Positions 1 to 41,629 of a DNA stretch of 41,629 bases are shown here, piece after piece. How positions within the stretch are numbered: the first letter of the stretch is position 1; each line of letters opens with the position of its first letter. The stretch comes from Bacteroidota bacterium (GTDB lineage Bacteria > Bacteroidota > Ignavibacteria > UBA10030), in assembly GCA_050008835.1 (NCBI GenBank), contig JBEKLV010000002.1:1-41629 (forward strand), given 5' to 3'. The notes under the pieces were generated by a model. That model was given only the letters and a program-made list of their open reading frames with translations. It ran no database searches and was not told where the DNA came from. A program made the position numbers and the translations under genes.

Positions 1-1
1 A

Positions 2-730
2 GCAAAGCGTCCCGAGATGATGAGCGCCTTTGAGCATTGGAAAGATAAAAAAGGATGGTCTCAAGACGATGCATTTTATGATGTCGATTATGTGCTGACG
101 ACAAGAGAGCTTGCCCGGATGTTCAAGGAATCGGGAATTCAATTCTCTAATCTTCCAGCCGAAGAATTTGACAACCCATTGGGCGAATCCACGGGTGCTG
201 CGGTTATCTTTGGCGCGACCGGCGGTGTCATGGAAGCCGCGCTAAGAACTGCATATGAAGTTGTTACCAGCAAGCCGCTTGCGAATATCAATTTCACCGC
301 TGTCCGTGGAATGGAAGGAATAAAAGAAGCAGAAGTTGATATGAACGGCACAAAAGTCAAAGTTGCAGTTGCTCATACGCTGGGTAATGCACGGAAACTT
401 TTTGAACAAATTGAAAAGAAGGAATCACCGTACGCATTCATCGAAGTGATGACCTGTCCAGGCGGATGTCTCGGTGGCGGTGGCCAGCCGATTCCTACTA
501 CTTGGGAAATAAGAAAGAAAAGAGCCGAATCCATTTATCTGGAAGATTCCAATAAACCGATTCGTAAGTCACATGAGAATCCTCAGATCACGACGCTATA
601 CAAAGATTTCTTGAAAGAACCATTGGGACATATGTCGCACAATCTTCTACACACGACATACGAGAAGCGTGGATTGTTTGCTTGGAAGTCTAACGGTGTA
701 AAGAAGAATAAAAAGGAACTAGCATTATAA
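2..730 (+). CDS. [FeFe]-hydrogenase catalytic subunit, C-terminal part (5' end lies outside the window)
   Basis: The frame is open from base 2. It contains the H-cluster motif MTCPGGCLGGGGQP, FGATGGVMEAALR, and a C-terminal small-subunit-like tail (PLGHMSHNLLHTTY). Confidence 0.85.
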   Translation, partial: AKRPEMMSAFEHWKDKKGWSQDDAFYDVDYVLTTRELARMFKESGIQFSNLPAEEFDNPLGESTGAAVIFGATGGVMEAALRTAYEVVTSKPLANINFTAVRGMEGIKEAEVDMNGTKVKVAVAHTLGNARKLFEQIEKKESPYAFIEVMTCPGGCLGGGGQPIPTTWEIRKKRAESIYLEDSNKPIRKSHENPQITTLYKDFLKEPLGHMSHNLLHTTYEKRGLFAWKSNGVKKNKKELAL

Positions 731-780
731 TTGAATGTATTACTAATCCGACCGTTCAAAGCGATCAGGTTGGTTGATAT

Positions 781-2616
781 TTATAAATTATCTCCCCTCA
801 ATATCCGTATTCTTTTCCGAGATTCTTCCGCGTAAAGAGAATTCGGAAATTGTAATAGCAATTTTTCGTAGGCGTCAATTGCTCGCGCTTTGTTGTTTAA
901 AACTGTCTGACAAATTTCTGCGATTCTAAACTGTGCACGGTCTTTGAGAATGCTCAACTGAATCGAGTCTGCAATAAAGTAGAATGCTGCAATTGCTTCA
1001 TTGGGACGTTTCAATAAAAGATATAGTTCACCAATCTTCATCATCGCATCATCCACTAATAATGCTATTGAATAGTGTTTAACAATATCTTGAAACTGTA
1101 CAAGCGATTCCGAGTATTTACGCTGGCGCATCAGCAAATCGGCTTTGGCAAATTCTGTTAATGCTTCCGGTGCAGAAGTGTTGTTTTCCAGTATAAAGTA
1201 TTGTAATTGCAATGCATCGTTCGTTAAGTCCATATTGAGATTCGCATTGAACCGTTTCAGAATTGATAGCGCCGAATCGAACTTCGCTTCAAAGTAATCC
1301 AGCTCTGCCAATTTGAATGCCGCTTGGTCTTGATACACCACCATCGAAGTTTTGCTAAGCCGATCATATTCTTTTCGTGCCTCGACAAGATTGTTCCGCG
1401 CGATTTGTATATCACCTATCTTTAGCACAGCATCATTGGAAATATTCGGCTTTGACGGTACGTCCTTCAATCGATTGAATGCATAAAGAGCACCATCAAG
1501 ATCGAAAAGTCTGTCAAACTTTATAACACCAATGCGATACAATGATTGAGCGGCAAGATCGGAATTCGCATGTTCTGCGGCAATCGATTCGTACATTTGA
1601 ATCGAACTATTGTACGTCAGTTGTGATTCTGATAATGATACAGTTGTGTCCTGTAGAGCAATCAGTTCTTCAAGTGCTCGAGCATATCCGAAATACGCAT
1701 ATGGTAGAAGTTGAGAATTTTTTTGATCATTAACAACTTCTTTGAATGCCTCCGCCGCAGTTTTATATACGCATTCCTGATGAAGCCGCTGGGCAAAGTT
1801 GAAGAGCTCGTTACCGTTCGCATTAGAAAGACGATCTATGATTCGATATTGCTCCAACGCTGCGTCATAGCGTCGGTCCTCCGATAATAGCCATGCATAC
1901 AATCGATGTAAGGCAATATTATCCGGCGAGTTTTTCAATTCATCCTTAACTGTTTCGGAGGCGGCACTAATGCCTTCCGGTTTAGCGGTAAATGCACTGA
2001 GACGCGATTGAACAAGAGGCAATTGATCCGGTGTTGTCTTTATCAAGCGTAGATATTCTTTTGATGCAGACATGTACTGTTGAAGTGCGGTGTAAAGACT
2101 CCCTAATTCATCCGCAAACATCGCGTCATTCTTACTAATCGAACGTCCATTAAGATAAGTTCTGATACATTGATCATACATGCGATGTTGCAACATTTCA
2201 TTGGCGACAATACGATAAATTTGCACGTTGTGCGGGTCAATCGCTATAACTGATTTCCATACTGAGTCTGCTGCGGCTTCATTACCAGCGTCATAATAGA
2301 GTCCGCCGATTGCTGTCATTTTATTCATATCTCCCGGTTGAAAGATCAGCCATCGGCGAATAATGTTGATGGCTTTACCATATTCTTTGATTTGCGTATA
2401 ACTGCGCTGGAGTCCATCGAGGAATAAATAATTATTCGGTTCTAACGCGCTGAGGTCTTCATAGAGAGCTACTGCGCGCTCCCATTCGCCAGCTTCTTCA
2501 AATCCCTGTGCCAGACGAAGCTTCGTTAGTTTATCGGTGTCTTGTGCACGAGCGAATTGGAAAAGTGTGAAAATTCCAAACAAGAATACTATCCAAATAT
2601 TGTTTTTACTTTTCAC
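781..2616 (-). CDS. Secreted TPR-repeat protein
   Basis: 611-aa ORF with an N-terminal signal-like segment (IWIVFLFGIFTLFQFARAQ). Helical A/Y/L-rich 34-aa-like repeats run through the whole protein. Confidence 0.6.
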   Translation of the reverse strand: MKSKNNIWIVFLFGIFTLFQFARAQDTDKLTKLRLAQGFEEAGEWERAVALYEDLSALEPNNYLFLDGLQRSYTQIKEYGKAINIIRRWLIFQPGDMNKMTAIGGLYYDAGNEAAADSVWKSVIAIDPHNVQIYRIVANEMLQHRMYDQCIRTYLNGRSISKNDAMFADELGSLYTALQQYMSASKEYLRLIKTTPDQLPLVQSRLSAFTAKPEGISAASETVKDELKNSPDNIALHRLYAWLLSEDRRYDAALEQYRIIDRLSNANGNELFNFAQRLHQECVYKTAAEAFKEVVNDQKNSQLLPYAYFGYARALEELIALQDTTVSLSESQLTYNSSIQMYESIAAEHANSDLAAQSLYRIGVIKFDRLFDLDGALYAFNRLKDVPSKPNISNDAVLKIGDIQIARNNLVEARKEYDRLSKTSMVVYQDQAAFKLAELDYFEAKFDSALSILKRFNANLNMDLTNDALQLQYFILENNTSAPEALTEFAKADLLMRQRKYSESLVQFQDIVKHYSIALLVDDAMMKIGELYLLLKRPNEAIAAFYFIADSIQLSILKDRAQFRIAEICQTVLNNKARAIDAYEKLLLQFPNSLYAEESRKRIRILRGDNL

Positions 2617-2737
2617 TTTCGACTTTGAATTTTATTCTCCGTCAATATACAAAAAGCAATCTCGATTTGCGAAGATGGATTGTAAAAATTGCCTTCCTTG
2701 ACATGCCTAGCGAATTTGATTACCTTGAAATCACACC

Positions 2738-3892
2738 ATGAGTCAGAATCCAAAGCATATTGCTATCCTTGGTTCGACCGGCTCTATTGGCCGGAATTGT
2801 CTTTCGGTTATTCATAATCTTTCAGACAGATTCAGTATTACCTACCTTACTACTAACACCAACATCGAGCTGCTCCAAAACCAGATTGCGCATTTCCACC
2901 CGCGCGGTGTTGTAGTGTTAGACGAAACCAAAGCTGCAGCGTTGCAGTCAATAGTTGGTACTTCGGTAGAAGTGCTTACCGGCCACGAAGGATTGCTGGA
3001 AATTGTACACCGGGACGATGTCGATCTTGTCATTAATTCAATTGTTGGGTTTGCCGGGTTGAAACCGACCGTCGAGGCAATCAAACATCGAAAACACATT
3101 GCACTTGCAAACAAAGAAACACTTGTCGTTGCCGGGGAACTTATTATTTCATTAGTCAAAGAATATGGAGTAACTCTTGTCCCGATCGATAGTGAGCACA
3201 GTGCTATTTTACAATGCCTCGTCGGCGAAGATCAAAACAGCGCGAGCAGGATTATCCTAACGGCATCCGGTGGACCACTTTTAAATACGCCTAAAGATGC
3301 ATTCGCATCTATTACGGTCGAACAAGCATTGAATCACCCTAATTGGAAAATGGGAAATAAGATTACGATCGACTCTGCCACGTTGATGAACAAGGGGTTG
3401 GAAGTGATTGAAGCCCACTGGTTATTCAACATACCAACAGAACGCATCGACGTTGTGATTCACCCGCAATCTATTATTCATTCGATGGTAGAGTTCGTGG
3501 ATGGTTCCATAAAAGCGCAGCTTGGCGTGCCGGACATGAAGCTTCCAATTCAATATGCATTAACATATCCAAAGCGGTGTCCGATGAGAGAGAGCCGTGT
3601 AGATTTTCCAAAGTTGCAATCGATGACATTTTTCGCGCCTGATCTCAATAAATTTCGCTGCCTTCAATTGGCATACGACGCAATGGCATTAGGCGGAACT
3701 GCTCCTGCCGTTATGAATGCTGCTAACGAAATTGCAGTGCAAGCTTTTTTAGAGAAGAAAATTTCATTTGACAGAATTCCAGAATTAATTGAACGGGCGC
3801 TTGCCAAACAAACAAACCATGTCTCGCCCGATCTTGAACATACATTTCAAAGCGATCATAATACGCGGGAGTATGTCCGAACTTTATTATAA
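2738..3892 (+). CDS. dxr: 1-deoxy-D-xylulose 5-phosphate reductoisomerase
   Basis: N-terminal ILGSTGSIGRN NADPH-binding motif, plus LANKE, DSEHSA and NHPNWKMG motifs. The 384-aa length is typical, and the gene sits upstream of rseP as in many bacteria. Confidence 0.95.
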   Translation: MSQNPKHIAILGSTGSIGRNCLSVIHNLSDRFSITYLTTNTNIELLQNQIAHFHPRGVVVLDETKAAALQSIVGTSVEVLTGHEGLLEIVHRDDVDLVINSIVGFAGLKPTVEAIKHRKHIALANKETLVVAGELIISLVKEYGVTLVPIDSEHSAILQCLVGEDQNSASRIILTASGGPLLNTPKDAFASITVEQALNHPNWKMGNKITIDSATLMNKGLEVIEAHWLFNIPTERIDVVIHPQSIIHSMVEFVDGSIKAQLGVPDMKLPIQYALTYPKRCPMRESRVDFPKLQSMTFFAPDLNKFRCLQLAYDAMALGGTAPAVMNAANEIAVQAFLEKKISFDRIPELIERALAKQTNHVSPDLEHTFQSDHNTREYVRTLL

Positions 3893-3932
3893 CCTGCAGC
3901 GATAAAAAGTTAGTAAATGGTGAATTAAACTT

Positions 3933-5246
3933 ATGGCGATATTAAGTACGATATTCTATTTTATCATAACTATTGGTATTCTCGTTTTAGTACACGAACT
4001 CGGGCATTTTCTTGCCGCTAAATTTTTTAAGATGCGTGTTGATACTTTCAGTTTAGGTTTTCCACCGCGTGCATTTGGCAAAAAAATTGGCGAGACCGAT
4101 TACTGTATATCATGGATTCCTATTGGTGGATACGTGAAGATTGCCGGTATGATTGACGAAAGCTTCGATACAGAATTTTTAAATAAAGAACCGCAACCGT
4201 GGGAATTTCGTTCGAAACCGATATGGCAGCGTATGATCGTTATTTCCGCCGGTGTTATTATGAATCTTCTACTTGCTGTTTTTATTTTTTGGGGAATTAT
4301 TTTTCACGAAGGTAAGACGATTCGTCCGGTGACAGAAATCGGGTATGTAGCGCAAAATAGTACTGCAGCAAAATCTGGGTTGCACGTTGGCGATAAAATC
4401 GTTTCCATCAACAGTCATCCTGTGAAACAGTGGGATGAAATCGAAAGCACGATTTATACTGAATCGATGGCAAATGATTTAAATATACAGGTGAATCGTT
4501 CTGACACAATTAGTAATATTTTGATACGTCGTTCAGAACTACCGGATATTACCGAAGAGCGATTTGGCATTCTTCCGTCAGGTCTCATGTCGGTTGTTAC
4601 GCTTGTAGACCACGGAAAGCCCGCCGAACAGATCGGTTTGCAGCCCGGAGATACACTTCTTGCGGTCAACCAAGTGCCTGTGAGCTTTGGTTCGCTGCAA
4701 GAAGCAATTCGATCAAATGCTGGTAAAGAAATCTTATTGTCTTGGGCGCGAGGAGAGCGGAAAATGAACGCACGTGTAAAGCCGACCTCCGAAGGACGCA
4801 TCGGAATTGCTTTAGAGGGCGCATATCAGGGACCAATAATTCACGAGCATTATTCCTTATTAGAGGCTCTTCCGATTGGTCTCGGAGAATTGAAAACAAC
4901 AAGCATTCTCTTTCTTTCCAATCTATATCAACTGGCAGCGGGAAAAGCTTCACTAAGCAAATCGATGGGTGGACCTATAAAAATAGCTCAGTTGGCAAAA
5001 CGGTCTGCTGACAATGGCATATTAGAGTTCTTTGGATTTATTGGCTTATTAAGTATCAGTCTTGCTTTACTGAACATCCTTCCTTTTCCTGCACTCGATG
5101 GCGGACATCTTGTTTTTCTGATATATGAAGCTGTGTTTAGGCGTGAAGTACCAAGCAAAGTAAAAATTGCCCTTCAGCAAGCAGGATTTATATTGCTGCT
5201 TGTATTTATGGCGTTCGTTCTTTATAATGATGTCATAAATTTTTAA
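3933..5246 (+). CDS. rseP: RIP (site-2) zinc metalloprotease RseP
   Basis: HELGHF motif in the first TM helix, central PDZ-like segments (GDKIVSIN, GDTLLAVN), and a C-terminal NILPFPALDGGH motif. Confidence 0.9.
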   Translation: MAILSTIFYFIITIGILVLVHELGHFLAAKFFKMRVDTFSLGFPPRAFGKKIGETDYCISWIPIGGYVKIAGMIDESFDTEFLNKEPQPWEFRSKPIWQRMIVISAGVIMNLLLAVFIFWGIIFHEGKTIRPVTEIGYVAQNSTAAKSGLHVGDKIVSINSHPVKQWDEIESTIYTESMANDLNIQVNRSDTISNILIRRSELPDITEERFGILPSGLMSVVTLVDHGKPAEQIGLQPGDTLLAVNQVPVSFGSLQEAIRSNAGKEILLSWARGERKMNARVKPTSEGRIGIALEGAYQGPIIHEHYSLLEALPIGLGELKTTSILFLSNLYQLAAGKASLSKSMGGPIKIAQLAKRSADNGILEFFGFIGLLSISLALLNILPFPALDGGHLVFLIYEAVFRREVPSKVKIALQQAGFILLLVFMAFVLYNDVINF

Positions 5247-5337
5247 ATCCTCCTTGTGTGATAGTTATCAACGTATTTTATTGCTCCGTCGCCTATAATG
5301 AGTGCATAAAACAAACAATACAAAGGAGTTACGCACC

Positions 5338-6504
5338 ATGAAATGGACTATGAATAAGATCGCACTAAGCGGCATCGTTCTTCTTGCCATTGTGCTGAGT
5401 TGTTCGACTGCCTTTGCTCAAAACAATTCCGTAAAAGCATCTCTGGATTTTCAGATGTACGATGTCATCTATCTTACTGATTTTGTTGATATTAAAAATC
5501 AGCAGTTGAACCCGAATATTTCCGGGATTTCTCTTAGTATGTCCTCGACAAGCACAACTCCGCCAAAGGAATTATTGGTTTGTGTTTATGTTGAATTACA
5601 TGTCCAGCTTCGTGGTGAGGCCGATCAGGAATTGATGCATTTGTACACAAATAATTTTGATATGATTAAAAACCCAGTGCTTGCTGCGAATAATTTTGCA
5701 AAAGGTGGCAGTGGTAATATATATATCCGAGACGGTTTGAATACTTATGTTGAGAACGGATCACTTCGCCAGCGTTTAGAAGATATGGCTGCGAAAAATC
5801 CAACAGCACCACCGGGTAAGTATTCTATTATTATGCAAGTACTTACTTATCCGTCCATCAAATTGACTGATAGGGGTGTCCCAACTAATGTTCAAGTTTT
5901 AGGTCAAGACGCCAAAACGGTCACAGTTCAATTCTCAACCGCAGATGAAGTGTTTGTTGAGATTAATGATCCAAAAAACGGCAGTTTTTTCAACAATCTT
6001 GCTCCGACATTTAGCTGGACAACAGGCGAATCAAATGTAACGGTTTCTGTTTATGAAGCGTTACCTACACAGCGATCTCCTCAGGATGCATTAACAGGTG
6101 GAAATCCATGTTTAGTGCGTACTGTGACTGGTCAAACATCACTCACTTATCCTTCCGATGCTCAACGGCAGCTTGCACAAAACAAATCATACGTTCTCCA
6201 GGTACAAGCGATAGTCTCTACGAATCGTGGAAATGTGATGCAATCAAGTCTTCCGATCGTTTTTCGCATCTCCGATGACAAAGTTGGGCAAATGCTAGAT
6301 AACTTCTTAAATGCACTCAGCGGTTCTGCTTCTGCAACGTATTCAACACTTCGAGCAGATCCAAACAACTGGATTGCATGGTCACCGTATGGAAACATCA
6401 CACTTGATGGTAGCACATTGACAGAAACCGATTTGCAAAGTCTTGTCAATGATCTCGCAAGCCGTTCCGACTTAACAATTCAACTTGGTGTTGAAAACCA
6501 ATAA
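5338..6504 (+). CDS. Hypothetical secreted protein, first gene of the FecR/OMP/CHASE2 cluster
   Basis: The ATG at 5338 is preceded by AAAGGAG at about 5321-5327. Signal peptide MKWTMNKIALSGIVLLAIVLSCSTAFAQ. I recognise no family. The GTG at 5302 in the ORF track is a less likely start. Confidence 0.5.
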   Translation: MKWTMNKIALSGIVLLAIVLSCSTAFAQNNSVKASLDFQMYDVIYLTDFVDIKNQQLNPNISGISLSMSSTSTTPPKELLVCVYVELHVQLRGEADQELMHLYTNNFDMIKNPVLAANNFAKGGSGNIYIRDGLNTYVENGSLRQRLEDMAAKNPTAPPGKYSIIMQVLTYPSIKLTDRGVPTNVQVLGQDAKTVTVQFSTADEVFVEINDPKNGSFFNNLAPTFSWTTGESNVTVSVYEALPTQRSPQDALTGGNPCLVRTVTGQTSLTYPSDAQRQLAQNKSYVLQVQAIVSTNRGNVMQSSLPIVFRISDDKVGQMLDNFLNALSGSASATYSTLRADPNNWIAWSPYGNITLDGSTLTETDLQSLVNDLASRSDLTIQLGVENQ

Positions 6505-6522
6505 ACGCTTAAGGAGAAAGCC

Positions 6523-8217
6523 ATGAAGAATAAGATCGTCATTATCTGTGTATTGGTTCTCCTTGGTGTACTTTCACTGGGGCAAAAAACACAACAGGAC
6601 AAGAAAGATATTTCAGCTTACATTGTGAAAGTTATCAGGGATGTGAACATGAAATCACCTACAACAGGATGGCAAAAGGCGGTCCCTTTAAGCAAATTAA
6701 AATCTGGCTATGAAGTACAAACCGATAAAGGATCTTTAGCATTGATTCTTTTCGCAGATCAATCGAAGCTGATTCTCCGCGAAAAATCTATTGTGACCAT
6801 CAAGGGAGAAGTACAAGGAAAAGAAATTCTCAGCCGAAGCGTCCATATGGATCGTGGAAATATGATTTTTAATGTGAAGAAAGCTGAAACTGAACAATTT
6901 CGGTTTTCTTCTCCCATTTCTGTTGCATCTATTCGCGGCACTGAGGGTGGCTATAACACCGGAGGCAATGCAGACTATTTTACTATTTCTAGGGGTCTTG
7001 CAGATTTTACGAACTCGATCTCCGGCCGTTCCACACATGTTAGCACCGGAAATACCGCAGTCGCTGATAGCTCAGGGGGTCTGAATCTTCGCAAAGCAAG
7101 TAAAAAAGAACTCGATAATATTGCAAGCGGAGCTGCAGAAGGTGGTGGACAAGGTTCGACAACAAAAACTAAGAATGTTGTAATCGACGGAACGATCGGA
7201 TTTAATCCGACTCCCACGGCTGGCAATGCGACAACCGCTAAGTTAGACTTGAGTCCGACTGATACTGTTATTTCCGGTGTGAATTTCTTCTATCGCACAA
7301 AAGGCACTACAGCGTTCACACAAGTTGCAATGGCGATGGATGGCAAAATTGCATCGGTTGAAATTCCAGCTGCTCAGGTCGCAAGTCCGGCAATGGAATA
7401 TTATTTTGCAATTACGATTGGAACTCGTACTCTTACTCTGCCTTCGGGAGGTGCAGGCACACCGGGTTCGGTGTCAGTTGCTAAAGCGGTCTCTTCTGCC
7501 GCCGGCGGGCCTGTTACAATTACCGCAACGCCGGTTTTTAGTCCGTCGCCAGTTCGTTCGTTTACGAATATCCAGTCGACTCTCGATCTTTCTTCTGTCA
7601 CTGCAAAGCTGAATACTATCACACTCAAATACCGTCGCGGTGGTGATGCAGCATTCAAATCATTGGCACTTACTCTTTCCAACAAGGTTGCAACCGGCAC
7701 GGTGCCAGGTGTTGATGTCCGTGCACCGGAACTTGAATACTATTTCGTGGTAAAGCTGGCAGATTCATTAAATACAGAGGTTACGCTTCCCAGCGATGGT
7801 GCTTCGAATCCTATGTCAATAACTGTTCCCTCGTTGACTAGGATTGTTCCGCAATTTGGTCCGTTGAAATCAAAGAGTTCTGGGTCAGTCAGTGTAGACT
7901 TTTCTTCGCTTCAAGCAAATGTCACGGCCGTCAGTCTCTTTTATCATAAACAGAATGAGCCCACGTTTACGGAATTGATACTCACCACATCCGGTCAAGT
8001 AGCTACTGGTCAAATACCTGCGGAAAGGGTCCGATACCCGAAATTGGAATATTATACATCTCTTCGATTTGACGATGGATCAACGCTCATTGTACCGCAA
8101 GATGGTCCATCCAATCCGATGGCGACATCGGTACAGGCGATTCAGCGTGAACTTCGCATCCCAGGCCAGACTGGATCATTACAGAAAAAAGTTCTCGTCT
8201 TAAAATGGAGTGAATAA
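6523..8217 (+). CDS. Secreted FecR-domain protein with three tandem C-terminal repeat domains
   Basis: RBS AAGGAG lies upstream and a signal peptide is present. Residues about 30-135 resemble a FecR sensor domain (GWQKAVPLSKLKSGYEVQTDKGSLALILFADQSKLILREKSIVTI). Three repeats of about 105 aa follow, each ending in P-x-[LM]-EYY ... LP-x-[DG]G ... P-[GM]-S-[IV]-[ST]-V. Confidence 0.6.
   Translation: MKNKIVIICVLVLLGVLSLGQKTQQDKKDISAYIVKVIRDVNMKSPTTGWQKAVPLSKLKSGYEVQTDKGSLALILFADQSKLILREKSIVTIKGEVQGKEILSRSVHMDRGNMIFNVKKAETEQFRFSSPISVASIRGTEGGYNTGGNADYFTISRGLADFTNSISGRSTHVSTGNTAVADSSGGLNLRKASKKELDNIASGAAEGGGQGSTTKTKNVVIDGTIGFNPTPTAGNATTAKLDLSPTDTVISGVNFFYRTKGTTAFTQVAMAMDGKIASVEIPAAQVASPAMEYYFAITIGTRTLTLPSGGAGTPGSVSVAKAVSSAAGGPVTITATPVFSPSPVRSFTNIQSTLDLSSVTAKLNTITLKYRRGGDAAFKSLALTLSNKVATGTVPGVDVRAPELEYYFVVKLADSLNTEVTLPSDGASNPMSITVPSLTRIVPQFGPLKSKSSGSVSVDFSSLQANVTAVSLFYHKQNEPTFTELILTTSGQVATGQIPAERVRYPKLEYYTSLRFDDGSTLIVPQDGPSNPMATSVQAIQRELRIPGQTGSLQKKVLVLKWSE
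7177..8150 (+). repeat. Three tandem protein-level repeats (about 105-113 aa each) inside the FecR-domain gene
   Basis: The EYY cores lie at nt 7396-7407 (MEYYF), 7735-7746 (LEYYF) and 8047-8055 (LEYY). Spacing is 113 and 104 codons. The similarity is at protein level, not nucleotide level. Confidence 0.7.
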
Positions 8218-8270
8218 TCTGACACGGTGTAAATTTGTGTCTTGCATCATATAATTGCTTTTGATACATT

Positions 8271-8304
8271 GGACGGCGGGTGGGAAGTATACACCCGTCG
8301 TTTT
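8271..8304 (+). terminator. Hairpin plus T-run between the FecR-domain gene and the barrel gene (possible partial terminator or attenuator)
   Basis: ggacggcgggtg (8271-8282) pairs with cacccgtcgttt (8292-8303), including G-U pairs. The loop is 9 nt and the stem runs into a tttt tract. Confidence 0.4.
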
Positions 8305-8361
8305 ATGTTATCCTGTAGGCACCATCGACAATTGCTAAATGTTCCTAACGAGGGGATTCCT

Positions 8362-10920
8362 ATGAAACGCATCCACCAAGACGCAATTCTGTTGTCAATT
8401 CTTCTCACTGCCCTACTTTTTTCCAACACAATTGGACAAGTGAGTCAATACGTTGTTGATGTTAAAGTACCACCGGCTTCTCAGCAAACACCATTATCGA
8501 TCAGTGTCGAGATGACACAGAACGTCCAAATTCAACGGGTGGTGCTCAACTATCGTCAATTTGGCGAAACAGAATATAAAGAACTCGAGATGCTTCTTGC
8601 CGGCCGAACTGCCGTTGCTGCGTTACCAGCCGATGCTGTTATGCCTCCCTATATCGAGTACTATATCAAGTTTCAACTTGCAGATAATACACAAGCAACA
8701 TATCCATCAGAAAATCCTGAAGTCAATCCAATCAAGATTGCAGTAAGGGGAGTGGATCCGAAAGACGCAGAAGTTCGTATACTTAGCCCGGAACCCGGAG
8801 AGACCTTAGCTGCAGAAGATTTGGCAATTGCTATATCATTGATGTTTGTTTCTGATGCAGTCGATAAACAACGAACACGTATCTACCTTGATGGCGCTGA
8901 TGTAACAAAAGAAGCTTTGCTCTCTGACGATGTTATCCTATACAGCCCGAAGAATTTTAACAAACCCCTGAATTTAGGAACACATTCCATTAAGATTGAA
9001 TTGGTGGACACAAAGGGACAGATCTACTATACGAAACAAACAGACTTCAATCTTTCTACAGCTGCTGCTATAGAAGAAGAGAAAAGCTCGTTACAATATA
9101 TGGGCAATGCTCAACTCGAGTTACGGAATGAAAAAATAGATGTCACAAATACATCTTACCAGCGCGCAGATGTTCGTCTTAATGGCACATATAAATTTCT
9201 TACTTTTGGGTACGACATGCACCTGACGAATGAAAACACAGACGACCGTCAGCCGCAAAACCGTTTCCTTGCTACATTGCAGGCGGCAGATTATGCAAAA
9301 GTTCAGGTTGGTGATGCGTACCCGGCGTTCCCGTCGCTGATGATTAGTGGAAAGCGTGTGCGCGGTGTTACAGGTGGGCTGACATTAGGTTTCTTCAACC
9401 TTGATGCTTCTTACGGTCAGACTGAACGCTTTATTGAAGGTACATTAGGCGGACCGGTTTATTATCCCGATTCTTCTACGGCATCAGCTCGCCCGAAAGA
9501 AACAATTTTTCAGGGGCGCGGCGGCTATAATAGCATTACAGGTATGGACACATTGATTTATCGGACATATACAAATGGAACATACAACCGAAAATTTTTA
9601 GCTGTCCGCCCAAGTTTTGGCAGCGGCGAAAATTTCCAGCTTGGTTTTAGTTTAATCAAAGCTACAGATGATACAAATTCCATCAAGTATGGTAATTATC
9701 CAGCTGATAATTTTGTGGGAGGTACCGATCTCCTGATCGCATTTGATAATCAGAGATTTAAGTGGACAACGCAGGTAGCGTTCAGCCTTAATAACACCGA
9801 TATTACAGGCGGGAATTATTCTGACGCTGATTTTAAGCAATATAAATTGTCAAGTTTATCAAGTACAGCGACAGCCGACGATTCAGCAAAAGCATTAAAA
9901 GATGCGCAGGATTTAATTAATCTTGCAAAATTGGGTCGCAACTTTATTATCGTAAATCCTAACATGTCGCCACTTGATCCTACGAGCGGATTTCCATCGT
10001 TAGCTGTTGAATCTGAATTGATATTGAACTATTTCAATAATTATATCAGGGCTCTGGCATTCCGACGCGGCGCAAATTACACATCGTTTGGGAATGAATA
10101 TGTTCAAACAGATATCGCTGGTTTGAATCTTTCTGACCGCATTCGATTGTTTGATAACAGGGCAATGACAAGTTTTTCGTACGAGACGAAGTGGAATAAC
10201 ATTAAGAACGATAATACCAAACCACGAACAACGTTCAACACCTTCAATGGATCGGTGACAGCTTACCCGGGTGTGAATCTGCCTACCTTGACTGTCGGTT
10301 ATGGTTTCAACACGCGAAAGAATCCAATTCAGCTTCATCTGGACACTGTTTTGATAGCTATGGCAGATACTGCATTTCCATCAACAAAATTGGATTCATC
10401 AAACTGTGCAGATGAGAAAACTAATCGTTTCTTCTTCGCAGCAAATTATGACTTTAACCTTTTTGCACATCAGAGCTTGAGTGCAACCGTAAGCATAGCT
10501 AATAAAGTAGATAATACATTTAATTTGCGCAATCAGGATAACGTAACTGCCGCTGCCTCCCTAACAACAGTCTATAGAATACCGCTGCAAACAACAATAG
10601 CTGTTATTGTGAGTCATAATGCCACATATTCTGCGATGCAAGATTCAGTAACGAAACAATATCTTAGCACAACAAATAAACAAGCGTTCGATTATCAAAC
10701 AATTTCGTTTAGCGCGCGGTACCGATTATTTAATGAGCGGCTCAATATCCTTGCAACGTTGGCACCTTCTTATGGTGATTTCAAACGGTTCTTGATACAA
10801 GGCGGTATAGATTATCAAGTGATGGACAACCATTATATTGTTGGCCAGGTTGAAGTAATTCAAAATCCAAGTAAAAATAACGACGTTATTGCAAGTATTA
10901 TATATCGATTTAATTTCTAA
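8362..10920 (+). CDS. Large outer-membrane beta-barrel protein with an N-terminal copy of the EYY repeat domain
   Basis: The ATG at 8362 follows GAGGGGA. Signal peptide MKRIHQDAILLSILLTALLFS. The N-terminal domain carries PPYIEYYIKF...YPSENPEVNPIKIAV. About 600 aa of alternating amphipathic strands follow, and the C-terminus ...IIYRFNF looks like an OMP beta-signal. I saw no TonB box or plug. Confidence 0.6.
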   Translation: MKRIHQDAILLSILLTALLFSNTIGQVSQYVVDVKVPPASQQTPLSISVEMTQNVQIQRVVLNYRQFGETEYKELEMLLAGRTAVAALPADAVMPPYIEYYIKFQLADNTQATYPSENPEVNPIKIAVRGVDPKDAEVRILSPEPGETLAAEDLAIAISLMFVSDAVDKQRTRIYLDGADVTKEALLSDDVILYSPKNFNKPLNLGTHSIKIELVDTKGQIYYTKQTDFNLSTAAAIEEEKSSLQYMGNAQLELRNEKIDVTNTSYQRADVRLNGTYKFLTFGYDMHLTNENTDDRQPQNRFLATLQAADYAKVQVGDAYPAFPSLMISGKRVRGVTGGLTLGFFNLDASYGQTERFIEGTLGGPVYYPDSSTASARPKETIFQGRGGYNSITGMDTLIYRTYTNGTYNRKFLAVRPSFGSGENFQLGFSLIKATDDTNSIKYGNYPADNFVGGTDLLIAFDNQRFKWTTQVAFSLNNTDITGGNYSDADFKQYKLSSLSSTATADDSAKALKDAQDLINLAKLGRNFIIVNPNMSPLDPTSGFPSLAVESELILNYFNNYIRALAFRRGANYTSFGNEYVQTDIAGLNLSDRIRLFDNRAMTSFSYETKWNNIKNDNTKPRTTFNTFNGSVTAYPGVNLPTLTVGYGFNTRKNPIQLHLDTVLIAMADTAFPSTKLDSSNCADEKTNRFFFAANYDFNLFAHQSLSATVSIANKVDNTFNLRNQDNVTAAASLTTVYRIPLQTTIAVIVSHNATYSAMQDSVTKQYLSTTNKQAFDYQTISFSARYRLFNERLNILATLAPSYGDFKRFLIQGGIDYQVMDNHYIVGQVEVIQNPSKNNDVIASIIYRFNF

Positions 10921-10943
10921 TAAATTACGCATTGTTTGTTACT

Positions 10944-10981
10944 TCCCGCTTCTTTCCATCGTAAATGAGAAGCGGGATTAT
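10944..10981 (+). terminator. Stem-loop after the barrel gene
   Basis: Perfect 10-bp stem: tcccgcttct (10944-10953) with agaagcggga (10968-10977). The loop is 14 nt and the trailing T tract is weak. Confidence 0.45.
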
Positions 10982-11013
10982 TCCTCTCGCTCACCTCAAA
11001 AGGAATCAGAATT

Positions 11014-13221
11014 ATGACTTCCTATGAATTCAAAAGAAAAATATTGCCGCTCCTTGTGAAGCTGTCAATCGGTATCGGCATAGGCGTCTTCGTCATTATC
11101 ATCGGACAAGGATGGCTCTTCGAGCTGAACTTTCTAAAGAATATCGATTTGTTGACAATTGATCTACGCTACCAAAGCAGATACGAACGTACCGAGCAGA
11201 CACGCGATCTACAGAAAGACGGCGACATTGTTATCATCGGCATATCGGATGATGATCGAAAAGCACTCATTGATCCTTTTCCTTTCCCTCGTTCGTACTA
11301 TGCACATATCGTTGAAAACCTTGAACACGCTGGTGCCCGCGTTATCGTCTTTGATATAACCATGGACGATTCCAGTAAAGTCGCTGTGAACGATAGCCTC
11401 CTGCGCCAAACATTGCAAAAGTATAACAACATCGTTATTGCAACAACGGTTGGGTATACACAATCGAATAAATTTGCGGAGGTACGAGCCACTGAACCAA
11501 CTTATGATAATCAGTTCTATGGCGTTGATAAAAATATCGGTGCAACAAACATCATCAAAGATCGTGACGATGTGTGCCGATCATATCTGCCTTTGTTGGA
11601 AATAAAGGGATGGGGCACACCAACGCTCGCTTTTGCTGCTCTTAACAGATATTTCAAACTTAAACCTGGTACGTTGGTCGATTTCAGTAATGAAAAATAT
11701 TTTCTGTTGAAGGATAGGAACATTCCCCGCAACGGTACCACCTTTATGCTTAGTTACTACGGCCCAAGCGGAACTTTCCGCTATATCCCTTTTTCACAGG
11801 TTATCGATGACTCAACATTCCAAACAAAAGATGAAGCAGAGATGGGTGAACCCATTAATGCATTCGATGCCAGTACAATTGCGTTGCTGAAGAATAAGAT
11901 TGTTCTTATTGGTTCAGTCATGCCCGAGGAGCATGATTATCACAATGTGCCTTTGTATAAAGAAGAGGGTGGAAAAAAGAATTATGCAATGAACGGTGTG
12001 GAAATCCATGCAACAGCCATTCAGAACGTTATCGACAAGAACTTCATCACGACAGCTGATCCTGCAATCGAAAACATTGTTATAATTTTTCTCTCGCTCA
12101 TCGGCTTCTTCGGCATGCTCTCATTGAAACAGATCCACATTAAGCATATGTGGCTGCTGGAAATCGGAGCATTTCTTTTAACCATAGTTCTCGTTGGTGC
12201 AGTGTTCGAAGCTTCCATAATTGTGTTTAGTAATAATAATGTATTAATGAATGTTGTTAATCCAAGTCTTGCCATTGTATTCGCATATTTCGGCACAGCT
12301 GTTTATCAATACTTGACCGAACGACAGCAAAAAGCCGTTATTAAAAATATGTTCGGCCATTATATTAATCCTGCTGTAGTGAACGAATTGGTTACAAATC
12401 CAGAGAAGGCAAAGCTCGGCGGCGATCGCCGCGAACTGACAGTGTTCTTCACCGATATAGCCAGCTTCACAAGTATCTCGGAGCAATACCATGCTAAACC
12501 TGAAGGATTGGTGGCACTGCTTAACGAATACTTAGATGAGATGACGCGCATTGTGCTTAAGTATGAAGGAACGCTAGACAAATATGAAGGTGACGCGATT
12601 ATGGCATTCTGGGGCGCACCGCTTCCGCAAAAAGATCATGCGCTTCGGACATGTCTTGCAGCATTAGAGATGCAGAAACGTCTGCAAGTACTCAGACCAA
12701 AATGGATAAAGGAAGGCAAACCTCCTCTCTTTGTGCGGATGGGTGTCAACACTGGCATCGTGATTGTCGGCAACATGGGCGGCCGAGACAGGTTTGACTA
12801 CACCGTTATCGGCGACAGTGTAAACCTTGCTTCACGACTTGAAGGCGCCAATAAACAATACAAATCGAATATTATGATCAGCGAATTTACCTATACGCAT
12901 GTAAAGAGCAAGGTTGTTGTACGAGAACTTGATTTGATTCAAGTGAAAGGCAAGACAGAACCAGTTAAGGTGTACGAACTACTCGGTACCGCGGACATGG
13001 AGATGACCGAAAACCAGAAACAGGCGTTGGAAATGTATCATGAGGGATTAAAATTGTACCGTGCAAGGAAATGGGAAGAAGCGATTGCTTATATGCAGCA
13101 GGCATATACATTAGACGAGACCTGTTTTGTTGCACAGATGTATACAGAGCGTGCAAACTTGTATCAAATTACTCCGCCACCGGCTGAATGGAACGGCGTT
13201 TTTGTAATGACGACAAAGTAA
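11014..13221 (+). CDS. CHASE2 sensor-domain class III adenylate/guanylate cyclase
   Basis: One N-terminal TM helix, a periplasmic region of about 300 aa, then three TM helices, which is the CHASE2 topology. The cyclase domain contains ELTVFFTDIASFTSISE, KYEGDAIMAFWGAP and VIGDSVNLASRLEG. The C-terminal tail is TPR-like. Confidence 0.85.
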   Translation: MTSYEFKRKILPLLVKLSIGIGIGVFVIIIGQGWLFELNFLKNIDLLTIDLRYQSRYERTEQTRDLQKDGDIVIIGISDDDRKALIDPFPFPRSYYAHIVENLEHAGARVIVFDITMDDSSKVAVNDSLLRQTLQKYNNIVIATTVGYTQSNKFAEVRATEPTYDNQFYGVDKNIGATNIIKDRDDVCRSYLPLLEIKGWGTPTLAFAALNRYFKLKPGTLVDFSNEKYFLLKDRNIPRNGTTFMLSYYGPSGTFRYIPFSQVIDDSTFQTKDEAEMGEPINAFDASTIALLKNKIVLIGSVMPEEHDYHNVPLYKEEGGKKNYAMNGVEIHATAIQNVIDKNFITTADPAIENIVIIFLSLIGFFGMLSLKQIHIKHMWLLEIGAFLLTIVLVGAVFEASIIVFSNNNVLMNVVNPSLAIVFAYFGTAVYQYLTERQQKAVIKNMFGHYINPAVVNELVTNPEKAKLGGDRRELTVFFTDIASFTSISEQYHAKPEGLVALLNEYLDEMTRIVLKYEGTLDKYEGDAIMAFWGAPLPQKDHALRTCLAALEMQKRLQVLRPKWIKEGKPPLFVRMGVNTGIVIVGNMGGRDRFDYTVIGDSVNLASRLEGANKQYKSNIMISEFTYTHVKSKVVVRELDLIQVKGKTEPVKVYELLGTADMEMTENQKQALEMYHEGLKLYRARKWEEAIAYMQQAYTLDETCFVAQMYTERANLYQITPPPAEWNGVFVMTTK

Positions 13222-13260
13222 TTAAGTTTTGAGTCGCTGAGTAAATGAGTAATAAAAACG

Positions 13261-13295
13261 AAGCCCGATTCTGTGGTTATGGAATCGGGCTTTTA
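13261..13295. terminator. Bidirectional intrinsic terminator between convergent cyclase and malic enzyme genes
   Basis: Perfect 11-bp stem: aagcccgattc (13261-13271) with gaatcgggctt (13282-13292). It is flanked by an A-run upstream and ttt downstream. Confidence 0.8.
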
Positions 13296-13373
13296 GGTTT
13301 ATGAACCACAAATGCTGTTTGTTTTATCTTAGCAAAACAAGTTTTATTGTTTCTATGAATAAAACAGTCGGCT

Positions 13374-14840
13374 TTATGTAACTGATTCAATTGCTTTCTT
13401 CACTGCTTTTTCAATAAATGCCATATCGGGTTTTTTTATAAAATTTTCTTTCATCAACAAGTCTAATATACTACGCGCCTCCTTTATGTCGTTAAGTGTT
13501 GCATCATAAATCTCTTTGTGGCTGAGTTGGATTCGCGCAACACCCTGCTTAATAGCCTGCGTGCCAACATCAGCGGCTTCTTGAGCAAATACTTCAGTTT
13601 CTTCCATTGTAGGCATGATATAATCAGGATTGAGGCCTTTTTTCATTGCAAAATTTGCCATAGAATATGCTGCAGTAATTGCCATTTCATCTGTTATCTT
13701 TCTTGCACGCACCATGAGTGCACCTTTCAAAATTCCGGGAAAGCCCATCGAATTGTTCACTTGATTGGGGAAATCACCGCGTCCGGTGGCGACGATGTAA
13801 GCGCCCGCTTCCTTAGCAGCGTACGGATATATTTCAGGAACCGGATTTGCACAAGCGAAGACGATTGACTTCTTTGCCATTTTTTGTATCCATGTTCGTT
13901 TAATAACGTCGGGGCCAGGTTTGCTTAATGCAATGAGAACATCTGCATCGGTTACAGCCGTTTCGATGTCTTCGATACACGATGGATTTGTTGTCTGGCA
14001 GAGTTCCCACTTACGGTAAAATGCTTTGTCTGCCTCGATATCCTTACGATTTTTGTGAAGTGCACTTTTCGTATCAAACATGATTACTTTATGCGGATCG
14101 GCTCCGTTTTTTAATATCAATCGGGCAATCGTAGTATTTGATGCTCCTGCACCAAAGAAGACTATCTTCACATTCTTCATATCCTTACCGACAATGCGAA
14201 GGGCGTTGATTAATCCTGCAAGCGTCACGCTGCCAGTACCTTGAGCATCATCATGCCACACGGGAATATTGCATTCCTCGCGCAGCGTATCAAGTACTTT
14301 AAAACAATTTGGCTGAGAAATATCTTCGAGGTTTACAGCTCCGAAGCTTGGCTCCAGCATTTTAACAAATTCAATGATTTTATCTGGATCATGATCGCCT
14401 TTTGCATTGATAGAGTTAATGCAGAGCGCGACAGCATCGACACCGCCAAGGTATTTCATGAGAAGTCCTTTTCCCTCCATCACGCCTAATCCTCCGGGGG
14501 GCGTGCAATCACCATCACCAAGAACACGTGTTGAATCAGAAACGATGGCAACTAAATTTCCACGATTTGATAGATCGAACGAAGTGTCGTTGTTGTCACG
14601 AATCGTAGTAGAGATTTTTGAAACGCCAGGTGTATACCAGACATTAAACCAGTTAAATCCATAAATTCCTGCTTTTGGTATTGTCGCTATTTTTCCTCTA
14701 TAAAATTTATGGCATAAAAGCGAAAGCTCTTTCAAAAAAAAGGTTTTTGCCTTTGCTTTTTGCTCTTCACTGAAATTCTCTGGAAAGAGGTTGTTTAAAT
14801 TCTTAAGTGCTAAATCGAAATTTTGCATAACATTCTCCAT
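13374..14840 (-). CDS. NAD(P)-dependent malic enzyme (short form, no PTA domain)
   Basis: Malic enzyme core SDSTRVLGDGDCTPPGGLGVMEGKGLLMKYLGGVDA, a Rossmann motif FFGAGASN, and ATGRGDFPNQVNNSMGFPG. Confidence 0.85.
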   Translation of the reverse strand: MENVMQNFDLALKNLNNLFPENFSEEQKAKAKTFFLKELSLLCHKFYRGKIATIPKAGIYGFNWFNVWYTPGVSKISTTIRDNNDTSFDLSNRGNLVAIVSDSTRVLGDGDCTPPGGLGVMEGKGLLMKYLGGVDAVALCINSINAKGDHDPDKIIEFVKMLEPSFGAVNLEDISQPNCFKVLDTLREECNIPVWHDDAQGTGSVTLAGLINALRIVGKDMKNVKIVFFGAGASNTTIARLILKNGADPHKVIMFDTKSALHKNRKDIEADKAFYRKWELCQTTNPSCIEDIETAVTDADVLIALSKPGPDVIKRTWIQKMAKKSIVFACANPVPEIYPYAAKEAGAYIVATGRGDFPNQVNNSMGFPGILKGALMVRARKITDEMAITAAYSMANFAMKKGLNPDYIMPTMEETEVFAQEAADVGTQAIKQGVARIQLSHKEIYDATLNDIKEARSILDLLMKENFIKKPDMAFIEKAVKKAIESVT

Positions 14841-15245
14841 AAAATAGATTAAGTATTATTAGATATTAGAATTACTTTAGTTTTTTTTCCTTCTATAATC
14901 AAGCTATGGAAAAAGTCTTGTGGTTTGCATCATAATGGAAAGATAAATATATATATGCCTTTCAATAGACTTCCGCTTTTGATGAGAAAATAATTGTAGG
15001 TATATTGTCACAATTTCAGAAACACCATATATTGGAAAAGTTTTCCCTATTTATGAGCTTTGGATGAATTGATGAAAATCAAAGTGAAAAAACAATGAGT
15101 TGCAATGACGATGGAGCCATATTGCAATAGTGCTTCAATTCATTTATTTTAGCACTTACCGCTTTCAGGAAAGCTGTTCTGTAATCTTCCTAAAAGTGCC
15201 AAGCACCCTTTTTTTCTTTTGAAATATAGCACTTAAGTCGTTCTA

Positions 15246-15277
15246 TCAAGTAATGCGTAATGTGGCACATTACTTGA
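15246..15277. promoter_or_regulatory. 10-bp perfect inverted repeat about 75 bp upstream of the kor operon (candidate operator)
   Basis: tcaagtaatg (15246-15255) and cattacttga (15268-15277) are separated by 12 nt. The site lies in a 512-bp divergent intergenic region. Confidence 0.25.
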
Positions 15278-15352
15278 ACGTTATATAAAAACCAATATGC
15301 GATTTCTTATTTAATTAATCGGTCAACGAAAAAAAATCCACCGGAGTATTAA

Positions 15353-15598
15353 ATGATTCGAGGAACAATTATTGTTGCAACGGAAATTTGCAAAGCGTGC
15401 GAGTTGTGTATTACGGCGTGTCCGCAGGATTGTTTGGAGTTGTCACCATACTTAAATTCGAAGGGTTACCGCTATATACAATTGAAGAATGATTCTTGTA
15501 CCGGATGTATCAATTGCGCCATTGTTTGCCCCGACAGTGCTATAACAGTGTACCGTCAAATAAAAGCAACTAAATCAGATGTGCAAAAATCCCATTAA
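15353..15598 (+). CDS. korD: 2-oxoacid:ferredoxin oxidoreductase delta subunit (2x[4Fe-4S] ferredoxin)
   Basis: Two CxxCxxCxxxCP motifs (CKACELCITACP and CTGCINCAIVCP). The gene is 81 aa and sits first in a D-A-B-C order like oorDABC. Confidence 0.75.
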   Translation: MIRGTIIVATEICKACELCITACPQDCLELSPYLNSKGYRYIQLKNDSCTGCINCAIVCPDSAITVYRQIKATKSDVQKSH

Positions 15599-15650
15599 AT
15601 AATAGCGGGTAATTTTGAAAAAAATTATTAACTCAAGAATTGTAAACGAC

Positions 15651-16745
15651 ATGGCCGGTGGAAACGGAAAATCTAACACTCGATTGATGAAGGGTAATGA
15701 AGCGCTTGCTGAAGCTGCATTGCGTGCAGGTATGCAGGCTTACTTTGGATATCCCATTACTCCGCAAACGGAAGTAATGGAGTATCTTGCAATTCAGCAG
15801 CCAAACTATCCGGGCGTTGTGATACTGCAAGCAGAGAGCGAGCTTGCAGCGATCAATATGGTGCATGGCGCTTCTGGCGCCGGCGCGCGTGCAATGATAT
15901 CATCATCCAGCCCCGGCATCAGCTTGATGCAGGAATGTCTTTCCTATATGGCGTCAGCACAGCTACCGGCAGTGATTGTAAATGTTCAGCGAGGCGGCCC
16001 CGGTCTTGGTACTATTCAGCCATCGCAGGCAGATTATTTTCAAGCAGTAAAAGGCGGCGGTCATGGTGATTATCATCTCATTGTCCTTGCACCATCGTCC
16101 GTGCAGGAAATGGTGGATTTTGTATTCGACGCGTTTCGTTTAACAGAGAAATACCGTAATCCAGCAATGATTCTTGCCGACGGTGCACTCGGTCAGATGA
16201 TGGAGAAGGTTACATTGCCTGCAGCGGGTTCTTTGCCAAAAACAAATTCCCCATGGGCAACGATAGGCAAACCGAATTCGCGCGAAAGAAATATTATTAC
16301 TTCTCTTTTTATCCAGCCAGAGCGAATGGAGAAATTAAATTTAGTTTTGCAGGAAAAATACCAACAACTGCAAAAAGAAGTTCGGTGGGAAGAATTCCAG
16401 ACTGAAGATGCAGATATTGTGCTTGTCGCGTTCGGATTAACATCCCGCATTTGTGGCAAGACTATGAACCTTGCTCGCGAAAAAGGATTAAAGGTCGGAT
16501 TGCTTCGTCCCATCACGCTGTATCCATTTCCAACAGATGCGCTTGCAGAGTTAGCAAAGCATGCAAAAGTATTTCTGACGGTTGAGATGAATGCAGGACA
16601 AATGGTGGAAGACGTGCGGCTTGCAATCAACGGCAAATGCCCGGTACATTTCTACGGACGGATGGGCGGAATGATCCCGTCACCTGAAGAAGTGCTGGCA
16701 CAGGTGGAATCAATTGCTGGAGAATTTCAAACGGCTCATGCGTGA
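15651..16745 (+). CDS. korA: 2-oxoglutarate/2-oxoacid:ferredoxin oxidoreductase alpha subunit
   Basis: GNEALAEAALRAG...YFGYPITPQTE N-terminal signature. The start is ambiguous between the ATG at 15651 and the TTG at 15615. Confidence 0.85.
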   Translation: MAGGNGKSNTRLMKGNEALAEAALRAGMQAYFGYPITPQTEVMEYLAIQQPNYPGVVILQAESELAAINMVHGASGAGARAMISSSSPGISLMQECLSYMASAQLPAVIVNVQRGGPGLGTIQPSQADYFQAVKGGGHGDYHLIVLAPSSVQEMVDFVFDAFRLTEKYRNPAMILADGALGQMMEKVTLPAAGSLPKTNSPWATIGKPNSRERNIITSLFIQPERMEKLNLVLQEKYQQLQKEVRWEEFQTEDADIVLVAFGLTSRICGKTMNLAREKGLKVGLLRPITLYPFPTDALAELAKHAKVFLTVEMNAGQMVEDVRLAINGKCPVHFYGRMGGMIPSPEEVLAQVESIAGEFQTAHA

Positions 16746-16755
16746 GGATAAAAAA

Positions 16756-17523
16756 ATGGAAACAGCAGCAAAAATTGATGGATTAGAAGTAGTTTATGCA
16801 AAGCCTAAAACGCTTACCGATATACCGACACACTATTGCCCGGGATGTGGGCATGGAGTAGTGCATAAAATCCTGATGGAAGTTATTGAGGAAATGAATA
16901 TTCAGGAAGAAACTATCGGCGTGGCACCAGTTGGATGCGCTGTGTTTGCGTACGATTATATGAACATAGATATGCAGGAAGCGGCGCACGGACGCGCAAG
17001 CGCAGTAGCGACAGGGGTCAAGCGTGTTCTTCCCAATAAATATGTTTTTTCTTATCAAGGTGATGGTGATCTTGCGGCAATTGGCACTGGCGAAACAATT
17101 CATACGGTCAACCGCGGTGAAAATATTCTCATGCTCTTCGTCAATAACGGTATATACGGAATGACAGGCGGTCAAATGGCTCCGACATCAATATTGGGCA
17201 TGAAAACGACAACGTCACCATTTGGACGCGAAGCAGTTACGATGGGCAATCCGTTGAAGATTACAGAATTAATTGCACAGCTTCCAGGTGCGTACTACGT
17301 TTCACGTCACTCGGTACATAATACGTTAGCTGTACGTAAGTTGAAAAAAGCGATTTCTGCATCATTCAAATACCAAAAAGAAAAAAAAGGAACCTGTTTT
17401 ATCGAAGTTGTTTCTAATTGCCCGTCCGGTTGGAAAATGACGCCGGTAGAGTCCAATGAATGGTTGGAGAAAAACATGTTTCCAATTTACCCACTTGGCG
17501 ATATTAAAGTTCCAAAGAGTTAG
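16756..17523 (+). CDS. korB: 2-oxoacid:ferredoxin oxidoreductase beta subunit (TPP-binding)
   Basis: YCPGCGHG motif and the TPP motif GDGDLAAIGTGE...NNGIYGMTGGQ. The ATG at 16756 follows GAGGA. The TTG at 16714 in the ORF track would overlap korA. Confidence 0.85.
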   Translation: METAAKIDGLEVVYAKPKTLTDIPTHYCPGCGHGVVHKILMEVIEEMNIQEETIGVAPVGCAVFAYDYMNIDMQEAAHGRASAVATGVKRVLPNKYVFSYQGDGDLAAIGTGETIHTVNRGENILMLFVNNGIYGMTGGQMAPTSILGMKTTTSPFGREAVTMGNPLKITELIAQLPGAYYVSRHSVHNTLAVRKLKKAISASFKYQKEKKGTCFIEVVSNCPSGWKMTPVESNEWLEKNMFPIYPLGDIKVPKS

Positions 17524-17585
17524 TTTGGAAAATCATAGAATTTGTAGCATGGTGAAATAATAATTTCTTAGATAACAAAGCGACT

Positions 17586-18161
17586 ATGAATAAAAGTATG
17601 ACTCAAGAAATAATTATTGCCGGCTTTGGCGGTCAGGGCGTTCTTTCAATGGGGCAAATCATTGCTTACGCTGCAATGGAAGGAAACAAAGAAGTAAGTT
17701 GGATGCCCTCCTACGGTCCCGAGATGCGAGGCGGCACAGCAAATTGCACAGTAATAGTTTCTGCTTCACGCATCAGTTCTCCTATTATCACAAAGTTTGA
17801 CACTGCAATTATATTAAATCAGCCATCAATTGAAAAATTTGAAAATGCAGTGAAACCAGGCGGCATCTTGATCTATGAAAAATCCACTATCCTCCATCCG
17901 CCTGCGAGAAAAAATATTGAAGTTCTTGCTATTCCAGGATTAGAAGAGGCTCAAAAACTCAAGAGTAAACAAGTAGCAAACATGGTGTTACTCGGCGCTT
18001 ACCTCGAACTGTGTCCGATTGTAAAGTTAGAACATGTAATAAGTGCTTTGCACAATGTTCTACCTCCGCACAGACAGCATTTAATTCCCCTCAATGAACA
18101 AGCTTTAGCGCGGGGTAAGGATTTGGCAATAACAGCAGCGATTAAAATGGCGGCACGATGA
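17586..18161 (+). CDS. korC: 2-oxoacid:ferredoxin oxidoreductase gamma subunit
   Basis: IIIAGFGGQGVLSMGQ and SYGPEMRGGTANC signatures. Confidence 0.85.
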   Translation: MNKSMTQEIIIAGFGGQGVLSMGQIIAYAAMEGNKEVSWMPSYGPEMRGGTANCTVIVSASRISSPIITKFDTAIILNQPSIEKFENAVKPGGILIYEKSTILHPPARKNIEVLAIPGLEEAQKLKSKQVANMVLLGAYLELCPIVKLEHVISALHNVLPPHRQHLIPLNEQALARGKDLAITAAIKMAAR

Positions 18162-18481
18162 AGCAGATAGAAAAAACACAATCTGCAATTCAAGCATGGA
18201 GCGAACACGCAATTGAGTCTGGTAATGCTCAATGCAACCATGATTGTCGTATCACATGCAAAATGTTAACCGAGGCAATGCGAAAAGAAGCAGAGATGAT
18301 CCAATTCTATGAAACAATTATGACGGAATGCGATTATCCGGCTGTCAATTCTTTTGTACGAGAACTTTTAGAAGAAAAGAGTCGCATTGTACTACACATT
18401 AATCAAAAACTGAATGAAATCCGCGCCTGCGGTCAGGTAAGCAATGGCGTCATCTCTGAATGCAATCCTGAATTCTTGTAA
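18158..18481 (+). CDS. Small helical hypothetical protein, translationally coupled to korC
   Basis: ATGA start/stop overlap with korC. The 107-aa product is predicted helical and contains Cys residues (CNHDCRITC). I recognise no family. Confidence 0.4.
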   Translation: MKQIEKTQSAIQAWSEHAIESGNAQCNHDCRITCKMLTEAMRKEAEMIQFYETIMTECDYPAVNSFVRELLEEKSRIVLHINQKLNEIRACGQVSNGVISECNPEFL

Positions 18482-18720
18482 GACTGCCAAAACAAAGAAC
18501 GATTTTTTGTTTAGAAGCATTATTCCCATGGATATTGAACGGAGGTTCTGCTATGAATACCAAAGAACTTCAACGTGTCAACCACCAATATTATTACCCT
18601 TGTTTTCATTCGCATTACTATTATAAAATAGAATAATAACAGATTGATAATGCATCTTGCACTTCACGTAATCATTTTCTAAGGTACGGCAAGAAATATA
18701 TCAGAGGAAGGATTATCGGC

Positions 18721-19860
18721 ATGAACATCGGCATACTTAAAGAAATAGCTCCATCAGAACGGCGCGTAGCACTGACGCCGGGCGGCGTGCAAACATTAGT
18801 GAGCTTAGGTGCTGTTGTATATGTAGAACGGAATGCTGGAGCACTTAGTTTCTTTACGGACGACGAATATAGCAATTCAGGAGCCGTCATTGTGTACAGT
18901 CCTGAAGAAGTTATCAATCGTTCAGATATAATTTTGAAAGTTGCACCGCCAGCTGATTCGGAACTTAAACTCTTGCACGAAGGACAAACCTTTTTTTCAG
19001 CATTACATCTTGCAATCTCCAAACGTAAAATAATAGAGACATTTCTCGAAAAAAAAATTACTGCAATCGGATATGAGTTAATAGAAAATGAACGTGGTGA
19101 ATTACCTATAGTTCAAACCATGGCAGAAATTGCCGGGCAAATTTCGATTCAAGTAGCAGCGCACTATTTGCAGGCCCGCCAAGGCGGGCGTGGTGTACTA
19201 TTAGGAAGCGTTCCCGGAGTACCTGCCGCTGACGTGCTCATTCTTGGCGCTGGAACTGTGGGACGCACCGCTGCGCGTGTAGCACTTGGACTTGGAGCAA
19301 AAGTGATGATTATTGACAAGAATATCAGCCGCCTACGCGAAGTGGAGAATTTATTCCAATGGAGAATTGCCACTGCCGTTTCTGATCAATATAATATTGA
19401 GTGTGCAGTGCGAGAAGCTGACGCGCTTATTGGAGCTGTTCTGTTAAAGGGAGAAAAAACGCCGCATTTAGTTTCTGAAGATTTAGTGAAACAGATGAAA
19501 CCTGGTTCTGTTATCGTTGATATTTCCATTGATCAAGGCGGCTGTGTTGAAACGAGCCGCCCAACGACAATAATCGATCCTGTTTATATTACACATGGCA
19601 TAGTGCATTATTGTGTTCCAAATACACCAGCATTGGTCCCGCGTACTGCAACTGTTGGATGGACAAATGTTCTTCTTCCATTCTTGAGAGAAGCGACTGA
19701 ACTCGGAATGGAACGAGTGCTCCGCGCGGATGTTGGACTTTCTAAAGGAGTGTGTACATTCCGCGGATGCTGTACGAATAACGCCTCCGCCAAAGCATTC
19801 GATTTAAAAGCAGAAGACATTCAAACATTTCTCAACTCTCCAGTACATAAAGCTCGATAG
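18721..19860 (+). CDS. ald: Alanine dehydrogenase
   Basis: N-terminal GILKEIAPSERRVALTPGGV, plus GGRGVLLGSVPGVPAADVLILGAGTVG. The length is about 379 aa. Confidence 0.8.
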   Translation: MNIGILKEIAPSERRVALTPGGVQTLVSLGAVVYVERNAGALSFFTDDEYSNSGAVIVYSPEEVINRSDIILKVAPPADSELKLLHEGQTFFSALHLAISKRKIIETFLEKKITAIGYELIENERGELPIVQTMAEIAGQISIQVAAHYLQARQGGRGVLLGSVPGVPAADVLILGAGTVGRTAARVALGLGAKVMIIDKNISRLREVENLFQWRIATAVSDQYNIECAVREADALIGAVLLKGEKTPHLVSEDLVKQMKPGSVIVDISIDQGGCVETSRPTTIIDPVYITHGIVHYCVPNTPALVPRTATVGWTNVLLPFLREATELGMERVLRADVGLSKGVCTFRGCCTNNASAKAFDLKAEDIQTFLNSPVHKAR

Positions 19861-19862
19861 GA

Positions 19863-21161
19863 ATGACGATGAATTGGCTCGATCAATACAAGTCGAAAGT
19901 TGTGACTGTTGAGGAAGCAGTCAAGGTTGTTAAATCGAATGACCGGATTTTTCTCAGCGGGAACGCTGCAACACCACTTTTGTTAACGAACGCTCTAGCA
20001 AATCGTGCCCTGGAACTTTCTAATGTGGAAGTCAATCACATTTTGTTGTTTGGGGGTGACCCGCTTTCCAAGCCCGGCATGGCTCAACATTTCCGACACA
20101 ACTCGATGTTTGTTGGACCCGGCGATCGGCAATCTATCGCTGATGGAATTTCTGATTATGTACCGATTCATCTTTCGCAGATCCCGTCATTATTTTGTGA
20201 CGAATACATACCTCTCGATGTTGCGTTAATTCATGTTTCACCGCCTGATGCACACGGTTTTATGAGCTTTGGTGTTGAATGCGCTGCATCGAAAGCGGCA
20301 GCTGAAAATGCAAAGATAGTTATTGCACAAGTGAATGAACGCATGCCGCGCACGCTGGGTGATGTTTTTATTCATGTATCTCGAGTTCATAAAATTGTTG
20401 AATGTTCAATACCGATTTTGGAACTTCAGCCAACAACGGCTTCAGATATTGAAGCAAAGATTGCAGACTTCATAACTCCAATTATTGAAGACGGTGCAAC
20501 GCTCCAATTAGGAATTGGCGGCATACCAGATGCAGTACTGGCACGCATCGAAGGCAAACAGCATTTAGGCATTCACACGGAAATGATTTCCGACGGCGTA
20601 GTGGAAGCAATTGAAAAAGGTATTATCACTAGTCAGAAGAAAACGCTTCATCCCGGCAAAGTAGTAGCAACATTTGTGATGGGTACTCAAAAGTTATACG
20701 ATTATGTTCACAATAATCCACTCTTCGAACTGCACCCTTGTGACTATACTAACAATCCATTTATAATCGCGCAGAACGAAAAAATGGTTGCAATAAATTC
20801 CTGCATCGAGGTGGATATTACTGGGCAAATCTGTGCTGATTCCATCGGTACAAAAATTTACAGCGGTTTTGGCGGTCAAGTGGATTTCGTCCGCGGAGCG
20901 GCGCATTCCAAAGACGGCAAACCGATTATTGCGCTACCTTCTACCACTAAGAAAGGAACAGTTTCCCGAATTGTCCCTCAACTCAAACAAGGAGCCGGTG
21001 TAGTTACATCACGGGCAGATGTACATTATGTCGTAACAGAATACGGGGTTGCCTCACTCCATGGAAAGAATCTTCACAAGCGAGCGGAAGCTCTCATTGC
21101 AATAGCTCACCCATCATTTCGTCAGATGCTTGAAGAATATGTGCAAAATCCTAAGCATTAG
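19863..21161 (+). CDS. Acetyl-CoA hydrolase/transferase family protein (4-hydroxybutyrate or succinyl-CoA:acetate CoA-transferase type)
   Basis: The 432-aa product has N-terminal ...AVKVVKSNDRIFLSGNAATP, plus GIGGIPDAV, EMISDG and GFGGQVDF motifs typical of the family. Confidence 0.8.
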   Translation: MTMNWLDQYKSKVVTVEEAVKVVKSNDRIFLSGNAATPLLLTNALANRALELSNVEVNHILLFGGDPLSKPGMAQHFRHNSMFVGPGDRQSIADGISDYVPIHLSQIPSLFCDEYIPLDVALIHVSPPDAHGFMSFGVECAASKAAAENAKIVIAQVNERMPRTLGDVFIHVSRVHKIVECSIPILELQPTTASDIEAKIADFITPIIEDGATLQLGIGGIPDAVLARIEGKQHLGIHTEMISDGVVEAIEKGIITSQKKTLHPGKVVATFVMGTQKLYDYVHNNPLFELHPCDYTNNPFIIAQNEKMVAINSCIEVDITGQICADSIGTKIYSGFGGQVDFVRGAAHSKDGKPIIALPSTTKKGTVSRIVPQLKQGAGVVTSRADVHYVVTEYGVASLHGKNLHKRAEALIAIAHPSFRQMLEEYVQNPKH

Positions 21162-21371
21162 ATATCTATTTGTTTGGCTCAAAGGCACAATCATCGAAAC
21201 TGAAATAATAGACAAACATTTATCGGAATTGGAAGCATTAACGTATAAGAAGCAAGAAGAAAGTAACGTGATGATCATCGTAGATTCTGAAGAGAATTCA
21301 AAATGAAATATCACCAATAAGCAATTATAAAAATCTTCTTATCATCGTGCATTGAATAGAGAGCGAAATAT

Positions 21372-22871
21372 ATGAAGCGCATTTTCCCGCCAGCATTTTA
21401 TAATTTGCGGACACTGATCGGAGCGGCCATTGCATCGGTGAGCTTCGGACTTGTGCTCTTCTTGACTGTCCTTGATCTGTTTGAAGGAGAGCAGAAACCC
21501 TACATAGGCATTCTTACATATATTATTCTTCCGATATTCATGCTCTTTGGACTTATGCTTGTGTTCTATGGTATTTGGCGTGAGCACAGACGTGAGAAAC
21601 AAGGACTGCCACAAGATCTCAAATTACCACGTATTGATTTGAATGATCCAAAGCAACGGAATGCATTCTTTTGGTTTTCACTTGGTGCATTGCTGCTCTT
21701 ACTCTTCTCAGCCTTCGGCAGTTTCAAAGCTTACGAGTATACCGATTCCGATGAATTCTGTGGAACTATGTGTCATAAAGTTATGGAGCCGGAATATACG
21801 GCTTATAACAGTTCACCACATGCGCATGTCGGTTGTGCAAAATGCCACATTGGTCCCGGCGCTGGATGGTTTGTACGCTCTAAGCTTTCAGGTGCATATC
21901 AGGTGTATTCCACTATCTTCAATAAATATTCACGCCCTATTGCTACGCCGATCGAGAATCTTCGCCCAGCGCAAGAAACATGCGAGCAATGTCATTGGCC
22001 GAAGCATTTCTTTAGCGAGATGCGTGTATCAAAATTGTATTTTCTTTCTGATGAGGCAAATACGCGATGGAATTTGGTTCTACTTATCAAAGTTGGGGGG
22101 GGAAACGAAGAAACCGGACTTTCGGGAGGTATTCATTGGAACATGAATATTGCAAATGCAATTACGTACACACCGGCAGATAGACAGCGGCAGATCATTC
22201 CATGGATTAAAGTAAAAAGTAAAAAGGATGGAACTGAGCATATCTATTGCAACCTTGAAAATCCTATCACCGAAGATTCGTTAGCGTTGTTAGAAAAACG
22301 TACGATGGATTGCATCGATTGTCATAATCGTCCCTCGCACATCTATCATCCCCCGGTACCGACGGTAGATCATATTATATCGGCTGGATTGATAGATTCA
22401 AAGTTACCATACGCGAAAAGCATTGCTGTCAAAGCACTTGATCAAACATATTCTTCATCAGATATCGCACGGGATAGTATCCGGCTTGTAATTGAAGAAT
22501 ATTACAAAACTAGTTATCCGCAAATTGCTTCAGAAAAAAACGCGGCAATTAGTCAGATAGTTTCAACAGTCCAAAAATTTTATGCACGAAATTATTTTCC
22601 GACAATGGCTGTCACATGGCGACATTTTCCAAATAATATTGGCCACCTTTTTTATAAAGGTTGTTTCCGATGCCATGATAATAAACATATTAGAGAGGAT
22701 GGAAAAGTCCTAACGAACGAATGTTCTGTTTGTCATACAATTCTTGCTCAGAGTTTTGGAAAAGAAAAAAACAGTGTTTCGCTGGATGGTGTCCCATACC
22801 AACATCCTGTGGACATTGGAGATTCATGGAAGGAAATGAATTGTAGTGATTGCCATACTGCAGAAGAGTAG
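21372..22871 (+). CDS. Membrane-anchored heptaheme c-type cytochrome with a NapC/NirT-like quinol dehydrogenase module
   Basis: Three N-terminal hydrophobic segments and seven CXXCH motifs (CGTMCH, CAKCH, CEQCH, CIDCH, CFRCH, CSVCH, CSDCH). EFCGTMCHKVMEPEYTAYNSSPHAHVGCAKCHIGPG resembles the NapC/NirT/NrfH N-terminus. Confidence 0.8.
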   Translation: MKRIFPPAFYNLRTLIGAAIASVSFGLVLFLTVLDLFEGEQKPYIGILTYIILPIFMLFGLMLVFYGIWREHRREKQGLPQDLKLPRIDLNDPKQRNAFFWFSLGALLLLLFSAFGSFKAYEYTDSDEFCGTMCHKVMEPEYTAYNSSPHAHVGCAKCHIGPGAGWFVRSKLSGAYQVYSTIFNKYSRPIATPIENLRPAQETCEQCHWPKHFFSEMRVSKLYFLSDEANTRWNLVLLIKVGGGNEETGLSGGIHWNMNIANAITYTPADRQRQIIPWIKVKSKKDGTEHIYCNLENPITEDSLALLEKRTMDCIDCHNRPSHIYHPPVPTVDHIISAGLIDSKLPYAKSIAVKALDQTYSSSDIARDSIRLVIEEYYKTSYPQIASEKNAAISQIVSTVQKFYARNYFPTMAVTWRHFPNNIGHLFYKGCFRCHDNKHIREDGKVLTNECSVCHTILAQSFGKEKNSVSLDGVPYQHPVDIGDSWKEMNCSDCHTAEE

Positions 22872-23114
22872 TTAAAGTTGGTTTTATGAACGATAATAAT
22901 TAGGTAAGAATTACAACCCAAGAAAAATTATATGTATATTAGATTGTGGCAGCTTAATGGATTTTAGATTGATAATTTCAACAAGTGTCATTGCTGTATT
23001 GATAATATCATGATAATTGTATATGTCGGTTCTTAAACGTAGATAAAAACAACACTTTTCATGATAAGCTAAAAGCGTTATCAATTATTAACTCAATAAT
23101 AAGGAGCGTTTCAT

Positions 23115-23633
23115 ATGCAGAAGACGATTTCATTTCTTCTTGCGGCTTTGGTCCTGTTTTCATTTTCCACGCTTGCTCAAAATAAGTATGTTGGAGCTAA
23201 AATGTGTGGTATGTGCCATAAAGGTGAAAAGAAGGGTGCACAATTTGAAATTTGGCAAAAGAGTAACCACGCCGAAGCTTATAAAACTTTAACCGAAGCT
23301 AAAGCAGCCGAAATTACTAAGGCAAGGGGATTGAAAAAAGCGGCAAATGAATCACCTGAATGCCTCGAGTGCCATGCCATTACAGCTGATGCCAAGCTCA
23401 CTGTCGATGGAGTGCAATGTGAAACTTGCCACGGTGCGGGTTCAGCATACAAGGCTTTTTCCATTATGAAAGATAAAGCAAAAGCAATTACTGCGGGCTT
23501 AACGGAATTCAAAGATAAGGGAGCGATTGAAAAAAAATGCAAGACATGCCACAACGAGAAAAGTCCATCCTATAAGCCCTTTAAGTTTGATGAAATGTGG
23601 GTAAAGATTAAGCATCCAATTCCAAAAGGATAA
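23115..23633 (+). CDS. Periplasmic tetraheme c-type cytochrome (c554-like family)
   Basis: RBS AAGGAG and signal peptide ending FSTLAQ. Four CXXCH motifs (CGMCH, CLECH, CETCH, CKTCH) occur within 172 aa. Confidence 0.8.
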   Translation: MQKTISFLLAALVLFSFSTLAQNKYVGAKMCGMCHKGEKKGAQFEIWQKSNHAEAYKTLTEAKAAEITKARGLKKAANESPECLECHAITADAKLTVDGVQCETCHGAGSAYKAFSIMKDKAKAITAGLTEFKDKGAIEKKCKTCHNEKSPSYKPFKFDEMWVKIKHPIPKG

Positions 23634-23743
23634 TAATTATAATAAATTTTCTAGTTGTTTGAGCAGGCGTCTCGGCAATAATAAAATGAGACGCTCGATT
23701 ATTTGCGTTTAGCATTTTCGCAATCATATATAACAGACAACCA

Positions 23744-25042
23744 ATGAAATATTTAATGCAGCGCAGCATTTTGATAATTTTGGCGATGCTTATTTTTCTT
23801 TTCTGCAAAACATCGGCACAATTTCTCCAATTGCGACTTATTTCTTCCGCCTCTGCGTGGCAGCAACGAGATACTATAGGTCAATCATCCAACCACCTGT
23901 TCGGATACCAGACAGTACAACTCTCGCTAGCAGGTGAGCATCTCTCGTTTCATACATATCTGCAGGGATCTAACGATTTTGCTGGTCCGTTGAAGAACGA
24001 AAGTACAGTTCGATTCTATAATTTTTATTTGAATTATTTAAATCTATTTGAAACAATCGATTTCAGTCTCGGTCGTCAAGCGATCTTCGCAGGTGTCGGC
24101 AACGGCACAATCGATGGCGGTGTTGCTTCAATTCGATTGTTAGATTCAAGGTTAAAAGTGCTCGGCTATTATGGAGCTTTGCCATCTACTGGACAAAAGT
24201 TTGAAATGATTGGTGATCAAAAAGATAATAATATGTTTGGTGCTCAAATTATTAGTACACCGTCAGATTTTGCCCGTGTATCATTGAGCTATATGCAGAA
24301 AAACATCAAACCGGAAACATACTGGGCGCTCAGAAAAGACTCCCTTTTCAATCCCGTTATAACAGAGATCTCTCCAAGTGCGATGGCAGAACAATACGTA
24401 AGCGGCGATGTAAGCATTGACTACAACATAATCTCTGCATATGCGAGAAGTGATTTCGATTTAAATCAAGAAAATATTTCGCGCATTCAATTCTTCACAC
24501 GGGTGAAGCTAACAGAACCGCTTTCACTGACAGGTGAATATATCCATCGCGAACCGCGTCTCTTATATAATTCTATTTTCTGGGTGTTTGCTTACAATAC
24601 AATCAGTGAATACGAACTGGGCGCAGAATATGCTATCTGCAAAGACTGGCAAGTATTTGGGAAGTTCGGTTCCATTTCATACGGTGATGATAATTCCGAT
24701 CAAGTGACACTTGGTTACAATATAAAGTACGCCTCGGCAAGTTTTAGCTGGAACACCGGTTATGGCGGAGAATTAGCAGCGTTTTCTGTAAATGCTGGTT
24801 ATCCCCTTTTCGATTATAAACTTACACCAACTATTACAGTTGGATATGCACATTACAAGTTGAATAGCAATGCGCCAATATCAGATGCTTTAAGCAGTGC
24901 GATTGGAGCTGTGTACCGACCAATTCCGGTACTTTCGTTAGATGCACAGGTTCAGTGGATTCAAAATAAAATTTATAGTGACGATGTACGCCTCTTTTTA
25001 CGAGGCAGTTACTATTTAGGCGAACATTTGACATTTTTTTAA
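23744..25042 (+). CDS. Outer-membrane beta-barrel (porin-like) protein embedded in the cytochrome cluster
   Basis: Signal peptide ending CKTSAQ. Amphipathic alternating strands rich in Y/G/S/N run throughout. The terminal ...GEHLTFF has an aromatic beta-signal. There are no CXXCH motifs. Confidence 0.6.
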   Translation: MKYLMQRSILIILAMLIFLFCKTSAQFLQLRLISSASAWQQRDTIGQSSNHLFGYQTVQLSLAGEHLSFHTYLQGSNDFAGPLKNESTVRFYNFYLNYLNLFETIDFSLGRQAIFAGVGNGTIDGGVASIRLLDSRLKVLGYYGALPSTGQKFEMIGDQKDNNMFGAQIISTPSDFARVSLSYMQKNIKPETYWALRKDSLFNPVITEISPSAMAEQYVSGDVSIDYNIISAYARSDFDLNQENISRIQFFTRVKLTEPLSLTGEYIHREPRLLYNSIFWVFAYNTISEYELGAEYAICKDWQVFGKFGSISYGDDNSDQVTLGYNIKYASASFSWNTGYGGELAAFSVNAGYPLFDYKLTPTITVGYAHYKLNSNAPISDALSSAIGAVYRPIPVLSLDAQVQWIQNKIYSDDVRLFLRGSYYLGEHLTFF

Positions 25043-25049
25043 GATTACC

Positions 25050-26288
25050 ATGCAAACAAATCGAAAGAACACATCAATTATTCTGAAGCATGGATTTCTT
25101 TTCATAAGTTTGATGCTGACATTGCTTCTTACCTTCACCGGTGCAGTGGTACTACGTGAACAAATCGTCAGTGATAAGCAGCCGAAGCGTGTAAAATTTT
25201 CTCATCAATTTCATGTCACCGAAGCCGGCATCGCCTGTATAGATTGCCATACAGATGTAGCAAAGAGCACCAAAGCATCCGACAATCTTCTTGCGAAGAT
25301 GGAAGCTTGCAAGAGCTGCCACGAAGAACCGTTGAAAAGCAATTGCACCTATTGCCATCTGAATTCGGATTCTACGAAATATACAGCGACACCAAATCCT
25401 ATTCGCGAACTGATGTTTTCACATCAACAGCATGTGGAAGATCAAAAAGTAACATGCGAAACATGTCACACTATTCTCGATAAAGCTGATGCTGCAACCG
25501 GAGAACTTGTACCTGCAATGGCAACATGCAACTCTTGCCACAACGATACGAAAGCAACAACTGCATGTGAAAAGTGCCATACCGATTTTGCATCGCTGCG
25601 TCCTATAGAGCACAATCGTACAAATTTTATCCATGAACATAAACGATTAGCACGACTCGGTGATGCCAAGTGCGGCGTTTGCCACTCGCAAGAAACTTGC
25701 ATCGATTGTCACAACGGATCGGAATTAATAAAAGTAGATGTGCTGGGACGTGATCTTACATCACAACGATCGCCACGTCTCACAGCAATCGATCGAGGAC
25801 AAGAAATGTGTTTGACAAAAATACACGATTTAAATTTCCGCTTTACACATGGTATTGCCGCAAAAGGCAAATCGATGGAATGTCAAACGTGCCACAATTC
25901 AGAAAAATATTGCTCAACATGTCATGAAGCTGGAGGCAATATAAATCAAGGTGCGTTCAAGCCGGCATCGCATGCTGTAGCCGGATTTACAACACTAGGG
26001 GTTGGAAGCAGTGGCGGCGAACATGCACGCTTGGCAAGACGTGATATTGAGTCGTGTGCAGCCTGCCACGGTGCAGAGGGTGCCGATCCAGTGTGTATCA
26101 CTTGCCATGTCGATCCCGATGGAATAAAAGGTAATGATCCGAAAACGCATGACCCCGGCTTTATGTCCAATACGCACGGGCCCTGGCATTTTGATCCCGG
26201 CGCCAATTGCTATATGTGCCACACAGATGTCAACGCACATCCGGGCGGAGTTAAAGGACAAAAATTCTGCGGTTATTGCCACCGATAA
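25050..26288 (+). CDS. 14-heme c-type cytochrome
   Basis: Fourteen CXXCH motifs were counted in 412 aa, with a single N-terminal hydrophobic segment. The start codon is 7 nt after the porin stop codon. Confidence 0.85.
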   Translation: MQTNRKNTSIILKHGFLFISLMLTLLLTFTGAVVLREQIVSDKQPKRVKFSHQFHVTEAGIACIDCHTDVAKSTKASDNLLAKMEACKSCHEEPLKSNCTYCHLNSDSTKYTATPNPIRELMFSHQQHVEDQKVTCETCHTILDKADAATGELVPAMATCNSCHNDTKATTACEKCHTDFASLRPIEHNRTNFIHEHKRLARLGDAKCGVCHSQETCIDCHNGSELIKVDVLGRDLTSQRSPRLTAIDRGQEMCLTKIHDLNFRFTHGIAAKGKSMECQTCHNSEKYCSTCHEAGGNINQGAFKPASHAVAGFTTLGVGSSGGEHARLARRDIESCAACHGAEGADPVCITCHVDPDGIKGNDPKTHDPGFMSNTHGPWHFDPGANCYMCHTDVNAHPGGVKGQKFCGYCHR

Positions 26289-26303
26289 TGGGATGGCTTG
26301 ATT

Positions 26304-27164
26304 ATGAAGAAGCAGCGTATCATTCTAATTTTGATGCTATTGATAATATCAGCGCTTCTAATTTCATGCAGTGATTTGAAAAATAGTCTACCGACAGCAA
26401 TAAGTGCTGAAGTACAGATTCATGGACAAGGATGGATCGATACCGGTTCTGTAAATTTCCATGGCAAGTATATTCAAAACATTAATTACAATCTTACTAT
26501 TTGCAAGCAGTGTCATGGAAGCAATTATGAGGGTGGCACATCAAACAGTTCATGCCGGCCATGTCATTCAGGACCCGGTGGACCAGAAAATTGTGCTACG
26601 TGCCATGGCATACCTCCTGCACCGGATCGTTATGGAAATACTTCCTTTACTGCCCCAGGGGTTGGGGCACATAATATACATTATACAGGAACAGGAACAA
26701 TTTCCGCATTAGCGATGCATTGTGATGATTGCCATCATTTGCCCAACGGGGTTTCTGACACGACACATATCACCGCAACGGGAATTGCACAAGTACAGAT
26801 AAGTAACTTAGGCGCGCTGCAAACAAATGGAGCTGTTCCATCAACTTCGTTTAGCCAATTAACTTTAAAATGCACCAATACATTTTGTCATGGTAATTGG
26901 ACATTACCGAAATCTGGATTGGCAAGCGATTCGGTCTTTTCAGGTACGGTGATGACAGGCGTTTTAGCAAATGCCCCAGTCTGGAACGGCGGATCTAGTC
27001 AAGCTGTTTGCGGTTCATGTCATGGTTTACCACCAGCAGGCCATTATTCCTATTCACAAAGTTGTACCGCGTGTCATGAAGATGTTACAACGGCTTCTGG
27101 AAAACTAAAGCATATGAATGGAAAAATCGACCTTGCTGGTGGAGTGGTGCGAAACTTCCGATAA
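26304..27164 (+). CDS. Lipoprotein multiheme cytochrome (6 CXXCH plus 1 CX4CH)
   Basis: Lipobox LISC. CXXCH motifs: CKQCH, CRPCH, CATCH, CDDCH, CGSCH, CTACH. CTNTFCH lies at nt 26871-26891. CHG-x-PP spacing recalls the Geobacter CxxxxCH...CXXCH domain. Confidence 0.8.
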   Translation: MKKQRIILILMLLIISALLISCSDLKNSLPTAISAEVQIHGQGWIDTGSVNFHGKYIQNINYNLTICKQCHGSNYEGGTSNSSCRPCHSGPGGPENCATCHGIPPAPDRYGNTSFTAPGVGAHNIHYTGTGTISALAMHCDDCHHLPNGVSDTTHITATGIAQVQISNLGALQTNGAVPSTSFSQLTLKCTNTFCHGNWTLPKSGLASDSVFSGTVMTGVLANAPVWNGGSSQAVCGSCHGLPPAGHYSYSQSCTACHEDVTTASGKLKHMNGKIDLAGGVVRNFR

Positions 27165-27261
27165 AAGTATTTTTTGAAGATAATATTATCTTAAAGAGTC
27201 TATTGAAATAGAATAGTATATATAAACAATTAAATTTTAACCTTTAATAAAAAGGTGCTAT

Positions 27262-28536
27262 ATGATGAATAAAACATTCGGGGGTTTTGTTATCTGTTTG
27301 GCGGGCCTCTTAATGGTTGTAGGCATATCTGGTTGTAAAGAAGGCCCCACGGGTCCAGCTGGTAAAGATGCTTCAGTCAGCGCTCTCGAAGGCTATGCCC
27401 CTGGCATTCAATGCGCTACATGTCATAGTGCAGACTCTGATACAACATATCGAGTTGCTGCAAGGGAAGTTCAATATTCAACATCAGAGCATGCTGTAGG
27501 TGGCGATTTTGCCCGTAATACGTATGATTGCGCTGGTTGCCATACGAATGAAGGTTTCTACGACCGTTATAATAGAGGTTTCGCAAATGAAACATTTAAC
27601 ATCAATGCTCCTTCTGTAGAAATTTGTACGCAGGGTTACCCTAATGCAACACCTCCCGGCTGTTTTACCTGTCATGCAGCTCACCAACGTGCCAATTTCA
27701 CGGTACGAGATTCCGGTGCAGTAAATATCTTTACGCTTGTTGCTGGACAGGCAACAAAGATTTGGAACAGCAGTGCAGCATCTAATTTGTGTGTAAAGTG
27801 CCATGAACCGCGAATGACTTCGACATTTATGTGGGCAACTACCTCTTCTAGTGGTACAACACCAGCGTCTTGGCAGCCGGATCCATCAAAAATAAATACG
27901 ACAGATACAGCAAAGATCTATACATCGCGTTGGAATAATCACGTCTCAGGTGAGCCAGCGCAAACTTTACTTGGTACTGGTGGATTTGAATTCACGGGCT
28001 ATTCGAATTATCAAAGCTCATATCATACTACTTTAATTAACAACAAAGCGCTGGGTTGTGAAGATTGCCACATGGCAATTGTGAATGGCGGTAATCAAAA
28101 CGGCGGACATACATTCTGGGTGCGCTATCTTGCATCAGGCTCAACAAGCCCATCTTACAATGTAAACGGCTGTAATGTATCTGGGTGTCATACGGGCCTT
28201 ATAGCTTCAGCGTCCGATGCACACTGGAGCGAGCGTGCAACAATTATTGGAGAGACTGCACAACTGGCTAAAATGTTGATGGATACATCAGTTACAAATA
28301 AATGGTCGCAGAAAAGTAAAATTCCTTGGGTAACAGTATCTGCTGGCACGATTGTAGGCGATTCCACTTACGGAGTCAATGCAACGGGCAGTAAGCCGCT
28401 GATTATTGCCCCAGCTTATAAAGCCGGTGCAATTTGGAATTTGCAGCAGATTCAATATGAAAATAGCCATGGTATTCACAATTATAAATATGTTAAGGCA
28501 CTGTTGGATAATTCGATTGCAGAATTGAGCAAATAA
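27262..28536 (+). CDS. Lipoprotein multiheme cytochrome (5 CXXCH plus 1 CX4CH)
   Basis: Lipobox ISGC followed by GPTGPAGKD. CXXCH motifs: CATCH, CAGCH, CFTCH, CVKCH, CEDCH. CNVSGCH lies at nt 28171-28191. Confidence 0.8.
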   Translation: MMNKTFGGFVICLAGLLMVVGISGCKEGPTGPAGKDASVSALEGYAPGIQCATCHSADSDTTYRVAAREVQYSTSEHAVGGDFARNTYDCAGCHTNEGFYDRYNRGFANETFNINAPSVEICTQGYPNATPPGCFTCHAAHQRANFTVRDSGAVNIFTLVAGQATKIWNSSAASNLCVKCHEPRMTSTFMWATTSSSGTTPASWQPDPSKINTTDTAKIYTSRWNNHVSGEPAQTLLGTGGFEFTGYSNYQSSYHTTLINNKALGCEDCHMAIVNGGNQNGGHTFWVRYLASGSTSPSYNVNGCNVSGCHTGLIASASDAHWSERATIIGETAQLAKMLMDTSVTNKWSQKSKIPWVTVSAGTIVGDSTYGVNATGSKPLIIAPAYKAGAIWNLQQIQYENSHGIHNYKYVKALLDNSIAELSK

Positions 28537-28574
28537 GGTCTGAAGAGAAGCTTCAGATGTCAAGTATTTTATGT

Positions 28575-28608
28575 GTGCGGGAGTGTAGGTTTCCCGCACT
28601 TTTGTTTT
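28575..28608 (+). terminator. Intrinsic terminator after the cytochrome genes
   Basis: gtgcggga (28575-28582) pairs with tcccgcac (28592-28599), followed by ttttgtttt. Confidence 0.7.
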
Positions 28609-28709
28609 CAATCAAATCCCTGCTTCGGTGAAGCCTTGATCTTCAATTCTGTGTTGTATTTCGAGGAGTGATTGTTTATAATCGTATATATTCGATAAAA
28701 GGAATATAT

Positions 28710-30953
28710 ATGATCGGTACTGTTGTCGTCTGGATCGCTTGTCTTGCTGCTTTCACTTCGGCCATACTGTATGCAGTATCTATAAAAAAACCAGAGAATC
28801 TTCTCAAAGCACGCAGCAGTTTTATCCTGACAGTTGTCAGTGTCATTTTAGGTTCTGCGCTTCTCATGATTTACATTTTCCAGCACCGGTTTGAATATAA
28901 CTATGTCACAAATTATAGTTCTCGCGATTTACCAACAGCGCTACTGATCACAACTTTCTGGGCAGGACAGGAAGGAAGTTTTTTACTCTGGGCACTTTTT
29001 GCCGTAATCATCGGTTTTATTCTGCAGCGCTATACACAGCGCAAGGGAATTGAACGTGAAACAATGGCCGTTTATTCATTTTTAATTACATTTCTTTTAT
29101 TGCTCATTTCTATAAAATCGCCTTTTGAATATGTCTGGGATGCAGCCGCAGACAGCGTGCCGAAAGGATTTATCCCGCCGGATGGTAAAGGTCTTAATCC
29201 GCTGCTTCAAAATATTTGGATGATTATACATCCGCCGGTACTTTTTTGGGGATTTGCCTCACTTGCTGTTCCATTTGTAATTGCCCTTGCAGCACTCTGG
29301 CAGAAAAAATATGAAAAGTGGATACATAATGCTTTGCCTTGGGTACTTTTCAGTGCGGTATCACTTGGTGCCGGCCTAATACTCGGCGGTTATTGGGCAT
29401 ACGGTGTACTCGGTTGGGGTGGTTGGTGGGGCTGGGATCCGGTGGAAAATTCATCGCTTATTCCCTGGATGGTTGCTGTTATGTTAATTCATACAATGCT
29501 CATTCAGATGTTAACCGGTAAACTTGCGCGCACAAATTTCATTCTTGCTGTACTCACATATCTCCTGGTTATTTATAGTACGTTCTTAACGCGCAGTGGA
29601 ATTCTTGCAAATGCTTCAGTGCACTCATTTGTGGATCCCGGCACATTTGCATATTCATTGCTTATCGTATGGTTAGGAGCGATTGCCTCTTGCGGATTTG
29701 GAATGACTATTTTGCGATGGAAGGAACTGAAAATCGCAACTCCTCACAGTGCATGGTTCAACCGCGAATCTATGCTCACACTTGCCATAATTGTGATAGG
29801 AGTCTGCGCGGCAGTTATTCTTTTTGGAACTAGCAAACCTCTTTTTTCCACTTCCACAGTTGAGCCATCGTTCTACGATCGTACCAGCCTACCGCTTGCT
29901 GTGTTAATGACGTTACTGCTCGGACTCAGTCTACGTACACAATGGAATAAAGAAGAACTGCCGTTATTTATGAAGAAACTTGTTATTCCTGGCATCTTGT
30001 CCATTGTCGTTCTCGGTATTTTCATTATGATGGGTTTGCACGATATACTTAATGCATTACTCGTGCTAACATCGCTCTTCGCATTCTTTGTTAGTGTCCG
30101 TCAAGGTTACCGGATTGCAAAAGAACAGCCACGCTTTATAGGCGGCGCGCTATCGCATACCGGATTGGCGATACTTTTTCTTGGCATCATCGCATCCGGC
30201 AGATATGGACAAAAACAATCTATCTCGCTTCCATTGAACCAGCCGAAGTCTGCCTTTGGTTATCAGCTGAATTTTACCAGTGCAAAACTTGCGCAGGATG
30301 GGAAGACAAAGTATGTAGTCAGCGTTGAATACAATGGCAAGTTCGCACTTCTCGAACCAATAATGTTCGAAAGCAATTACAACAACAGTCTTATGCGAAT
30401 TCCGGATTACTTAAGTTCGTGGTCTGGCGACTTCTACCTTGAGCCGGTTTCCTTTGAGCAGGGAGAAACAAATCAAGAGAACCTGATTGTTCTGGTGAAA
30501 GATGAACCACAAATTTACGGTCCTATCACCATCACCTTCCAAAGATTTGAGATGGGAACGCATGGTAAGAGCGGCATGATGGGTGCAGAGAATTCTGTTA
30601 CCATTGGCGCAGTGCTTCAAATCAAAACCGAAAAGGATGTTCAGGCAATTGTACCGACAACAACATATAATACACAGGGACATCTTGAGATGAAAACAGC
30701 ATATCTCAAGAATGGACATCTTGGATTTCAACTTGTGGCAATGAACGTGGCATCTGGTACAAAGAAATCACAAGTGCAAATCAATGTCATCGGCGTTGAA
30801 AAGATGATGCACGCAGGAATGCAAAAACCTGAAACTCTTATTGCTGAGATCAGTGTGAAGCCGTTTATGAACTTCGTATGGATTGCTGCCGCGATGATTA
30901 TTAGCGGTTTGACAATAGCTATGCTGCAGCGATTAAAGCAGAATAATATTTAA
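28710..30953 (+). CDS. ccmF: CcmF/NrfE-type cytochrome c heme lyase
   Basis: The Trp-rich WWD motif WAYGVLGWGGWWGWDPVENSSLIPWM matches the CcmF type. The protein is polytopic with many TM helices. The ATG at 28710 has an AAGGA spacer; the GTG at 28668 abuts its putative RBS. Confidence 0.85.
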   Translation: MIGTVVVWIACLAAFTSAILYAVSIKKPENLLKARSSFILTVVSVILGSALLMIYIFQHRFEYNYVTNYSSRDLPTALLITTFWAGQEGSFLLWALFAVIIGFILQRYTQRKGIERETMAVYSFLITFLLLLISIKSPFEYVWDAAADSVPKGFIPPDGKGLNPLLQNIWMIIHPPVLFWGFASLAVPFVIALAALWQKKYEKWIHNALPWVLFSAVSLGAGLILGGYWAYGVLGWGGWWGWDPVENSSLIPWMVAVMLIHTMLIQMLTGKLARTNFILAVLTYLLVIYSTFLTRSGILANASVHSFVDPGTFAYSLLIVWLGAIASCGFGMTILRWKELKIATPHSAWFNRESMLTLAIIVIGVCAAVILFGTSKPLFSTSTVEPSFYDRTSLPLAVLMTLLLGLSLRTQWNKEELPLFMKKLVIPGILSIVVLGIFIMMGLHDILNALLVLTSLFAFFVSVRQGYRIAKEQPRFIGGALSHTGLAILFLGIIASGRYGQKQSISLPLNQPKSAFGYQLNFTSAKLAQDGKTKYVVSVEYNGKFALLEPIMFESNYNNSLMRIPDYLSSWSGDFYLEPVSFEQGETNQENLIVLVKDEPQIYGPITITFQRFEMGTHGKSGMMGAENSVTIGAVLQIKTEKDVQAIVPTTTYNTQGHLEMKTAYLKNGHLGFQLVAMNVASGTKKSQVQINVIGVEKMMHAGMQKPETLIAEISVKPFMNFVWIAAAMIISGLTIAMLQRLKQNNI

Positions 30954-31005
30954 AGATTTTTCAATTATGATTAGATAATTTTGTAGGCTGTCTTTTGAAA
31001 TACAA

Positions 31006-31026
31006 TGGGCGGCTTAAGGCCGCTCA
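31006..31026. terminator. Short GC hairpin between convergent genes
   Basis: tgggcggc (31006-31013) pairs with gccgctca (31019-31026), including one G-U pair. The loop is 5 nt. Confidence 0.4.
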
Positions 31027-31056
31027 CTTTATTATACTCAATTGTTTTCTTCTCTT

Positions 31057-31761
31057 TTACTTTATTTCTTCTTTCCAATACACATAGTTATTGTTTCGAT
31101 TCATCAACGCAATATCTTTTGGAATTATTTTCAATAGCCCATGAATAGCAGATCCTTCTGACGTCAGGTTTACAACAAAATGAACTTTGAAAAACACATT
31201 GGATTCGTTTCCCTTTGCTGATCGTGCTTCGTCTCTTCCAACTTTCCATTCAAAATCAGGATTGAATTTCATAAAAATACTCGATGTCCGATAACCGCCC
31301 CGAATACTATCCGCTAAGTCAATAAACGGATTAGATGGAACAAAACAATCCACGGTTGGTATGCTGTATGGCGCTTCGACAGTCGTCGCACATTTTAAAG
31401 AATATATCTCAGCATCTGCATTGTATGAGACGAGTGTTGCTTTGAACCACAAGCCAAAAACTCTGTGATCTAACTTTGTTTCCTTGAGGTGGGCGTTTAA
31501 TTTGCTTTGAAGGGAATCACGAGAACGCGTCACTCGCGCTTGAAATTCTTGTGTTGTCTCAAACTCGCCTCGTGTTTCTGTTTCATTTTTCAGCTGGGCA
31601 ACAGCATCACGTAAGTAAGCCCACTCATCTTTTAGTAAGATTGTAAATGATTCAGATGGAGTATCTTCATCTTGATATACCGCTTGCTGCACTTGCGCCA
31701 CTAGCATAGCGGTCGTAATAAAACTACACAATGCAACGGAAAGCGCAATGTTCTTTTTCAT
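31057..31761 (-). CDS. Hypothetical secreted protein
   Basis: An internal ATG at 31761 gives MKKNIALSVALCSFITTAMLVAQ, a signal peptide. I recognise no family. Confidence 0.45.
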   Translation of the reverse strand: MKKNIALSVALCSFITTAMLVAQVQQAVYQDEDTPSESFTILLKDEWAYLRDAVAQLKNETETRGEFETTQEFQARVTRSRDSLQSKLNAHLKETKLDHRVFGLWFKATLVSYNADAEIYSLKCATTVEAPYSIPTVDCFVPSNPFIDLADSIRGGYRTSSIFMKFNPDFEWKVGRDEARSAKGNESNVFFKVHFVVNLTSEGSAIHGLLKIIPKDIALMNRNNNYVYWKEEIK

Positions 31762-32359
31762 ATTTAATCCTTTCGAGGAAAACATCAAACAAAGTCTATC
31801 GTGTTGAGAGTATCTCAGAGGAAACATCCTCCGCGATCTCACACGTATTTTTCACATAGTCACTCACTGCAATGCTGCCGCGATAATTTCCAGCCAGCAA
31901 CATGCCTTGGTCGAATTCTTCAAACTGATTAAGCGTAACCATCTTTTACTGGTAATATATTTTATATTGTGCAATGGATTATTGCCAGCGCGTTATATTC
32001 AAATATACGGGTTTTCCTGAAAATTGCATAATAGATTTGAGTCCGTCAAGCGTTATTTGAATAATTTGTGCATCATTCTTTTGCAAGCATTGTAATATTG
32101 ATGCCGCGTTTCTTCAGCCAGTAGATAATACCAAGTCCAATAATGCTTTCGCCGATATAACGATCATATCTATCTTTATTTGTCCTATATTAACTCAAGT
32201 ATAAGGTATAAAGGGAAAAAGAAAAATGAAAAAATAATTAGAGGATATTTTAGTTTTTAAAAAAAGTTGCTTTTTCCTCTGATTACTTCAATTACAATTA
32301 TTCCGTATTATTAAATTATTGGAACGATGTACTGGCGGTTTTTGTTTTAAAATACTGTA

Positions 32360-33292
32360 ATGCCTATAAAACGAAAATATACATTTGGTCCTGTTCCATC
32401 CCGGCGATTAGGATTATCGCTTGGTGTGGATGTTATCCCAAATAAACTATGCTCGCTTGATTGTGTGTACTGCGAAGTCGGCGTGACCGATAAACGCGGC
32501 ATTGCGAGGAAAGAATATTTACCTGCAGATGAAATTCTTGCTGAAGTGAAAGAGGTGATTGCAGAATATCCCAATCTCGACCATATAACAATTTCAGGTT
32601 CCGGCGAACCGACATTGAACTCAAAAATAGGTGACATAATCCGCGGCATCAAGCAAATGACGAAAGTCCCGGTTGCAGTGCTAACTAATGGAACATTGTT
32701 AAACCTGCCCGAAGTGAGGCGCGATTTGATGGATGCAAATATTGTCTCACCATCTCTGGATGCAGTCTCGGCAGACGTATTTGAAAAAGTTGACAGGCCA
32801 AATCCGAAACTCCGCATAGACACTATTCTTGACGGCATCAAAGCGTTCCGTCAAGAATTCCAAGGCAGGATGTGGATCGAAATTCTTTTTGTCAAAGGGA
32901 TGAACGATCACGATGAGGAAGTGTTCAAAATGAAACAGGTGCTTGATGAAATTCAGCCGGATAAAATTCATCTCAATACTGTCATCCGTCCGCCGGCATA
33001 TACAATTGCGCAGCCGGTTGGAGAAAACCGCTTGAAGGAGATTCAAAAGATATTGGGGGAACGCAGTGAAATAGTCGGCATCTTCAAAGAAACACATAAG
33101 ACACAAGAGCATGCTATCGATGAGCAAGCAATTCTCGCACTACTTAAGCGCCGTGCAATGACTGTCGATCAGATGACGGAATCGTTAGCTATGCTGAAAG
33201 AAGAGATTATTATATCGTTGAAACAATTGGATCAAGAAAAATTTATTAGGTCGTATATATATAACGGGGAAGAATACTACAAAGCGGTGTAG
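32360..33292 (+). CDS. Radical SAM enzyme (single 4Fe-4S/SAM cluster)
   Basis: CSLDCVYC (CX3CX2C) lies at nt 32450-32473, preceded by the FGPVPSRRLGLSLGV leader, with ISGSGEPTL downstream. There are no further Cys residues, so there is no SPASM or auxiliary cluster. Confidence 0.8.
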   Translation: MPIKRKYTFGPVPSRRLGLSLGVDVIPNKLCSLDCVYCEVGVTDKRGIARKEYLPADEILAEVKEVIAEYPNLDHITISGSGEPTLNSKIGDIIRGIKQMTKVPVAVLTNGTLLNLPEVRRDLMDANIVSPSLDAVSADVFEKVDRPNPKLRIDTILDGIKAFRQEFQGRMWIEILFVKGMNDHDEEVFKMKQVLDEIQPDKIHLNTVIRPPAYTIAQPVGENRLKEIQKILGERSEIVGIFKETHKTQEHAIDEQAILALLKRRAMTVDQMTESLAMLKEEIIISLKQLDQEKFIRSYIYNGEEYYKAV

Positions 33293-33385
33293 CGGCAGTT
33301 AGTGTTATCTTGCTTTAATGAAAAACGAAATTGCAGGAAGATGAATTACTGTCTCCTTCCTTAAATTAACCAAGGGAGATTTACT

Positions 33386-34099
33386 TTATAAACTTAGGAA
33401 TTGGATTGCAATTCCGCAAAAGAATATTGAGATTCCTGCGAGTGCGTGATTGTAGCGCTCAAAATGTTTCATAGGAAGCAGGCGCAAGCCGGCGACTGAA
33501 CCGAGAACAACACCAACCATTGTGCCAATAGTAATCAAACCGAAGACAAGACTTACGATTACAACATGAAGTATGTGCCCCTGAGCGGCGGGGTACATAA
33601 GAATGGGGATCAATGGTTCACACGGACCAAGAACAAATATAATGAACAATACCCAGGGCGTCATAGTTGGGTTGTTAGATTGCTCATGCATGTGCGCGTG
33701 TTCCTCTGCATGTACATGCGTATGGCTATGTGTGCTACCATCACTGTGAGGATGCCAATGCGTATGCGGTTTAATCAGATATGCTGCACGAAGCCCCCAG
33801 ATTCCATAGATCAATCCGAAAGCGATCAATATCCAACCGGCAATATTTCCACGGATGGCCTCGAGCGATTGTAGATGCGCAACTGCAATTCCAAAACCGA
33901 CTCCAACCAATCCGAGGATAACAGAGCTGCCCACGTGCCCAATACCACAGAAGATGGTGACGAGTGTAGTTTTAAGCGTGGACCATTTGCCCGCTTTGGA
34001 CATAACGATAAATGGCACATAATGATCCGGGCCAAGAAGCGTATGAACGAGCGCAACAGATACGGCGGTTATAATTAGTATGCTAAGTTCTTGATTCAT
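33386..34099 (-). CDS. His-rich-loop polytopic metal transporter (RcnA/NicO-like Ni/Co type)
   Basis: About 6 TM helices. HTLLGPDH lies in TM1 and the central loop is HTHWHPHSDGSTHSHTHVHAEEHAHMHE. The ATG at 34099 is preferred over the TTG at 34180. Confidence 0.5.
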   Translation of the reverse strand: MNQELSILIITAVSVALVHTLLGPDHYVPFIVMSKAGKWSTLKTTLVTIFCGIGHVGSSVILGLVGVGFGIAVAHLQSLEAIRGNIAGWILIAFGLIYGIWGLRAAYLIKPHTHWHPHSDGSTHSHTHVHAEEHAHMHEQSNNPTMTPWVLFIIFVLGPCEPLIPILMYPAAQGHILHVVIVSLVFGLITIGTMVGVVLGSVAGLRLLPMKHFERYNHALAGISIFFCGIAIQFLSL

Positions 34100-34168
34100 T
34101 TTATTATTGAATAAAGATAACAAAAAAACTGAAAAGAAGAATCTGTTTTTTGAATCAATATATAGAAG

Positions 34169-34180
34169 TTGTGCGCACAA
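34169..34180. promoter_or_regulatory. Perfect 12-bp palindrome TTGTGCGCACAA upstream of the metal transporter gene (candidate operator)
   Basis: The palindrome was read directly from the sequence. It lies 70-80 bp upstream of the 34099 start, in the divergent intergenic region. Confidence 0.25.
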
Positions 34181-34283
34181 CTAAAACATGCGCTATGCAG
34201 CATGATGTCCATGCAAATTTATTTAAGCATGTGTGCTCTTGCAAACGGAAAAGAGCTGCAGTATCTTATAAGCGATAGACATC

Positions 34284-35376
34284 ATGATTATAATATTTAA
34301 TGATGAAATGATTTCAAACAAAACTAAAATAAAAGATAGTTTATCAAAGTTGCTTAAGCAAAAAAACCTTGCACAAATCCGCGCAGTAGTTCAGGATGTT
34401 AAAAAGGACGTTGAAAAGTTGTCTATGGATAAAGATGGAGTTCGCAATATATCGTTTAATGAAGAACCCACTAAGGTTAATTCGAAATATTTATTCGGTG
34501 AGCTTGACCAAATTCTTGATACTCGGACCATTGAAAGAACAAAATATTATATCCAAAGATTAGTCCGCGCACTTTCTGAAACAAAAACCGGTAAGATTAA
34601 CGATTTGAATTTACATAGATGGAAAGAATATGATGATATTCTTACGGATAGTCTTTGGATTTTAGAAAAACGCCATACCTCTGGTGTCCATAGCGGAGGT
34701 TATTGGGGCAACTTTATTCCGCAAATTCCAAATCAGCTGTTAAGGCGCTATACAAAAAGGGGCGAATGGGTACTAGATACATTTCTTGGAAGTGGAACCA
34801 CCTTAATAGAAAGCAAACGGTTAGGACGGAATGGTGTTGGAGTAGAGCTTCTACGAAAAGTTGCAGGCTCGGCCGCAAAAACAATCGAACAAGAAGATGA
34901 TCTATACTCGACTCGAACAGAAATTATTATAGGTGACAGTTCAAACTTGAATTTTAAATCCGAACTAAATAAACGGAAAATTAAAAGCGTGCAGTTTTTA
35001 ATTATGCACCCACCTTACTGGGATATTATTAAATTTAGCAAAGATGAAAGAGATTTATCGAATGCTAAATCAATAGATGAATTTTTAATTCTTTTTGGGA
35101 AAATAGTTGATGCTACATATCCAGTTTTAGACAAAGGTCGATATTTCGCATTAGTCATTGGTGATAAATATTCCTGCGGTAATTGGATACCTCTTGGTTT
35201 CTATGCGATGCAAGAAGTTTTTAAAACGTGGATATTCCTTGAAATCTATTATTATAAAAAATTTTGATGAGACAAAAGGAAAAAGAAATCAGAAAGAACT
35301 TTGGCGATATCGTGCTTTAGTAGGCGGTTTTTACATTTTTAAACACGAGTACATATTTTTATTTAGGAAGATATGA
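34284..35376 (+). pseudogene. Frameshifted orphan SAM-dependent DNA methyltransferase (N4/N6 type)
   Basis: Motif I region WVLDTFLGSGTTLIESKRLGRNGVGVEL and motif IV HPPYW lie in frame 0. The conserved C-terminal ...FKHEYIFLFRK is in the +1 frame (ORF 35158-35376). The two frames join if one T is removed from the T5 run at 35218-35222. Confidence 0.65.
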
Positions 35377-35504
35377 TTATCGGTGTATCTAAATAGATCC
35401 TTTTCGTTACAGGCGCAAAATATTTATTAGTAAGAATCTGTTTATTTGCATTAAAATAATGTTATAATTCGATTGATAACTTATTACTACTACAGGAGGG
35501 ATCA

Positions 35505-36068
35505 ATGGTCGCTATTATTATTCTTGCTCTCATAATTATTTTTGTTGTCGCAGCAATTGGTGGTTACAATTCTCTAATTCAAATACGAAATCAAGTGCGC
35601 AATGCCTGGAAACAAATCGATGTACAACTTAAACGCCGGCATGACCTGATTCCCAATCTAGTTAATGCAGTTAAAGGACAGATGGAATTTGAGAAAGGAA
35701 CGCTTGAGGGTGTTATCCAAGCTCGTGCAGCGGCTGTTGGTGCAAGTAATATTGCAGACAGCATGGCGAAAGAAGATGTGTTGTCATCGGCGCTCTCCAA
35801 ACTTTTTGCTGTTGTTGAAAATTATCCAACTTTGAAAGCTAACGAAAGCGTTCAACCGTTGATGGAAGAATTAACAACTACAGAAAACCAAATCACATTT
35901 GCTCGTCAGTTCTATAATGATATCACAACTACATATAACACAAAGTTAGAAATGTTTCCCACGAATCTCGTCGCAGCGTCGATGGGCTTCAAATTATTCC
36001 CGCTATTTCAGGTAAAAGATGCCGGTGAGCGGGAAGCACCGACAGTGGACCTTTCGCTAAAGAAATAA
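35505..36068 (+). CDS. lemA: LemA family protein
   Basis: RBS AGGAGGG and an N-terminal TM helix. YNSLIQIRNQVRNAWKQIDVQLKRRHDLIPNLV and ENYPTLKANE are typical LemA motifs. Confidence 0.85.
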   Translation: MVAIIILALIIIFVVAAIGGYNSLIQIRNQVRNAWKQIDVQLKRRHDLIPNLVNAVKGQMEFEKGTLEGVIQARAAAVGASNIADSMAKEDVLSSALSKLFAVVENYPTLKANESVQPLMEELTTTENQITFARQFYNDITTTYNTKLEMFPTNLVAASMGFKLFPLFQVKDAGEREAPTVDLSLKK

Positions 36069-36137
36069 TCTCTGAAGAAACCTTGCAGGGTATTTTTGAT
36101 CTTTTTAAATACTCTGAAAATGTAACTGAGGCGACCA

Positions 36138-37379
36138 ATGTCTGAAACCATCTTAACTCATGCACACAATGTCTACGAACAGCAGGCGCACAACCGACGA
36201 ATGACATGGCTGCTCATCGTGGCATTCGTTCTTCTTATTGCGGTTATCGGTGCGGGGTTTGATGTTTTCTTAGACGTCAGCCCTGTAGCGCGAGTTATTA
36301 TTCTTCCATTTATGATTCTAATGGTTGGCTCAGGTATTTGGAATTTCAGGCAGCGGGCGGCAGAGGGATTGTGGGAAAAACCTCAAGCTTTTGCTGATGA
36401 TGATAATGATGACGATACTGTATTAAATAAATGGTTGTTAGAAATAACTTTGATAACATTCCTTTTACTTTTTTTTCTTTTAGCGTTCTTTTTTAATCCT
36501 CGTCCCTTTATAAAATTCTTTTCTCAAGATATCAATATTCCTCTCTTGCGCTTTCTTCCCGTTGGAACGACTTTAGCAGTCATTATCGGTGTTGTTTCTA
36601 TATTAACAAGTCTTCACTGGGGAAGAAACTCTATTCTCTGGTCTGTGCATGCCGAGCAACCGGATAATGAAACTGTTGCTGACCTGCCCGAATTACTTGA
36701 TGTAGTAAAAGAAATGAGTCTTGCGGCAGGAATTCCAACTCCAAAAGCATATGTGGTGAAAGACTCTGATCCAAATGCCTTTACTGTCGGCACTGATGCA
36801 CAGCAAAGTTCCATTGTTGTTACAACGGGATTGCTTGCAATGCTCGACCGCGAAGAATTGCAAGGTGTCATCGCACACGAAATGAGCCACATCCGAAATT
36901 CTGATACTCAATTGATGACAATTATCACGGTTCTGTTTGGTGCCGTACTTTTACTTTCTGAGTGGATGAAGAAAAGTGCTTTTATCGGCGGATTCGCTGG
37001 AAGCCGTGCGCCAGGTGCCGGATGGATGTTCCGCGGTGTCTTGTTCATCGGCTGGCTTCTTACATTACTTTTGGCTCCATTGATTGCCCGCATCGTAGCA
37101 ATGGCCGTTTCACGCCAGCGGGAATATCTTGCCGATGCAGGAGCAGCAGAACTTACGCGCAATCCCAAAGCACTTGCTCATGCTTTAATGAAAATCGAAA
37201 ATGCAGCCGAACCCACAACTTCTTTTCAAAAAGGTATTGCTCATTTATGCATCGTTGATCCTTTAGGAAAAGAAATCAATTCGAAAGAAGGTTGGTGGGC
37301 TGATTTATTCGCTACGCACCCACCAATGAAGAATCGCATTATGCTTTTGAATGCGATGGCATACGAGACAATTAAATAA
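36138..37379 (+). CDS. M48 family (HtpX-like) zinc metallopeptidase, membrane-bound
   Basis: HEMSHI zinc motif at about nt 36875-36892, downstream REYLADAGAAELT, several TM helices, and an acidic DDDNDDD loop. Confidence 0.8.
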   Translation: MSETILTHAHNVYEQQAHNRRMTWLLIVAFVLLIAVIGAGFDVFLDVSPVARVIILPFMILMVGSGIWNFRQRAAEGLWEKPQAFADDDNDDDTVLNKWLLEITLITFLLLFFLLAFFFNPRPFIKFFSQDINIPLLRFLPVGTTLAVIIGVVSILTSLHWGRNSILWSVHAEQPDNETVADLPELLDVVKEMSLAAGIPTPKAYVVKDSDPNAFTVGTDAQQSSIVVTTGLLAMLDREELQGVIAHEMSHIRNSDTQLMTIITVLFGAVLLLSEWMKKSAFIGGFAGSRAPGAGWMFRGVLFIGWLLTLLLAPLIARIVAMAVSRQREYLADAGAAELTRNPKALAHALMKIENAAEPTTSFQKGIAHLCIVDPLGKEINSKEGWWADLFATHPPMKNRIMLLNAMAYETIK

Positions 37380-37509
37380 TAGTAAAACTTATCTTCAAGA
37401 AAACTGAGTACCTACCCTATTTATTAACAGTGATTCGGCATTAATTGATTATATTTCGTTAGCCATAGCGAAAGGAACTTCTCTCACGTTTACGAAGTCG
37501 AAAGATAAT

Positions 37510-38841
37510 ATGATAAGAAGAACCACTCAAATGAAATTATACTCATTAAGACTACTGTTCTATCGGAATATCCTTATTGGACTTAGTTGCATTTTGGCTT
37601 TGTTTCTTTTTTCATCTTCAAGTTATTCCCAATCCAAGCTTCTTATCCCGATGGACTTGAAACAAACCGATCATTTGAAATCCTACGGCGTTGCATTTTG
37701 GTTGTTAGAAAAAAATGGCGCGGTCGATTGGCTTCTCAACTACCGGGGGGGATCATTCCTATGCGACTACAGCGATGTATTAGCAAATGAGTGTCGTATC
37801 CGCGGTGTTTTTTTTGAACCGCTTGCCACAAGCGAGGCAGCTTCTCTTTATGCTGAAGTTCAACGGGAGGACAACAACGAAGATGTAGTGCGATTGGAGA
37901 AAGCGCCAAAGATTGCCGTTTATGTACCACCGGGCTTCAAACCATGGGATGATGCCGTAACGTTGGCGCTCGAGTACGCAGAAATCCATTATACAAAAGT
38001 GTGGGATGAAGAAGTTCTTTCCGGTAAACTTGCAGAGTACGACTGGCTTCACCTGCATCATGAAGATTTTACCGGACAGTATGGAAAGTTCTATGCAAAC
38101 TTCCGAAATGCGTCGTGGTATATTGAACAGCAAATGTTGTACGAGCGTGAAGCCAAGCGGCTGGGTTATAAAAAGGTTTCTGAAGAGAAGAAAGATGTTG
38201 CGCGTTCTATTAAGGAATTTATCGGTAACGGCGGATTTATGTTTGCTATGTGTTCGGCAACAGACAGTTACGATATTGCCTTGGCAGCAGAAAACGTTGA
38301 TATCTGTGATGTAATGTTCGATGGCGATCCAGCCGATCGCAATGCTCAAGCAAAACTCGACTTTAGCAAGACACTGGCTTTCGAGAATTTTAAACTTGAT
38401 ATGAATCCACTGCGCTACGAATATTCAGATATTGACATTCCGCCAAGTGATCCACCTCCGATTCGCGATCCGAATACGGACTATTTTACGCTTTTTGAAT
38501 TCTCAGCGAAGTACGATCCTGTACCGACAATGCTGACACAAGACCATGTCAACATCATTAAAGGTTTTATGGGACAAACAACCGCATTCAAGAAAAGCTT
38601 AATTAAGAAGACAATAACAATTCTTGCAGAGCGCGAGGGAACGGAAGAAGTGAAATATATCCATGGCAACTTCGGACGCGGCACATTCACTTGGTACGGC
38701 GGACACGATCCAGAAGACTACCAGCACGCCGTTGGCGATCCACCTACTGATTTGAGTCTGCACAAAAACTCACCTGGCTATAGGCTGATATTAAATAACG
38801 TCCTGTTTCCTGCGGCGAAGAAAAAACAGCAGAAAACGTAA
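37510..38841 (+). CDS. Hypothetical secreted protein, possibly class I glutamine amidotransferase-like fold
   Basis: Signal-like LIGLSCILALFLFSSSSYSQ. The segment GNGGFMFAMCSATDS resembles a nucleophile elbow. An alternative start exists at 37531. The family assignment is weak. Confidence 0.35.
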   Translation: MIRRTTQMKLYSLRLLFYRNILIGLSCILALFLFSSSSYSQSKLLIPMDLKQTDHLKSYGVAFWLLEKNGAVDWLLNYRGGSFLCDYSDVLANECRIRGVFFEPLATSEAASLYAEVQREDNNEDVVRLEKAPKIAVYVPPGFKPWDDAVTLALEYAEIHYTKVWDEEVLSGKLAEYDWLHLHHEDFTGQYGKFYANFRNASWYIEQQMLYEREAKRLGYKKVSEEKKDVARSIKEFIGNGGFMFAMCSATDSYDIALAAENVDICDVMFDGDPADRNAQAKLDFSKTLAFENFKLDMNPLRYEYSDIDIPPSDPPPIRDPNTDYFTLFEFSAKYDPVPTMLTQDHVNIIKGFMGQTTAFKKSLIKKTITILAEREGTEEVKYIHGNFGRGTFTWYGGHDPEDYQHAVGDPPTDLSLHKNSPGYRLILNNVLFPAAKKKQQKT

Positions 38842-38877
38842 ATAGAACGGCCGAGATAAACAGCTCTATCGAAATAT

Positions 38878-39954
38878 ATGAACAGCAAGGAATCTCTTGA
38901 AGAACGTATTAAGCGAGTTGTGCAAGAAGAAATAGTTATCGTTCCGTATAATCCAGACTGGCTGAGGATGTTTGAAGAGGAGAAGAGGCATCTTTTTACT
39001 TGTCTGCCGCATAAAATTATTAAAAGAATCGAGCATTTCGGAAGCACGGCAATTCCCCATCTATCGGCGAAGCCAATTATTGATATCTTGGTGGAAGTGA
39101 CCTCTCTTGAAGAAACCAAAAAGGTTATTGTCCCGATTTTAACTGAGCAAGGATATGATTTTTTTTGGCGACCAACGCATAGCGACGACGGCCCACCATT
39201 TTATGCTTGGTTCATCAAACGTGATGCAATCGGAGGCCGCACGCATCACATTCATATGGTAGAGGATGACTTTGAACACTGGGACAGATTATTTTTTCGA
39301 GATTTTTTAACTGAGTACCCACATCTTACAAAAGAATACCAACAACTGAAATTACATTTAGTAGAAAAATATCCAAACGACAGAATTGCTTATACTAATG
39401 CAAAAACAAAATTCATTGTAGAGATTACTTTGTCGGCAAAGGAATATTATAAAATGAAAAATTCACTCGTGACGCGGAAAGCAGAGTTGTCGGATATAAA
39501 CGCTATCACTGAAATATATAATGAGGCAATTCTTACTACAACGGCAACTTTCGACACTGAACCGAAGAGTGTAAGCGAGCGGGTACAATGGTTTCAATCG
39601 CATGACAATAGGCATCCAATTTGGGTTGCAGTGCTCGATGAAAAAGTTGTTGGGTGGATATCGCTGAGCAAATGGTTTGATCGCTCCGCATATAATGACA
39701 CAGGTGAAACGTCGTTCTACATCAAATCCGAATACCGCGGTCAGAGAATAGGCACAACGCTCTTGCAATTGATGATCAAAGAAGCTCAACAATTAAAATA
39801 CCATACAATCATAGCACGTATAGCCGGTGAAAGCGATGTTAGTTTACATGTACATACTAATTTTGGTTTCGTTCAAGTTGGAATATTGAAAGAAGTTGGG
39901 TGGAAATTTGGAAAACTTTTAGATGTACATATCTTGCAAAAAATGTTGGATTGA
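38878..39954 (+). CDS. GrpB-domain / GNAT (phosphinothricin-acetyltransferase-like) fusion protein
   Basis: The N-terminal half has the GrpB motif IEHFGSTAIPHLSAKPIIDIL. The C-terminal half, from MKNSLVTRKAELSDINAITEIYNEAILTTTATFDTEP, is a PAT-like GNAT (YRGQRIGTTLL). It is one uninterrupted ORF. Confidence 0.65.
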   Translation: MNSKESLEERIKRVVQEEIVIVPYNPDWLRMFEEEKRHLFTCLPHKIIKRIEHFGSTAIPHLSAKPIIDILVEVTSLEETKKVIVPILTEQGYDFFWRPTHSDDGPPFYAWFIKRDAIGGRTHHIHMVEDDFEHWDRLFFRDFLTEYPHLTKEYQQLKLHLVEKYPNDRIAYTNAKTKFIVEITLSAKEYYKMKNSLVTRKAELSDINAITEIYNEAILTTTATFDTEPKSVSERVQWFQSHDNRHPIWVAVLDEKVVGWISLSKWFDRSAYNDTGETSFYIKSEYRGQRIGTTLLQLMIKEAQQLKYHTIIARIAGESDVSLHVHTNFGFVQVGILKEVGWKFGKLLDVHILQKMLD

Positions 39955-40125
39955 CCGGAAGAATTCTTCAATAAAATTCTTTATACAAATTGATTTTGCT
40001 TATATTATCGAGTAAATTTTCAAAGAGCATCCGCTCAGGCACACCGCTATATTAAGTGTGAAATGATAACTCAATCTACTGGCACCGGCCATTAAAGAAA
40101 ACGACTTTAGAAAGAAATCTTTATT

Positions 40126-40680
40126 ATGAAAGAAAAAATACAATTCGTCGCTGAGCGGATAAAGGAACTGAGGGAAATTTCCGGACTTTCCGCGAATTCG
40201 TTGGCGCAAGAACTTGGAATTCCATTAGATTTAATCATTCAATACGAGAGCGGGGCGGTTGATATTCCTGTTGGATTCCTTTACAAGGTTGCGCATAAAT
40301 TCGGCATCGAACTTACAGCAATCCTTACTGGAGAGAATCCCAGGCTTCATGTCTATTGTGTCGTCCGCAAAGACAAGGGATTGAGTGTGGAAAGAAGAAA
40401 ACAATATAAGTACGAAAGTCTCGCGGCTAATTTTATCAATAAAAAGGCAGAACCGTTCATTGTGAAAATAGAACCGGAAACAAAATCTACTTCTATGGAG
40501 TTTAATTCACATCCAGGGCAGGAATTCAATTACATCCTCGAGGGCACAATGAAGATCATCATTGATACCCATGAGATTATTCTGAATGCGGGCGATTCCA
40601 TCTATTTTGATTCAGTTTATAAGCATGCACTAAAAGCGATGAATCAAACGTCAGTCAAAATGCTTGCGGTCATTTTATAA
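40126..40680 (+). CDS. XRE-family HTH transcriptional regulator with a C-terminal cupin domain
   Basis: HTH segment IKELREISGLSANSLAQELGIPLDLIIQYESG. Cupin segment HPGQEFNYILEGTMKIII...AGDSIYFDS..KH. Confidence 0.8.
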   Translation: MKEKIQFVAERIKELREISGLSANSLAQELGIPLDLIIQYESGAVDIPVGFLYKVAHKFGIELTAILTGENPRLHVYCVVRKDKGLSVERRKQYKYESLAANFINKKAEPFIVKIEPETKSTSMEFNSHPGQEFNYILEGTMKIIIDTHEIILNAGDSIYFDSVYKHALKAMNQTSVKMLAVIL

Positions 40681-40703
40681 ACATTAGAGTAAAGAGAATT
40701 ATA

Positions 40704-41629
40704 ATGCTTGATAAATATCTTTCACAAACAGACTTCAATTCATATCAAGAATTCATCGACAAATTTGAGATTCGAATACCAGGGCATTTCAACTTTGCAT
40801 TCGACGTGGTCGATGAAATAGCCCTTAAAACTCCCGATAAGATTGCGATGGTATGGTGTGATGACAAAGGAGGAGAAGCAACCTTTACGTTCGGACAAAT
40901 GAAACGCTTCAGTGACAAAGCGGCAAATTTCTTTCAATCTATAGGCATCTGCAAAGGTGATCCTGTGATGCTTATCTTGAAACGTCGTTATGAATATTGG
41001 TTTTGCACGCTTGCATTAAATAAAATCGGAGCGATCACCATTCCTGCAACCCATCTCCTAAGAACAAAAGATATTATATATAGAAATAATGCCGCAGATA
41101 TAAAAATGATTGTGAGTGTATCAGAGCCAGATGTTATTCAGCATGTGGAAGAATCAATTGTGAAATCGCCAACCTTAAAGCATAAAGCGTTGATCGGTGC
41201 ATCGCGCGAAGGATGGCTGAACTTAACTGAAGAAATGGAAAAAAGCCCGGAGGTATTCGATCGAAAATCACTTGGAGAAAACACTACAATAGACGATATA
41301 ATGCTTCTCTATTTTACATCCGGCACAACTGGAATGCCCAAGATGGTAAACCATAACTTTGCGTATCCCCTTGGACATATTCCTACGGCAAAATATTGGC
41401 AAAATGTGCAAGACAATGGTCTTCACTTTACAGTTGCTGATACCGGATGGGCAAAATCAGCTTGGGGAAAAATATACGGTCAGTGGTTGTCGGGATGCGC
41501 TGTGATGACATATGACTACGACAAATTCGTTCCGAAACATATGATGAAAGTTATTGAGAAGTACCGCGTAACCTCGTTTTGTGCACCGCCGACTATTTAC
41601 AGGTTTTTAATAAAAGAGGATTTGACGCA
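40704..41629 (+). CDS. AMP-forming acyl-CoA synthetase (medium-chain/acetyl-CoA synthetase-like), 3' truncated by the window end
   Basis: This ORF is not in the supplied track because it has no stop codon. I translated it by hand from the ATG at 40704 and it stays open to the window end. It contains the AMP-binding motif LLYFTSGTTGMPKMV and DTGWAKSAWG. Confidence 0.85.
   Translation, partial: MLDKYLSQTDFNSYQEFIDKFEIRIPGHFNFAFDVVDEIALKTPDKIAMVWCDDKGGEATFTFGQMKRFSDKAANFFQSIGICKGDPVMLILKRRYEYWFCTLALNKIGAITIPATHLLRTKDIIYRNNAADIKMIVSVSEPDVIQHVEESIVKSPTLKHKALIGASREGWLNLTEEMEKSPEVFDRKSLGENTTIDDIMLLYFTSGTTGMPKMVNHNFAYPLGHIPTAKYWQNVQDNGLHFTVADTGWAKSAWGKIYGQWLSGCAVMTYDYDKFVPKHMMKVIEKYRVTSFCAPPTIYRFLIKEDLT

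Follow-up and report, generated by a model that had tools for sequence, protein, structure and literature searches.

How the periplasmic CHASE2 domain of a receptor cyclase might be addressed from outside the cell is a question raised by a group of four genes in a member of the Ignavibacteria lineage (contig JBEKLV010000002.1), lying at positions 5338–13221 of the window (the whole 41,629-nt stretch of DNA analysed). An initial annotation, made from the sequence alone, had proposed that these neighbouring same-strand genes encode a trans-envelope signalling module, and we asked whether the domains, the conservation of the gene order and the relation to known FecR systems support that reading. 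ORF calls bore out the layout, with four plus-strand genes (g1 to g4, Table 1). ATG starts at 5338 and 8362 were preferred because homologue N-termini agree with them, and ORFs reaching back to GTG/TTG codons at 5302 and 8242 were set aside as over-extensions. A malic-enzyme gene lies downstream of g4 in convergent orientation, and a secreted TPR protein encoded on the opposite strand is conserved near the cassette.

Table 1. Positions of genes, domains and RNA structures of the cassette (nt, counted from the first letter of the window)
Feature	Position	Strand	Residues	Description
g1	5338..6504	+		Secreted 388-aa protein; two beta-sandwich domains of Ig/FN3-like type, small helical part at the C-terminus
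g2	6523..8217	+		Secreted 564-aa FecR-domain protein (PF04773)
g2 FecR domain	6712-6954	+	64-144	PF04773, E=3.2e-8
g2 C-terminal repeats (three)	7213-7446, 7549-7827, 7861-8172	+		Match to g3 N-terminal region
Hairpin, g2-g3 gap	8271..8304	+		RNAfold 12-bp stem, dG ~-23 kcal/mol, then UUUUAUGUU
g3	8362..10920	+		Predicted outer-membrane protein, 852 aa; signal peptide; AlphaFold2 model; C-terminal ...YRFNF
g3 periplasmic beta-sandwich domain 1	8452-8748	+	31-129	AlphaFold2 model
g3 periplasmic beta-sandwich domain 2	8776-9057	+	139-232	AlphaFold2 model
g3 barrel	9094-10914	+	245-851	AlphaFold2 model; ~26-28 strands, a count taken from the DSSP string only
Hairpin, g3-g4 gap	10944..10977	+		dG ~-18 kcal/mol, no U-run
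g4	11014..13221	+		Receptor adenylate cyclase, 735 aa; Pfam CHASE2 and Guanylate_cyc
g4 periplasmic CHASE2	11116-12105	+	35-364	PF05226, E=5.7e-45
g4 class III cyclase domain	12433-12978	+	474-655	PF00211, E=1.9e-24
Stem-loop and U-run 3' of g4	13260..13300			Strong; 15-bp GC-rich stem then UUUU (RNAfold of 13222-13373)

Products of the four genes

Each of the first three products begins with a signal-like hydrophobic helix. The g1 protein, annotated as secreted and of unknown family, had no match in Pfam or NCBIfam, with thresholds relaxed to E ≤ 5, nor in a PDB sequence search, and none of its 129 homologues carries a name. Its signal-peptidase I site (AxA|Q) is conserved among these homologues and the Cys of an 'LSC' motif is not, so a lipoprotein assignment was rejected. 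Foldseek with the AlphaFold2 model (pLDDT 74) returned Ig-like matches only, of antibody- and FN3-like type.

The FecR domain of g2 scored 34.4 bits against a Pfam gathering cut-off of 24, confirming the assignment made on first reading. Pfam searches found no LysM, TPR or anti-sigma domain, and the sole hydrophobic segment is the N-terminal signal-like helix; Lsa33 and LipL45, FecR-domain lipoproteins of Leptospira, resemble g2 weakly. Every one of the C-terminal repeats matches g3 residues 37–148 (E 1e-6 to 1e-10), which is consistent with g2 in this lineage having acquired three copies of the g3 N-terminal domain and with the two proteins belonging to the same periplasmic assembly. Orthologues in distant loci are shorter (216–291 aa) and consist of the FecR domain only, and all seven tested exceeded the FecR cut-off (E 1e-6 to 2e-15, 29.5–57.3 bits).

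The third product, described beforehand as an outer-membrane barrel of about 850 aa, was modelled with a large barrel (pLDDT 81) that carries a helical insert at residues 488–525. Neither Pfam nor NCBIfam gave a match at thresholds as loose as E ≤ 5, Plug, TonB_dep_Rec and STN included, and a PDB sequence search was also empty; profile searches and the model revealed no plug, TonB box, POTRA or TPR. Foldseek against the PDB placed MtrB first (6r2q_B, E=5e-10, TM 0.33/0.41), followed by ushers, TonB-dependent transporters and LptD, all of them generic large-barrel matches. MtrB, LptD and the PapC/FimD ushers fall in a similar size class, and a likeness also lies in the beta-rich periplasmic domains at the g3 N-terminus; however, membership of these families was rejected given TM-scores of 0.2–0.45, ~10% identity, the lack of a Pfam match and the absence from the cassette of adjacent partner genes (decahaem cytochromes, LptE, pilus genes). 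With more than 555 homologues and 1791 representative clusters for g3, the g1-like and g3-like proteins are large families without existing annotation.

The CHASE2 domain was named more than 20 years ago. In g4 it is preceded by one hydrophobic segment (residues 13–31, TM1) and followed by a hydrophobic cluster (345–405), a layout that fits a CHASE2 receptor with three transmembrane helices and agrees with the inner-membrane CHASE2 class III cyclase first proposed. The closest PDB match was the catalytic domain of Pseudomonas aeruginosa CyaB (E=2e-45), and no solved structure in that sequence search matched the CHASE2 part. Motifs of a class III adenylate cyclase can be read directly from the sequence: FTDI and GDA (Asp), DKYEGD within DKYEGDA (Lys), DYTVIGD (Thr), NLASRLE (Asn/Arg) and DYTVIGDSVNLASRLE. 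We take the Asp of FTDI and GDA to bind metal, the Lys of DKYEGD and an Asp/Thr (the Thr being that of DYTVIGD) to specify the substrate, and the Asn and Arg of NLASRLE to be the transition-state residues of class III cyclases. The C-terminal tail is helical or TPR-like, with a weak TPR_2 match below cut-off. Thus the three profile searches initially suggested (PF04773, PF05226 and PF00211) all found their domains in the expected genes.

Conservation and transcription of the cassette

Gene order was fixed across the Ignavibacteria as dxr-rseP-g1-g2-g3-g4. Among genome loci with room, the cyclase gene directly followed the barrel gene in 57 of 57 and the FecR gene preceded the barrel in 55 of 56, while the g1 family was present in every such locus with the exception of L043 (the g1 HMM matched in 53 Ignavibacteria loci) and rseP preceded the cassette in 48 of 48. 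MAG locus L052 suggests that the cultivable Ignavibacterium album may carry the cassette as well. Shared ancestry alone could explain such fixity within the Ignavibacteria, and the genes might then be neighbours by inheritance only, without a functional link. This reading is excluded by eight distant loci (from Calditrichaeota, KSB1, Balneolaceae and metagenome contigs), with barrels 22–47% identical to query P0388, the most distant representative. In all eight, genes for a FecR protein, a barrel and a CHASE2 cyclase follow one another as they do here, on one strand and amid unrelated flanking genes, which argues for one functional unit. The co-occurrence whose extent beyond this genome had been in question therefore holds across phyla while the flanks change, and its recurrence in 57/57 and 8/8 loci is not due to chance. 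First position was occupied in seven of the eight by a protein of ~385–410 aa with no Pfam match, and in L072 by two small ORFs; where tested, the g1 HMM matched the first cassette gene (6/6 distant loci, E 5e-18 to 3e-5).

RseP processes FecR in Escherichia coli, and rseP was considered as a functional partner of the cassette. It was rejected in that role, since none of the 8 distant loci shows its link to the cassette, or that of dxr, and since g2 lacks a membrane segment that could be cleaved. The same observations bear on an explanation in which g1, g2 and g3 build an outer-membrane structural or export assembly whose correct construction or loading is sensed by g4, so that cAMP would be a read-out of envelope stress or biogenesis and CHASE2 would sense no external ligand. 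The constant presence of rseP, a site-2 protease gene of envelope-stress pathways, ahead of the Ignavibacteria cassettes would fit this explanation, as would the conserved secreted TPR protein nearby and the resemblance of the g3 barrel to sheath or translocon barrels. However, the rseP/dxr link is missing from all eight distant loci, the cassette has no conserved gene for an exported substrate, and g2 offers RseP neither a transmembrane nor an anti-sigma part to cut; we consider such envelope monitoring quite improbable.

Two hairpins in the intergenic gaps had been raised as weakening the linkage between the genes. Both exist according to RNAfold, and the one between g2 and g3 is terminator-like, with a U-run after its stem; a simple terminator scan gave no call there, and the structure is possibly a partial terminator or attenuator. 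As an argument against an operon, however, the hairpins were rejected, because the g3-g4 gap is only 6–33 nt in about half of related species, implying co-transcription. Relatives with these short gaps have essentially no hairpin there, while those with gaps of at least 61 nt usually, but not always, have a strong hairpin of differing sequence. In the present genome, the g2/g3 and g3/g4 hairpins allow uncoupled expression, which counts against the four genes acting as a single unit. The stem-loop between g4 and the malic-enzyme gene likely marks the end of the transcription unit.

Relation to known FecR-linked systems

With FecA-FecR-FecI signalling the cassette shares a periplasmic FecR domain and the logic of passing from outer membrane through periplasm to inner membrane. 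The cassette lacks a TonB-dependent transducer, with neither plug nor STN nor TonB box, and has no ECF sigma factor, no anti-sigma factor anchored in the membrane and no obvious proteolytic step; its output is a second messenger and not the start of transcription, in agreement with the differences listed in the initial annotation. A profile scan of the window ORFs of at least 150 aa, together with an 81-aa ferredoxin ORF, found no ECF sigma or sigma-70 family member, and the g3 model, with Ig-like N-terminal domains and no plug, is not that of a FecA transducer. The FecR domain is what speaks for classical Fec-type signalling; against it stand a barrel lacking Plug, TonB_dep_Rec and STN, a g2 lacking an anti-sigma domain or membrane anchor, and the missing sigma factor. 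We regard this explanation, together with that of mere inherited order, as refuted, with hardly any probability left to either.

A closer parallel is NsrA-CyaK of Sinorhizobium meliloti, where a FecR domain (E=2e-15), a TPR region and a C-terminal barrel are joined in one 1200-aa protein (NsrA), and the nsrA stop codon overlaps the start of the co-directional cyaK, a CHASE2 and cyclase gene. NsrA has been described as an outer-membrane receptor (barrel residues 600–1200) needed for signal perception by CyaK, and is genetically required for perception of the surface signal and for cAMP production (PMC7529298, PMC13001267); that signal is a protein, plant uL2 (PMC7529298). As in NsrA-CyaK (and CyaD1/D2), the gene for a CHASE2 cyclase comes directly after sequence coding for a periplasmic FecR domain and an outer-membrane barrel, on the same strand, and TonB box, plug and ECF sigma factor are lacking. 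In contrast to NsrA, the FecR and barrel parts are here split into g2 and g3, neither of which has a TPR, g3 instead having Ig-like periplasmic domains, and g1 brings the number of conserved genes to four. BLASTP found nothing significant between the g3 barrel and NsrA, and aligning the g3 profile to NsrA residues 544–1200 with hhalign gave a probability of 0.2%; NsrA was entered as a single sequence, and a remote homology may have escaped detection. Without detectable homology between the barrels, the parallel is one of architecture and not of descent. As the host of the cassette, from the Ignavibacteria lineage, is free-living and not a plant symbiont, its signal is unlikely to be the one perceived through NsrA.

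FecR genes beside CHASE2 receptors, mentioned in the initial annotation, are already on record (PMC5192318, PMC9239204). In Burkholderia and Pseudomonas a LysM-FecR gene adjoins a CHASE2 kinase, the CHASE2 stimulus being called unknown (PMC5192318); a Campylobacterota cluster combines a CHASE2 cyclase with a FecR-domain outer-membrane protein, a TPR protein and a phosphodiesterase (PMC9239204); and S. meliloti cyaD1 (SMc02176) lies near the FecR-domain gene smc02177 and near smc02178, which codes for a periplasmic protein (PMC5498481). The Burkholderia 'BiofilmReg' operon and the P. aeruginosa PA4035-like pair resemble the cassette in placing a secreted FecR-domain protein beside a CHASE2 receptor (PMC5192318). 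By their published descriptions, the Burkholderia type differs in its LysM-FecR protein, histidine-kinase output and lack of a barrel, the Campylobacterota cluster in its extra phosphodiesterase, and neither includes a g1-like or g3-like protein. The cassette itself is not of 'BiofilmReg' type, as g2 has no LysM, the output of g4 is a cyclase and no response regulator is present in the cassette. We regard it as a new split variant of the NsrA-CyaK kind, having a barrel family with no detectable homology to NsrA and one extra conserved component. Thus the trans-envelope proposal is upheld by domain and gene-order evidence but is less novel than first presented, the NsrA-CyaK precedent having been overlooked.

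A putative route from the surface to cAMP

We think it somewhat probable that the four genes form one unit for TonB- and sigma-independent signalling from the surface to the cytoplasm, with cAMP as output. In this model, g3 would span the outer membrane through its barrel, its two Ig-like N-terminal domains reaching into the periplasm, where g2, with g1 as an accessory, would connect it to the CHASE2 domain of the inner-membrane cyclase g4. If a surface ligand, which may be a macromolecule, bound to the barrel, this would alter the periplasmic contacts, and these would switch the cytoplasmic cyclase domain of g4 and so change cAMP. The four genes would then be a split-gene counterpart of NsrA-CyaK, with its fused FecR and barrel. 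The contacts between the proteins, the direction from barrel through FecR to CHASE2, what g1 does and what kind of signal is received are all inferred.

Alternatively, g3 could be a specific channel that admits a solute, which g1 and/or g2 would bind and present to CHASE2 in the manner of LuxP-LuxQ or TorT-TorS, the barrel itself relaying no conformational signal. A very large barrel showing no plug domain, fold neighbours with roles in transport or translocation (MtrB, ushers, TonB-dependent transporters, LptD) and the soluble, secreted nature of g1 and g2 are compatible with such a conduit. However, g1 consists of Ig-like sandwiches and not of a periplasmic-binding-protein fold, the two conserved periplasmic domains of g3 and the g3-type domains in g2 suggest protein-protein contacts, and uL2, the NsrA signal, is a protein, for which passage through a channel by diffusion would be unexpected (PMC7529298). 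We therefore consider a ligand conduit unlikely, though less so than envelope monitoring.

On a wider reading, which we hold to be less probable than not, the natural 'ligand' of many CHASE2 domains would be a protein rather than a small molecule, namely a periplasmic FecR domain linking CHASE2 to an outer-membrane barrel. The cassette, NsrA-CyaK and the clusters of Burkholderia and Campylobacterota would then belong to one widespread, unrecognised trans-envelope signalling class, independent of TonB and sigma factors and with interchangeable barrels and outputs, and the g3 family (~1800 sequence clusters, no annotation) would be a new outer-membrane receptor family. NsrA-CyaK is the only system we found with a known upstream factor for a CHASE2 receptor, in a recent CHASE2 literature that our survey perhaps covers incompletely. 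The two large families of g1-like and g3-like proteins gain a working annotation, and the separation of FecR, barrel and cyclase into proteins of modest size, kept across phyla, makes pairwise modelling, co-purification and reconstitution practical. For the organisms themselves, cAMP signalling in Ignavibacteria, KSB1 and Calditrichaeota is probably driven from the cell surface.

Architecture of the four-gene cassette

The initial annotation had described a candidate four-gene trans-envelope signalling module, and both the presence of the four genes and the account of their products were confirmed, with the domains matched by Pfam and AlphaFold2 models (g1 to g4, table below). For the first product, g1, Pfam and NCBIfam searches found no family at thresholds as loose as E ≤ 5; its AlphaFold2 model (pLDDT 74) comprised two Ig/FN3-like sandwiches followed by a few C-terminal helices, and a fold search with this model returned antibody- and FN3-like matches only. 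A lipoprotein assignment for g1 was rejected, as the candidate cysteine was not conserved among homologues. The FecR domain of g2 was assigned to PF04773 (E = 3.2e-8, 34.4 bits against a Pfam cut-off of 24), and the protein showed weak similarity to Lsa33 and LipL45, two FecR-domain lipoproteins of Leptospira. Three repeats made up the C-terminal half of g2 (residues 231-308, 343-435 and 447-550), each matching the first N-terminal domain of g3 (E 1e-6 to 1e-10).

Features of the cassette and of the surrounding window
Feature	Position	Strand	Description
TPR protein gene	781-2616	-	secreted, 611 aa
dxr and rseP	2738-5246	+	directly 5' of cassette
Cassette	5338-13221	+	four genes, short gaps between (ORF calling)
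g1	5338-6504	+	388 aa; N-terminal signal helix; cleavage site AxA|Q conserved
g2	6523-8217	+	564 aa, secreted; FecR domain, residues 64-144
Hairpin, g2-g3 gap	8271-8304		12-bp stem, about -23 kcal/mol
g3	8362-10920	+	852 aa; AlphaFold2 model, pLDDT 81
Hairpin, g3-g4 gap	10944-10977		about -18 kcal/mol, without U-run
g4	11014-13221	+	735 aa; CHASE2 and class III cyclase
Terminator after g4	about 13260-13300		much stronger than the two internal hairpins
Multihaem cytochrome genes	21372-30953	+	run of genes
Gene among multihaem genes	23744-25042		432-aa protein without Pfam match
Low-GC stretch	34001-36000		GC 0.35, against about 0.42 elsewhere
DNA methylase gene	34284-35267		within low-GC stretch

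Searches of Pfam, NCBIfam and the PDB with the g3 sequence found nothing. In order, the g3 model showed a signal helix, two beta-sandwiches (residues 31-129 and 139-232, the second with a weak Big_7 match) and one very large barrel (245-851) of about 26-28 DSSP strands, with a helical insert at 488-525 and the C-terminus ...YRFNF. Fold searches returned generic large barrels only, at low TM-scores (MtrB best, then PapC/FimD ushers, TonB-dependent transporters and LptD). That this barrel is a solute conduit, with g1 and g2 as binding proteins, is conceivable but improbable. The cyclase g4 was laid out as TM1, CHASE2 (E = 5.7e-45), a TM cluster (345-405), a class III cyclase domain (E = 1.9e-24) and a weak TPR-like tail. 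Its canonical catalytic residues were present in the sequence, with Lys/Thr at the substrate-specifying positions, a pattern that fits an adenylate cyclase. The closest solved structure was the catalytic domain of P. aeruginosa CyaB, and nothing in the PDB matched the CHASE2 part.

As the initial annotation had stated, g3 showed neither plug nor TonB box in its model and searches, and no ECF sigma factor was found among window ORFs of 150 aa or more together with an 81-aa ferredoxin ORF. Transducer features, anti-sigma architecture and a sigma factor were each looked for and none was found, so the cassette was rejected as a FecA-FecR-FecI system.

Both internal hairpins proposed earlier were confirmed by RNA folding, and the one in the g2-g3 gap is terminator-like because a U-run comes after the stem. 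These hairpins had been thought to weaken the linkage of the genes, but related genomes indicate otherwise: the g3-g4 gap fell into two groups, measuring only 6-33 nt in about half of related species, too short to hold a terminator, and 48-171 nt (mostly about 90-150) in the remainder, usually with a strong hairpin of varying sequence. The simplest reading is that the cassette is one operon, in which internal stem-loops in some lineages tune relative expression.

Elsewhere in the window, the multihaem run encoded NapC/NirT-like and c554-like proteins, two with MtrC/MtrF domain II/IV matches and a Geobacter-type CxxCH protein, and was followed by a CcmF-like haem lyase gene. The run may encode a porin-cytochrome system for extracellular electron transfer, the 432-aa protein being its candidate barrel. 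The low-GC stretch may have been horizontally acquired.

Conservation within and beyond Ignavibacteria

More than 555 homologues of the g3 barrel, all without names, occurred in Ignavibacteria and 'Bacteroidota' metagenome-assembled genomes (MAGs). When one genome was scanned per species, 61 loci were recovered, all in Ignavibacteria-lineage MAGs (g3 identity 37-88%). Where the contig left room, a CHASE2 cyclase lay immediately 3' of the barrel (57/57 loci), a FecR gene lay 5' of it in 55 of 56 (the sole exception, L064, being a fragment at a contig end), a g1-family gene was detected by HMM in all but L043, and rseP directly preceded g1 in 48/48. Since dxr and rseP were likewise fixed upstream, inheritance alone could explain this synteny. 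The dxr and TPR genes recurred in most Ignavibacteria loci. With no terminator evident between rseP and g1 in the window, the Ignavibacteria cassette may be co-transcribed with the housekeeping genes upstream of it. In one relative (L003, 13532-17387), a second, weakly matching FecR-domain protein (582 aa) was encoded just 3' of the cassette, with a histidine kinase and a giant protein containing PKD repeats as its neighbours. More than one kind of sensor may rely on FecR-domain partners in Ignavibacteria genomes.

The barrel family extended to 1,791 representative clusters in a profile search, and ten distant representatives tested carried no Pfam domains. With P0388, the most distant representative listed, as query, the search reached proteins of Calditrichaeota, candidate division KSB1 and Balneolaceae at 22-47% identity to it, and eight such loci (L066-L073) were looked up. 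All eight encoded, on one strand and in this order, a FecR protein (216-291 aa), a barrel (722-1036 aa) and a CHASE2 cyclase (697-853 aa), preceded in seven by a protein of about 385-410 aa without Pfam match; the exception, L072, had a shorter barrel (722 aa) and two small ORFs replacing g1. The g1 HMM matched the first cassette gene in 6/6 distant loci tested (E 5e-18 to 3e-5), and the FecR domain exceeded the Pfam cut-off in 7/7 distant orthologues tested. Flanking genes were unrelated to those of the window, with dxr and rseP absent from all eight. The check set by the initial annotation came out in its favour, the neighbourhood being conserved outside its source genome. Because content and order are kept across phyla while the surroundings change, the cassette is a functional unit. 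Inherited gene order without a functional link, like classical Fec-type signalling, is effectively refuted, and we accord either almost no credence.

Several further features were observed among these relatives. In four distant loci (L066 13868-15529, L069 13638-15197, L070 9132-10706, L073 14709-16298), a protein with Response_reg and PglZ domains, the domain pair of the type IX secretion regulator PorX, was encoded 3' of the cyclase gene, followed by tsaE, a TsaD-family gene, and acetyltransferase and carboxyl-transferase genes, with surE also present in three of the four; this neighbour may reflect lineage synteny or be a downstream partner. About 2 kb 5' of the variant cassette in L072, a mechanosensitive-channel protein with a cNMP-binding domain (4319-5881) is a possible local cAMP effector. 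The giant proteins P0380 (4022 aa) and P0384 (3470 aa) showed 18 stretches matching the g3 profile, the best-scoring in each falling in the g3 N-terminal domain, an 'EYY' beta-sandwich also repeated in g2. Given these matches, this domain appears to recur widely in large surface proteins as a repeat module that lacks annotation.

Comparison with NsrA-CyaK and a proposed mechanism

Sinorhizobium meliloti perceives a nodule signal, for which a non-ribosomal form of ribosomal protein uL2 is the candidate, with NsrA as outer-membrane receptor and CyaK and CyaD1/D2 as inner-membrane cyclases (PMC7529298), the latter identified as CHASE2-domain cyclases (PMC13001267). We took the nsrA-cyaK sequence from pSymB and domain-scanned both proteins. 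NsrA (1200 aa) carried a FecR domain (residues 66-160, E = 2e-15) and TPR repeats (about 378-587) ahead of a C-terminal region described as the barrel (residues 600-1200; PMC7529298), and the nsrA stop codon overlapped the start of cyaK, which encodes CHASE2 plus cyclase. FecR and barrel are thus fused and adjoin the same cyclase type, whereas in the window they lie on adjacent genes; this fusion beside a CHASE2 cyclase lends independent support to joint action of g2, g3 and g4. The two barrels showed no detectable similarity (BLASTP; hhalign probability 0.2%), g2 and g3 lack the TPR region of NsrA, NsrA lacks the Ig-like periplasmic domains of g3, and no counterpart of g1 has been described. 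The cassette is like NsrA-CyaK by architecture and is not a homologous copy.

Other FecR-CHASE2 neighbours have been published: LysM-FecR proteins adjacent to CHASE2 histidine kinases in Burkholderia and P. aeruginosa (PMC5192318), and, in Campylobacterota, a CHASE2 cyclase with a FecR-domain outer-membrane protein, a TPR protein and a phosphodiesterase (PMC9239204). In S. meliloti, cyaD1 (SMc02176) lies near smc02177 (FecR domain) and the periplasmic smc02178, neither of which is needed for plant-signal perception (PMC5498481), a caution that not every FecR neighbour need act upstream of the cyclase. The initial annotation compared the module with FecA-FecR-FecI and stated that no mechanism linking FecR to CHASE2 had been established, but NsrA-CyaK is a closer case; together with retention of the cassette across phyla, this precedent supports interpretation as a signalling module.

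With moderate confidence, we consider the best explanation to be that an event at the cell surface is relayed from g3 through g2 and g1 to CHASE2, switching the g4 cyclase. Following the standard topology of outer-membrane barrels, g3 would be an outer-membrane protein whose N-terminal domains face the periplasm, where g2, aided by g1, would connect g3 to the CHASE2 domain; the surface event would change contacts among g2/g1, g3 and CHASE2. In this lineage, the additional g3-type domains carried by g2 fit a shared periplasmic assembly. That the cyclase instead monitors assembly of an outer-membrane structure is a doubtful alternative, less probable again than a solute conduit.

The novelty first claimed for the module was too high, since FecR-CHASE2 adjacency and an experimentally supported barrel/FecR/CHASE2-cyclase system were already known. 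What is new is the split form on four genes, the retention of this form in Ignavibacteria, KSB1, Calditrichaeota and Balneolaceae, the conserved g1 component, and the association with CHASE2, at all loci examined, of a large barrel family that lacks annotation.

Follow-up and report, generated by a model that had tools for sequence, protein, structure and literature searches.

Does the uncultured Ignavibacteriota bacterium analyzed here encode a route by which respiratory electrons leave the cell? The question is raised by seven consecutive genes (g1 to g7) in a stretch of 41,629 nucleotides, hereafter the window. An earlier sequence-only reading of the genes had proposed a trans-envelope electron conduit. 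As checks it had suggested profile searches, structure prediction of the barrel and a survey of gene order in relatives, and it had taken membership of the barrel in a known nutrient porin family as evidence against a conduit. Our analysis indicates that the cluster is a real and complete gene set for delivering electrons from respiration to acceptors beyond the cell envelope; this is established at the level of gene content, motifs, family matches, beta-barrel prediction and strictly kept gene order. We consider it probable that the cluster encodes a porin-cytochrome (Pcc)-type pathway of extracellular electron transfer, with electrons most likely flowing outward.

Organization and conservation of the cluster

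Open reading frames, motifs and Pfam matches confirm the seven genes, all on the plus strand at the stated coordinates, with the features first described (Table 1). The intergenic gaps from g1 to g7 measure 243, 110, 7, 9, 97 and 131 nt. The g4 start codon does lie 7 nt past the g3 stop, and the CcmF-type gene does follow a terminator-like hairpin. Heme motifs across the seven genes total 35 CXXCH, one CX3CH and two CX4CH. The sequence-only reading had counted 36 CXXCH and two CX4CH; the latter number stands, whereas the 36th CXXCH is the CX3CH motif of g1. The 35 in-frame CXXCH motifs fall within a 7.2-kb part of the cluster, as compared with 7 in all six frames of the remaining 34.5 kb of the window, a density far above chance.

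Table 1 Features of the cluster in window positions
Feature	Position	Strand	Heme motifs	Basis
g1, ImcH-like inner-membrane heptaheme quinol oxidase (putative), 499 aa	21372..22871	+	6 CXXCH + 1 CX3CH	motifs, TM helices, family models
g2, periplasmic tetraheme c554-like cytochrome (predicted), 172 aa, signal peptide ending ..TLAQ	23115..23633	+	4 CXXCH	motifs, Pfam
g3, heme-free outer-membrane beta-barrel (predicted), 432 aa, signal peptide, C-terminal ..LTFF	23744..25042	+	0	no heme motif, AF2 model
g4, 14-heme cytochrome of 412 aa, presumed periplasmic wire inside the barrel	25050..26288	+	14 CXXCH	motifs, homolog alignment
g5, lipoprotein cytochrome (predicted), 288 aa	26298..27164	+	6 CXXCH + 1 CX4CH	lipobox LISC, TIGR01904
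g6, lipoprotein cytochrome (predicted), 424 aa	27262..28536	+	5 CXXCH + 1 CX4CH	lipobox ISGC, Pfam
Terminator-like hairpin between g6 and g7	28575..28599	+		9-bp G+C-rich stem, 6 G-C pairs, T-rich tail
g7, CcmF/NrfE-type heme lyase paralog (putative), about 15 TM segments, WGWDPVEN motif	28668..30953	+	0	Pfam, TM profile
Terminator-like hairpin closing the cluster	31006..31026	+		9-bp stem, 6 G-C pairs

We found 67 related loci, and the denominator of each count that follows is smaller. Gene order is kept in these relatives. The 14-heme gene directly follows the barrel gene in 60 of 60 loci with a modal gap of 7 nt, and a g3-type barrel was never found apart from it. An ortholog of g2 lies upstream of the barrel in 55/63 loci; g1 is present in 40/50 and g5 in 53/58. 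Among the 51 loci with enough sequence for g7 to be scored, 42 retain it at the 3' end of the cluster. Nearly all of the 60 loci with the adjacent pair belong to MAGs of Ignavibacteriota recovered from peat, groundwater and sediment, and the closest relatives are MAGs with the isolate labels 'fen_...' and 'SPRUCE'.

Inner-membrane and periplasmic cytochromes

The N-terminal part of g1 contains three predicted TM helices (hydrophobic segments 15–33, 47–65 and 98–116). The first heme motif, CX3CH (CGTMCH, residue 130), adjoins the TM region and is followed by the six CXXCH motifs; this pattern (6,1,0) is retained in 40 of 40 orthologs examined. Residues of about 99–212 form a NapC/NirT/NrfH-like region. 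g1 passes the Pfam model Cytochrom_NNT (PF03264, NapC/NirT; 39.3 bits, cutoff 24.1, E 7.4e-10) and matches NrfH both in NCBIfam (TIGR03153, E 4.6e-13) and in the PDB (2j7a_C, E 1.7e-5). Its family comprises 720 representatives at E<=1e-30 and 3487 at E<=0.001.

These features resemble ImcH (GSU3259), the quinol oxidase that Geobacter uses with high-potential acceptors, whose hallmarks are a length of 495–519 aa, three TM helices, a CX3CH motif beside the TM region, six CX2CH motifs and NapC/NirT homology. Compared with this published definition by description, the predicted architecture of g1 displays every hallmark; the published similarity between GSU3259 and ImcH homologs outside Geobacter ranges from 31.5 to 49%. 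Geobacter imcH is monocistronic, whereas g1 sits inside the conduit cluster. Relatives' loci encode, beside the g1 ortholog, a fusion of a multiheme c-type cytochrome and cytochrome b561 with the architecture of Geobacter CbcL; the window differs in having no CbcL-like gene.

The c554-like assignment of g2 rests on the Pfam model Cytochrome_C554 (PF13435), which it passes with 57.4 bits (cutoff 20.8, E 2.9e-15). The match to the structure of Nitrosomonas europaea c554 (1bvb) is weak (E 0.005), and g2 was rejected as an equivalog of the Nitrosomonas protein (38 bits against an NCBIfam cutoff of 400). In the proposed pathway, g1 would oxidize menaquinol in the inner membrane and hand the electrons to soluble g2.

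Direction of electron flow

The sequence-only reading had held that the direction of flow cannot be read from sequence, which is not wholly so. Reports of ImcH homologs are confined to Fe(III) reducers, where ImcH-type proteins have so far been linked only to quinol oxidation (PMC6295460). Because g1 has every published hallmark of ImcH, outward flow is favored.

Multiheme conduits are reversible in principle, and the same proteins could instead work inward: with Fe(II), reduced humics, a cathode or a partner cell as the electron source, they would feed the quinone pool or periplasmic reductases, as MtoAB and PioAB have been proposed to do. We judge this to be unlikely. Most relatives' clusters also hold CbcL-like, Rieske, cytochrome b and 11-heme genes. 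A Rieske/cytochrome b module is used by Fe(II) oxidizers, and its presence in relatives would suit inward flow; the window's lineage, however, has lost all of these genes and retains only the ImcH-like protein, a type implicated solely in quinol oxidation. c554-type cytochromes are known from lithotrophs, and humic-bog Ignavibacteriaceae MAGs are described in the literature as also carrying Cyc2, but the genes flanking the cluster in the window (2-oxoacid:ferredoxin oxidoreductase, alanine dehydrogenase and acetyl-CoA hydrolase) are the housekeeping genes of a heterotroph. In addition, oxidizing clusters of the Mto/Pio type typically have no surface cytochromes, whereas this cluster encodes two predicted ones.

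The barrel and its 14-heme partner

AF2 models g3 as a beta-barrel of 24 DSSP strands with moderate confidence (pLDDT 74). Its best Foldseek matches are the 24-strand usher barrels FimD and PapC (TMq about 0.5), followed by the 18-strand barrels AlgE and OprD. Searches of Pfam, NCBIfam and PDB sequences placed g3 in no nutrient or general porin family above threshold; the Pfam scores fall short of the cutoffs for OMP_b-brl (23.6 against 28.7 bits) and Porin_4 (19.4 against 27 bits), and neither the barrel nor its profile matched any NCBIfam model or PDB sequence. All 262 homologs of g3 are unnamed. We also rejected g3 as an MtrB-like protein: MtrB is absent from the 50 best Foldseek matches, and the barrel profile gave no PDB sequence match. 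The absence of a nutrient-porin family, the barrel of about 24 strands and the unbroken adjacency to the 14-heme gene lend good support to the original reading of the locus as a trans-envelope porin-cytochrome conduit. None of the computational results that this reading had named as grounds for rejecting it was obtained.

The partner, g4, is built of c7-type triheme repeats. All 14 of its CXXCH motifs are invariant among 41 aligned homologs, as are 12 further His residues, and nearly all orthologs have 14 hemes. Assignment of g4 to the MtrA/DmsE decahemes was rejected (19.4 bits on TIGR03508, cutoff 192.2; 14 hemes of c7-like modules). In the pathway we favor, g2 would reduce g4, which would be threaded into the g3 barrel and thereby cross the outer membrane.

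The N terminus of g4 allows for another topology. A hydrophobic stretch of about 21 residues (about residues 14–35) is modeled as part of a single long helix (4–39) in an AF2 model of low confidence (pLDDT 48), the putative cleavage site between TGA and V is not conserved among orthologs, and residues 49–212 align with the whole of ActA from ACIII (6f0k, 4.8e-8) and also match 8k9e (2e-10). Given these features, an uncleaved helix might tether g4 to the inner membrane, as happens with ActA, and g4 might serve as a wire or an electron store in the periplasm while one of the lipoprotein cytochromes fills the barrel. This arrangement seems improbable to us. The 7-nt coupling of g3 and g4 and their adjacency in 60 of 60 loci mirror MtrB-MtrA and OmbB-OmaB, in which the neighboring cytochrome is the inserted one, and 14 hemes are ample for crossing the outer membrane. 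Moreover, the 14-heme counterpart of g4 in Ignavibacterium album was predicted to be periplasmic (Shi 2014; PMC4245776).

Predicted surface cytochromes

g5 passes the Geobacter-defined CxxxxCH/CxxCH domain model TIGR01904 (40.1 bits, cutoff 27) and matches Pfam PF09698. A conserved CS[DE]L[KR]xDLP follows its lipobox, and its true start, judged from ortholog N termini, is probably the ATG at 26304. g6 passes the Pfam model for MtrC/MtrF domain II/IV (34.1 bits, cutoff 30), with zero matches in NCBIfam and PDB sequence searches. Its lipobox is followed by GPTGPAGKD; collagen-like G-X-Y triplets after the lipid-anchor Cys characterize the family, with 3–10 triplets in orthologs.

This module is the fastest-changing part of the cluster and is horizontally exchanged, g5 and g6 having been swapped between lineages as a cassette. 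Such behavior is expected of exposed components and is consistent with a location of both cytochromes at the cell surface. There, the lipid-anchored g5 and g6 would accept the electrons and pass them on to acceptors that are large or insoluble, for example Fe(III) minerals or humic substances.

Comparison with known systems

Shi et al. (2014) recognize Pcc clusters by a porin gene beside a multiheme gene, an arrangement found here in g3 and g4, and by a lipoprotein multiheme gene in the same cluster; g5 and g6 carry lipoboxes together with 7 and 6 heme motifs, respectively. Pfam and NCBIfam contain no models for OmbB/OmaB/OmcB or for IALB_1839/1838/1837 of I. album. The sequence-only reading correctly noted that the order of barrel, periplasmic multiheme and lipoprotein cytochrome is that of OmbB-OmaB-OmcB in Geobacter sulfurreducens (Liu 2014; Shi 2014). 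Its picture of a conduit with no resemblance to known systems (MtrABC and OmaB/OmcB) beyond heme motifs was too strong, in view of the ImcH architecture of g1 and the models passed by g5 and g6. Geobacter likewise possesses an ImcH-type quinol oxidase, and its surface cytochromes carry CX4CH-type motifs; g3, at 432 aa, is predicted to form a compact barrel, probably much smaller than MtrB. The differences lie in the periplasmic partner (8 hemes in OmaB, 14 in g4) and in the barrel, for which about 24 strands are predicted, slightly more than the 18–22 published for Pcc porins. MtrB-type porins, with 28 predicted trans-membrane motifs, are much larger than Pcc porins. Shewanella MtrCAB with CymA follows the same overall plan, in which a quinol oxidase related to NapC/NirT and a shuttle in the periplasm lead to a cytochrome within a barrel and a lipoprotein cytochrome outside it, and the domain match of g6 extends this likeness to MtrC.

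The closest published precedent is the pcc cluster IALB_1840–IALB_1837 of I. album JCM 16511, a member of the same phylum, described in 2014 by Shi, Fredrickson and Zachara (PMC4245776). As published, its layout comprises, in the order seen here, a periplasmic cytochrome, a porin-like protein, a 14-heme cytochrome of about 400 aa and an outer-membrane cytochrome that bears an atypical CXnCH motif. By position, IALB_1840 corresponds to g2 and IALB_1837 to g5, which likewise has an atypical motif. The I. album cluster is drawn as four genes; the conserved unit described here is larger, with genes for the ImcH-like protein, for another lipoprotein cytochrome and for the CcmF-like protein. The cluster is therefore a new example of the Ignavibacteria porin-cytochrome cluster known from genome analysis and not a new kind of system. 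The suggestion of an independently assembled, uncharacterized conduit gives way to this published four-gene core, and the word uncharacterized holds only in the experimental sense: both clusters are known from genome analysis alone, and we found in the literature no genetic or biochemical test of any member of the Ignavibacteriota cluster type. Among Pcc proteins, those of I. album are phylogenetic outliers; published identities between Pcc porins span 8 to 100%.

I. album failed to grow with oxides of Fe(III) or Mn(IV), and Shi 2014 raised the possibility of other substrates (PMC4245776). The lack of growth counts against the pathway we favor, and it could be argued that the multiheme proteins work together in the periplasm, either on a soluble substrate or as a redox buffer, while the barrel is only a substrate or general porin. 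We regard such a role as very unlikely. Family-model searches and neighborhood comparison identified no catalytic subunit (molybdopterin, siroheme or Cu) among the cluster genes or conserved neighbors, g3 is below all porin-family thresholds and always accompanies the 14-heme gene, and two lipid-anchored cytochromes are hard to reconcile with a purely periplasmic function. Later studies reported OmbB-like PCCs in Ignavibacteria MAGs whose sources were iron-rich springs, bioanodes and a humic bog (PMC6137239, PMC7399161, PMC6344600).

The heme lyase paralog

g7 passes the Pfam models Cytochrom_C_asm (WWD domain, PF01578; 100.1 bits, 1.8e-28) and CcmF_C (PF16327; 64.5 bits, 1.3e-17), and its sequence contains the motif GWGGWWGWDPVEN. 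It falls under the NCBIfam cutoffs for CcmF/NrfE (TIGR03145, 254.6 bits, cutoff 927.3; TIGR00353, 230.2 bits, cutoff 569) and is a divergent CcmF/NrfE paralog. Ortholog N termini suggest that translation probably starts at the ATG at 28710, giving 747 aa. In the proposed pathway, g7 probably attaches heme at the atypical CX3CH and CX4CH sites of the cluster.

Gene content of the cytochrome cluster

Seven consecutive open reading frames, designated g1 to g7 in the 5′ to 3′ direction, lie on the + strand between positions 21372 and 30953 of the window, as the sequence-only reading had described. They are separated by 243, 110, 7, 9, 97, and 131 nt. The cluster contains 35 in-frame CXXCH motifs within 7.2 kb versus 7 across all six frames in the other 34.5 kb, a concentration beyond chance. 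The earlier total of 36 canonical and 2 atypical heme motifs becomes 35 and 3, respectively, because a CX3CH site had been counted as canonical. The N-termini of orthologs suggest revised starts for g5 and g7. DNA repeats in the region are merely recurring codon strings for CxxCH; an Rfam scan of positions 20500–32500 found no known RNA family, and promoter-like sites occurred at no higher frequency than after shuffling of the sequence.

Positions of features in the window, with heme motifs and the presence of each gene type among related loci with enough sequence
Feature	Position	Strand	Heme motifs	Presence in relatives
FecR-domain, 892-aa, and CHASE2-cyclase sensor genes	6523–13221	+		
Sites lacking the additional genes of relatives	21162–21371; 22872–23114			
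g1, ImcH-like heptaheme protein		+	6 CXXCH + 1 CX3CH (CGTMCH)	40/50 loci
g2, c554-like tetraheme protein		+	4 CXXCH	55/63 loci
g3, beta-barrel		+	none	
g4, 14-heme cytochrome		+	14 CXXCH	directly after g3 in 60/60 loci (modal gap 7 nt)
g5–g6 stretch with divergent identity	26298–28536	+		
g5, lipoprotein cytochrome	likely start ATG 26304	+	6 CXXCH + 1 CX4CH	53/58 loci
g5 post-Cys motif	26367–26393 (residues 24–32)	+		
g6, lipoprotein cytochrome		+	5 CXXCH + 1 CX4CH	
g6 G-X-Y triplets (3)	27334–27366 (residues 25–35)	+		
Strong hairpin with T tail, between g6 and g7	28575–28599			
g7, CcmF/NrfE-type heme lyase paralog	likely start ATG 28710	+	none	42/51 loci
Second hairpin, 3′ of g7	31006–31026			
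DsbD_2 family membrane protein	33386–34180	−		
Low-G+C stretch	34001–36000			
DNA methylase gene	34284–35267			

Inner-membrane and periplasmic components

The product of g1 comprises 499 amino acids with hydrophobic helices at residues 15–33, 47–65, and 98–116. The helices are followed by a NapC/NirT/NrfH-like region that scores 39.3 bits against the Pfam model (cutoff 24.1) and matches the NrfH model (4.6e-13) and the structure of D. vulgaris NrfH (1.7e-5). The CX3CH motif lies directly behind the third helix and precedes six CXXCH motifs. Geobacter ImcH and its homologs are 495–519 amino acids long and contain three transmembrane motifs, NapC/NirT homology, and an atypical CX3CH beside the transmembrane domain in addition to six CX2CH motifs (PMC4251993, PMC6295460). 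As predicted from its sequence, the architecture of g1 is that published for ImcH. The g1 family has 720 members at E ≤ 1e-30 in a search of 1.84 billion representatives. The product of g2 is secreted, has four hemes, and scores above threshold with the Pfam model for cytochrome c554.

The barrel and the 14-heme cytochrome

The g3 protein carries a signal peptide, has LTFF at its C-terminus, and contains no heme site. It scored below threshold against every porin model, and its profile retrieved only noise from PDB sequences (calreticulin at E of about 0.3). From 38 homologs, AlphaFold2 predicts a beta-barrel in which DSSP assigns 24 strands (pLDDT 74). The closest structures are those of FimD and PapC, usher pores that also have 24 strands, followed by the 18-strand AlgE and OprD; MtrB was absent from the top 50. 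These results lend no support to a known nutrient porin, nor does the predicted fold support a barrel too narrow for a cytochrome, two of the findings that the earlier reading had named as counting against a conduit. The idea that the barrel is an unrelated porin placed there by chance was rejected, since it adjoins the 14-heme gene in 60 of 60 loci.

The 14 heme sites of g4 and 12 further histidines are invariant among 41 homologs. The protein is made of c7-like triheme modules, and residues 49–212 are similar to ActA, a subunit of ACIII. An AlphaFold2 model from the 41-sequence alignment reached a pLDDT of 48 and was judged unusable. As an alternative to a wire housed within the g3 barrel, g4 might stay anchored, as ActA does, by a hydrophobic N-terminal segment that is not cleaved.

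Lipoprotein cytochromes and the heme lyase paralog

Both g5 and g6 contain a lipobox. The g5 protein scores 40.1 bits (cutoff 27) on the model of the CxxxxCH/CxxCH domain, originally defined in Geobacter, and has no relatives among PDB sequences, while g6 passes the Pfam model for MtrC/MtrF domain II/IV (34.1 bits, cutoff 30) and has no match in NCBIfam or among PDB sequences. Orthologs of g5 share a nearly invariant motif, C-S-[DE]-L-[KR]-x-D-L-P, behind the lipobox Cys. This motif may direct the protein to the surface, much like the acidic export signal of Bacteroidota lipoproteins, a likeness that is speculative. In g6 orthologs of about 28 loci, the lipidated Cys is immediately followed by 3–10 collagen-like G-X-Y triplets (for example, CKGPEGPAGPPGE), with a mode of 5 and up to 10 in locus L003; runs of at least four such triplets are rare in other ORFs of the loci. 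The triplets may form a stalk or trimerization element of a surface cytochrome. The g7 protein carries the WWD motif of CcmF/NrfE-type heme lyases and falls far under the NCBIfam subfamily cutoffs; it is a divergent paralog.

Conservation in Ignavibacteriota and beyond

The 262 homologs of the barrel are without exception unnamed and come from metagenome bins assigned to Ignavibacteriota or "Bacteroidota". When one genome per species was scanned, 67 loci were found, L001 to L067, nearly all from Ignavibacteriota metagenome-assembled genomes (MAGs) of peat (labels "fen_..." and "SPRUCE"), groundwater, lakes, and soils. Conservation of gene order in these relatives was decisive, with g4 behind g3 in 60 of 60 loci. 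Heme patterns are also maintained: every g1 has six CXXCH, one CX3CH, and no CX4CH motifs, almost every g4 has 14 hemes, and every g5 has at least one CX4CH. The closest relative is L001, a MAG labelled "fen_1300" with about 87% nucleotide identity to the window. Two outliers, L066 (a Zixibacteria MAG) and L067 (an unclassified bin), encode barrels 26–27% identical and 14-heme proteins 40% identical to those of the window, together with Rieske, cytochrome b, and 9-heme genes. The pairing of barrel and 14-heme protein thus extends outside Ignavibacteriota, as these two loci show.

Loss of quinol modules and exchange of surface cytochromes

Most relatives contain four additional genes in the same chromosomal context. 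One, 5′ of g1, encodes a fusion between a 13-heme protein and a cytochrome b561 domain, an arrangement known from CbcL; the others, between g1 and g2, encode a Rieske protein, cytochrome b, and an 11-heme cytochrome. They occupy positions 2274–9103 of L004 and the corresponding region of most of L002–L067, and are missing from the window. Because the flanking acetyl-CoA hydrolase and downstream hypothetical genes are common to the window and its relatives, all four genes have been lost from the window and L001, leaving the ImcH-type protein as the sole predicted quinol module.

The lipoprotein genes show a different pattern. At the nucleotide level, L001 is 86–94% identical to the window over g1–g4 but only 71% over g6, with no detectable match to g5. 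L004 and L050 are 66–76% identical over g1–g4 and g7, but 84–93% identical over g5–g6. This contrast points to a history for g5–g6 that differs from that of the rest of the cluster, with cassette-like horizontal exchange. At other loci, g5–g6 is replaced by single lipoproteins with 7–18 hemes and two or three CX4CH sites.

Relation to known porin-cytochrome systems

The conduit interpretation put forward in the sequence-only reading is supported by the parts list, protein families, barrel fold, and synteny. Its further proposal, a previously unseen and independently assembled system, is unsupported: this type of cluster has been known from genomes since 2014. Shi et al. defined porin-cytochrome (Pcc) gene clusters by architecture, with porin identities ranging from 8 to 100% (PMC4245776). 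Ignavibacterium album has one such cluster, consisting of a periplasmic cytochrome (IALB_1840), a porin (IALB_1839), a 400-amino acid protein with 14 hemes that was the largest Pcc periplasmic cytochrome (IALB_1838), and an outer cytochrome, one motif of which is atypical (IALB_1837) (PMC4245776). These four correspond gene for gene to g2–g5, as judged by architecture, heme count, size, and phylum rather than by alignment. Our scan recovered a MAG labelled I. album (L040) whose barrel is 50% identical to g3; with its 14-heme protein as query, no entry from the I. album type strain appeared among the best 120 matches. OmbB-like Pcc clusters of Ignavibacteria have been described in iron-rich hot springs, bioanode communities, and a humic bog (PMC6137239, PMC7399161, PMC6344600), and ImcH homologs have been reported for Ignavibacteriae, Melioribacter roseus among them. 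The multi-omics paper on M. roseus covers respiration of oxygen and arsenate, not Fe(III). When tested for membership in the MtrCAB family, the window cluster fell outside it.

The cluster is therefore a further example, in an uncultured Ignavibacteriota bacterium, of a type known from genomes. What it adds is modest: extension of the conserved unit from imcH to the ccmF paralog, loss of the CbcL-like and Rieske/cytochrome b genes in the window lineage, exchange of the surface-cytochrome cassette, and the collagen-like triplets.

Proposed route and direction of electron flow

The best-supported reading of the cluster is an outward electron path. Quinol would be oxidized by the ImcH-type g1, g2 would act as a soluble tetraheme shuttle, and g4 would form a 14-heme wire within the g3 barrel. 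The lipoprotein cytochromes g5 and g6 would be exposed at the surface and pass the electrons to Fe(III) minerals or humic substances, and g7 would mature the atypical heme sites. We favor the outward direction because the only role so far assigned to ImcH homologs is oxidation of quinol, in reducers (PMC6295460), and because the cluster encodes predicted surface cytochromes, which the oxidizing Mto and Pio clusters typically lack. A weak point of the outward reading is that neither Fe(III) nor Mn(IV) oxides supported growth of I. album (PMC4245776).

A bolder proposal, which we consider unlikely as a whole, is that the Ignavibacteriota conduit constitutes a distinct, convergently assembled porin-cytochrome class rather than a diverged Geobacter Pcc. 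Such a class would combine a barrel of about 24 strands around a 14-heme wire of ActA/c7-like modules, surface cytochromes swapped among lineages as a cassette, one of them on a short collagen-like and possibly trimeric stalk, a CcmF paralog dedicated to CX3CH and CX4CH heme sites, and interchangeable CbcL-like, ImcH-like, and Rieske/cytochrome b modules that set the range of acceptor potentials. If so, the window lineage would have been pared down to an ImcH-only, high-potential route.

The outward path bears on environments in which Ignavibacteriota are widespread, namely peat, groundwater, and sediment, judging by the titles of related MAG records. Iron and humic reduction competes with methanogenesis in these settings, and the cluster is the best candidate for the machinery by which Ignavibacteriota would carry out such reduction. 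The fixed core (c554-like protein, barrel, and 14-heme protein) and the variable, exchangeable surface module offer experimental handles, and natural variants with or without the CbcL-like and Rieske/cytochrome b genes could mark the redox window of a population. The cluster leaves the current understanding of how such conduits work unchanged.

Surroundings of the cluster

Genes 5′ of the cluster encode common metabolic enzymes (2-oxoacid:ferredoxin oxidoreductase, alanine dehydrogenase, and acetyl-CoA hydrolase), and those 3′ of it encode a hypothetical protein and a radical SAM protein. Farther upstream are genes for a FecR-domain protein, an 892-amino acid protein without a Pfam match, and a CHASE2-adenylate/guanylate cyclase sensor, which have no evident tie to the cytochrome cluster. 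Downstream, a DsbD_2 family ("cytochrome c biogenesis transmembrane") membrane protein, which contains a histidine-rich loop (HTHWHPHSDGSTHSHTHVHAEEHAHMHE), could be a transporter of thiol reductant or metal. G+C content falls to 35% in a nearby stretch that includes a DNA methylase gene, compared with about 42% elsewhere in the window; the stretch may represent a small acquired island.
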